A stretch of DNA of 42,854 bases, from positions 1 to 42,854 of IMG/VR virus record IMGVR_UViG_3300017605_001089, one strand, 5' to 3'. Positions 1 to 42,854 of this stretch are shown piece by piece. Position 1 is the first letter of the stretch, and each line of letters opens with the position of its first letter. Below the pieces are notes generated by a model. It had not been told where the DNA came from and searched no databases. It was given only the letters and a program-made list of their open reading frames with translations. The position numbers and the translations under genes were made by a program. Source of the DNA: a virus.

Positions 1-141
1 CGTGACGGGAACGGCTCGAGGCTGGCGCAGGCGCCTGTAACCCGTTGCTCTGGGCCGCGGTAGAGAATCGGCGAAAATAGTCGAAAAATACCCTTGCACG
101 GTTCGCGGGCCGGATGCTACATTTTGGTCGTCGCAGGGAAG
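1..141. repeat. Terminal direct repeat copy A, identical to 42714..42854 (wrap-around of a circular or circularly permuted genome)
   Basis: First 141 nt equal the last 141 nt base for base. It holds the last 40 nt (stop TAA 38-40) of the CDS starting at 42526 and most of promoter module P1. Confidence 0.95.
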
Positions 142-178
142 GGCCCGGCGGCAGGACTCGAAAGAAGGAGCGGACAAA
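61..178 (+). promoter_or_regulatory. Promoter-leader module P1
   Basis: Phased CGAAAA(A)TA A-tracts. -35 TTGCAC 94-99, 18-nt spacer ending TGC, -10 TACATT 118-123. Invariant GGGAAGGGCCC 136-146, SD GAAGGAG 164-170, ATG 179. Same architecture as four other sites. Confidence 0.7.
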
Positions 179-1198
179 ATGAAGAACTCGGCGAAGCTGA
201 ACCTGACGAACCTCGAAGCGAAGGCCCTCGCGGCGGCGTACTGCTCGAGCGACGGCAACGGCCACGACTTCGGCATCGTGGGCGACGTGGTGGAAGCGCT
301 GGCGAAGGACGGGATCAACGCGAAGGCGGCCGGCGCCCTCATGGTGAGCCTTCAGGCGAAGGGCCTCTTCCGGATCCACGCCGCGGTGATCGTGAACGAG
401 GGCACGCGCTACGCCGACCGGGTCGTCCAGTTCGTGTTCACGCCTGAGGCCCTCGCGACCTGCGAGAGCCTCAAGGCCGAGGCCGAGGCCGCGAAGTGGC
501 TCGAGGCCGAGCGCGCGCGCACGCTCGAGACCGTGATCGTCCGGGTCGAAGGCCTCGGCACGGGCGGCGACGGCTTCCTCGACACGACGCTGGACTACGC
601 GCAGCGCAAGGTCGCCCGGATGCCGGTGTGGCCGCGGCGCTCCGACAACCTCGAGCGCGAACTCTGGCAGGCCGGCATCGCGCTCGCGCTCGCGCCGCTG
701 CACGCCGCGGCGCTCGCCGTGGACGCGAACGAGCACACGAAGGGCGGGAAGGTGAGCACGGCCCTCTCGCTCCGCGGCGAGGCCGAGACGATGGCGAACC
801 GCCGGGCGCTCGGGCTGGCGAACGAGGCCGAGGTCGAGGCGGCGCACATCGAGGCCCTGCTCGCGGAGGTCGAGCGGCTCGAGAAGTTCGCGCACGAGCA
901 GTACCTCGCGGCCGAGGACGCGAAGCGCGACGGGCACTTCTCGGACGCGCTGCTCCTGCGCGCCGGCGCGCGCCGGACGCACGCGAAGTCGGAGGCGCTG
1001 GACGCGCTCGCCCGCGGCGAGGAGCCGAGCACGCGGGCGGAGGCGCTCGCGAACATCGACTCGGCGTTCGCGACCGCGGCGCAGGCGCTCTTCTACGCCT
1101 CGAACCTGCTCGAAGAACTGGACCTCGAGGCCGAGTGCGTGGCGGTCTCGAAGCACGCGGCGGCCCTCTACCAGATCCGGAAGGGCCTTCAGGAGTAG
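179..1198 (+). CDS. Hypothetical early protein; monocistronic with its own promoter and hairpin
   Basis: ATG after a strong SD, balanced amino-acid composition, high GC3. No family recognised. Confidence 0.8.
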   Translation: MKNSAKLNLTNLEAKALAAAYCSSDGNGHDFGIVGDVVEALAKDGINAKAAGALMVSLQAKGLFRIHAAVIVNEGTRYADRVVQFVFTPEALATCESLKAEAEAAKWLEAERARTLETVIVRVEGLGTGGDGFLDTTLDYAQRKVARMPVWPRRSDNLERELWQAGIALALAPLHAAALAVDANEHTKGGKVSTALSLRGEAETMANRRALGLANEAEVEAAHIEALLAEVERLEKFAHEQYLAAEDAKRDGHFSDALLLRAGARRTHAKSEALDALARGEEPSTRAEALANIDSAFATAAQALFYASNLLEELDLEAECVAVSKHAAALYQIRKGLQE

Positions 1199-1211
1199 GC
1201 GGCCCCGGGAG

Positions 1212-1242
1212 GCGGGCGCCGCTAAATCGTTGCGGCGCCCGC
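1212..1242 (+). terminator. GC-rich hairpin (11-bp perfect stem, 9-nt loop) after the first early gene
   Basis: GCGGGCGCCGC (1212-1222) pairs with GCGGCGCCCGC (1232-1242). No U-tract. Confidence 0.5.
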
Positions 1243-1244
1243 AC

Positions 1245-1362
1245 TTCTAGAAAGGTCGAAAAAAGCCGAAAAATACCCTTGCGCCCGTGGGCGGAAACCT
1301 CTAGATTACTCGTGTCGCAGGGAAGGGCCCGGCGGCGAAACCTCGAAGAAGGAGACGAGAAA
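1245..1362 (+). promoter_or_regulatory. Promoter-leader module P2
   Basis: TCTAGAA plus phased CGAAAAA tracts. -35 TTGCGC 1279-1284, 17-nt spacer, -10 TAGATT 1302-1307. GGGAAGGGCCC 1320-1330, SD GAAGGAG 1348-1354, ATG 1363. Confidence 0.7.
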
Positions 1363-2193
1363 ATGACGAAGAGCACGGCGAAGGGCGCGGCGAAGTTCAC
1401 GGTTGAGGTTCAGGCGTGGTGCGGCAACGTGAAGCCCTTCTGCGCGCGCGTGGAGTGGACGGCTCCGAACGGCCGGGCGCGGGCGCAGTCCACCGGCTTC
1501 TGCAAGTCCGAAGGCCGCGCCCTCGCGGCCGGCCAGACGCTCCTCGCGAAGCTCGAGGCGCAGGACGCGCGCGAGCGCGCGGCCTACGAGGCGGCCTTCG
1601 ACGCGGCGCTGCTCGAGGCCGAGGCGCGCTACACGGCGGCGAACGCCGGCGCCGAGATCCCGGCCGAGCTTTCCGGCGGCCTGCCGCGGGCCGAGGCGCC
1701 CGCGGCGCCGGTCCGCCCGCTCACCATGACGGCGGACGAAGAGGCGCGGAACCGCGCGATCTCGACGGAGCAGGGCACGCTCGGCCGCACGTTCGCGGAA
1801 CTGGACGCCACGCGCCGCTCGCACGACGCGACGGTCGGCATGGGCGTCGCGGCCGTGAAGGAACTCGCCGCGCAGCGCGACGCGCTCTTCGCGGCCCTTC
1901 AGCTTTGCATGGCGACGGCGACGTGGAGCAGCGCGGACGCGGTGCCGGAGGCTTACACGCGGGCGCTCGCTCAGGCCCGCGCCGCGGTGCAGCGCTCCTT
2001 CGGCGTGAAGCCGCAGGCGACGCGGCTCTCGCTCCTCGACGTGGCGCGCGAGGGCGTCGAGTGGGCGCACCACTTCGAGCTTCACCTTCCGGCCGGGCAG
2101 GGCCACGGCCACTCGCGCGCCGGCCTGCTCCGTTTCATCGCCGAGGCCGGCGACACGATCCGCGCCCACGGCGGCCAGACGGTGCGGTCGTGA
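1363..2193 (+). CDS. Hypothetical early protein
   Basis: In-frame ATG directly after module P2. The part of listed ORF 496..2193 upstream of it is Arg/Gly-rich shadow sequence. Confidence 0.8.
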   Translation: MTKSTAKGAAKFTVEVQAWCGNVKPFCARVEWTAPNGRARAQSTGFCKSEGRALAAGQTLLAKLEAQDARERAAYEAAFDAALLEAEARYTAANAGAEIPAELSGGLPRAEAPAAPVRPLTMTADEEARNRAISTEQGTLGRTFAELDATRRSHDATVGMGVAAVKELAAQRDALFAALQLCMATATWSSADAVPEAYTRALAQARAAVQRSFGVKPQATRLSLLDVAREGVEWAHHFELHLPAGQGHGHSRAGLLRFIAEAGDTIRAHGGQTVRS

Positions 2194-2441
2194 GGCCGGC
2201 CGCGGTCCGCTCGCTCGTGGCGCTCGCCCGCAAGGGAGCGCTCGCGAAGGCCCCGCTCGAGCGCGAGGCGGAGAACCTGCAATGGATCCAAGACGAGGAG
2301 CGCGGGAAGTTCTTCACGCACCGGGGCGCGCAGTACCACGCGCTCCGCCGCGTCCTCGAGAAGGCCCGCGAACTGGACGAAGAGATCACGTACGCGCTCG
2401 GGCTTCACGACGCCGAGCAGGACGAAAGGCGGAAGGGATGA
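2190..2441 (+). CDS. Hypothetical protein
   Basis: GTG start in a GTGA overlap with the upstream stop. Sensible composition from that point on. Confidence 0.6.
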   Translation: MRPAAVRSLVALARKGALAKAPLEREAENLQWIQDEERGKFFTHRGAQYHALRRVLEKARELDEEITYALGLHDAEQDERRKG

Positions 2442-2683
2442 AGAAGACCGAAACCGTGACGCGCACGCTCGAGATCGCGCTCGAGGAGCCGGGCCCGTTC
2501 CTGCGCGTGCTCGTGCCGAACGAAGGGCCGCCGGCCGTGATCGTGAACGTGCGGACCTCGGGCCCGGGCGCGGTGGACTGCGGCCCGAGGCTCCTGCTCT
2601 TCCCGACGGCGGCCTCGGTGCGTGAAGCGGCCGAGGCGCTCCAAGTGGCCGCCGGCTACTTCGAGCGGGGCGAACTCCTGTGA
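2438..2683 (+). CDS. Hypothetical protein
   Basis: ATGA start/stop overlap, MKKTETV... product. Confidence 0.65.
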   Translation: MKKTETVTRTLEIALEEPGPFLRVLVPNEGPPAVIVNVRTSGPGAVDCGPRLLLFPTAASVREAAEALQVAAGYFERGELL

Positions 2684-2973
2684 GCCCGGCGTTCTCGGAC
2701 GTGTTCTTCTCCTCGGCCTCCGCCCATTGGGCGACGCCGGGGGCGCTGCTCGAGGCGCCCGAGGCCGCGCTCGCCGTGTTCCTGCTCCCGGCGCGGACGG
2801 ACACGCGCTGGTGGCACGAGCACGCATTGAAGGCCACCGAGATCCGCTTCCTGCGCGGGCGGCTCAAGTTCGGCGAGGCGAAGAACTCCGCGCCGTTCCC
2901 GTCCGTGCTGCTCATCTACCGAAACGAAACCCGACCCGAAACCCGACCCGAAACCCTGAAGGAGAACCGATGA
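2680..2973 (+). CDS. Dam-family (phage N6-adenine methyltransferase, PF05869-like) C-terminal fragment, probably catalytically dead
   Basis: LLPARTDTRWWHEHALKATEIRFLRGRLKFGEAKNSAPFPSVLLIY matches the conserved C-terminal half of the family as I remember it. The N-terminal half is absent and FFSS sits where NPPY should be. GTGA overlap start. Confidence 0.55.
   Translation: MSPAFSDVFFSSASAHWATPGALLEAPEAALAVFLLPARTDTRWWHEHALKATEIRFLRGRLKFGEAKNSAPFPSVLLIYRNETRPETRPETLKENR
2925..2956 (+). repeat. 12-bp tandem repeat CGAAACCCGACC, about 2.7 copies
   Basis: cgaaacccgacc cgaaacccgacc cgaaaccc read directly. It encodes the ETRPETRPET tail of the Dam fragment and ends 14 nt before the HTH gene ATG. 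Confidence 0.9.
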
Positions 2974-3290
2974 AGGCAACGACGCTGCAGCTTCTCCGCC
3001 TGAGCCTGAAGAGCCCGAACCTCCCGCCGCAGCCGACGCTGAAGGCGGTCGCCGAAGCCGCGGCCCTGAGCGCCGGCAACCTTAGCGGTTGGGAGCGCGG
3101 CGAGAAGTCGCTCGGCGCTCGCTCGCTCCTGACCATCTCCGCCCTCTACGGCAAGACGCCGGAGGCCCTCGAGGAACTCTTCGACCGGTGCCGGCTCGCG
3201 TGGCTCCTCGAGGAGACCGCCGCGGTGGAGGCGCGCATCAACCTGCGCTCGAAGCTCGCGCGCGAGAAGGGACGAAAGAAGAGTCGGTAA
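2970..3290 (+). CDS. XRE/Cro-CI-type helix-turn-helix DNA-binding protein
   Basis: TLKAVAEAAALSAGNLSGWERGEKSLGARSLLTISALYG fits the HTH_3 pattern. ATGA overlap start. Confidence 0.65.
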   Translation: MKATTLQLLRLSLKSPNLPPQPTLKAVAEAAALSAGNLSGWERGEKSLGARSLLTISALYGKTPEALEELFDRCRLAWLLEETAAVEARINLRSKLAREKGRKKSR

Positions 3291-3299
3291 CCTGCCGAA

Positions 3300-3315
3300 G
3301 CGATGCTAGTATCGC
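3300..3315. promoter_or_regulatory. 16-bp imperfect palindrome GCGATgCTAGtATCGC overlapping an extended -10-like TGCTAGTAT
   Basis: Arms GCGAT/ATCGC are perfect inverted repeats. GATGCTAG is the same string as the -10 region of the P modules. Confidence 0.4.
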
Positions 3316-3365
3316 CCCGCGCCCGAGCCCTCGGGCACATGGAACCCTCAGTCACGGAGGAGCAG

Positions 3366-4394
3366 ATGACGCAGCAGCAGCAGCAGTCGACCGCGCTCGA
3401 GAAGGCGCGGGAGCTTCCCGAGTGGGCCCTGCCGGTCGTGGGCCCGTTCGCAGATCCGAGCCGCTTCGAGCTTCTTCTCCCGGCCCTGCCGGTGAACTCG
3501 ACCCTCGGCTTCGGGCACGTCCCTTCGATCTCGCTCGTTCACGTTTCGCCGAACGTGCTCGACGGCGAAGTGTTCAAGGTCGGGAGCCGGCAGGAGAACG
3601 GGGCGTGGGTCGATCTCTTCGCCTACTCGAAGCCGGCGCTCTCGAAGATGGCCGGCGCCGCGGGGATCTCGATCAACACTCAGCGCGTGGACCGCGGCAC
3701 GAACAGGGACTACTGCGAAGTGAAGGCCGTCGGCGGGATGAAGAACGAGAGCGGCCAGTCGATCTTCCGCTCGGCGACGAAGGCGTTCGACATGGAGGAC
3801 GTCGCGGCGGAGGCGTGGAGGAACCGCGTCGCGCGCAACGACAAGGCGGACGCGAAGAAGAAGAAGACCGAGCCGCAGATGAAGCAGGACCACGCAGCGG
3901 AGATGACGGCGTTCCGGAAGCACTTGCTCCGGCGCACCGAGGCCGGCGCGATTACCGCAGTTATCCGGGAGCTTCTCGGGATCAAGGGCGCGCAAACCCG
4001 CGAGCAGATCGCGAAGCCGAAGGTGATCCTGCGCGTGGACTTCCGCCCGGACGCGAGCGACCCGGTGGTGAAGCGCTTCCTCCTCGAGCGCGCGGACGCC
4101 GCAACGATGGCGCTCTACGGGATCGGGCTCGGCGAGCGGACGAAGGCGCCGCACGGCGAGGCGGAAGTCATCCACGGTGACGACCCGGGGCCGGCGGCCC
4201 TGACGGCCGGATCGGAGGCCGCGGCCGCGGCGGAGCCCGAGGTTCCGGCCGAGGACTTCACGCGCCGCGTCTTCGAGGGCTTCGACGCGGTGGGCCTCGA
4301 CCTCGCCGAGCGCTCGCGCATCCTGACGGCGAGCGGCGGCGACATGCGGAAGGCCTACGACCTGCTCAACGAACTGGCGAACTCGGAAAGCTAA
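3366..4394 (+). CDS. Hypothetical protein (possible recombination partner of the downstream nuclease; function unproven)
   Basis: ATG 3366 preceded by GGAGGA. Alternative in-frame ATGs at 3303 and 3339. Good composition. No family recognised. Confidence 0.65.
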   Translation: MTQQQQQSTALEKARELPEWALPVVGPFADPSRFELLLPALPVNSTLGFGHVPSISLVHVSPNVLDGEVFKVGSRQENGAWVDLFAYSKPALSKMAGAAGISINTQRVDRGTNRDYCEVKAVGGMKNESGQSIFRSATKAFDMEDVAAEAWRNRVARNDKADAKKKKTEPQMKQDHAAEMTAFRKHLLRRTEAGAITAVIRELLGIKGAQTREQIAKPKVILRVDFRPDASDPVVKRFLLERADAATMALYGIGLGERTKAPHGEAEVIHGDDPGPAALTAGSEAAAAAEPEVPAEDFTRRVFEGFDAVGLDLAERSRILTASGGDMRKAYDLLNELANSES

Positions 4395-4401
4395 CCGGAT
4401 T

Positions 4402-4424
4402 GGGGCCGGCCTCGCGCCGGCCCC
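4402..4424 (+). terminator. GC-rich hairpin (9-bp stem, 5-nt loop)
   Basis: GGGGCCGGC ctcgc GCCGGCCCC, 8 nt after the stop at 4394. Confidence 0.45.
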
Positions 4425-4449
4425 GCTCACTGGAAGAGGAGAAGAGAAA

Positions 4450-7400
4450 ATGCGCGTGCTTCACTTTGCCGACCTGCACTTGGACGACTCCACGACGCCG
4501 AACTCTGAGCGGGCGATGGAGCAGCTTCTCGAGGCCGCGAAGCGTGAGCGGCCGGACCTGATCCTGAACGTTGGCGACCTCACGATGCGGCGCGGCCACC
4601 TTGCGCCGTGGGTCGCGTTCAGGCTTCGCCAGTTCCACGACGCGCTCGCCGAGATCGCGCCGACCATCGTGGTCGAGGGGAATCACGACCTCACCTACGA
4701 AGAGGGCCGCGCCGGGATGCTCTCCGGCGCGCTGCGCGAAAGCGGCGCCGCACCGGGCCGGCTCTTCGTGATCGAACGGCCCGAGGTCGTTCGCATCCCG
4801 GGCCTGCGCGACGTGGCGTGCCTCCCGTACCCTTCAAAGCTCCGGCTGGCCGCGGCGCGCGAGGGCTCGGGCCTGCCGACGAACGAAGCGGTGCAGGCCG
4901 CTCTGCTCGAGATCGTGCGCGGCCTCGCGCTCGCGTCCGGGCCCGGCGCCATCCTCGCGTTCCACGGCACGGTCGAAGGCGCGAAGGCCGGGACCGAGAG
5001 CATCATGGCGACCGAGATCGACGCGCTCCTGAAGCCCTCGGACATTCCCGCCGGCTTCGCGCGCGTGCTCTGCGGGCACATCCACCGCTACCAGACGATC
5101 CCGTGCGCGGACGGCCTGCCGCTCGCGACCTACTGCGGGAGCCCGGCGCCGCTTTCGTTCTCCGAGGAGAACTACGCGCACGGCTACATCCTCTGGACCT
5201 TCCCGGAAGATCCAGCGCTGATCGAGGCGGAAACCTTCGTGGAACTCGAGCCGGCGGAGCGGCTCCTGACCGTGGACATTCGCGAGGCCGGCATCGCGCG
5301 GCAGGAGGTCGACCCGCTGACGCTTCACGGGCCGTTCGACTCCGAGGGCGGGATCATCCTCACGGGCGAAGTGAGCCTGATCACGGTCGACCCGCGGCTC
5401 GAGGCGTTCGCGGCGAAGTGCCCGGGCGTCCTTCGCACGACCGGTCTCGCCGGCGTGTCCGTGCGCGTGCTGGCGACCGTGGGCCGGAACGAGGAGGGCG
5501 CGCGCGTGCGCGAACTGCTCGAGAAGGCGGCGCGCGATGCCGGCGCCGCGAAGGTGCGCGTGGTGCTCGAGCGGCTCTCGGACGACCTGACGGTCCCGCT
5601 CTCCGAGCGCGTGAAGCTCGAGGGCGACCTGAATGCGCTCCTCGACGTCTGGGCCGCGCGCGTCCCGGAGGTCGCCGCGAACCTCGAGGCCCTGAAGGCG
5701 AAGGCCGCCGGGCTCGAGTCGCTCCTGCCGTTCGAGGCGCACTCGAGCACGAACGCCGCGGAGTACCGGCTGCTCTCGCTCGAGGTCTCGAACTGGAAGA
5801 GCTTCCGCGCGGCGCCCACGCGCGTCGAGCTTGCGGACTGCGGCTCGCTCGTGGCGGTGGAGGGCGAGAACGCGAGCGGCAAAAGCAATCTCATGGAGGC
5901 CGAGGCCTTCGCGCTCTGGGGCCGCACGCTGCGCGGCCGGCAGACGCTCTCGGAACTCGTGCGGAAGGGCGAGGACCGCGCGAACGTGACGGCGGAGTTC
6001 GTGAGCGATGGCGAGCGCTGGAAGGTTTCGCGGTCGATCCGGATTCGCAAGGGCGGCGTCGGCGTGGCGGAACTGAGCCTCGCGAAGCTGCACAATCCGG
6101 TGAACGAGTTCGGGAACATGTCGCCCTTCGGCGAGTGGAAGCCGGCGGACAAGGGCACGGCCACGGAGACGCAGGCGTTCCTCGAGCTTCTCGTGGGCCC
6201 GCTCGACCTGTACCTCGCGACGCGCTACGCCTCGCAGGGGGACGTCGACCGGCTGCTCTCGCTCTCGCCGGCGGAACTGAAAACGCTCCTGCAGCGGGCC
6301 CTGAACATCGGCGCCTTCGAGGCCCGCGAGGCTATCGGCCGGGAGAAGCTCGGGGAGGCCGACGTTCTCGTGACGCGGCTCTTCGGCAAGCTCGGCGGGC
6401 TCGAGGCCGTGGCGGGCGACCCGGAGGCCCTGCGGGCCGACGTGGCCGGCGTGGAGGCAACCGCGGAGCTTGCCCGGATCGGGCTCGAGAACTGCGCCCG
6501 AACCCACGCGGCGCTCCGGGAGGCGCAGGCGGTGGCGCAGCAGGAGGAGACCCGGCTCATGGGCGTCGCTGCTCAGGTGAAGGCGATCAACCTGCGGTGC
6601 CGGACCGCGGACGAACGCGCCTCCGACCTGAGGCTCCGGGCGGCCGGCGAGGCTCGCCGGGCGGCCAGCGAGCGAGGCCCCGTGGACGACGCGGCGGAGG
6701 CGGAGAAGCTCCGGGCCGGGCTCGTGGACTTCGACGCCACGATCAAGGCCCGCGACGACGCGCGCGTGGAGCACGCCAGTCTGGTCGCGCTCTGCAATCA
6801 GGCGAAGCACGGCCTCGCCGAGCAGGTCGCGGCGCTGGACCGCAAGCGCACCGAGGCGGCCGCCCGGCTCGCGCTCGCCCGGGCTCAGGAAGGAAGCGAG
6901 ATCCGGATCGGCGCGGCGAAGCTCGAGAAGCTCAAGGCGGACGTCGCCACGATCCGCACGCTGGCGAAAGCGCAGGTCGATGCGGCGAAGGAGTCCGCGG
7001 CGCTGCTCGGCCGCGTGCCGTTCGGTGAGAAGTGCGCCGAAGCCGGCTGCGCGTTCGTGGCCGGCGCCGTGAAGGCGCGCGACACGCTCGAGGCGCTCGA
7101 GGCCAGCATGAACGGCAAGGTGGTCGAGGCCGAACAGCGGCTCGCCGAGGGGCAGGCGGCGCACCGGGACGCGCTCTTCGAGGCGTCCGAGAAGGTCCGC
7201 GTGGCGCTCGACGCCACGCTCCCGGCGGCCTCCGAGATGGAGGCTCGCGGCGTGGACCGCTGCTCGCTCGTGATGCGCGAGGCGACGGAGGCGGCGCGCT
7301 CCTCTGCGACCGTCGTGCTCGAACTCGAGGACCGGACGAAGGCGATGGAAGTCCTCCGGGACGCGCTCCGGAGCCTCGAGGCGGCCGGGGCCGCGCGCGA

Positions 7401-8232
7401 GGAGCGGGCCCGGGCGCTCGAGGCCTCGGCCGAGAAGCTCCGGGCGCAGGCGGGCGAGGCGGAGGGCGAGCGGGACCGGGCGCTGGCCGAACTGGCGGCC
7501 ATGCCGGCGCCGGACCTCGAGGCCTGCGCGGCGGCCACGGCGGCCGCCCGGGAGGCCGTCCGGACCGAGGCCGGGAACGAGGCCACGGCCCGGAAGGACC
7601 ACGAACTCCTGAGCGCGCGCCTCGCGCAGATGCGGGCCTCGCTCGAGCAGGCCGAGAAGGTGGCCGGTGAGATCGTGCGCACGAAGGCGGAGCACGCCGC
7701 GGCGGTGCGCGAAGTGGAACTGCTCGCCCTGTACGTTCGGGCGGTGGGCCGCGACGGCCTGCCGTTCCTCGTGCTCGAGCGCGCGGTGCCGGCGCTCGAG
7801 GCCCGGGCGAATCACTTCCTCGGCGAAGGCTCGGACCTCCGGGTCGCCATCGAGTCCGTCCGGGACTTGCAGAGCGGCGAGCAGCGGGCCGACGTGGTCG
7901 TCCGCTACCTGAACCGCTTCGGCGGCCACGAACTCGCGGCCGCTTCCGGCTTCGAGCGCGTGGCGCTCGGCTACGCGCTCCGGGCGGCGCTCTCGCAGGT
8001 TCAGGCCGAGGCGCACGGCGTCAAGGTGTCCCATTGGGTCGCCGACGAAGGATGGGGCGCCTTTGACGAGCGGAACCTGCTCCACGGCCAGCAGATGCTC
8101 CGCCGGCTGGCGGCGCAGTTCGAGCGCGTGTTCTTCGTGAGCCACGTCGGGGCGATCCGGGAAGTGGCCGAGACGCACCTTCGCGTCGTGCCGGACGCGG
8201 TGAACGGCTCGCGCCTTGAGACGCTCTCGTGA
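4450..8232 (+). CDS. Fused SbcD/Mre11-like metallophosphoesterase plus SbcC/Rad50-like coiled-coil ATPase (1260 aa)
   Basis: N-terminal phosphoesterase motifs: HFADLHLDD, GDL, GNHD, FHGTVEG, CGHIHRY. Walker A GENASGKS at 5863-5886. A coiled coil several hundred residues long (not measured). C-terminal SGFE signature, Walker B VADEG, and FFVSH. Confidence 0.85.
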   Translation: MRVLHFADLHLDDSTTPNSERAMEQLLEAAKRERPDLILNVGDLTMRRGHLAPWVAFRLRQFHDALAEIAPTIVVEGNHDLTYEEGRAGMLSGALRESGAAPGRLFVIERPEVVRIPGLRDVACLPYPSKLRLAAAREGSGLPTNEAVQAALLEIVRGLALASGPGAILAFHGTVEGAKAGTESIMATEIDALLKPSDIPAGFARVLCGHIHRYQTIPCADGLPLATYCGSPAPLSFSEENYAHGYILWTFPEDPALIEAETFVELEPAERLLTVDIREAGIARQEVDPLTLHGPFDSEGGIILTGEVSLITVDPRLEAFAAKCPGVLRTTGLAGVSVRVLATVGRNEEGARVRELLEKAARDAGAAKVRVVLERLSDDLTVPLSERVKLEGDLNALLDVWAARVPEVAANLEALKAKAAGLESLLPFEAHSSTNAAEYRLLSLEVSNWKSFRAAPTRVELADCGSLVAVEGENASGKSNLMEAEAFALWGRTLRGRQTLSELVRKGEDRANVTAEFVSDGERWKVSRSIRIRKGGVGVAELSLAKLHNPVNEFGNMSPFGEWKPADKGTATETQAFLELLVGPLDLYLATRYASQGDVDRLLSLSPAELKTLLQRALNIGAFEAREAIGREKLGEADVLVTRLFGKLGGLEAVAGDPEALRADVAGVEATAELARIGLENCARTHAALREAQAVAQQEETRLMGVAAQVKAINLRCRTADERASDLRLRAAGEARRAASERGPVDDAAEAEKLRAGLVDFDATIKARDDARVEHASLVALCNQAKHGLAEQVAALDRKRTEAAARLALARAQEGSEIRIGAAKLEKLKADVATIRTLAKAQVDAAKESAALLGRVPFGEKCAEAGCAFVAGAVKARDTLEALEASMNGKVVEAEQRLAEGQAAHRDALFEASEKVRVALDATLPAASEMEARGVDRCSLVMREATEAARSSATVVLELEDRTKAMEVLRDALRSLEAAGAAREERARALEASAEKLRAQAGEAEGERDRALAELAAMPAPDLEACAAATAAAREAVRTEAGNEATARKDHELLSARLAQMRASLEQAEKVAGEIVRTKAEHAAAVREVELLALYVRAVGRDGLPFLVLERAVPALEARANHFLGEGSDLRVAIESVRDLQSGEQRADVVVRYLNRFGGHELAAASGFERVALGYALRAALSQVQAEAHGVKVSHWVADEGWGAFDERNLLHGQQMLRRLAAQFERVFFVSHVGAIREVAETHLRVVPDAVNGSRLETLS

Positions 8233-8738
8233 AGGCGCTCGCGCCTCAGGACGCCGGCCGGCTCCCGTTCTCGAACGAGACGACCTCGCTCGAGGCGGCG
8301 ATGGACCCGCGCGCGCGCGCCGGCGCCGCGAGTCAGATCGTCAGGATTCGGGCGCTCATGCTCGCGCGTGGGCACTATGGCCTGACGCACGAGGAGATCG
8401 CGAACGCAACCCGTATCGGCATCCGGCAGGTCTCGACGCGCGTCCGGCGGCTCGTGCTCGAGGGCCTCGCGCGCGATACCGGCCGCACGCGGACCGGAAC
8501 GTCCGGAAGAGCGGCGCGAGTGTGGGAGCCGTTCGACGGGCCGCCGCTCACGAAGGAGAAGCAAACGCACGGCAGGATCGCCGCGGCCGTGCGCGAGACG
8601 TGGAGGAAGGCGGCGGCAATGACGCGAGAGAAGGTCTTCGGCGAATCGGTCGAGAGCTTCACGGTCCTGACCGGGCTCGCCGAGGCGTTCGAGGCGAAAG
8701 CGAAGCATCTCACGGAGGGAGGCACGGATGGCGAGTGA
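8229..8738 (+). CDS. Winged-helix-like DNA-binding protein (putative)
   Basis: GTGA overlap start. The GLTHEEIANATRIGIRQVSTRVRRLVLEGL segment resembles a MarR-like wHTH. Confidence 0.55.
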   Translation: MKALAPQDAGRLPFSNETTSLEAAMDPRARAGAASQIVRIRALMLARGHYGLTHEEIANATRIGIRQVSTRVRRLVLEGLARDTGRTRTGTSGRAARVWEPFDGPPLTKEKQTHGRIAAAVRETWRKAAAMTREKVFGESVESFTVLTGLAEAFEAKAKHLTEGGTDGE

Positions 8739-9264
8739 GGCGAAGTCGGCGCTCGAAGCGTGGGAACGTTCGGTCGAGCAGGTGAAGCTCGCGACGGGCG
8801 CGCTTCAGGCGGCCCTGAAGCTCATGGAGGCGGCGAGCACCACCGTCGTTCACGACGCATGGGATACCGTGTGCAGCGCGCGGGCGGCGCTGCGCTCGGC
8901 GGTGGCCGAGGAGGGCACGCGCTTCTCGGTGATCGAAGACCACAAGCGGCAGACCACGATGGACCTCGACGGGAAGGAGCGCGAGCAGGCGGCCGGCCGC
9001 GGCGCGGTGCGCGGTGAAGGCCGCGTCCATCCTCAGGAGCCGCTGAAGCTGCTCCCGCCCGGGGCGCCGGCTACGGCGGCCGAGGAGGAACTCGAGGATC
9101 CCGACAAGATCGTGGACGACGACGAGGACGACGAAGCGGCCGGCGAAGGTGAAGGCGCGCCGGCCGGCGAGGCTGCACCCGAAGACGCCGGCGAGGGAGA
9201 GCCGGACGAAGAAGAGGCCGGCGACGAACCCGCGGAAGCGGAAGGGGAGGACGAGAAGGAATGA
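8728..9264 (+). CDS. Hypothetical protein with a poly-acidic C-terminal tail of about 70 residues
   Basis: ATG after GGAGGGAGG. The C-terminus is nearly all D/E/G/A/P. Confidence 0.7.
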   Translation: MASEAKSALEAWERSVEQVKLATGALQAALKLMEAASTTVVHDAWDTVCSARAALRSAVAEEGTRFSVIEDHKRQTTMDLDGKEREQAAGRGAVRGEGRVHPQEPLKLLPPGAPATAAEEELEDPDKIVDDDEDDEAAGEGEGAPAGEAAPEDAGEGEPDEEEAGDEPAEAEGEDEKE

Positions 9265-9443
9265 TCTCGCTCGGGCAGAAGGTGAAGATGAAGACGACCG
9301 GCATCGCCGGCGTCGTTGCGGCGCGCGCGGAGTACCTGCACGGCACGCCGCGCATCGTGGTCGAGTACGCCACGACGAACGGGAAGCACACGGCCGAGTG
9401 GCTCAATGAGGAAGAAGTCGTTCCGGTCGAGGCGGAGGGCTAG
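9261..9443 (+). CDS. Small hypothetical protein (60 aa)
   Basis: ATGA overlap, good composition. Confidence 0.6.
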   Translation: MISLGQKVKMKTTGIAGVVAARAEYLHGTPRIVVEYATTNGKHTAEWLNEEEVVPVEAEG

Positions 9444-9447
9444 AGGC

Positions 9448-9984
9448 ATGACGCTCGCGGCCGTGTTCTTCGCCCTGATCTTCCACGCGCCCGGTGATAG
9501 CGTGGCGGGCGTGGGCGTGGAGCCGGTCGCGAGCTACCAAGCGGAACGTAGAGTGCCCGGGGGCGCATGGGCTCCGGCAACGCTCTACGGCGGCCCCTCG
9601 GTGGCGTCCGGGCCGGCAGTCCCGAACGCTCCGGGGGCGCCCGACTCCGCGTGGGCGTCGCTCTCGAACGCGCCGGCCGCGTGGCTCGCCGGCGGCGAGG
9701 AGTACCGCCTGCGCTCCGTGGACCGCGCCGGCAACCGCTCAAGCTGGTCGAACTTCGTCGTCGTGGTGGCCGGGCCCGACACGGTCTGGACTATCGCCGG
9801 CGTGAAGGCGTTCGACCGGTGGGCGAAGGTGGGAACGTTCGCAGGCTGGAAGCGCGACACCGGGGACACGCTCCCGGGCGCTCGCGCCGTTCACTTCGAG
9901 GAAGTCCAACGCGCGCACCGTGCGACGCTCTGCGGGATCTTCGGATTCTGGGCGCTGCGCGGCCTGCGCGAACCGTGTCCATAG
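9448..9984 (+). CDS. Hypothetical protein with a hydrophobic N-terminus (possible exported protein)
   Basis: ATG after [20 protein letters not shown] leader. The [16 protein letters not shown] motif resembles Ig/FN3-like surface domains. Confidence 0.55.
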
Positions 9985-9992
9985 GAGGACCG

Positions 9993-10208
9993 ATGCTTGT
10001 GCTCACCCGACGGATCGGGGAAACGATCACGATTGGCGACGACATTCGGATTACCGTGCTCGAGATTCGCAGCGGGCAGGTGAAGGTCGGGCTCGAGGCG
10101 CCACGCGACCGGCGCATCGTGCGCGAGGAACTGCTCTCGAGCGAAGAGGCGGCCGCCCCGCGCGCCGCGGCGAAGCGCGGCCACGCGCGCTCCGAGTTCA
10201 CGCCTTGA
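9993..10208 (+). CDS. csrA: CsrA/RsmA-family RNA-binding translational regulator
   Basis: [47 protein letters not shown] aligns residue for residue with E. coli CsrA ([47 protein letters not shown]). The L4 and R44 equivalents are kept. AGGAGG lies 4 nt upstream. Confidence 0.9.
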
Positions 10209-11419
10209 GCGACTCCTACCGGATCGCGAAGGAGCTTGAGCCGTTCGCGCGCGACCTCGGCACGCTGACGCTCGACCCGGAGAACGCGCGCGAGCACGAC
10301 GACGCGAACCTGCTCGACATAGCGAACTCGCTCAAGACTTACGGCCAGCAGAAGCCGGTCGTCGTGAACTCGGCCGGGAAGATCGTCGCCGGCAACGGCA
10401 CGGTTCGCGCCGCGCTCTCGCTCGGCTGGACGAAGCTCGCGTGCGTGACGTTCGACGGCAAGCTCGAGGACGAGGAAGGCTTCGCCATCGCCGACAACCG
10501 CTCGGCCGAGCGCGCAACGTGGAACGAAGCGAGGCTCGGACCCGTGTTCGAGCGCTACCGGGCGGCCGGCCTGAACCTCAGGGAGCGGCTCGGCTTCAAA
10601 GAGAACGAGGCGCAGAGCATCCTCGTGCGGCTCGGCCGTGGGCAGGTGAAGGAGGACGCCGGCGCCACGAGCGCGGAGGCCGAGCGCTTCCGCGTTCAGG
10701 CCGGCGACCTCTGGCTCCTCGGCGACCATCGCCTGCTCTGCGGGGACATGACGGACGAGGCCACGCTCGCGCGGCTCATGGGCGAGGAGCGGGGCGACCT
10801 CGTGTTCACCGACCCGCCCTACGGCGTGAACGTGACGGGCGCCGGCGGCTCGGCGCTGCACGGGGATATCTCCTTTACGCTGATCCCGCTGCTCTTCGCG
10901 AAGCTGGACGAGTACGCGAAGCCGAAGGCGTGGCTCTACCTCTGCGGCGGGCAGTCGAACATGCTGCTCTACTCGAAGCTCTTCGAGCAATACTTCCGCG
11001 ACCTGCCGCGCGTGATCGTGTGGCACAAGTCCGGGCCGCCGGTGCTCCGCCGCGTGGGCTACCACTCGAGCTTCGAGCTTATCTACTACGGCTTCCGTGC
11101 CGGCTCCGGGGACCATTGGTTCGGCGGCCGCGGCGCCGAGGAATGCTCGGACGTTTGGTCGATCCCGACCGAGCGCGGCGGCGAGAGGTTTCACCCGACG
11201 CAGAAGCCGGTCGAAGTGCCGGCGCGCGCGATCACGAACTCGTGCTCGCCCGGCGGGATCGTGGTCGACCCGTTCGCCGGCTCGGGCTCGACGCTGATCG
11301 CGGCCGAGCAGCGCAACCGCCGGTGCTACGCGATGGAACTGGACCCGAACTACTGCTCGCGAATCGTCGCGCGGTGGGCAAAGTTCACGGGAGGAACCCC
11401 GAGCCGTGCCGGGGCCTGA
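10205..11419 (+). CDS. ParB-like nuclease domain fused to an N6/N4 DNA methyltransferase (DPPY type)
   Basis: The only start available is TTG, in a TTGA overlap with the csrA stop. ParB N-terminal pattern ([10 protein letters not shown]..., GNGTVRAA). Then [18 protein letters not shown] and DPFAGSGST motifs. Confidence 0.8.
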
Positions 11420-11732
11420 AGGCGACAACCTCGAGCGCTTCCTGTTCCTCGTGGAAGGCATGGACGCGGCGAGCTACCGGCGCCTCGTCTCGCTCTGGGC
11501 GGTGGCGGCGCAGGCGAGCAGCACGAAGAGGCTCGAGCGGTGGGCGCAAGTCTCCGGCCTGCCGCTATCGGAGATCCGCCGGCTCTCGGTCCCGCTGCTC
11601 GCCGGCGGGATCTGCAAGCCGGACGGCACAGTCGAGGAGCAGGCGCGGCAGATCGTTCGCGGCGGGTTCGTCGCGGCGCTCGAGGCGCTCGAGGCGAGCA
11701 AGCCGAAGGGGAGGAAGTCCAGTGGGACGTGA
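11406..11732 (+). CDS. Hypothetical protein
   Basis: GTG start 10 nt after GGAGGA. Alternative ATG at 11460. Confidence 0.5.
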   Translation: MPGPEGDNLERFLFLVEGMDAASYRRLVSLWAVAAQASSTKRLERWAQVSGLPLSEIRRLSVPLLAGGICKPDGTVEEQARQIVRGGFVAALEALEASKPKGRKSSGT

Positions 11733-11919
11733 GAAGGTGGTGCGCTCGGCGGTGAAGTTCGAGAAGCAGAAGCTCGAGGACGTGGACGCGGCCATCGAGC
11801 GGACGCTCCCGATGCGGGCGCCCGGCGTGAGCCACGCGCGCATCCGGATCTTCGTCAACATGACGCATTCCGACTGGCTCGTGCTCTGCGGCGCGGCCGT
11901 GGAGGGCCTGAAGAAATAG
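11722..11919 (+). CDS. Small hypothetical protein (65 aa)
   Basis: GTG start about 7 nt after GGGGAGG. The rest of listed ORF 10441..11919 is shadow sequence. Confidence 0.5.
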   Translation: MGREKVVRSAVKFEKQKLEDVDAAIERTLPMRAPGVSHARIRIFVNMTHSDWLVLCGAAVEGLKK

Positions 11920-11923
11920 GACG

Positions 11924-11952
11924 TTGACACCGGCCGCGGACGGAGCAATGTT
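11924..11952 (+). promoter_or_regulatory. Putative sigma70-like promoter TTGACA-N17-AATGTT
   Basis: Perfect -35 hexamer at 11924-11929 and a weak -10 at 11947-11952. It heads a non-coding stretch of about 170 nt. Confidence 0.4.
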
Positions 11953-12122
11953 CGTGGCCTGCGCGGAAGAGGCGCAACGGCGAGCCCAACGAAGAGAAAT
12001 GCCGCAGCGGGCCCGCGCCGAGATCTTGAGAAGGTTCGCGACGGACCGCGACACGCTTTCGCCGGCGTGCTCTTCCCTTCTCGACTCGGCCGGGCTCCAT
12101 GCGGCGTCACGGAGGAAGAGCA

Positions 12123-12524
12123 ATGGCGAACGGCACGCACGGGAAACACGTTGAGACCTCGCGCGACATGATCGTCCCGAACGGCGCGCACCCGGCGACC
12201 GTGGTGGCGGCCCACGCGAAGTTCGCGGCGCTGAGCACGGAGGAGCGGCAGGAGGTCGTCCGCTCCATGTTCAAGCCCGGCGCGCACGCGAAGCGCTTGC
12301 GCGAGTTCGCGGAGTGGCTCGAGAAGCTCGAGGCCGGGAACTACCGGCGCCCGGACCTCGCGACGATGGACCTCCTCGAGAGCCTCTACGGCCGCGTCGG
12401 CATCATGGCGTCGGACGCCGCGGAGGCGTTCGGCCTGCGCGGCGAGGTCGAGGCGTACTGGAAGAGCGTCGATGAAGCGAGCCCGGGCACGGCCGCCCCC
12501 GAGGCGACCGGCCCGGGAGCCTGA
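12123..12524 (+). CDS. Hypothetical protein
   Basis: ATG after GGAGGAAGAG. Confidence 0.7.
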   Translation: MANGTHGKHVETSRDMIVPNGAHPATVVAAHAKFAALSTEERQEVVRSMFKPGAHAKRLREFAEWLEKLEAGNYRRPDLATMDLLESLYGRVGIMASDAAEAFGLRGEVEAYWKSVDEASPGTAAPEATGPGA

Positions 12525-12525
12525 C

Positions 12526-13338
12526 ATGGCTCGCGAGGACCGCCCTCCGGCGTTCCTCTTCGAGCCGGCCCGCTTCCTGAACGACGAAGCCGTGCAGGGC
12601 ATGGACCCGTCCGAGCTTGGCGCCTACGCCGCGCTCTTCTGCGCGTGCTGGTCGCAGCCGGAGGTCGGCGTGCTTCCGGACGACGACCGCATCCTGAGCT
12701 TCCTCGCCCGGTGCTCGCCGGAGGAGTGGGCCGCCTACTCGCCGGCGGTCCGCCGCGCCTTCAAGCCCGGCACCCGGGACGGCCGGCCCGTGCTGATCCA
12801 AGCCGGGCTCGTGGCAACCGCTCGAGCTACCGCGCGCCGCTTCGCTGAGCGCTCGAAGGCGGGGCGAGAAGCCGCTAACGCACGATGGCAGAGCGGACAA
12901 GATGCGCCCGGCAATGCGGACGCAATGCAAGTGAAGTGTAGTGTAGTGAAGGGTAGAGAAGTTCAGAATCCTAACCCCTCGCTCGCGCTCGGGCTCGAAG
13001 GTGACGGGAACCCCGTCGCGTTCACGTCCGACGCCTCGTGGGCAACGCTCTGGGATTCCTTCTGGGCGGCGTGGCCGTCTGGCATCCGTGGGAAGCCCGG
13101 GAAGGCCGAGGCCCGGGAGATCTGGGGCCGGCTGAAGCCGAAGGGCCGGCCGCTCTTCGACCTGATCATGGCCGGGCTCGAGCGCTGGAAGTCCTCGAGC
13201 GAGTGGCAGAAGAACGGCGGAGAGTTCATCCCAGACGCGAAGAAGTGGCTCAGGCGCCAGCGCTGGCAGGACGAAGTCGGTCCCGGCGCCACGGGCTCGA
13301 GCGCGCAGGCGTGGGCGAAGGAAGGGGACGGCGAATGA
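12526..13338 (+). CDS. DUF1376 (YdaU-like) replication-organiser-like protein
   Basis: N-terminus FLFEPARFLNDEAVQGMDPSELGAYAALFCACWSQPEVGVLPDDDRILSFLA fits the DUF1376 pattern. It has two domains joined by a low-GC linker. Confidence 0.6.
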   Translation: MAREDRPPAFLFEPARFLNDEAVQGMDPSELGAYAALFCACWSQPEVGVLPDDDRILSFLARCSPEEWAAYSPAVRRAFKPGTRDGRPVLIQAGLVATARATARRFAERSKAGREAANARWQSGQDAPGNADAMQVKCSVVKGREVQNPNPSLALGLEGDGNPVAFTSDASWATLWDSFWAAWPSGIRGKPGKAEAREIWGRLKPKGRPLFDLIMAGLERWKSSSEWQKNGGEFIPDAKKWLRRQRWQDEVGPGATGSSAQAWAKEGDGE

Positions 13339-13997
13339 ACAGGTCGGACTTCGCGAACGAGTTCAAGCGGCTGGCCGACGGCTACGGCGCGCCGGAGCTT
13401 CACCGGAACCGGCTCGAGGCTCTCTGGCTCGAGTTCCGGGCCCTGACCCTCGAGGGCCTGAAGGCCGGCGTCGACCTCGCGCTTCAGGGCGACCGCTACC
13501 CTTCCGCCGGCATCCTGCGGAAGTGCCTCGAGGACGGGCAGGACGTCGCGCGCCGGCGCGGCGCCTCGAGCGCGTCGGGCCCGCGGCCCCCGGGCGGGTT
13601 CGACGTGTTCGGGACGTGGAACCCGGACGCCTTCGGCGACAACGACCTGACACGGTTCGTCCGCTACCTGATCGCCCGCAAGCGCGAGGATCTCCTCACG
13701 CCGCGCGAGGCGGCGGAACTCATCCGGGCGCACCCGGAACTCGAGGCCCCGTTCCTCGCCGCTCTGGACTCGTGGTCGACCGCGGTGACCTACGCTTCAT
13801 GGCAGGGCGTCTACTTCGCGAACTCGGCGCAGGCGTCCGTCGTGTTCGCCGGCCAGTCCCGCCCGACGTGGCTCACCATGCCGGAGCGGTGGACGAAGGT
13901 CTGCGAGATGGCGGACTCGAGGAACTACGTTCCGGACCTGAGCCGGCACCGGTGGGACCGCGAGCGTCAGGCCCCGGCGCAGGAGCTTCCGCTTTGA
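13335..13997 (+). CDS. Hypothetical protein (replication-module neighbour)
   Basis: ATGA overlap start. Confidence 0.65.
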   Translation: MNRSDFANEFKRLADGYGAPELHRNRLEALWLEFRALTLEGLKAGVDLALQGDRYPSAGILRKCLEDGQDVARRRGASSASGPRPPGGFDVFGTWNPDAFGDNDLTRFVRYLIARKREDLLTPREAAELIRAHPELEAPFLAALDSWSTAVTYASWQGVYFANSAQASVVFAGQSRPTWLTMPERWTKVCEMADSRNYVPDLSRHRWDRERQAPAQELPL

Positions 13998-14626
13998 GCC
14001 TCCCGGCCCCGTACTACGACGCCGGCGGCGTCACGATCTACCACGGCGACGCGCTCGCGCTCCTGCCGCTGCTCGAGTGCGACGCCGTCCTGACCGACCC
14101 GCCCTACGGCATCGGCTACAAGCCGCTGCGCGGCTCGAACGGCTCGAAGCTCTGGGGCGCCGAGACCGTGCGCGGCGACGACGCGCCGTTCGACCCGGCT
14201 CCCGTGCTCGCGCTGGACGTGCCGTCGATCCTCTGGGGCGCGAATAACTACCGCTCGAACCTGCCGGACTCGGCCGGCTGGCTCGTGTGGGACAAGGTGC
14301 CGGACGGGATCCGGGACGGCTTCACCTACTCGCACGCTGAACTCGCGTGGACGAACCTCTTCGGCCGCGTCCTGAAGTACGCGGAGAACTGGCAGGGAAG
14401 CTCGCGCTCGGGCGAGGGCTTCCACCACCCCACGCAGAAGCCCGTCTCGCTCATGCGCTGGTGCCTCGAGCTTCTCCCGCCCGGGACCGCGCTCGACCCG
14501 TACTGCGGCTCGGGCTCCACGCTGGTCGCCGCGAAGGCCCTCGGCCGCCGAGCTATCGGCGTCGAGATCGAGGAGCGCTACTGCGAGGTCGCCGCGCGCC
14601 GGCTCGCTCAGGAGGTTCTCCTGTGA
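13994..14626 (+). CDS. N6/N4 DNA methyltransferase (DPPY type)
   Basis: TTG start in a TTGA overlap. VLTDPPYGI, FHHPTQKPVS and DPYCGSGST motifs. Confidence 0.8.
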   Translation: MSLPAPYYDAGGVTIYHGDALALLPLLECDAVLTDPPYGIGYKPLRGSNGSKLWGAETVRGDDAPFDPAPVLALDVPSILWGANNYRSNLPDSAGWLVWDKVPDGIRDGFTYSHAELAWTNLFGRVLKYAENWQGSSRSGEGFHHPTQKPVSLMRWCLELLPPGTALDPYCGSGSTLVAAKALGRRAIGVEIEERYCEVAARRLAQEVLL

Positions 14627-14946
14627 ACCTCGAAGAACCGCCCAAGCCCGGGCCCGGATGGCGCACCGTATGGCTCTGCTACGGCGTGGAACCGAACCGG
14701 TTCGTCGCAATGGTCCCGCCGAGCTACCGGTTCCCGTTCGCGCTGGTCGTTCCCGTGGAGAGCCTCGAGGGCGACCCGGTGGACAATCGCGCAGCCGGCA
14801 TGCGTGGCGAACTGTGCAACCTCGAGGTCTTCATCCGGGACGACGAACTCACGGCGCTGCACGGACTACGCGAGAAGGTTTTCTACACGTTCGACCGGAT
14901 GGCTCGGCGAACCCTGACGCCGCGCGAGCGCGCGGACCTTCAGTGA
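14623..14946 (+). CDS. Hypothetical protein
   Basis: GTGA overlap start. Confidence 0.6.
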   Translation: MNLEEPPKPGPGWRTVWLCYGVEPNRFVAMVPPSYRFPFALVVPVESLEGDPVDNRAAGMRGELCNLEVFIRDDELTALHGLREKVFYTFDRMARRTLTPRERADLQ

Positions 14947-14957
14947 GGGAGGGAGAA

Positions 14958-15530
14958 ATGGCGAAGCGCAGCGTGACAAGCTCTGGACAAAAGCTCCACG
15001 AATCCGCCCCGGCTCGCGGGCTGGCGAGGACGCCGGGCTGGAACGAGTACGCGCAGCGCGTCCGGGGCGAACTCGAGTACCTGAACGGGAAGGCCCCGAG
15101 CCTGACCGTTCCCGGCTACGACAACCGCGGCCAGCGGCACGTTCGCAACGATGGCGAGCGGCTCTCGGTGGAGCCGGCTCCGAAGCGCCGGGGCGCGACC
15201 GCGCTGAACCCTCGTTTCGTGGCTCAGGGCTCGGGCTCGAGGCGGTGCTCGATTTGCGCTGGACCGCACGCGGAGTACCGGTGCCCGATCCCGCCGGCGG
15301 AGAAGGCGCCCGCGGTGCTCGGCCTGCTCTCGGACCGGCAGGAGACGGCGCCGGCGCCGGCGAGCTACTGCGGGCGCGGCCGCGTGCTCGCGCTCCCGCC
15401 CGGGGCGTTCGGTTCGGACCTCGAGCGAGTGGGCCGGCTGGCGAAGCGGAAGCGGACGCGCGAGAACCTCGACGGCATGGACGCGCTCATCGCCGGCGCG
15501 CTCATGGGCGCGAAGCGGCGGCGCCGGTGA
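14958..15530 (+). CDS. Hypothetical protein with a CCHC knuckle-like motif
   Basis: ATG after GAGGGAGGGAG. Contains CSICAGPHAEYRC (C-x2-C-x3-H-x4-C). Confidence 0.65.
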   Translation: MAKRSVTSSGQKLHESAPARGLARTPGWNEYAQRVRGELEYLNGKAPSLTVPGYDNRGQRHVRNDGERLSVEPAPKRRGATALNPRFVAQGSGSRRCSICAGPHAEYRCPIPPAEKAPAVLGLLSDRQETAPAPASYCGRGRVLALPPGAFGSDLERVGRLAKRKRTRENLDGMDALIAGALMGAKRRRR

Positions 15531-15868
15531 GCACGCTCAGGGAGAAAGGCCGGCAGGAGTGGACCTCCTACGACAACGGCCTCGGCACGATCAACGCCGG
15601 GAACTTCCAGCGGATCGCGGACGCCTGCGAGAAGATGGCGGTGAACTTCCAGAGCATGACCGTCGCGCTCGAGGCGTCCCGGGAGGAAGTGAAACGCCTG
15701 CGCGAGCGGGCCGCACGGCTCGAGCGCAGGCTCCGGGCTCAGAAGGCGGCGACCACGCGCGCGAAGCGGGGACGCGTGCCTCGGCTCTTCGGGCGGTGGA
15801 AGCGCGAGGTCTCGAAGTTCGAGCGCGCCATCGCGAAGCGGGACCGGCTGGCGAAACGTGGTCGTTGA
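15527..15868 (+). CDS. Hypothetical basic coiled-coil protein
   Basis: GTGA overlap start. Confidence 0.6.
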   Translation: MSTLREKGRQEWTSYDNGLGTINAGNFQRIADACEKMAVNFQSMTVALEASREEVKRLRERAARLERRLRAQKAATTRAKRGRVPRLFGRWKREVSKFERAIAKRDRLAKRGR

Positions 15869-15892
15869 ACTCGAACAGGAAGGGAGGGAGTC

Positions 15893-16018
15893 TTGGCCGC
15901 GCTGGAAAGGGCGCTGCAAGCGCTCGCGAACGCTCCGCCGGCGGTGCTGCTCCTCGCAGCCGTGCTGGTCGGCGCCGCGTTCCTCTGGGCACTCGGTAGG
16001 TTGCTGAAGGTGGACTGA
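15893..16018 (+). CDS. Small single-pass membrane protein (41 aa), not in the ORF track
   Basis: TTG start 3-4 nt after GGAAGGGAGGGAG. Hand translation gives LAALERALQALANAPPAVLLLAAVLVGAAFLWALGRLLKVD. It fills an otherwise empty gap. Confidence 0.45.
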   Translation: MAALERALQALANAPPAVLLLAAVLVGAAFLWALGRLLKVD

Positions 16019-16049
16019 CGCCGCGAGAGCGGCAGGAAGGAAGGGCAAC

Positions 16050-16376
16050 GTGGGGAACTGGACGATCATCATCCACGGAGTCGGGCAGCACGGCGTGTTC
16101 CCGCCGAAGGCGGAGTACGCGAAGAACGTCGAGCAGAGCGCGCTCGAGATCGTGGAGAAGCTGCGCGCGGACGGCCAGACCGTGAGCGACTGCCTCGTGG
16201 TGGCTGGCGCCGCTTCGCGCATGTCCCTGCCGACGGTGACGGGCCTCGGCATCCTCGAGGCCTACGACGCGCGGACGCTCGAGCCGGCGCCGGTCGAACC
16301 GGTGAACGCCGCGGACGTGCCCGGCGGTCGTGGTGGGCACGGCGAGGACAGCGCGCCGCAGAAGGAAGTCGAGTAG
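16050..16376 (+). CDS. Hypothetical protein
   Basis: GTG start after GGAAGGAAGGG. Confidence 0.65.
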   Translation: MGNWTIIIHGVGQHGVFPPKAEYAKNVEQSALEIVEKLRADGQTVSDCLVVAGAASRMSLPTVTGLGILEAYDARTLEPAPVEPVNAADVPGGRGGHGEDSAPQKEVE

Positions 16377-16380
16377 CAGC

Positions 16381-16803
16381 GTGAAGAGCGGCGTCGCGGC
16401 AATGCTGGTGGCTCGGGCCCAAGCGCAGGAAGCGCACGGGCCCGGAGCCGGCCGCGTGAAGGGCGCGAAGGCGGACCTCTACAACGGGCGCCGCTACGCC
16501 TCGAAGCTCGAGGGCAAGGTCGCGCGCGAACTGGACTTCCTGAAGAGCCGCCGGCTCGTGCTGGACTGGAAGCCGCAGGTTCGCCTGAACATCGAAGTGC
16601 CGGCGCCGGCGTCGCACCCGGGAGAGCCGCGCCGCGTGACGTGGTACGCGGCGGACTTCTACGTCTGGCACCCGGACGGGCTCGAGGAGATCATCGAGGC
16701 GAAGGGCCACTGGACCGACTACGCGATCCTGAAGCGGAAAGTCTTCGAGGCAACGTGGCTCCGCGCGCACCCGGCCGTCCGGTACACTGTGCGGACCAAG
16801 TAG
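16381..16803 (+). CDS. DUF1064-like PD-(D/E)XK nuclease (putative Holliday-junction resolvase)
   Basis: YASKLEGKVARELDFL...WYAADFYVW...EIIEAKGHWTDYAILKRKVFE matches the DUF1064 pattern (F/Y-x-S-K-x-E ... Y-x-x-D-F ... E-x-K-G). Confidence 0.6.
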   Translation: MKSGVAAMLVARAQAQEAHGPGAGRVKGAKADLYNGRRYASKLEGKVARELDFLKSRRLVLDWKPQVRLNIEVPAPASHPGEPRRVTWYAADFYVWHPDGLEEIIEAKGHWTDYAILKRKVFEATWLRAHPAVRYTVRTK

Positions 16804-16805
16804 CA

Positions 16806-16839
16806 CGAGCGCGCGCGCACGCCGCGGGCGGCGCGCTCG
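16806..16839 (+). terminator. GC-rich hairpin (9-bp stem)
   Basis: CGAGCGCGC (16806-16814) pairs with GCGCGCTCG (16831-16839). Confidence 0.4.
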
Positions 16840-16862
16840 AGTCCTCGCGGCACGGGGGAAGC

Positions 16863-17291
16863 ATGAAGCACTTCGGGAAGGTGTCGCTGCTCCTGCTCGG
16901 TCTCATCCTCGGCGCGGTCCTCGGCCTCGGACTCTTCGCCGGGCCCGCGTTCGCCTGCTCCGCTCACGGATGCGGGCCGGATTCGTACTGCTCCGGCGGC
17001 GTCGTGGAGGGAATCTTTTGCGTCGCCATCGAAGAGGGCGGCGTCAGGACGTGCGGACAGTATGCGTGCGAAGGCGGCGGCGGTGGCGGGCAGCACGACT
17101 GGCCGCTGACCTACACGCTCCCGCAGGTGGAAGGCGCCCCCGCGCCCAAGATCGACCGCTTCAAGGGCATGACGCTGGCGCAGGCCCTCGCGGCCTGCTC
17201 GGTGACCCCGGGTTGCACCATGTCGTCCGGCGACCAAGTGCTCATGCGCCGGGCCCCGACGTGGGGCGCGCTGAAGATCAAGTACCGATAA
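16863..17291 (+). CDS. Secreted Cys/Gly-rich protein (signal peptide; possible lipoprotein)
   Basis: N-terminus MKHFGKVSLLLLGLILGAVLGLGLFAGPAFAC, followed by eight more Cys residues. Confidence 0.7.
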   Translation: MKHFGKVSLLLLGLILGAVLGLGLFAGPAFACSAHGCGPDSYCSGGVVEGIFCVAIEEGGVRTCGQYACEGGGGGGQHDWPLTYTLPQVEGAPAPKIDRFKGMTLAQALAACSVTPGCTMSSGDQVLMRRAPTWGALKIKYR

Positions 17292-17298
17292 CTGCGAC

Positions 17299-17324
17299 GG
17301 GGCCCGCGTATGGGCGCGGGCCCC
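17299..17324 (+). terminator. GC-rich hairpin (10-bp perfect stem, 6-nt loop)
   Basis: GGGGCCCGCG tatggg CGCGGGCCCC. Confidence 0.5.
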
Positions 17325-17347
17325 GCTCGCCGAAGGAGACCCCTCGC

Positions 17348-17656
17348 ATGAAACTGCACACGCTTTGGACCGGCTTCCGCCTCGCGGTGGTCGGGCTCTG
17401 CGCTCTCGAGCTTCTCGCCGGTTGCTCCACGCGGGTCGAGGTTGAGAGCGACACGATCTGGACGCGCCGCGTCGGCTCCTCGCTGAGCTACGGCGAAGGG
17501 AACGCCAGCTTCGAGGTCTCGCGCAACGGTTGCTGGACGTTCACGAAGGACGATTCGGCCGGCTACCTGCGCGCGCGCCTGAAGCACGGCTCGAGGCCGG
17601 ACCCGTGGAACGAAACGACGGCGCCCTTCGGGACCGTCGAGGTCTGCTCGAAGTGA
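17348..17656 (+). CDS. Lipoprotein (lipobox LLAGC)
   Basis: N-terminus MKLHTLWTGFRLAVVGLCALELLAGCSTR. AAGGAG lies 10 nt upstream. Confidence 0.75.
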   Translation: MKLHTLWTGFRLAVVGLCALELLAGCSTRVEVESDTIWTRRVGSSLSYGEGNASFEVSRNGCWTFTKDDSAGYLRARLKHGSRPDPWNETTAPFGTVEVCSK

Positions 17657-17883
17657 GGATCGGGACCGGCCTGCTCGTTTGGTTCGTCCGCGAGGACGGC
17701 GTGGTCGCCTCCCGTGAACTCGCCGAGGTCTCGGACTGCTTCACGACCGAGGAGGAGGCGCACGCGGCCTCGGCCGCGGGGATCTCCGAGCGCATCGACC
17801 GCTACACTCGCCGAGCGAACGAACTGCGCGACCACGCGGCCTCGCTCGGGCTCACCCTGAACACGAAGGAGACGCCGCGATGA
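17653..17883 (+). CDS. Hypothetical protein
   Basis: GTGA overlap start. Confidence 0.55.
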   Translation: MRIGTGLLVWFVREDGVVASRELAEVSDCFTTEEEAHAASAAGISERIDRYTRRANELRDHAASLGLTLNTKETPR

Positions 17884-18086
17884 AGCTCGACGCATCGACC
17901 CCGTGCTGGACCGTCCGCGCGGAGGACTTCGCCGTCGTGGGATGCTCGGTCGCGAGCGCCGGCGCGCAGGACGTGTACACGTCGCTGGCCGAGGCGGTGG
18001 CGGCGAAGGATGCCGCGCTCGAAGCGAAGGCCGCCGCGCTGGACGCGCAGGCCGCGGACCTCAGGCGCCGGCGGGGGACGCCGTGA
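17880..18086 (+). CDS. Hypothetical protein
   Basis: ATGA overlap start. Confidence 0.6.
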   Translation: MKLDASTPCWTVRAEDFAVVGCSVASAGAQDVYTSLAEAVAAKDAALEAKAAALDAQAADLRRRRGTP

Positions 18087-18295
18087 GCCGGCGCAGCCGG
18101 GGCCCTCGCCGCTGGCAGCGCCGATGCTCGGCCCGCATGATCCAGCACCTTGCCGGCCCGGTGGTCTCGGAGTTCCTCCGGGCCTTCGCTGAGAGCGTCC
18201 GCGAGATCTGCGCGCGGTGGAAGTCCGACCTCGGCATCGCCGAGCCGGGCGAAGGCGTGGACCTGCCGGAAGGCAACGGACCGGGGGGATGGTGA
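18083..18295 (+). CDS. Hypothetical protein
   Basis: GTGA overlap start. Alternative ATG at 18137. Confidence 0.5.
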   Translation: MSRRSRGPRRWQRRCSARMIQHLAGPVVSEFLRAFAESVREICARWKSDLGIAEPGEGVDLPEGNGPGGW

Positions 18296-18609
18296 AGCTC
18301 CCGCCCACGCTCAGCGCGCGCCAGTTCCGCGCCCTCGAGATCCTCGAGGCGAACCCCGGCGTCCGGCCGCGCGAGTTCGCCCGGCACTTCTGGCCGGACT
18401 CTCCCGGCTGGATGCGCGCGTGCAAGTGCGGGCCGAACGGCTCGCACCGAGGCGGCGGCATGTACCTCGCCGGCGGCGGCTACCTCGGGAAGCTCTTCAA
18501 CGCCGGGCTCGCCGTGGTGGACTCGGGCGGCTCGCGCTACGGGCGCGGCTACGCGCTCTCGCCGGCTGGCCGGAAGGCCCTCGAGAAGCGCCGGGCGGCG
18601 GCCGCGTGA
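18289..18609 (+). CDS. Winged-helix-like DNA-binding protein (putative)
   Basis: ATG at 18289. LSARQFRALEILEANPGVRPREFARHF resembles a wHTH. Confidence 0.55.
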   Translation: MVKLPPTLSARQFRALEILEANPGVRPREFARHFWPDSPGWMRACKCGPNGSHRGGGMYLAGGGYLGKLFNAGLAVVDSGGSRYGRGYALSPAGRKALEKRRAAAA

Positions 18610-19031
18610 CGAAGCCGAGGCCGGAGCCCACGCCGGAGGAGAAGGCCGCCCGGGCGGAGCGCGCCAGAGCGAATGGAAGGCTCGGCGGTAGACCACCGAA
18701 AACGGCGTGGAACGAGGAGCAGAAGCTCAAGGCGAAGGCCCGTGAAAAGGGCGAGAGCGCACTGTGTTTGCTCATGGACTACTGGATCGAACTGGTCGAG
18801 GGGAAGCACGCCGCGGCCACGCACGACCACCGGCTCAGGGCCGCCGAGAACATCGCGAACCGGTGCGGCCTGCCCATCCGGACTGAGCAGAACGTGACGC
18901 CGGGCCTGCCGGCGAAGTCCGTCTTCCTGCTCTCGTGGACTGACCCGGACGGCACCGAGCATCGGCTCCCGTCGACGCCGGACACTATCGGCGCAGCGGA
19001 CGAGCAGGCCGGCGCCTCGGCCGGTTCGTGA
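18606..19031 (+). CDS. Terminase small subunit (putative)
   Basis: Lies immediately upstream of TerL and is translationally coupled to it. Small basic protein with a GGRPPK HTH-like N-terminus. Confidence 0.5.
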   Translation: MTKPRPEPTPEEKAARAERARANGRLGGRPPKTAWNEEQKLKAKAREKGESALCLLMDYWIELVEGKHAAATHDHRLRAAENIANRCGLPIRTEQNVTPGLPAKSVFLLSWTDPDGTEHRLPSTPDTIGAADEQAGASAGS

Positions 19032-20485
19032 GCCGGCGGACCTTCCGCCCGAACTCCGAGCCGCAGGCCCGCTTCTTCGCTTCGCGCGCGCTCGAGATCC
19101 TCCTCTCCTCGGGCTTCGGCAAGGGGAAGAGCCGCGTGCTCTGCGAGAAGGCCGACCTACTGTGCCGGCTCTTCCCGAGGAATCTCGTGGTGCTGGCGCG
19201 GAAAACGCTGGCGAGCATGTGGGCGACGACCCTGCGCGTGCTGCTCGAGGAAGTGATTGACGAGGAGCACCGGGCGTGGGGATGGAAGGCGCACGCGCCC
19301 GGGGGCGCGACGCTGCTCTATCCCAACGGCTCCGAACTGCTCTGCGTCGGGCTGGACAATCCGGGCCGCGCGCTCTCGGCGGCGTTCGGTGGAGCCTTCA
19401 TCGACCAAGCCGAGGAATGCACCGAGGAGGAGGCCGGCGAGCCCGGGCTCATGGGCCGCCTGCGCCTGAACCGCGTGCCGTTCCGCCAGTGGGGCGCCGC
19501 GGTGAACCCGGGGCCGCCGACGCACTGGATCTGCAAGCGCTTCCGCCCCGACCTCGTGTCCGCCGGCGGTCACCGGGAGTTCCGCACGCGCGAGCCGATC
19601 ACGCTTCCGGGCGGCTCCACGATCCCGGCCGGCTACCTGCTCCGCCAGACCTTCGTGAGCGGCAAGGCCGACAACTACTCGAACCTGCCAACGGACTACA
19701 AAATCAGGCTCGCGAACATGCGCGGCCGCTACCGCCTGCGCTTCGTGGACGGCCTGTGGGTCGCCTTCGAGGGCCAGATCTACGACAACTGGCTCGAGGA
19801 ACTGCACGTCGTTGACCGGCCGGCGAACTGGCCGGGCGGCTTCCCGCCGCTCTCGTGGCCGCGCTACCGCTCAATCGACTTCGGCTTCGAGCACCCGTTC
19901 GTCTGTCAGTGGTGGGCGCGCGACCCGGGCGGCGCCTACTGGCTCTACCGCGAGATCTACCAAACGCACCGGTCGATTGACGAGCACGCCGAGCAGATCC
20001 GCGAGCTTCAGCGCGAAGAGGTTCGAGCCCTGCGCGCCGAGGAGTACCGGGCCCAGAGCGCCGACACGGCGTCCGAGGTTCAGGCGATCAACCGCCGCTT
20101 GCGCCGGCTGGACTTCGAGCTTTCGGTGGCGGACCACGACCGCGGCGAGCGCGAGTTCCTCGAGAAGCACGGCATCAGCACGGACCCGGCCGAGAAGCGG
20201 GACGTGACGGCCGGGATTCAAACCGTGTACGCTCTATTGCAGCCGGACGCGAACGGCCTCCCTCGCCTGCGCTTCGTGCGCGACGCTCGCGTAGAGCCGG
20301 ACCCGTTCCTCGAGGAGAATCAAAAGCCCACGAGCACGGTCGAGGCGATGCCCGGCTACCGCTGGAAGATGCCCTCGCGCGAGGGCGTGGGGACGAAGGA
20401 AGAGCCGATCAAGGTTGACGACGACGGGCCCGACGCGGTCCGGATGCTCTTCGAGTCCCTGCGCGTGTCGGAGATGCTTTACTGA
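19028..20485 (+). CDS. terL: Terminase large subunit
   Basis: Walker A-like GFGKGKS near the N-terminus. Size (485 aa) and position before the portal gene. GTGA overlap start. Confidence 0.8.
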   Translation: MSRRTFRPNSEPQARFFASRALEILLSSGFGKGKSRVLCEKADLLCRLFPRNLVVLARKTLASMWATTLRVLLEEVIDEEHRAWGWKAHAPGGATLLYPNGSELLCVGLDNPGRALSAAFGGAFIDQAEECTEEEAGEPGLMGRLRLNRVPFRQWGAAVNPGPPTHWICKRFRPDLVSAGGHREFRTREPITLPGGSTIPAGYLLRQTFVSGKADNYSNLPTDYKIRLANMRGRYRLRFVDGLWVAFEGQIYDNWLEELHVVDRPANWPGGFPPLSWPRYRSIDFGFEHPFVCQWWARDPGGAYWLYREIYQTHRSIDEHAEQIRELQREEVRALRAEEYRAQSADTASEVQAINRRLRRLDFELSVADHDRGEREFLEKHGISTDPAEKRDVTAGIQTVYALLQPDANGLPRLRFVRDARVEPDPFLEENQKPTSTVEAMPGYRWKMPSREGVGTKEEPIKVDDDGPDAVRMLFESLRVSEMLY

Positions 20486-20495
20486 CGGAGGCCCG

Positions 20496-22889
20496 GTGAG
20501 CTTGCTCGGACGTGTCGCCCGCTTGTTCTCCTTCACGGACGGGCGCGCGGCGCCTGAAGCGAAGCTGCCGGACGTCTCGCCGGAACTCTCCGCCCTCCTG
20601 AACCTCGAGCGAGCGATGAGGAGCGAGCGCCAGCACGACCTCGTGAGCTACCGCGGCCGCCAGTGGCGCGCCTCGCCCGACCTGATCCTGCCCGGCTCCG
20701 AGTTCACGCCTTTCATGATGGAAGACGAGTCGATGCCGCCGCACAAGGCGGTCTCGGTGATCCCGACCGTGTACGGATGCGTGGACCTCCTGAAGAACGC
20801 GCTCGCGAAGCTCCCGCTGCGCTTCTACCTCGGGCAAAACGAGAAGCGCGTCGAGGTTGACCCCGAGCCCGGGAACGTGGTCTGGCTCTTCCAGAACCCG
20901 AGCGTCGGCGGGCGCAACGAGAGCGGCTTCGAGATCATCGAGCAGATCTGCGCGTCGCTGGACCTCGACGGGAACGCCTACCTGTTCATGGACGCGCCGG
21001 CGACGGGCATCGTGGACGAACTGACCGTTCTCCCGGCGCACCTGACGACGCCGATTGCCGGGCCCGGGAACACGGTCGCGCGGTATGAAGTGAAGTGGGC
21101 AGGGAAGACGATCAAGATCGCGCCCGAGCAAATCATCCACTTCCGCTACTGGTCGCCCTTCGTGAGCCTCAAGGGCATGTCGCCGATGGGCGCCGCGTCC
21201 CTGAGCTACAAAACGCAGCGGCTCGCGCAGCGGTGGAACTTCTCAATCCTCGAGCGCGGCGGCGAGGCGTCCGGCTACTTCACGAGCGAGCAGCAGAGCA
21301 CGGACACCACGAAGCGCGACCGCCTCGAGCTTTCGATTCGCCAGCGCTACCGGGGCCCGGAGCACGCCGGCCGGCCCATCGTGCTTCCGCGCGGCCTGAA
21401 GCGGGAAAGCTCCATGCTCTCGCACAAGGATCTCGAGTTCATCGCCGCGTACAAGCTCACGAAGCAGGACGTCTTCGAGGTCTTCAGCATCCCGCCGTGG
21501 ATGAAGGGCCTGAAGGAAGGCGGCGCGCTCGGGGACTCGGGCGCCGGCACCGACGAGCGGCTCTTCTGGGAGAACGCCGTCGAGCCGCGGGCGCTGCGAA
21601 TCGCGAAGGCGATCACGACGAAGATGCTCCACCGGATCTCGCCCGACCTCTCGTGCGAGTTCGACCTCTCGCGCGTGTTCGCGCTTCAGAAGGTCCGCCT
21701 CGAGCGCGCGAAGGCAATCCGCGAGGCGCTCGGCGTGCCGTATTGGAGTGTGAACGAGGCGCGCGAGGAGGACGGCCTGCCGCCGTTCCCGGGCAAAGAG
21801 TTCGACCTCCCGCCGAAGCAGATCGCACCCGGGGCCCCGGGCGGCGCCGGCGCCGGCGAGGACAAGCCGGCTGCGGACAAGTCCGAGCCGAAGCCGAAGG
21901 ACGAGGCGAAAGCGCGCGCAGCCGAGCCGGCAAGCGACCCGGACGCGCGCGAGCGGGCCCGCGCCGCGGCCCGGGCCCGGCACGACGCCGGCCTGAGCAA
22001 GTGGGAGAGGAAGTTCGAGCGGCTCTGGCGGCGCATCCTCACCGGGCAGGAGCGCGGCATCCTGAGCGCGCTCGAGGACGGGCAGGCGGCCACGGTGCCG
22101 GCCGGCCAGTGGAGCCCGGAGGAACTCGAGGGCCTCGTGCGTGAGGCCCGGCTCGAGTGCGTGCGCGTGCTGGACCTCGATACCTACCTCGCCGAAGACG
22201 ACCCGGACGACCTCGCCCTGATCCGCTCCGCGCTCGAGGCGCTCATCGAGGCCCGCGGCGCGGACGCTCTGGCCGAGCTTGGGATCAAGCTCGACCTTGA
22301 CCTGAACGCGGCGCACGCGGCGACCTTCGTGGAGAAGCACTCGCTCCGGGCGCTCGCGGACGTGAACAAGACCACGAAGATCGCCCTGCGCGAGAGCATC
22401 TCCGAGGGCCTCGCGAAGCAGGAAGGCCTGAGCGAGATCACGGCCCGCATCCGCTCCGTGTTCGAGGACCGCCGCGCGAACGCGCAGACCATCGCCCGCA
22501 CCGAAACGAACCCGGCCTACCAGTTCGCCACGTCCGAGGCGTGGGACCAGAGCGGCATCGTGGAGGGGAAGGAGTGGGTCACGATCCAAGACGACGCCAC
22601 GCGGCCGGAGCACGCGGACGCGGACGTCGACGGGCAGGTTCGCGGCCTCGATGAACCGTTCCTCGTGGCCGGCGAGTCGCTCGACTTCCCGGGCGACCCG
22701 GACCACGGCTCCGCGTGGAACGTCATAAACTGCCGCTGTGGTATGCTCGCGGTGCTGAAGGAAGATGCTCGCGTGAGCCCGGCGGCGCGGTGGCTCGCTC
22801 GAGGACTGAAGAAGGGCCCTCGCCCCGCCGCGTCGAGTAATCGCCTGAAGGAATACTTCGCGGGAAATGGGACGAACGGGCACCACTGA
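20496..22889 (+). CDS. Portal protein fused to a Mu F / SPP1 gp7-like head-morphogenesis domain
   Basis: GTG start 4 nt after GGAGG. The first roughly 450 aa are assigned as portal by position and size. The C-terminus carries RTETNPAY...ATRPEHADADVDG...NCRC, which is the MuF signature. Confidence 0.7.
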   Translation: MSLLGRVARLFSFTDGRAAPEAKLPDVSPELSALLNLERAMRSERQHDLVSYRGRQWRASPDLILPGSEFTPFMMEDESMPPHKAVSVIPTVYGCVDLLKNALAKLPLRFYLGQNEKRVEVDPEPGNVVWLFQNPSVGGRNESGFEIIEQICASLDLDGNAYLFMDAPATGIVDELTVLPAHLTTPIAGPGNTVARYEVKWAGKTIKIAPEQIIHFRYWSPFVSLKGMSPMGAASLSYKTQRLAQRWNFSILERGGEASGYFTSEQQSTDTTKRDRLELSIRQRYRGPEHAGRPIVLPRGLKRESSMLSHKDLEFIAAYKLTKQDVFEVFSIPPWMKGLKEGGALGDSGAGTDERLFWENAVEPRALRIAKAITTKMLHRISPDLSCEFDLSRVFALQKVRLERAKAIREALGVPYWSVNEAREEDGLPPFPGKEFDLPPKQIAPGAPGGAGAGEDKPAADKSEPKPKDEAKARAAEPASDPDARERARAAARARHDAGLSKWERKFERLWRRILTGQERGILSALEDGQAATVPAGQWSPEELEGLVREARLECVRVLDLDTYLAEDDPDDLALIRSALEALIEARGADALAELGIKLDLDLNAAHAATFVEKHSLRALADVNKTTKIALRESISEGLAKQEGLSEITARIRSVFEDRRANAQTIARTETNPAYQFATSEAWDQSGIVEGKEWVTIQDDATRPEHADADVDGQVRGLDEPFLVAGESLDFPGDPDHGSAWNVINCRCGMLAVLKEDARVSPAARWLARGLKKGPRPAASSNRLKEYFAGNGTNGHH

Positions 22890-23040
22890 GACTCGGGAAG
22901 TAGCCTGCCCGAAGTGCCGTGAGCGGTTCGAGGTTTCGGCCTCTGCGCTCAAGGCGGTCTGCCCACGATGCGGCGGGCCCGTCCGCGCCGTCCCGGGAAC
23001 TGCGAAGAGCCTCGAAGCTCACCGGGGGAAAAGCCGATGA
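22867..23040 (+). CDS. Small zinc-ribbon protein (57 aa), not in the ORF track
   Basis: Hand translation gives MGRTGTTETREVACPKCRERFEVSASALKAVCPRCGGPVRAVPGTAKSLEAHRGKSR, i.e. CPKC-x16-CPRC. Its stop forms an ATGA overlap with the next gene. Confidence 0.5.
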   Translation: MGRTGTTETREVACPKCRERFEVSASALKAVCPRCGGPVRAVPGTAKSLEAHRGKSR

Positions 23041-23894
23041 AGCTCCACGAGTGGCTCTCTCGAGCGCTCCGCACGCCGGTCGCCGGCGCGACGGGGCGCC
23101 TCGTTCGTCTCGAACCTGCCGACCTCGAGGGCGAACGCCTCACCGGGCGCCTGAGCGCGATCAACAAGTGGAGCCGGCGCGACCTGAAGCTCGAGGACGT
23201 TCACGTCTACGGCATGAACGGCGCGAACGACGTCATCGACTACTACGACTCCCGCTTCACCACGCGCGGCCTGAAGGAAGTGGCGAAGGTGTGGCCGGGC
23301 TCGGCGATGGCTCGCGGGCACGTCATGGGCGGCCCGCCTCTCGCGCGCGTGTTCGAGGCGGACACGCTCCTGCACGAGTCCGCCGGCGAGGAGCGCGGCA
23401 AGGCGCGCGAGCTTCGCGACATGGGCAAGGCTTCGTGGGCGCGCGGGCTCTTCTACTTCTCGCGCAAGCTCAGCTACGCCGCGGACCTCGCCGAAGCTAT
23501 CGAGACCGGGAACGAGCGCGAGGTCTCGCTTCACTGGCAGTTCACGCGCGCGCTCTGCTCCGAGTGTGGGAACGACGTGCGCTCGCAGGATTGCACGCAC
23601 GTCCCGGGCGAGGAGTACGACGGCCGGCGTGCGTGGTACGAAATGGACGGCGTGACCGAGGTTATCGAGACCTCGTTCGTGCTCAAGGGCGGCCAGCGCG
23701 GGACGAGCCTCTTCGGCGGCGAGTCGATGGAGCAGGCGGCCAGCTTCGAGTTCGGCCACGCGATCCGGGAAGTGAAGTCCGACCGGACGGCGTGGGACCA
23801 GTGGCGAAGGCTCGCTCCCTCGGCGAGTAAGAATGGCGACCGGCGTCCGTCGGTTCGCGATTGGTTCGGGAGTGCGCTCGGCTCTCGAGCCTAA
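23037..23894 (+). CDS. Prohead protease / scaffold-like protein (putative)
   Basis: Sits between the portal and capsid genes. Loose resemblance to HK97-type prohead proteases. Contains a CSECG...C.H insertion. Confidence 0.45.
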   Translation: MKLHEWLSRALRTPVAGATGRLVRLEPADLEGERLTGRLSAINKWSRRDLKLEDVHVYGMNGANDVIDYYDSRFTTRGLKEVAKVWPGSAMARGHVMGGPPLARVFEADTLLHESAGEERGKARELRDMGKASWARGLFYFSRKLSYAADLAEAIETGNEREVSLHWQFTRALCSECGNDVRSQDCTHVPGEEYDGRRAWYEMDGVTEVIETSFVLKGGQRGTSLFGGESMEQAASFEFGHAIREVKSDRTAWDQWRRLAPSASKNGDRRPSVRDWFGSALGSRA

Positions 23895-23926
23895 ACACGC
23901 CGGCGTCGAGCCGGGGGAGGCAAGCG

Positions 23927-25726
<1,800 letters not shown>

Positions 25727-25743
25727 CCTCGAGCACGAGCACG

Positions 25744-25774
25744 GCGCGCGCGGCGCCCCCGCGGCCGCGCGCGC
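25744..25774 (+). terminator. GC-only hairpin (11-bp perfect stem) after the capsid gene
   Basis: GCGCGCGCGGC (25744-25754) pairs with GCCGCGCGCGC (25764-25774). Confidence 0.5.
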
Positions 25775-25798
25775 AAGGCTCGAGAACGGAGAGCGGCA

Positions 25799-26095
25799 AT
25801 GGCAGTGACGGTCGTTGAAGTGAACGCGCTCGACAACGCGCGCGGCAACGTGAAGATCTGGGACGTGACGTTCTCGGCGGACGCGGACACGGTCTCGGCG
25901 AACATCCCGCACGGCTTCCCGGAGGCGCCGGAGGAGGTTCATCTTCTTCCTCGGGCGAACCCCTGCGCGCTCGGGCTCGCGCGCGTGACGACGCTCGACG
26001 GGACGAACATCGTCCTGACGAAGAGCACGACGGCCGGCTCGCTCGGCTCGATCTACCGCTTGATCGCAAAGCGGGCCTCGATCTACAACCGCTGA
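25799..26095 (+). CDS. Hypothetical head-associated protein
   Basis: ATG after GGAGAG. Structural-module position. Confidence 0.65.
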   Translation: MAVTVVEVNALDNARGNVKIWDVTFSADADTVSANIPHGFPEAPEEVHLLPRANPCALGLARVTTLDGTNIVLTKSTTAGSLGSIYRLIAKRASIYNR

Positions 26096-26135
26096 AGCAC
26101 CTGAACCCCTGAACCCTCGCACGGGAGGAAACACG

Positions 26136-26540
26136 ATGGCGGACGAGAAGAAAGACCCGGCAGGCTCGGACCCGGCGGGCTCTCCTTCAAGCTCGGACGC
26201 GCCGGCGGCGGGAGCGGCTCCGGTCGCTCCTGCTACGGTCACGGGCAAGCCCGAGAGATTCTTCGTGAAGTGCGTCGCGGAGTGCTACCGCGGCATGGAC
26301 GGCGAGACCTACCTGAACCTCAGCGAAGGGGACGTGACCGAGGTCTCGAAGGCGAAGTTCGCGCAGCTTTTCCGGGACTTCCCGAGCGAGTTCGCCAAGT
26401 CCAGCGAGGCCGAGATGAACAAGGCCCTCGAGACGAAGGAGCGGCGCCAGAAGGACCGCCTCGAGAAGCGGGCGAAGAAGCAGGCGGCGGCCGATGCCGC
26501 GGCGCGGAAGTCCGCCACCGAAGACGACGACCTCGACTAA
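26136..26540 (+). CDS. Hypothetical structural-module protein
   Basis: ATG after GGGAGGAA. Confidence 0.65.
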   Translation: MADEKKDPAGSDPAGSPSSSDAPAAGAAPVAPATVTGKPERFFVKCVAECYRGMDGETYLNLSEGDVTEVSKAKFAQLFRDFPSEFAKSSEAEMNKALETKERRQKDRLEKRAKKQAAADAAARKSATEDDDLD

Positions 26541-26564
26541 TCGCCCGGGAGGGGCGCGCTCACC

Positions 26565-27410
26565 ATGTCCGAGCCCGTGGAGCTTCAGCTTTCGCCGAAC
26601 GCGCTCACCACGGTCGAGCGCGCTCGCTCCTATTTGCAGCACGCGGCGACCGAGCAGGACTTCGAGCTTTCGTCGGCTATTGACTTCGCGACCGGGCTCA
26701 TGGAAACGCACACTCGGCGCCGGCTGGCCGAGCGGTGGTACTGCGAGAACGTCACGAAGAGCGGGCTCACGATGGCCGAGGGCTCGGTCGACGTGACGCT
26801 CGGGGCGGCCTTCGACGTGGATCTGCGCGTGGCAATGGACGCCTTCCACGCCGGCGGGAACCTGCGGTGGGGCGCGCGCGTGCGGTCGATCACGAGCGCC
26901 ACGGCCTGCAAGCTCACCATCGCTGCGAAGGCCGCGCTCGCCGCGCAGTCCGTGGTCTTCGGCTCGGCGGACGGCTCGCTCGAGTTCCGCCACGGCGGCG
27001 GACGCGAGATCCTCCTGCCCGAGTATCCGGTCTCCGAAGTCAAAGCGGTGACCGTGCTCTACACGGACGGCACGACCCGGGCGCTCTCGCTCACGAACGC
27101 GCGCCTGCGCCCGCGCGAGGGGATCTACATCATGGGCGACGAGTTCCCGGCGCAGGGCGACCTCATCCGGGTCGAGTTCCGCGCCGGCTACCGGGCGCCC
27201 ACGGTCTCGGACCGGGCCCACGAGCAGGCGTGGCGCCGGCTCGAGCACCTGTGCCTGCGGTGCGTGCAGGTGCTCTGGCAGGACTACCGGCACGAGATCG
27301 GGCGGAGCGTGGAGGTCAACATGCGCGACCAGCTTCTCCGCTTCACGAGCCTGAAGCTCCCCGAGGACATTCGCGACGGGCTGGCCGAGTTCGCCCGGGA
27401 GGAAATGTGA
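26565..27410 (+). CDS. Head-tail connector (gp6-like N-terminus, putative)
   Basis: Position, and an N-terminal LTTVERARSYL pattern typical of head-tail adaptors. Confidence 0.45.
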   Translation: MSEPVELQLSPNALTTVERARSYLQHAATEQDFELSSAIDFATGLMETHTRRRLAERWYCENVTKSGLTMAEGSVDVTLGAAFDVDLRVAMDAFHAGGNLRWGARVRSITSATACKLTIAAKAALAAQSVVFGSADGSLEFRHGGGREILLPEYPVSEVKAVTVLYTDGTTRALSLTNARLRPREGIYIMGDEFPAQGDLIRVEFRAGYRAPTVSDRAHEQAWRRLEHLCLRCVQVLWQDYRHEIGRSVEVNMRDQLLRFTSLKLPEDIRDGLAEFAREEM

Positions 27411-28063
27411 TCGCCATCGAGGTTCGCGGCGCGAAGGAACTCAAGGCCACGCTCGAGAAGGCGGCCTCGGGCGTCTCGCTCGCGAGCTTCCGGAACACGG
27501 CCCGCGCCACGGTGGAGACCCGGAACCTGCTCTTCCGCGGCATGTCCGGGAAGAAGGTTTCCGACTCGTTCTTCGGCTTCCGCTCTCCGCCCGGGCACAC
27601 GCTCGCGGCGCGCACCGGGCAGACCCGGGCGGCCCTGAGCCCGGGCCGGGTCTGGCGCCTCGGGAACGAGAGCTTCGGCGCCGTGGGCCATCCCGGCGCG
27701 CATGTGAAGGCGCTCGAGGAAGGCGCCACGGTGCGGCCGACCTCCTCGCAGTACCTCCGGATCCCGCTGGCCGCGGCGCTCACCGGGGGCGGGCAGGACC
27801 GCAACGTCGGGCGCTCGGTCCGCGGCGTGCCGGGCTTCTTCCTCTATCCCACGAAGCGCCAGCGCGAGAGCGGCAAGGCGAGGACGCGGAACCTCTTCAT
27901 CGCGAAGAGCGTCAACGGCCGGCTCGTGCTCTGGTACCTCCTGAAGACCGAAGTGAAGATGCCGGAGAAGCGGCTGTTCGCCGTCACGCTCGAGCAGATG
28001 CGCCCGCGCTACCTCGAACTCATGGGCCGGTCGGTGGCGGCCGTCGTCCGCGGCGGAAGCTAG
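27407..28063 (+). CDS. Head-closure/neck protein (HK97 gp10-like, putative)
   Basis: GTGA overlap start. Called by position. Confidence 0.4.
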   Translation: MIAIEVRGAKELKATLEKAASGVSLASFRNTARATVETRNLLFRGMSGKKVSDSFFGFRSPPGHTLAARTGQTRAALSPGRVWRLGNESFGAVGHPGAHVKALEEGATVRPTSSQYLRIPLAAALTGGGQDRNVGRSVRGVPGFFLYPTKRQRESGKARTRNLFIAKSVNGRLVLWYLLKTEVKMPEKRLFAVTLEQMRPRYLELMGRSVAAVVRGGS

Positions 28064-28071
28064 GAGGCCCG

Positions 28072-28539
28072 GTGGCTCAGCGCGAAGAAGCGATGGTGAA
28101 CAAGCTCAGGACGGCAATCGTCCGCGAGCTTGAGAAGATCGGCGAAGGCGGCCTCTCGGCGTGGCTCACGAAGCCGCAGACCGTGGGCCTGCTCTCGAGG
28201 GCCTCGAGCGTCCACGCCGGGCTCCCGGCGATCTTCGTTCATTCTCCGCGCGTGCGCGAGAAGTCCAAGATGGCCGTGGGCCTGCACGACGCGGAGGCCG
28301 AGTTCGTGTTCTTCCTCGCCACCGCGGACGCGGCGGACCCGGACGGGGAACTGCACCGGCTCGCGGCCGACCTCGCGAAGTGCCTCACGTCCGCGGAGGC
28401 CGCGCTCGAGGGCCTCGCAACGTCTGGCATGGACTTCGTGGACTATACTTTCGACGCCGAAGCGAGCGAGAGGCTCGGGGCCGCAGTCGGCCGGAGCACT
28501 TGGAAGCTCGCCTACAAGTGGAATCACGAGAACCCGTAG
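28072..28539 (+). CDS. Tail completion/terminator protein (putative)
   Basis: GTG start 4 nt after AGGAGG. Lies immediately upstream of the tube gene. Confidence 0.4.
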   Translation: MAQREEAMVNKLRTAIVRELEKIGEGGLSAWLTKPQTVGLLSRASSVHAGLPAIFVHSPRVREKSKMAVGLHDAEAEFVFFLATADAADPDGELHRLAADLAKCLTSAEAALEGLATSGMDFVDYTFDAEASERLGAAVGRSTWKLAYKWNHENP

Positions 28540-28560
28540 CACGAGAGGAGCGCACGCACG

Positions 28561-29598
28561 ATGGGAACCCCGGGCAAAGGTCACGGCGGCTTCGTCCAAG
28601 TCGGAAATCAGGTGACGTGGGGAACGCCGGTCGCTGCGACCGGGTTCCGCTTTCCATTCCGCTCCTTCAAGCCGAAGAAGGGGCCGACCAAGTTCCCGGA
28701 CACTTCGCTCTGGGGGCAGCCGTTCATCCGGACGGTCTTCGAGGGCGGCAAGTTCTTCGAGTGCGAACTCGAGATGGACTGTAACTACCTCGGCTTCCTG
28801 AAGTTCTTCAACATGATCCACGGCACCGGGCCGGGCATCCCGTCGGTGACGGGCCCGGACGGCAACGGCCTGTACACGCACGTCTTCAAGCATGGCGCGA
28901 CGGGCGTGGCCTTCGCGACGCTCGAGCTTCTCGAGGGCAACGTCGCCGGCGTGACCACGGCGCTTCAGGTCGACGGCTTCGTGCCGACCAAGCTCACGCT
29001 CTCGGGCAAGGTGGGCACGAGTGAAGAGTCGATGATCCGGATGGTGGTCTCCGGCATCGCGCGCAACATGACGGACCTCGTGGCGCCGGCCGCGCTCGCG
29101 CTCGTGGCTCAGCACCCGATGTATTTCCACCACGCGCTGACGATTCTCGACGGCTCCGCGGACGCGGCGGCGGACCTCATCGTGCGCGAGTGGTCGCTCG
29201 AGCTTACGCGCGAGATCGTCCCGAACCGCTACGCCTTCGGCACCTCGCAGTTCCTCCTCACGCCGCTGCTCGGCTCTCCGCCCGAGTCGATCATGACTTT
29301 CGTGAAGGAGTGGCAGACGAAGGCCCTGCGCACGAAGTCGTGGACGGACCCGAACCTCGCCGGCGCTCTGGGCGTGATCGAGATGAAGTTCGAGGGGCCC
29401 GCGACCGTCGGCGCCTCGGGCAAGCGCTCGTGGCGCTTCCAGTTCCCGGTCGCGCAGCAGATCGAGCCGCACGAGGGCAACACGGACCGCTTCGACATTC
29501 TCGAGGAGACCGCGAAGTGGCGGGCCCTCTACAACGGCACGGACTCCGATATCACGACCACGATCATCGTGGATTCCGCGACCATCACCGCAGGCTAG
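28561..29598 (+). CDS. Major tail tube protein (non-contractile tail)
   Basis: Lies directly upstream of the chaperone pair and tape measure. No sheath gene is present. Confidence 0.6.
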   Translation: MGTPGKGHGGFVQVGNQVTWGTPVAATGFRFPFRSFKPKKGPTKFPDTSLWGQPFIRTVFEGGKFFECELEMDCNYLGFLKFFNMIHGTGPGIPSVTGPDGNGLYTHVFKHGATGVAFATLELLEGNVAGVTTALQVDGFVPTKLTLSGKVGTSEESMIRMVVSGIARNMTDLVAPAALALVAQHPMYFHHALTILDGSADAAADLIVREWSLELTREIVPNRYAFGTSQFLLTPLLGSPPESIMTFVKEWQTKALRTKSWTDPNLAGALGVIEMKFEGPATVGASGKRSWRFQFPVAQQIEPHEGNTDRFDILEETAKWRALYNGTDSDITTTIIVDSATITAG

Positions 29599-29610
29599 GA
29601 GGAAGCGAAC

Positions 29611-30105
29611 ATGACGACGAAAGCACCCTCGCGGCTTTCGGACTTCGACCCCGTTACCCTGTACGACCTGCCCGAGCCGAGCCCGGCCGGGAAGGTGCTC
29701 ACGCTCAAGGTGCGGGCGCTGGCGTTCTCGGAAGTGGTGGTCGCAATGAAGCGGCTCCCGGGAGAGATCCCGGGCGTGATGGATCGCAAGGGCACGGACT
29801 ACACGCTCGAGAACCTCGACGCGCTCGAGCACGACATGGGACTGGCCGAGCCGGTGATGCGGGAGGTCTGCGGGCGCGCGGTCCTCGAGCCGGCGCTGAC
29901 ATTCACGGATCCGCCGGAGCCGGACCGCCTGCCGTGGGAATGGCTCTCCATCGTGAACCGGACCACGCTCTTTCGGTTCGTCCTGAAGTGGAGCGGCTTC
30001 GAGGGGGGAGCCGCGGAAAAGATCAAAAGCGTGGCTGGCGTCCGGAAAGAAGGAAGGGGCGCAGGCCGCGTGGGAACTCGAGCAGGCCGCAAGACTCGAA
30101 GGTGA
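29611..30105 (+). CDS. Tail assembly chaperone, short (G-like) product
   Basis: Lies between tube and tape measure. The last roughly 30 codons are Arg/Gly-rich, as expected downstream of a recoding site. Confidence 0.6.
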   Translation: MTTKAPSRLSDFDPVTLYDLPEPSPAGKVLTLKVRALAFSEVVVAMKRLPGEIPGVMDRKGTDYTLENLDALEHDMGLAEPVMREVCGRAVLEPALTFTDPPEPDRLPWEWLSIVNRTTLFRFVLKWSGFEGGAAEKIKSVAGVRKEGRGAGRVGTRAGRKTRR

Positions 30106-30244
30106 ACCGCCGTGGAAGTTCGCCGGCTTCCGGATCGTGGAGCACCCTCGGCGGGACGACGAACTGACTCGGGCGCAGGCCCGGGCCTTTACCGTGACCG
30201 TCCACCGATGCGCGAAATGGTTCGAGCAGGAGTCCTCGAAGTAG
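29611..30244 (+). CDS. Tail assembly chaperone, frameshifted long (GT-like) product; needs a +1 or -2 shift between 29987 and 30105
   Basis: The +1 frame is open 29987-30244, has no usable start codon with an SD, and codes well (KAWLASGKKEGAQAAWELEQAARLEGEPPWKFAGFRIVEH...). It stops 9 nt before the tape-measure start. Confidence 0.5.
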
Positions 30245-30253
30245 GGAGCGAAC

Positions 30254-31918
30254 GTGGCGACGAACGTCCTCGAGATCGTCCTCAAGGCCCGCGATGAGGC
30301 GAGCGCGAAACTGCGCGCGGCTCGAACCGAGGTCACGAAGACGCAGGACGTGATCGGGCAGCTTTCGCCGCAGCTTGCCTCCACCACCGCGCGCTTCGAG
30401 GGCCTCGGCCGGGCGGCGGCCGCGATGGGCCCGGTGGGCGCCGTGCTCGCGGCCTTCGGCGTCAGCATCGCGGCCGTGGCCGCTGGCGCGAAGATCGCCA
30501 TCGACGCGGTCGACCAGCTTGCGAGCGCCACCGAGCAACTCGGCAACCTCGCGCAGAAGTCCGGCGTCTCGGTGGAGCAGCTTCAGGGCCTCCAGTTCGC
30601 GTTCAAGAACGCCGGCGTCGAGGCCGGCACGCTGAACACGGGCCTGCGCTTCCTCGCGCGGAGCATCGCCGACGGCAACCCGGAACTGGCGCGGTTCGGG
30701 ATCACGACGAAGAACGTCGGGACGGCCTTCGAGCAGCTTTCCGATCTGTTCGCCGGCTCCGAGGACGGCGCGGAGAAGACCGCGCTCGCCGTGGCGCTGC
30801 TCGGGCGCGCGGGCTCGGACCTCATCCCGGTCTTGAATCAGGGTTCCGAGGCCCTGCGCCAGCAGCAGCGCGAGGCCGAGGCAATGGGGAAGGTGCTCGG
30901 CGGGCCGACGCTGGCGGCGCTGAAGAACGCCGACACGGCCATTGACGAGATGAAGAACCGCGTCGAGGCCCTGAAGGTGCAGGTGACGCTGCTCGCGGTG
31001 CCGGCGGTGACGAACCTCGTGGAAGGCCTGAACGGGCTCCTGCGCGCGGTGATCGAAATCCCGAGCAAGGTCGACGCCGCCGGCTCGAGCATCGCCACCT
31101 TCGTTGCGAAGATTCCGGGCGGGAAGCGGCTCCAAGAGTTCCTCGCCTTCGTGCGCGCTCTGGGCATCCTCGCGAACGCCTCTCAGGGCGGCGAGAAGAC
31201 CGGCTTTGAGGGCAACATCGACCCGGCCACGGGCGGGCCGAAGGGCGGCGTGACGGGCCCGAAGAACGTCCTCACGGAGCCCACGCCGCGAACCGTCCAC
31301 GATTCGGTGCTCGACCAGATCTTGAGCACGGACGGCGCCGCGCGCCTGCGCGAGTCGAAGAAGGAACTCCTCGAGGTCGGCAAGGCCGTCGAGGTCGTGG
31401 CGCTGCGCTTCGGCGAACTCGGCGAGAGCTTCCTCGTGCTCGAGGACTTTCAGGACATGGTCGACGGCGTGCTCGACGCCTCGAACATCCTCGGCGAAAC
31501 GCTGAACGCCGTCTGGGCCTCGCTTCAGGACTCGCTCACCTCGGTCTTTCAGGGCCTCCTCACGCAAGGCCAGACGTTCCGCGGCGCCATGTCGCAGATC
31601 TTCCGGGGCCTCGTGGATACGCTGCTCGCCGAGCTTGCCCGGCTGGCCGCGGCGGCCGTGTTCAAGCTCTTCCTCAAGCTCGCCGGGTTCGCTCTGGGCG
31701 GGGCGCCCGGGGCGGCGATTGATGCCGGGACGCGGTACGTTCACGGCGGCTTCGCCGTGGCCGGCGGTGGCGGCGCCGCGGCGCTCGCCGGCGTGGGGCC
31801 CGTGACGAACGTCTTCGTCTCGGCGCTGGACTCGCAGAGCCTCGATGACTCTTACCGCTCGAGCGGCGGCGCCTTCCGGATCCACGACGGGCGCGCGTCC
31901 GCTCGGAGAAGGTGGTAG
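30254..31918 (+). CDS. Tail tape measure protein (554 aa)
   Basis: Alpha-helical, Ala/Leu/Gly-rich protein after the chaperone pair. GTG start after GGGAG. Confidence 0.75.
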   Translation: MATNVLEIVLKARDEASAKLRAARTEVTKTQDVIGQLSPQLASTTARFEGLGRAAAAMGPVGAVLAAFGVSIAAVAAGAKIAIDAVDQLASATEQLGNLAQKSGVSVEQLQGLQFAFKNAGVEAGTLNTGLRFLARSIADGNPELARFGITTKNVGTAFEQLSDLFAGSEDGAEKTALAVALLGRAGSDLIPVLNQGSEALRQQQREAEAMGKVLGGPTLAALKNADTAIDEMKNRVEALKVQVTLLAVPAVTNLVEGLNGLLRAVIEIPSKVDAAGSSIATFVAKIPGGKRLQEFLAFVRALGILANASQGGEKTGFEGNIDPATGGPKGGVTGPKNVLTEPTPRTVHDSVLDQILSTDGAARLRESKKELLEVGKAVEVVALRFGELGESFLVLEDFQDMVDGVLDASNILGETLNAVWASLQDSLTSVFQGLLTQGQTFRGAMSQIFRGLVDTLLAELARLAAAAVFKLFLKLAGFALGGAPGAAIDAGTRYVHGGFAVAGGGGAAALAGVGPVTNVFVSALDSQSLDDSYRSSGGAFRIHDGRASARRRW

Positions 31919-31921
31919 CAG

Positions 31922-32974
31922 ATGGCCGGCTCGATTCGACTCCTGCGAACGAACTTCATCGAGGCCACGGCCGCGACGCTCCTGAACGGGCCCGCGGTCG
32001 TCCTCGGCGTGATCTGCCAGTGGACGAACGGCTCGAACACGGTCACGCGCGCGACGGGCTCTTTCATCGCCGACGGCGTGAAGCGGCAGTCGCTCGTGAG
32101 CGGGAACCTCGCGACCCGGTTCCCGGCGAACATGCGCGTGACGAACCTCGCGCCGGACGGCCTGAGCATGACCCTGACCTCGGCGGCCACGGCCGGCGGC
32201 GCCGGCACGGACTCGGGCACCTTCACGCCGGACCGCGCGCTCGAGGAGGCGGCCGGCTATCCGATGGAGAACATTCGGAACGGGAAGCGCTACAACGGCT
32301 GGAAGACCTCGGCCGCGCCTCCCGCTCAGGTTATGTTCGAGTTCGACCTCGGCGCGGCGAAGAACGTCGCGGCCTTCCTCATGCTCGCGCACGAAGACGG
32401 CACGCAGGTCGGGGCCGTGGGCCCGAACCCGGCGGCGGTGGTCTGGATCGACTACTCGACAACCTACACGGGGGCCGCCCCGATTGCCTCGTGGGTCAAC
32501 TTGGGCTTCTGGTCGCTCGTGGGCGCGCGCGACAAGTTCATCGAGATCGGGCCGATCTCCGCGCGCTACTGGCGGATCCGCTTGGACCCGTCACAGGACG
32601 CCGCGTTCACTCCGCTCCCGTTCGGGCTCGGCGGGCTCTGGCTCGGCGCCATCGACGCCGACATGGGAACGTTCGGCAACGCCGGGAGCGACCGCAAGCG
32701 CACGAAGACGCGCGCGCGCATGGGCGCCGAGGGCCGCGCGGTCTACTTCCTGCGGACCGGCTACGACGTGTACGAGTTCACGCCGCAGTTCTCGCCGCTG
32801 AACGACGCGGACTACCTAAAGCTCGAGACCTCGTTCGGGCAGGACCGGCCGGTGATCCTGATCGACCACCGCGACCTGCCGTTCGAGTGCGAGTGGGTCG
32901 AGGACGCGCTGACGTGGTCGCCGATGTTCACCGGGATTAGCGCGAGCGCGCCGCACTTTCGGAGCCTGCCCTAG
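31922..32974 (+). CDS. Distal tail protein with a discoidin (F5/8 type C)-like carbohydrate-binding segment (putative)
   Basis: Lies just after the tape measure. The NIRNGKRYNGWKTS...FEFDLG...ARYWRIRL pattern resembles a discoidin domain. Confidence 0.45.
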   Translation: MAGSIRLLRTNFIEATAATLLNGPAVVLGVICQWTNGSNTVTRATGSFIADGVKRQSLVSGNLATRFPANMRVTNLAPDGLSMTLTSAATAGGAGTDSGTFTPDRALEEAAGYPMENIRNGKRYNGWKTSAAPPAQVMFEFDLGAAKNVAAFLMLAHEDGTQVGAVGPNPAAVVWIDYSTTYTGAAPIASWVNLGFWSLVGARDKFIEIGPISARYWRIRLDPSQDAAFTPLPFGLGGLWLGAIDADMGTFGNAGSDRKRTKTRARMGAEGRAVYFLRTGYDVYEFTPQFSPLNDADYLKLETSFGQDRPVILIDHRDLPFECEWVEDALTWSPMFTGISASAPHFRSLP

Positions 32975-35900
32975 TGGCGAGCCCGTTCCCGACCGCCGCG
33001 CTGGACCTCTGGCGGAGCCAGCGGCTCGAGGCCACGCTCGCCGTCCAGATCGACCTCACGGACCCGGGCGCGCGCACGGTGCGGATTGCCTACGCGAGCC
33101 TGAGCCCGGACCCGGCCGGCGGCGTTCACTTCGACCCGGCACTCGAGGACGCGGGCCCGATTGAGTGGCCGGGAGCCTTCCTGCAATCCACGATGCCGCA
33201 GGGCTCGTTCTCCTTCTCGGTGCTCGACGTCCAGCTTGCCGGGCAGCTTGCCGGCGAAACGGCCGGGAAGCTCTTCGCGCAGTACCGGTGGCAGGGCGCG
33301 CGCGTGACGGCGTGGATCCTCGGCGGAGGCCTGACGTGGGCGAACCGCGCGCAGGTTTTCGCCGGCCGGATCGAGGGCTTCCGGGCCACGCTCGGGCGCA
33401 TCGAGGTCGATTGCCTGCAACGCAACGACTGGAACGCGCTCATCGTTCCCGAGTTCGCCAGCGCGTCCAAGTATCCACGCATTCCGCAGAAGAACATCGG
33501 CGCGCCGATCCCGATCCTGATCGGCCGGGGCGCCGGGCAGGGACTCCGCGGCGTCTACGCGCGCGGGCTCGGGACCGACCGCAACCTCTTCGACCACGGC
33601 GGCGGCGCGATCCCGACGCTGAAGGGCGTCCTCGTGGACACCGGCCGAGGCGGGGCGGCCGGCGCGAAGGCGCGCGTCCTCTTCGCCTCGCACGCGATGG
33701 CGAGCCTCGGCGCCGGCACGGCCGGGACGAACTTCTTCGCGCGCCCGGGCTCAGGCGGTGACGCTCCGGCCGTGGTGAACCCTGCCGGCGGCGACATTTT
33801 CAACGCCGCGACCGGCTCGGGAATGACGATCCCGGACGAGGCCGGCACGCATTGGGTTCCCATCTTCTGCACCGAGGTCGCGGCCATCGCGAACACGGCG
33901 GACAACCCGCGGAGCATCCTCGACCCGGCGGACGAGGTTCGCTTCTCCAAGATCGAAAAGACCGGCGGCTACTACTACCTGCGCGGCCTGCTCCCGGACG
34001 TGACGCCGCTCGGGCAGCTTCTCGAGGTCTGGGTCGTCTGCTCCTACACGTCCTTTGCCAGCATCGGGGACATTCGGATCCAGTTCGAGCGGACCGGCGT
34101 CGGCAATCAGCTTTACACGCCGGCCATCAACAGTACGAAGTTCGAGTCGAATCAGGTCACGCCGGCGGGCGGCCTCTACACGAGCGACTGGCAGTTCTCG
34201 AAGAACACGCTCGCGGTCGTGTTCCAAGTCCCGGCGAACGCGGGAAACAACGGCGTCAAGTTCTACGTTCGGACGCTGAACCTGCTCGTGAAGTACCGGC
34301 CCGAGCAGAAGTTCATCCGGTACGGGAAGGAGTGGGTCGGCTTCGGCGCGCCGTCCTTCCTCGGGCCGCCCTCAGGCGTGGAGGTTCGCGGCGTTGGCGC
34401 GGACCGGCAGATCCTCATCGAGACCGCGATTACCGAACTCGAGGGCGACTTCTACGCGAACGGCAACGGGCCCGCGGACGATGGCGGCGGAACGTACACG
34501 GGCGCCGCGGCCGCGCTGATCGAACGGGCCCCGGACATTGCCCACTACCTCCTGCGAACCTACGGAGCGCAGAGCGCCGGGCAGATCGAGACCGGCGTCG
34601 GCGTCCACGGCTCGTTCGCGGACGCGCGCGCGAAGCTGAAGACGTGGAACGGCCGGGACATGACGCACCTGCTCGCCGTGGACTCCTCGCAGCCGGTCTC
34701 GGACGCGCTCGAGAAGCTCGCGCGCGAGTCCTGCTCGGGCGTGTTCATCTCCCGCTTCTCGGACAAGCTCAAGTGGGTTCCCTTCGAGCGCTCGCCGTCC
34801 GTGAACTACAGCCTGAAGATCGAACCCGAGCACGTCCTCGGCCCCGAGCTTCTGCGCGTGGAGTCGATGGCCGGCTCGAAGCTGCTCTCGAACGTTCGCA
34901 TCGCCTACCTCTGGGACGCCTTCCGCGCGAAGTTCGCCGGCGATTGCTCGGCGACGCCGGGCTTCTCGAGCGCCGGGTACTCGTGGCTCGGACTGCGCGA
35001 CCAGCACCTGACGGTGGTTACGGGCGAGAACGATAAACTCGACTGGCATGTCCCGGGGCCCACGGCCTACACGGCCACGCTCACGGCCGGCGACTACGAC
35101 CCGTGGAGCTTTGCGAAGCATATCGCGGCGCAGATGAACGCAACGCCTGAGGACTGCATCGTCCACTACGGGCCGCGCGTGGAGACCGGGTACAACGACC
35201 GGCTGGACTTCAACGACGGCGCGAACAAGACGGCCATCATCGCGCAGGCGGACTACGCCAGCATGGAGGCGCTCGCCGTGGCGGTGGCCGCGGCCATGAA
35301 CGCCGTTTCTACGAACTGGACCGTCGTCTACTCGAGGACGACGAAGAAGTTCACGATTGACCGGACCGTCGCGAACAAGACGATCCTCGGCCCGGGCGCG
35401 AGCTTCGCGACTTCGATCAAGGGCGCGCTCGGCCTGCTCGGCCTCGCGAACATCGCGTGCCCGGCGGTGAGCGAGCACGAGGTCGAGGAGGAGCGCTTCG
35501 TCGTGTGCGACATGACGGCGAACCTCTTCCTCGACATTGAGACCGGGGCGAACGGGCTCAACGCCGCAACGCCTCGCGGTTGCTGGCCGCTGCTCGGCTT
35601 CGACGGCACGCGCGACACCGAGCCGCCGACGGCGAACTCCACGAGCGCGGTCGCGGACTGCCCGAAGGGCACGCGCGAGCGCACGCTGGCCGGCGTGGCG
35701 GCGAAGTACGGGGCCCGGCGCGAAATGACGCTGCAGGCGAAAACGATCCTCGACACGGACACGGCGCGCGAGGTCCGGAACCGGTACATCGACCTCGGCG
35801 CGGAGCCGCGCGCGGTGGTCTCGTTCCGCTCGCTGCTCGTGCCGGACCTCGAGCTTTACCAAGTCATTGAGTTCTCGAGCCGCTTCGATTCGCTCGTGCG

Positions 35901-36018
35901 CTACACTGAGGCCGGCTCCGATGGCTCGTGGGCTGGCAAGAAGTTCTGGGTCGTGGACGGCCGGACGCACGTCAGGCCGAACAAGTGGGAAACCGAAGTC
36001 GTCTGCGTGCGCGCCTGA
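32974..36018 (+). CDS. Tail tip / host-specificity protein (1014 aa)
   Basis: Largest tail gene. GTG start in a TAGTG overlap with the upstream stop. Called by position. Confidence 0.6.
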   Translation: MASPFPTAALDLWRSQRLEATLAVQIDLTDPGARTVRIAYASLSPDPAGGVHFDPALEDAGPIEWPGAFLQSTMPQGSFSFSVLDVQLAGQLAGETAGKLFAQYRWQGARVTAWILGGGLTWANRAQVFAGRIEGFRATLGRIEVDCLQRNDWNALIVPEFASASKYPRIPQKNIGAPIPILIGRGAGQGLRGVYARGLGTDRNLFDHGGGAIPTLKGVLVDTGRGGAAGAKARVLFASHAMASLGAGTAGTNFFARPGSGGDAPAVVNPAGGDIFNAATGSGMTIPDEAGTHWVPIFCTEVAAIANTADNPRSILDPADEVRFSKIEKTGGYYYLRGLLPDVTPLGQLLEVWVVCSYTSFASIGDIRIQFERTGVGNQLYTPAINSTKFESNQVTPAGGLYTSDWQFSKNTLAVVFQVPANAGNNGVKFYVRTLNLLVKYRPEQKFIRYGKEWVGFGAPSFLGPPSGVEVRGVGADRQILIETAITELEGDFYANGNGPADDGGGTYTGAAAALIERAPDIAHYLLRTYGAQSAGQIETGVGVHGSFADARAKLKTWNGRDMTHLLAVDSSQPVSDALEKLARESCSGVFISRFSDKLKWVPFERSPSVNYSLKIEPEHVLGPELLRVESMAGSKLLSNVRIAYLWDAFRAKFAGDCSATPGFSSAGYSWLGLRDQHLTVVTGENDKLDWHVPGPTAYTATLTAGDYDPWSFAKHIAAQMNATPEDCIVHYGPRVETGYNDRLDFNDGANKTAIIAQADYASMEALAVAVAAAMNAVSTNWTVVYSRTTKKFTIDRTVANKTILGPGASFATSIKGALGLLGLANIACPAVSEHEVEEERFVVCDMTANLFLDIETGANGLNAATPRGCWPLLGFDGTRDTEPPTANSTSAVADCPKGTRERTLAGVAAKYGARREMTLQAKTILDTDTAREVRNRYIDLGAEPRAVVSFRSLLVPDLELYQVIEFSSRFDSLVRYTEAGSDGSWAGKKFWVVDGRTHVRPNKWETEVVCVRA

Positions 36019-36036
36019 GCGCGGAGGGGAGGCAAG

Positions 36037-36471
36037 ATGCGAATCGTAGAAGGAATCATCCGGCCGGCGGCGGCACTTGGCGGGCAGGAGTTCGGCACGC
36101 CAGTTCGCATTCTCGGCGCGCATTGGGTCGCCTTCGTGTTCCGGTCGCCGAGCGTGGACGCGAAGCAACTCAGCGCGGCAACAATCGAGATCATTGAGGA
36201 CCCTATCCCGCCTACCGCCGCCGTCTGGAAGAACCCGGCGACGCCGGGCTACTCGACGCGCGGGACGGCTATCACGGCACGGCTCGACGTTGGCGGCGAG
36301 ATCATGACGCTTGCAACGTCGAACGCCTCGAGCCCGGAAGTGATCTCGTTCGGCTTCGCGCGCTACAACATCACGCCTGCGACCTCGATTGACAATCTCG
36401 AGGTCCTCGCGCGCGTGTGTTTCCCGCACAACCTGACGCGCGTCCCGGACCTGACTCAGCTTCTCCGGTAA
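36037..36471 (+). CDS. Hypothetical tail-associated protein
   Basis: ATG after GGAGGGGAGG. Confidence 0.6.
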   Translation: MRIVEGIIRPAAALGGQEFGTPVRILGAHWVAFVFRSPSVDAKQLSAATIEIIEDPIPPTAAVWKNPATPGYSTRGTAITARLDVGGEIMTLATSNASSPEVISFGFARYNITPATSIDNLEVLARVCFPHNLTRVPDLTQLLR

Positions 36472-36474
36472 GCC

Positions 36475-37164
36475 GTGGCGGTCCTGCTCCAAACCCTGCG
36501 GCCGCCGGGAGACCTCGGCGATCAGATCGACGCGACCTACGCGGAGCGCGCCGGGCTTTCCGACGGCACGCTCCGCTGCCCGATCATCGCCGTTCTCCTC
36601 GAGGACTTCACCGCGCCGTACATCGCGATTGAGTTCCTGCGCTTCTTCGCGCGCGTGTCGTGGTATTTCTTGGGGCCCGGGCCCGCGGACCCGCAGGCGT
36701 GGATACAGTGGCGCGTCAACGCCGGCACCTTCATCTCCTCCGACACAGTGTTCCCGCTCGGCGGCGTGGGCGTCTACTCGCAGATTGACGGCGCGATCGC
36801 GAGCGACCCGAACATCACGACGAACCCGAGCGGACTACCGTGGTCGCTCGCCGACGTGAACGGCTTGCAGATGCGCGGCTCGTTCTTCATTGACAGCAGC
36901 GGCACCGGCGAAATCACGAACGTTCAGGTCTCGGAAGTGTGGGCCGAGGTCTGGGGAACGCCTCCACCGACCGCCACGCCGAAGATCCGCGGCGCCGGCG
37001 TCGTGAACCGGATCCGCGCCTCGGGCGAAGTCGGCTCGAAGATCTCCGGCGCAGGATCCGTGAACAAACTCCGCGGGGGCGGTATGCTCTCCTCGAAGCG
37101 GACGGTCGCCGGCGTGGTGAACAAGGTCCGCGCAGTCGGCGTCGTGCGCGTGACGGAGGACTGA
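36475..37164 (+). CDS. Tail fibre-like protein with C-terminal G-x-V-N-K/R-hydrophobic-R repeats of about 10 residues
   Basis: GTG start. The C-terminus reads GAGVVNRIRAS GEVGSKISGA GSVNKLRGG ... GVVNKVRAV GVVRV. Confidence 0.5.
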   Translation: MAVLLQTLRPPGDLGDQIDATYAERAGLSDGTLRCPIIAVLLEDFTAPYIAIEFLRFFARVSWYFLGPGPADPQAWIQWRVNAGTFISSDTVFPLGGVGVYSQIDGAIASDPNITTNPSGLPWSLADVNGLQMRGSFFIDSSGTGEITNVQVSEVWAEVWGTPPPTATPKIRGAGVVNRIRASGEVGSKISGAGSVNKLRGGGMLSSKRTVAGVVNKVRAVGVVRVTED

Positions 37165-37529
37165 TGGCGAACGCTCCCGTTCCGGTGCTGCTCTTCGGCG
37201 AGTGGGTCTCGACCGACTCGCTTCGCTCGTTCGAGTACCAAGCGCTGAAGATTGACGGCACGGCCTACGATCTGACCGGCTACACGGTTCGCCTTCAGGG
37301 GCGATCGCAGGACAACCCGGCGAACAAGATAGACGTCGCCGGCACGGTGACGACGCCGCTCTCGGGCCTGAGCGAGTTCGCTCCCGTGGGAACGGCCCTG
37401 ACGCTGACGGCCGGGAAGCGGAAGGAGATCTACCGCTGCGAGATCGAGTACACGCGCACGGGCGACGGGAAGAAAGTTATCTCCGACCCGTTCGCGCTCG
37501 CCGTTCGCGCGGCCGTCCTGACCGTCTAG
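37164..37529 (+). CDS. Hypothetical tail-associated protein
   Basis: ATG in a TGATG overlap with the upstream stop. Confidence 0.6.
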   Translation: MANAPVPVLLFGEWVSTDSLRSFEYQALKIDGTAYDLTGYTVRLQGRSQDNPANKIDVAGTVTTPLSGLSEFAPVGTALTLTAGKRKEIYRCEIEYTRTGDGKKVISDPFALAVRAAVLTV

Positions 37530-37538
37530 GAGGCACCG

Positions 37539-37994
37539 ATGCCGGCGAACGACCCGCACTTCATCATGGTTCACCACTCGCTCACGGCGGACGGCGCGAC
37601 GGTTTCGTGGGCGGCGATTGAGCGCTACCACCGCGAGACGCAGAAGTGGGCGGACATTGGGTACCACGCCGGGCTCGAGCGCGTGGAGGCGGACCCGCAA
37701 AGCCCGGAGGCGTTCCAAGCGCTGATCGGCCGGCGCGAGGACTGGACGGCCGCGGCGTGTAAGGAAGGCGAGATGAACCGCCTCGCGCTGCACGTTTGCG
37801 TCGTGGGGAACTTCGACCTCGAGGCGCCGAGCGAGGCGCTACTCGCCCGGCTCTGCTCGCGGATCCTGCGGCCGTGGATGCACCGGTACCGGCTCCCGGC
37901 CTCGAGCATCGTCGGGCATCGGGACTACGCGCACTACAAAACCTGCCCGGGCAAGCTCTTCGATCTGGACGCACTTCGCCGGAGGCTCGCATGA
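37539..37994 (+). CDS. N-acetylmuramoyl-L-alanine amidase endolysin (Amidase_2 / T7-lysozyme type)
   Basis: IMVHHS, IGYHAG and VGHRDYAHYKTCPG match the Zn-ligand and catalytic pattern of T7 lysozyme/PGRP. AGGAGG lies upstream. Confidence 0.8.
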   Translation: MPANDPHFIMVHHSLTADGATVSWAAIERYHRETQKWADIGYHAGLERVEADPQSPEAFQALIGRREDWTAAACKEGEMNRLALHVCVVGNFDLEAPSEALLARLCSRILRPWMHRYRLPASSIVGHRDYAHYKTCPGKLFDLDALRRRLA

Positions 37995-38368
37995 GCACCA
38001 CGCTTGGGCCCGCGCCGCGCGAGAGCCGCTTCGACACGTTCGCGCGCCGGATGAACCTCTACACGGCGACCGTCGTTTCGGCCTGCACTCTGGTCGCGCT
38101 CTTCGGCATGCTCTCCTCGCGCGCGGTGGAGCGCGCAACGCGCACGCTCAGGGACGAGCAGACCGCGACGCGGGTTCAGGTGGAGGAACTGAAGCGGGAC
38201 CGGCGCACCGAGCAGCGACTCGACTCGCTTCGCTTCGAGAGAACGATGGCCATTGTCGAACTCGCCGTCTCTGCAATCGTGGAGCCGGCGGGCAGTCAGG
38301 AGAAGCGGGAGGCGCTGACCGAGCTTCGCCGCAAGCGCAGGATCTCGCCCCGGTCGTTGGAGGAATGA
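37991..38368 (+). CDS. Lysis-cassette membrane protein (N-terminal TM plus coiled coil; i-spanin- or antiholin-like)
   Basis: ATGA overlap start. TM segment LYTATVVSACTLVALFGMLSS followed by a charged helical region. Confidence 0.5.
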   Translation: MSTTLGPAPRESRFDTFARRMNLYTATVVSACTLVALFGMLSSRAVERATRTLRDEQTATRVQVEELKRDRRTEQRLDSLRFERTMAIVELAVSAIVEPAGSQEKREALTELRRKRRISPRSLEE

Positions 38369-38748
38369 TGGACTTCCGCTCGCTGCTCGCGCTCGTGAAC
38401 GACCCGATACTGAAGCCGCTCCTACTCATCTTCGGCGGCGTGCTCCTGAAGAAGTGGGAGCCGTTCTTCAACCGTGCCATCCCGGTCGTGCTGGCGACGT
38501 GCTCGGCGCTCGTGAGCCTGCTCGCGGCGCTCTTCCCGGCGCTCGTGCCGGACGCCTCGCCGGCGTTCTTCGTCGCCGGCTACATCGCGCCGGCCGGCTT
38601 CGTGGCCTCGGCCGCGGCCGTCTGGGCGAGCCCTATCGTCTCGGCGCTCGTGCCGGTCTGGCTCGCCTCCGGGATGCAATCCACGGCGAAGAACACGCGC
38701 CAGTGGGCGAAGGCCGGCTGGACGATCTGGACGGCCGCCGGGCGCTGA
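38365..38748 (+). CDS. Holin-like multi-pass membrane protein
   Basis: ATGA overlap start. Three or four hydrophobic segments. It is the last + strand gene of the late operon, next to the endolysin. Confidence 0.6.
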   Translation: MMDFRSLLALVNDPILKPLLLIFGGVLLKKWEPFFNRAIPVVLATCSALVSLLAALFPALVPDASPAFFVAGYIAPAGFVASAAAVWASPIVSALVPVWLASGMQSTAKNTRQWAKAGWTIWTAAGR

Positions 38749-38803
38749 CGGCTCGAGGCACAAGCGGCCCGGCTCGCGCGAGGGGCGGGACGGGAACGAC
38801 GGG

Positions 38804-38827
38804 GCCCCGGGAGCTTGCTCCCGGGGC
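38804..38827 (+). terminator. GC-rich hairpin (10-bp stem, CTTG loop) ending the late operon
   Basis: GCCCCGGGAG cttg CTCCCGGGGC, in the convergent intergenic region. Confidence 0.55.
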
Positions 38828-38894
38828 TTCCCGGCCTCTACCGCGGGCCCTCGCCAGAAGGCCGCCTGCGTTCCTAGCATCGGCGTGGCGGCCA

Positions 38895-38926
38895 CCGGGC
38901 CCCGCGAGGCCTACGACGGGGCCCGG
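38895..38926 (-). terminator. GC-rich hairpin (9-bp stem, 14-nt loop) ending the minus-strand cassette
   Basis: CCGGGCCCC (38895-38903) pairs with GGGGCCCGG (38918-38926), 2 nt beyond the minus-strand stop codon. Confidence 0.45.
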
Positions 38927-38928
38927 CG

Positions 38929-39501
38929 TCAGGCCCCGGGCTTGGCGGCGAACCCTCGGGCCCGAAGCTCGAGGAACCGGGCGGCCATCGCGGCGCGCTG
39001 CTCCGGGCTCACCTTCCGGCGCTTGCACCACCGGACCTTCTCGCGCCGGTAGCCTTCGCGGAGGTTCTTCTCGGCGGACGGCCCGAGGAACATTGCGACC
39101 AGCTTCAGGTAGCAGGCCGCGTACTCGCGCCCGTGCCCGGCGTCCTTAGGCGTGAGAACGTGCGCGAGTTCGTGCAGGATCACGTCGGACCGCCAAGCCC
39201 AACGCGGAAGCCGGATGATGCTCGAGCCGTTCGGCACGCACGCGGCGCCGCGGTGCTTCGCCACGATGGCCGCGGACCGCCGGCCCCACCGGCCTTGAAA
39301 CTTCCGCGAGCAGAGCACGGCCAGCAGGTACGCTTGGCAGGCCTCGAGCGTCTCGAACTCCTGCCGGAACATGACGAGCCCGGCTTCGGCGGCGTAGAGC
39401 CTCGAGCGCTGCGAGTCCCGCGGCCGCGCCGGCTTCCGCTTCGCGCCGGCCGCCGGCCGCGGCTCGAACCAGAGCCCTTGCCGGGTCGAGGTCGCGGTCA
39501 C
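38929..39501 (-). CDS. HExxH zinc metallopeptidase, SprT-like (possibly TIGR04338/Rv0185-like)
   Basis: ILHELAHVLTPKDAGHGREY is the SprT-type HELAH...HG.E(F/Y/W) signature. DSQRSRLYAAE lies near the N-terminus. GTG start in a GTGA overlap. Confidence 0.6.
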   Translation of the reverse strand: MTATSTRQGLWFEPRPAAGAKRKPARPRDSQRSRLYAAEAGLVMFRQEFETLEACQAYLLAVLCSRKFQGRWGRRSAAIVAKHRGAACVPNGSSIIRLPRWAWRSDVILHELAHVLTPKDAGHGREYAACYLKLVAMFLGPSAEKNLREGYRREKVRWCKRRKVSPEQRAAMAARFLELRARGFAAKPGA

Positions 39502-39698
39502 CGGGCCCTCCCGTCCGCGGCCGCGAAAGCCGCCTCCCAAGACGAACCCTCGCCGTGGATCTCGAAGCCCTTCGCTCCCCATTCCCCGACCTGATACGCG
39601 CGCGCGCCGTCGTTCCCGCCGGCGTGGTGGACCTCCACGCGACCGAACGCGCGACCCCAACGGAGCCGCGCCTCCTCGAGAGCCTGAGCGCGGGTCAC
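39498..39698 (-). CDS. Small hypothetical protein (66 aa)
   Basis: GTGA overlaps at both ends. The part of the listed ORF upstream of the GTG is Arg-rich shadow sequence. Confidence 0.5.
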   Translation of the reverse strand: MTRAQALEEARLRWGRAFGRVEVHHAGGNDGARAYQVGEWGAKGFEIHGEGSSWEAAFAAADGRAR

Positions 39699-39928
39699 TG
39701 GCGGGCCGCCTTCTTCGCCGCTCGAGCCGCGGCGCGCTCCGCGATCACGCGCTCGCCCGCGGCAAGCTCCGCGCGCGTGAGCACCTTCCCGAGCGGGAGC
39801 GAGAGCGCGAGGCGCCGCGGACTGCGGAGCCGGCGGAACGTGATCACGCCTCCGGGCTCGAGGGCGACGACGTACTTCCTGCCGCGCAGGTCGACCACGC
39901 GCTCGAGCCTCTTCGCGAGCGGCGTCAC
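39695..39928 (-). CDS. Small hypothetical protein (77 aa)
   Basis: GTG start at 39928 in a GTGA overlap. Alternative GTG at 39937. Confidence 0.5.
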   Translation of the reverse strand: MTPLAKRLERVVDLRGRKYVVALEPGGVITFRRLRSPRRLALSLPLGKVLTRAELAAGERVIAERAAARAAKKAARQ

Positions 39929-40167
39929 TTCGCACACTCCGCGCCGCTCTTCAGGTCAAGCGACTCGAGCGTGGCCGCCACGTCGAGGAGCCACGCCGCG
40001 TAGGCGCGGAACTCCTCGGCCGTTCCCCAGATCGGCCCGGACGCCGAACCGCGCGCGCGGCCGTCGCGGTAGTGCAGCCCGAACTGAAGCCGGGCGGTCG
40101 TGTTGCACTTCGAGATCATCGGCCCGCGAACGTATCCGCCGACCTTGAGCTTGAGCACCTTCGCCAT
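39925..40167 (-). CDS. Small hypothetical protein (80 aa)
   Basis: ATG 40167 lies 7-8 nt after AAGGAGA. Alternative ATG at 40173. Confidence 0.55.
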   Translation of the reverse strand: MAKVLKLKVGGYVRGPMISKCNTTARLQFGLHYRDGRARGSASGPIWGTAEEFRAYAAWLLDVAATLESLDLKSGAECAK

Positions 40168-40194
40168 CGCCATTCTCCTTCTCGGTGAGAGTGC

Positions 40195-40219
40195 GGGGCC
40201 CGGGCGCTTCCCGGGCCCC
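40195..40219 (-). terminator. Intercistronic GC-rich hairpin (10-bp perfect stem, 5-nt loop) inside the minus-strand cassette
   Basis: GGGGCCCGGG cgctt CCCGGGCCCC, between the first and second genes of the cassette. Confidence 0.45.
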
Positions 40220-40226
40220 GGCGCTG

Positions 40227-40604
40227 CTACTCGGTGAAGCCCTGCCAGTCGCACGGAGCCGAGTTCGCGTCCGCGCGGAACTGCGGCGCGCCGAACTGCG
40301 AACACTGGATCCAGCCGGCGAGGCTCAGGTTCACGCGGACCGCGCGCCCGCACTTCGGGCACTTGTTCGCCGCGTAGGCCGCGCGCGCTTCGGCGTGAGC
40401 CGCTTCGATCCGCTCGGCGCTGAAGATCTCAGCGCCGGCGTTGATCGCCGCGTCGGCCTGCCGCGTGGTGGAAACGCCGCTCATGGTGAGCGAGATCGTG
40501 GAGGCGCCTTCGCCGTGCTTCGTGTTCCGAAGGTACGCCTCGCGGCAAACCTGCTCGCCGTAGAGCTTGATCGCCTGCGCCGTCTTCCGCGTGAGCTTGT
40601 TCAT
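40227..40604 (-). CDS. Hypothetical protein with a C-terminal Cys cluster (CPKCG...C...C)
   Basis: ATG 40604 follows the GAAGGAG of module P3. The longer listed ORF would run through the promoters. Confidence 0.65.
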   Translation of the reverse strand: MNKLTRKTAQAIKLYGEQVCREAYLRNTKHGEGASTISLTMSGVSTTRQADAAINAGAEIFSAERIEAAHAEARAAYAANKCPKCGRAVRVNLSLAGWIQCSQFGAPQFRADANSAPCDWQGFTE

Positions 40605-40701
40605 GTTCGCCGCTCCTTCTTCTGGGGGTTTCGCCCGCGGGCCCTTCCCGCTGACAAAAGAAGGATAGCATCCTCGGCCCCGGGGCGCAAGGGTTATTTT
40701 C
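40605..40701 (-). promoter_or_regulatory. Promoter-leader module P3 (minus strand)
   Basis: Reverse complement reads GAAAATAACCC TTGCGC (40690-40685), N17, TGC TATCCT (40667-40662), then GGGAAGGGCCC (40649-40639), GAAGGAG (40619-40613) and ATG 40604. Confidence 0.65.
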
Positions 40702-40705
40702 ACCC

Positions 40706-40805
40706 GCTCTAGAAGCGCCGAAAATAACACTTGCACCGGGTCGGCCCGGATGCTAGATTGTTCTCGTGCTCGGGAAGGGCCCGGGCCGAAACGAGGAGAA
40801 CGGCG
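40706..40805 (+). promoter_or_regulatory. Promoter-leader module P4
   Basis: TCTAGAAG and CGAAAATAAC. -35 TTGCAC 40731-40736, N17, -10 TGC TAGATT 40754-40759. GGGAAGGGCCC 40772-40782, SD AGGAG 40794-40798, ATG 40806. Confidence 0.65.
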
Positions 40806-41033
40806 ATGAAGAGAGGGAGCAAGCGGGCGACGCTCTGCGAGGTATGCGGCGAGGCGGTGTCGCACAAGTCCGGGATCGTAATCGGCCGCCGGCTCTCCGG
40901 GATCCCGCGCTTACTATGCGGCGCCCGGAAGTGCCTCAAGGTCTGGCAGGAGCGCGGGACCGAGATCGCGCGCGAGTGGCTCGAGAACCGGCCCGGCTCG
41001 CCCCCGCCATTCTGGAAGAAGGGCCGGCACTAG
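40806..41033 (+). CDS. Small Cys-containing (zinc-ribbon-like) early protein (75 aa)
   Basis: ATG follows module P4. Contains CEVCG...CGARKC. Confidence 0.65.
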   Translation: MKRGSKRATLCEVCGEAVSHKSGIVIGRRLSGIPRLLCGARKCLKVWQERGTEIAREWLENRPGSPPPFWKKGRH

Positions 41034-41129
41034 AACTGCCGAAAAATACCCTTGACCGGGGAGGCGCCCCGGTGCTACCTTGAAGTCGTCGCAGGGAAGG
41101 GCCCGGCGGCGAACACGGAGGAAACGAAG
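41034..41129 (+). promoter_or_regulatory. Promoter-leader module P5
   Basis: CTAGAA and CGAAAAATACCC. -35 TTGACC 41052-41057, N18, -10 TGC TACCTT 41076-41081. GGGAAGGGCCC 41094-41104, SD GGAGGA 41117-41122, ATG 41130. Confidence 0.65.
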
Positions 41130-41393
41130 ATGAGAAACGCGGCGAAGGTTTGGGTGGTGGAGCTTCGGGAGTTCAGCGAGTTCACCGAGGGGCGCGAGGT
41201 CGTGTACGAGACCACGCTTCACTCGCTCCTGCTTCAGACGAAGGGCGGCCTCGAGCTTGACGCCTTCGAGACCTTCTTCGGCGAGTACGCGGAGCGCGAC
41301 GCGCACGAGTTCGCGGTTCAGGAACTCCGGAAGCGCGCGAAGAACGTCGAGCGGCTCATCAACGCCGTGCAGTTCTTGGGCGGCCGGTCGTGA
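41130..41393 (+). CDS. Hypothetical early protein (87 aa)
   Basis: ATG follows module P5. Confidence 0.7.
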   Translation: MRNAAKVWVVELREFSEFTEGREVVYETTLHSLLLQTKGGLELDAFETFFGEYAERDAHEFAVQELRKRAKNVERLINAVQFLGGRS

Positions 41394-41911
41394 GCGCGGC
41401 GCCGGCGAACACGCCGAAGCCCTCGGGCCTCGAGATCGAAACCTGCTCGCGGTGCGCGGGCTCGGGCAAGCACTCCTACTGCCAGATGTACGGGTCGACC
41501 TGCTTCAAGTGCGGCGGCTCCGGGCGGACCTACACGAAGCGCGGCGCCGCGGCGGCCGCGAAGCTCACCGACCTGAGGAGCAAGCCGGCAAGCGAACTCG
41601 TTCCCGGCGACACGGTCCTGATGCGCGGCTTCTCCTGCGGCTCGGTCTCGAGCCCGTCGAAGTGGTGCAAGGTGGCGGCGCTCGAGGACGCGACCGGCTC
41701 GGCCCGGTACAAAGACGCCGCGGGCGAATGGGTCACGCCGACGCAAATCCGGATCGTGTTCGAGCCCGGGGCCGGCTACTCGGCCTCGACCTCGGACCCC
41801 GCCACCATGTACCGCGTGCGGCAGGGCGCCGCGGCGCTCGAGGCCACGCTGGCCGAGGCGCTCGAGTATCAGGCCACGCTCACGAAGACCGGCAAGCCGC
41901 GGAAGCGGTAG
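41390..41911 (+). CDS. Early protein with a DnaJ-type CxxCxGxG zinc finger
   Basis: GTGA overlap start. CSRCAGSGK and CFKCGGSGR lie in the first 50 residues. Confidence 0.65.
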   Translation: MSAAPANTPKPSGLEIETCSRCAGSGKHSYCQMYGSTCFKCGGSGRTYTKRGAAAAAKLTDLRSKPASELVPGDTVLMRGFSCGSVSSPSKWCKVAALEDATGSARYKDAAGEWVTPTQIRIVFEPGAGYSASTSDPATMYRVRQGAAALEATLAEALEYQATLTKTGKPRKR

Positions 41912-41917
41912 CAGCGC

Positions 41918-41942
41918 GGGCCCCGGGATCTGCCCGGGGCCC
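41918..41942 (+). terminator. GC-rich hairpin (10-bp perfect stem, 5-nt loop)
   Basis: GGGCCCCGGG atctg CCCGGGGCCC, 6 nt after the stop. Confidence 0.5.
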
Positions 41943-41968
41943 TCACCTTCACGAAGAGGAGAACGGCG

Positions 41969-42529
41969 ATGACGAAGCTCGAGGAACTCAGGGAGCAGGA
42001 AGCGGCGGCGCAGAAGGTGTACGACGAAGCGAACGCGGCGAAGCGCGCGGCGGAGAAGCGCGTCAGGGCGGAGCACGCCGCGGCGCTCGAGGCGGCGCTC
42101 GCGGCCGTCAACGCGGAGCACGACCCGGTCTCGCGCGCGGCGTGGCTCGTGCTGCACCCGATCACGACCGCGGCTCAGGCGGAAGCCGTGCGCGAGGCCG
42201 AGGCCGGCGAGAACCTGCCGCACCCGCTCGGGACCGTGTTCGCCCGCTGGCTCGGCGCCGGCTGGCGCTCCGGAGCGGACGGCTTCAGCGGGGACTACAC
42301 GCACTTCCTCCCGATGAAGGAGCGCGCGGTCCTCGAAGTGTTCAAGCCCGGCGATACGATCCGGCCGGAGAATCACAACGCCTACGGCGAGGGCGACCCG
42401 AAGCCCGGCGACCTCGTGCTGCGCGACCTGAAGGCGAACAAGAAGCGCGGCGTGTCCTGCCGGAAGTTCCGCCCCGAGGATCGCATGTGGCTTCCGGAAG
42501 GCGTCCAGCATCCGATGGCGAAGCCGTGA
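41969..42529 (+). CDS. Hypothetical protein
   Basis: ATG after GAGGAGAA. Confidence 0.7.
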   Translation: MTKLEELREQEAAAQKVYDEANAAKRAAEKRVRAEHAAALEAALAAVNAEHDPVSRAAWLVLHPITTAAQAEAVREAEAGENLPHPLGTVFARWLGAGWRSGADGFSGDYTHFLPMKERAVLEVFKPGDTIRPENHNAYGEGDPKPGDLVLRDLKANKKRGVSCRKFRPEDRMWLPEGVQHPMAKP

Positions 42530-42753
42530 AGCTCAGGCGCTCGCCGTTCGCGGCGCTTCAGGCCGCGGCCGATGCGAGGACCGGCAACGTGGACCGGGCG
42601 GCCGCGAACGTGCGGGCCGCCCGGGACGCCTACGACGCGCACCCGAGCCCGAGGACGCACGCCGCGCTCGCGCGGGCCGTGGGCGCTCTGGCCGTGGCAA
42701 CGGACCCGGACGGCGTGACGGGAACGGCTCGAGGCTGGCGCAGGCGCCTGTAA
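42526..42753 (+). CDS. Hypothetical protein (its 3' end is duplicated at 1..40)
   Basis: GTGA overlap start. It runs into the terminal repeat. Confidence 0.55.
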   Translation: MKLRRSPFAALQAAADARTGNVDRAAANVRAARDAYDAHPSPRTHAALARAVGALAVATDPDGVTGTARGWRRRL

Positions 42754-42854
42754 CCCGTTGCTCTGGGCCGCGGTAGAGAATCGGCGAAAATAGTCGAAAA
42801 ATACCCTTGCACGGTTCGCGGGCCGGATGCTACATTTTGGTCGTCGCAGGGAAG
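42714..42854. repeat. Terminal direct repeat copy B (identical to 1..141); contains a truncated second image of module P1
   Basis: Direct comparison with the first 141 nt. Confidence 0.95.

Follow-up and report, generated by a model that had tools for sequence, protein, structure and literature searches.

A conserved csrA gene in the DNA-metabolism operon of an uncultivated high-GC phage whose early leaders carry a probably separate 5' RNA hairpin

CsrA recognises GGA triplets that lie exposed within or close to Shine-Dalgarno (SD) sequences, and the E. coli protein represses its own translation. Phage-borne csrA genes are already documented and occur in about 1% of sequenced phages; a survey of 2517 phage genomes counted 30 with csrA (1.2%), the majority of them 'RsmM' types from Pseudomonas, and asked for tests by loss of function (Sobrero & Valverde 2020, PMC7366521). 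The earlier catalogued carriers comprise Pseudomonas F116 and phi297 'RsmM', Vibrio phages, the Burkholderia Bcep22-like phages JC1 and DC1, and the E. coli phage PTXU04, all of them tailed, like the phage described here. In JC1 the gene lies between the portal and capsid genes and its product may be virion-associated (PMC9144972), and in F116 the csrA homologue is found in the early operon near an exonuclease gene, an arrangement that resembles the one reported below. Our tblastn search returned 81 csrA-matching GenBank phage records. These genes have been catalogued while their function is almost untouched, the one published knock-down phenotype being the smaller plaques of PTXU04 (CRISPRi-ART 2025, PMC11879866).

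The DNA analysed here (the window, 42,854 nucleotides) is a circular phage genome in which bases 1-141 are repeated at 42714-42854 as an assembly overlap, for a unique length of 42,713 bp. It has 70% GC, carries nearly all of its genes on the + strand and encodes TerL, a portal protein with a Mu-F domain, an HK97-type capsid protein, a minor tail protein, an Amidase_2 endolysin, a SbcC/SbcD-like fusion nuclease and two N6/N4 DNA methyltransferases. Judged from its sequence, the source is an uncultivated tailed phage of a high-GC lineage. No annotated relative was found, as megablast of 25 kb against GenBank phages returned only a 65-nt terminase match; the identity of TerL to actinophage and halovirus terminases was at most 36%, and a 345-aa ORF at 28561-29598 had no Pfam match and no match in GenBank phages. 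The closest comparison was offered by a related phage contig (ENA NODE_82, 34.9 kb; our loci L025, L026 and L121). The window held no tRNAs, and neither it nor L121 gave Rfam matches at a permissive threshold. A simple promoter/terminator scan proved uninformative for this GC-rich genome: it returned no consensus promoters, missed even the five promoter modules listed in Table 1, and detected no + strand terminators in 1-16000.

Table 1. Location of csrA, its neighbouring elements and the early promoter-leader modules in the window
Feature	Coordinates	Strand	Details
csrA ORF	9993..10208	+	71 aa; ATG start, SD AGGAGG, stop TGA
csrA translation-initiation region	9977..9990	+	predicted hairpin GUCC[AUAGGA]GGAC; GGA in hexaloop over SD; TAG 9982-9984 inside
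CsrA protein parts	core residues 1-48; tail residues 51-71		tail without constraint; basis dN/dS and alignment
ParB_N + N6/N4 DNA methyltransferase gene	10205..11419	+	Pfam N6_N4_Mtase 6.7e-24, ParB_N 8e-4
Module 1	64..181	+	A-tract; -35 TTGCAC 94-99; TG-extended -10 TACATT 118-123; hairpin 130-152; box 136-146; SD; ATG 179
Module 2	1249..1365	+	hairpin 1313-1337; box 1320-1330; ATG 1363
Minus-strand module	40602..40715	-	hairpin 40629-40659; box 40639-40649; ATG 40604; divergent from the 40706-40808 module
Module	40706..40808	+	hairpin 40768-40786, continuous 7-bp stem GCUCGGG/CCCGGGC; box 40772-40782; ATG 40806
Module	41022..41132	+	hairpin 41086-41112; box 41094-41104; ATG 41130

By homology, the 71-aa ORF is a bona fide phage gene of the CsrA/RsmA family. 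Its product matched Pfam CsrA (PF02599) with 77.8 bits (cut-off 27) and an E value of 6e-22, residues 1-49 falling on model positions 1-49 of 53, and gave matches to PDB RsmE/CsrA entries at 1e-12. Over residues 1-48/54 it aligned without gaps to RsmE (2jpp), P. aeruginosa RsmA and E. coli CsrA (1y00), and this gap-free alignment to solved dimers points to an interdigitated homodimer fold with two RNA-binding surfaces. The residues required for RNA binding and regulation, which Mercante et al. are said to have defined in 2006, are L2, L4, R6 and R7 in beta1 and V40, V42, R44 and I47 in beta5/helix (E. coli numbering). The phage protein has L2, L4, R6, R7, R44 and E46 unchanged; V42 and I47 are replaced conservatively by I and L, V40 is replaced by R and H43 by V. 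The claim of the initial annotation, that this is a clear CsrA/RsmA homologue with the equivalents of L4 and R44, is thus borne out.

With E. coli CsrA, RsmE and RsmA the phage protein has in common the same domain, length class, MLxLTRR N-terminus, R44 and E46. It differs from the cellular proteins in being phage-encoded, in its limited identity to any cellular CsrA that we found (42-63% for the nearest ones, scattered over Entotheonella, Syntrophales, Planctomycetota, Microbacterium and Pseudomonas), in a 20-aa tail that is not conserved, and in that no CsrB-type RNA was seen. The basic Ala/Arg-rich C-terminal extension described earlier is present, but it is not a conserved feature, since the tail of the NODE_82 protein, NAVREAASSGHGRDEQRS, is of unlike composition and dN/dS (Nei-Gojobori, window vs relative) was about 1 over codons 51-71. 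Over codons 1-50 the ratio was 0.35, implying that the CsrA core is under purifying selection.

The csrA gene is part of a string of DNA-metabolism genes, which is probably delayed-early, and it lies immediately 5' of the ParB-methyltransferase gene. The TTG start of the latter (10205) shares four nucleotides (TTGA) with the csrA stop, so the overlap by which the two genes had been proposed to be coupled is indeed there; on the other side, the stop TAG (9982-9984) of the gene upstream of csrA falls within the csrA SD, AUAGGAGG. In the NODE_82 relative a csrA orthologue (P0002) occupies the same position in the same gene string: a SbcCD-like protein of 1266 aa, four small ORFs, a 178-aa ORF, the 71-aa CsrA and a 422-aa methyltransferase. 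The overlap has a GTGA counterpart there, and the N-terminus of the methyltransferase is conserved from that codon on. Between the two phages the neighbouring proteins share 68-94% identity; for CsrA the figure is 63% over the whole protein and about 73% over its core.

Two more distant relatives, L114 and L115, were found via the 342-aa protein encoded at 3366-4394 of the window. Both carry at the corresponding position a divergent CsrA-like ORF (108 aa and 99 aa, respectively; 27-30% identity). Each matched Pfam CsrA across the whole domain with an E value of 0.0014 and 19 bits, but this is below the curated threshold. The L114 protein keeps MLVLTRKRGE...REEL, the L115 protein lacks R6/R7, and the two have in common a C-terminal extension of about 50 aa. 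The L115 ORF lies directly upstream of, and adjoins, a methyltransferase gene, and the L114 ORF lies upstream of a 341-aa ORF that is cut by the contig end and whose identity as a methyltransferase is only probable. Because a CsrA-fold gene holds the same position in the window, in NODE_82, in L114 and in L115, its place 5' of the methyltransferase marks it as an old, fixed feature of this phage group and not a recent moron. That this position in the core operon is fixed even where the sequence has strongly diverged argues for a role of CsrA that is phage-internal, at least in part. The phage differs from those catalogued before in belonging to another, uncultivated high-GC lineage without a close cultured relative, and in the 4-nt overlap of csrA with a ParB-methyltransferase gene. 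It offers an unusually clean setting for functional work, with csrA fixed in a core operon and coupled to the methyltransferase, and with relatives whose CsrA folds vary between canonical and strongly diverged.

The initiation region of csrA itself is a candidate autoregulatory site. In its predicted hairpin the GGA is presented in the loop (Table 1), and the minimum free energy (MFE) structure had a frequency of 0.78 in a 34-nt context; in the NODE_82 relative, a similar stem of 4 bp that closes a CAUAGGA loop appeared in the centroid of a 56-nt fold but not in the MFE structure. As a statistically special element the hairpin was rejected, since similar GGA-in-loop hairpins with a stem of at least 4 bp occurred in 15 of 60 translation-initiation regions (TIRs), at 7.8 per kb. 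With such hairpins so common in the genome, the proposal of autoregulation draws on the precedent of the family and not on statistics.

Together, these observations lead us, with moderate confidence, to the following reading: the gene encodes the conserved CsrA of the DNA-metabolism operon, this protein acts on exposed SD-type GGAs, and the sequence box common to the early leaders (described below) is a separate 5' hairpin. The phage CsrA dimer would bind exposed GGA triplets at or near the SD and modulate translation, the best-fitting sites being exposed SD-type GGAs such as the one in GUCC[AUAGGA]GGAC of csrA itself. Bound at its own initiation region, CsrA would also govern the methyltransferase through the 4-nt overlap. 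Other phage mRNAs and host mRNAs may be targets as well, the latter being equally plausible. Should CsrA act on phage transcripts, this would be a new case in which a phage has taken a global regulator of the host into the service of its own temporal programme; action on host mRNAs would bear on how phages rewire the post-transcriptional control of their hosts.

It is possible, although we think it unlikely, that CsrA serves only to hijack the host, as an extra, untitratable CsrA acting mainly on host mRNAs (for defence, carbon storage, motility or biofilm formation), with no specific targets among the phage mRNAs. Such a role has been proposed for csrA genes of mobile elements (PMC7366521; PMC11879866), the Rsm/Csr system controls CRISPR-Cas in Serratia (PMC8450108), and the RNA-binding residues of the phage protein are canonical. 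An antagonist RNA encoded by the phage was not found with Rfam or in a GGA-density scan; the scan returned no GGA-dense, CsrB-like sponge, its top GGA windows being all coding, and no FliW-like Pfam match was present among the subset of ORFs scanned. What speaks against a role confined to the host is that csrA is no moron: it is embedded and translationally coupled in a core operon, and it is kept in distant relatives despite a divergence that includes the loss of R6/R7 in L115.

Phage mRNAs as targets bring into focus the early transcription units. The box GGGAAGGGCCC occurs in exactly five copies in the window, four on the + strand and one on the - strand, and all five sit in a common promoter and leader module (Table 1). 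When one mismatch was allowed there were eight matches against 2.1 expected, a number that no shuffle reached. From its 5' end the module consists of CTAGA, an A-tract, CCCTTG(C/A)NC (-35), a variable spacer of 17-18 nt and a TG-extended TANNNT (-10); about 6 nt after the -10 there follow GTCGCAGGGAAGGGCCCGGCGGC, GAAAC, a purine-rich SD and ATG. The genes driven by the five modules have no Pfam or PHROG function, as is typical of phage early genes. In the NODE_82 relative (L026/L121) and in L112 the counterparts of these genes are preceded by the same module, its box being identical, and exact and gapped scans for the module pattern found nothing in IMG/VR or GTDB genomes. The single JGI metagenome match (L028) was dismissed as chance, since it lies inside a PP2C/SpoIIE-type coding sequence. 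A match to GGGAAGGGC at an L114 promoter was likewise discarded as a hairpin-free box, as about one such 8-mer is expected by chance in the L114 locus and the covariance model described next does not recover it.

All five leaders fold into the same hairpin, a 9-bp stem with a WWGGG loop that starts about where transcription should begin. Ten copies were aligned, of which the window contributed five, L121 four and the mosaic phage L109 one. In this alignment 85.6% of the cells were paired and five of the nine pairs showed compensatory changes; none of 500 shuffles reached the covariation score, and controls with a slid register were only 30-47% paired. The conserved positions of the alignment are G13, G15, G18-20 and C21, that is, the closing pairs and the GGG of the loop, not the GGA. 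When both strands of the 42.7 kb were searched by stem and WWGGG loop, the five leaders and nothing else came up; in L121 the matches were four sites, all in the early region, and a covariance model built from the copies recovered only those leaders and sites plus L112. Because several of the pairs are G-U, the structure is confined to the sense strand; this points to RNA and not to a DNA palindrome, and the alternative that the box is a DNA operator was rejected. In every promoter-linked copy the base of the stem lies 6-7 nt past the -10 hexamer, which fits the +1 expected from promoter geometry. We consider the GGGAAGGGCCC box to be a covariation-supported 5' RNA hairpin, distinct from the CsrA site and probably not bound by CsrA; it is probably a new RNA motif, separate from csrA.

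The initial annotation had read the same five leaders as the targets of the phage CsrA, whose dimer would bridge the GGA of the box and the GGA of the SD in an early-to-middle translational shut-off; we regard this model, in which CsrA would play a part like that of T4 RegA, as rather doubtful. Part of its basis stands. The two GGAs are indeed 22-32 nt apart (30, 30, 22, 22 and 32 nt in the five leaders, each of which holds two to four GGAs), a spacing within the range for dual-site CsrA binding, the source of which is reportedly Mercante et al. in 2009. In three of the five leaders CAGGGAAG resembles the CARGGAUG core, and the SD GGAs are exposed. No terminator could be recognised between the early promoters and csrA, which lies 3' of them on the same strand, and this arrangement would permit a delayed negative feedback. 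WWGGG hairpins occur in the lineages with a canonical CsrA (the window and L121) and were not found in L114 and L115, which have the divergent CsrA-like gene. Furthermore, the invariant loop and inner stem imply a specific reader, and CsrA is the only recognisable RNA-binding protein of this phage. Searches of ten early-region proteins with Pfam and PHROGs revealed no N-like, RegA-like or other RNA-binding candidate, and nothing informative except one Zn-ribbon/DnaJ-CXXC-like motif.

The structure of the leaders, however, argues against such bridging. Hairpin GGAs of the glgC, cstA and pgaA type had been invoked as the model, but here both G's of the box GGA lie in the stem and not in the loop, paired with a probability of at least 0.98 (probability unpaired 0.00-0.02 in all five leaders), and opening NNGGAN would cost 6.0-8.3 kcal/mol at the box against 0.1-2.6 at the SDs. 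The base 5' of GGGA belongs to the stem: wherever it is paired it is C or U, and A is seen there only as part of an A-G mismatch. The A of A(N)GGA upstream of the box GGA is missing in two of the five leaders, and this context is thus not a conserved one. Two copies of the hairpin, L121:6337 (GGGGUAGGGCCU, at the position that corresponds to the 41094 module of the window) and L109:7113 (GCGAUGGGCGC), keep the stem and the xxGGG loop without any GGA. Nor does the GGA layout mark the five leaders as CsrA targets, as had been proposed, since two GGAs 10-63 nt apart are also found upstream of 28 of the 55 other genes. The + strand carries 23.2 GGAs per kb, the 50 nt upstream of those 55 genes contain an average of 1.93, and the five leaders were not among the GGA-dense windows of the density scan. 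The covariance model detected the hairpin in none of 24 csrA-carrying phage loci of IMG/VR, nor in F116, and the co-occurrence of hairpin and canonical CsrA amounts to two closely related genomes against two others, one contrast at best and none of it independent. On this evidence the leaders are disfavoured as CsrA targets. They form a small, well-defined set in which the matter is directly testable.

A variant of this idea, which we hold to be distinctly unlikely, is that CsrA has co-evolved with the WWGGG hairpin, seen only in the two canonical-CsrA lineages and one further phage, and reads it non-canonically along with the SD GGA, either by way of the closing pairs and the GGG of the loop or once the hairpin has partly melted. 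The outcome would be either a RegA-like shut-off or a stabilisation of the early transcripts, with the methyltransferase co-regulated via the csrA initiation region. RegA, a translational repressor encoded by phage T4, binds numerous early mRNAs at their initiation regions, the regA mRNA among them. The analogy with the phage CsrA is functional only, as RegA has an unrelated fold and recognises AU-rich sites at the start codon. Our literature search turned up no proposal or demonstration that the early leaders of a phage are repressed by the CsrA which that phage encodes.

We would also give only a small chance to a repurposed CsrA fold, one that acts chiefly as a regulator or partner of the ParB-methyltransferase or of the DNA-metabolism module and not as a general GGA-binding regulator. 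The gene does lie directly 5' of the ParB-methyltransferase in the window, L121, L115 and probably L114, despite identities of 27-30%, and the extension common to L114 and L115 and the missing R6/R7 of L115 would suit such a change of function. The protein of the window, however, is a short CsrA of the canonical type that has kept every key RNA-binding residue, and csrA is placed elsewhere in JC1 (between portal and capsid; PMC9144972) and in F116, where it is in the early operon with no adjacent methyltransferase. Finally, the suggestion that the five leaders form a distributed, CsrB-like decoy for host CsrA is very improbable: the promoters are strong, similar and multiple and each leader offers two to four GGAs, but only the SD-type GGAs are exposed, there is no architecture of multiple hairpins with GGA loops, GGA density is not above background, no CsrB/RsmY/RsmZ-type Rfam match was found, and for a phage to encode CsrA while sponging that of the host would be illogical unless their specificities differ.

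If the hairpin is, as we favour, an element separate from the CsrA site, it would form the 5' end of each early transcript, beginning at about +1 and giving way to an open, purine-rich leader, and would most likely be an mRNA-stabilising or regulatory 5' element with some partner that reads the invariant loop. The hairpin of the E. coli ompA 5' UTR and the stem-loop of the T7 phi10 leader, which starts at +1, are 5'-terminal stabilisers. The phage leaders resemble them in having a GC-rich hairpin predicted at or within a few nucleotides of the 5' end, then an unstructured purine-rich leader and a strong SD. They differ in that neither the WWGGG loop nor the closing pairs vary among paralogues and orthologues, a constancy that a pure structural stabiliser would not need; the invariance of loop and inner stem implies a sequence-specific reader. 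With the boxB of the lambda N/nut system the element shares a short hairpin with a purine pentaloop just 3' of early promoters. Here, however, the loop is not GNRA-like, the hairpin is at +1 and not tens of nucleotides downstream, and no N-like protein was identified among the ten early-region proteins. A boxA-type pattern gave only three near-matches, fewer than chance and none near a leader, which makes a lambda-type nut site unlikely.

The most useful by-products of this analysis are the covariation-supported 5' hairpin and the conserved csrA or CsrA-like gene upstream of the methyltransferase. Within this uncultivated group of phages, the WWGGG hairpin could be used to mark early transcription units. 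One of its copies, L121:6337, has no recognisable promoter upstream, indicating that the hairpin can also sit inside an operon.

The 5' RNA hairpin predicted at the start of the early transcripts is defined by a pentaloop, WWGGG, and by G-C closing pairs, both of which are invariant, and its structure is supported by covariation. Its occurrence was restricted to early leaders, in the window, in the related phage that carries the same gene string (L121), in a further phage with the same early module (L112) and in a mosaic phage (L109). No Rfam family corresponded to this hairpin; it may represent a novel cis-regulatory RNA motif in this group of phages, acting with some partner. One of the copies of the relative, that within 6300-6372, has the loop UAGGG followed by GAAAC and by an SD, and its position corresponds to that of the 41094 module of the window. 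No recognisable -35/-10 elements were found upstream of this copy; apparently, the element can also occur within an operon.

Coordinates of the WWGGG hairpins and of the divergent CsrA-like ORFs
Feature	Locus	Position	Strand	Remarks
WWGGG hairpin	window	130-152	+	
WWGGG hairpin	window	1313-1337	+	
WWGGG hairpin	window	40629-40659	-	
WWGGG hairpin	window	40768-40786	+	
WWGGG hairpin	window	41086-41112	+	
WWGGG hairpin	L121	5735-5757	-	
WWGGG hairpin	L121	5870-5888		
WWGGG hairpin	L121	6333-6351		within region 6300-6372
WWGGG hairpin	L121	8143-8167		
WWGGG hairpin	L109	7109-7127		
WWGGG hairpin	L112	1264-1284		
CsrA-like ORF, 108 aa	L114	13265-13588		Pfam CsrA E 0.0014, below threshold
CsrA-like ORF, 99 aa	L115	9030-9326		Pfam CsrA E 0.0014, below threshold

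Divergent CsrA-like ORFs were identified in two more distant relatives, L114 and L115. Their products have in common a C-terminal extension of ~50 aa (…Y(N/T)P…A(M/L)N…W…), and that of L115 has lost R6/R7; these ORFs may encode a repurposed CsrA fold. Directly downstream of the ORF of L115 lies a methyltransferase gene, while the ORF that follows in L114 is truncated by the contig end. The Pseudomonas phage F116 (L123) also harbors a CsrA homologue of 123 aa (3501-3872), consisting of a CsrA domain plus an extension and labelled in GenBank as 'transcriptional regulator'; its gene belongs to the early operon, where it follows the CI-like repressor and precedes an exonuclease.

DNA methylation is a heavy investment of these phages: the window encodes two N6/N4 DNA methyltransferases (10205-11419 and 13994-14626), one of them with a ParB_N domain, and the early region of the relative contains an additional Dam-family (PF05869) gene (L121 9164-9604). 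In a 1260-aa protein of the window (4450-8232), an SbcD-like metallophosphoesterase is fused to an SbcC/SMC-like ATPase; this fusion was present in all the relatives found, with 77% identity in the closely related phage.

The two ends of the window (1-141 and 42714-42854) are an exact direct repeat of 141 nt. This terminal overlap indicates that the assembly is circularly closed, its 42,713 bp probably representing the complete genome, and the first promoter module therefore appears twice in the window.

The only minus-strand gene block of the window (38929-40604) comprises four ORFs with no family match; it is driven by the minus-strand promoter module, divergently from the plus-strand early genes, and is perhaps involved in lysogeny or host takeover. 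Neither an integrase nor an HTH repressor was seen among the window proteins scanned, unlike relatives L114-L120, in which an HTH_3/HTH_31 gene lies upstream of the homologue of the 342-aa protein. In another locus, the short contig L113 (600-720), a homologue of the small window gene 42526-42750 is followed by a candidate tRNA gene on the opposite strand, judged by its sequence appearance, and then by unrelated small ORFs. This region may be a prophage-chromosome junction, which hints that some relatives are temperate.

Two other hairpins were noted in the window. That at 1199-1250 (GGGCGCCGC-taaatcgtt-GCGGCGCCC), which lies after gene 1 and before the second promoter module, is a possible intrinsic terminator that has no U-run. 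The second, a GC-rich perfect hairpin lacking a U-tract (41912-41960; GGGCCCCGGG-atctg-CCCGGGGCCC), lies immediately 3' of the stop of the Zn-ribbon-like gene and might act in the manner of a terminator or as a 3' stabiliser; it is kept, with changed stem sequences, in two relatives (L112 340-372 and L026 1644-1690).
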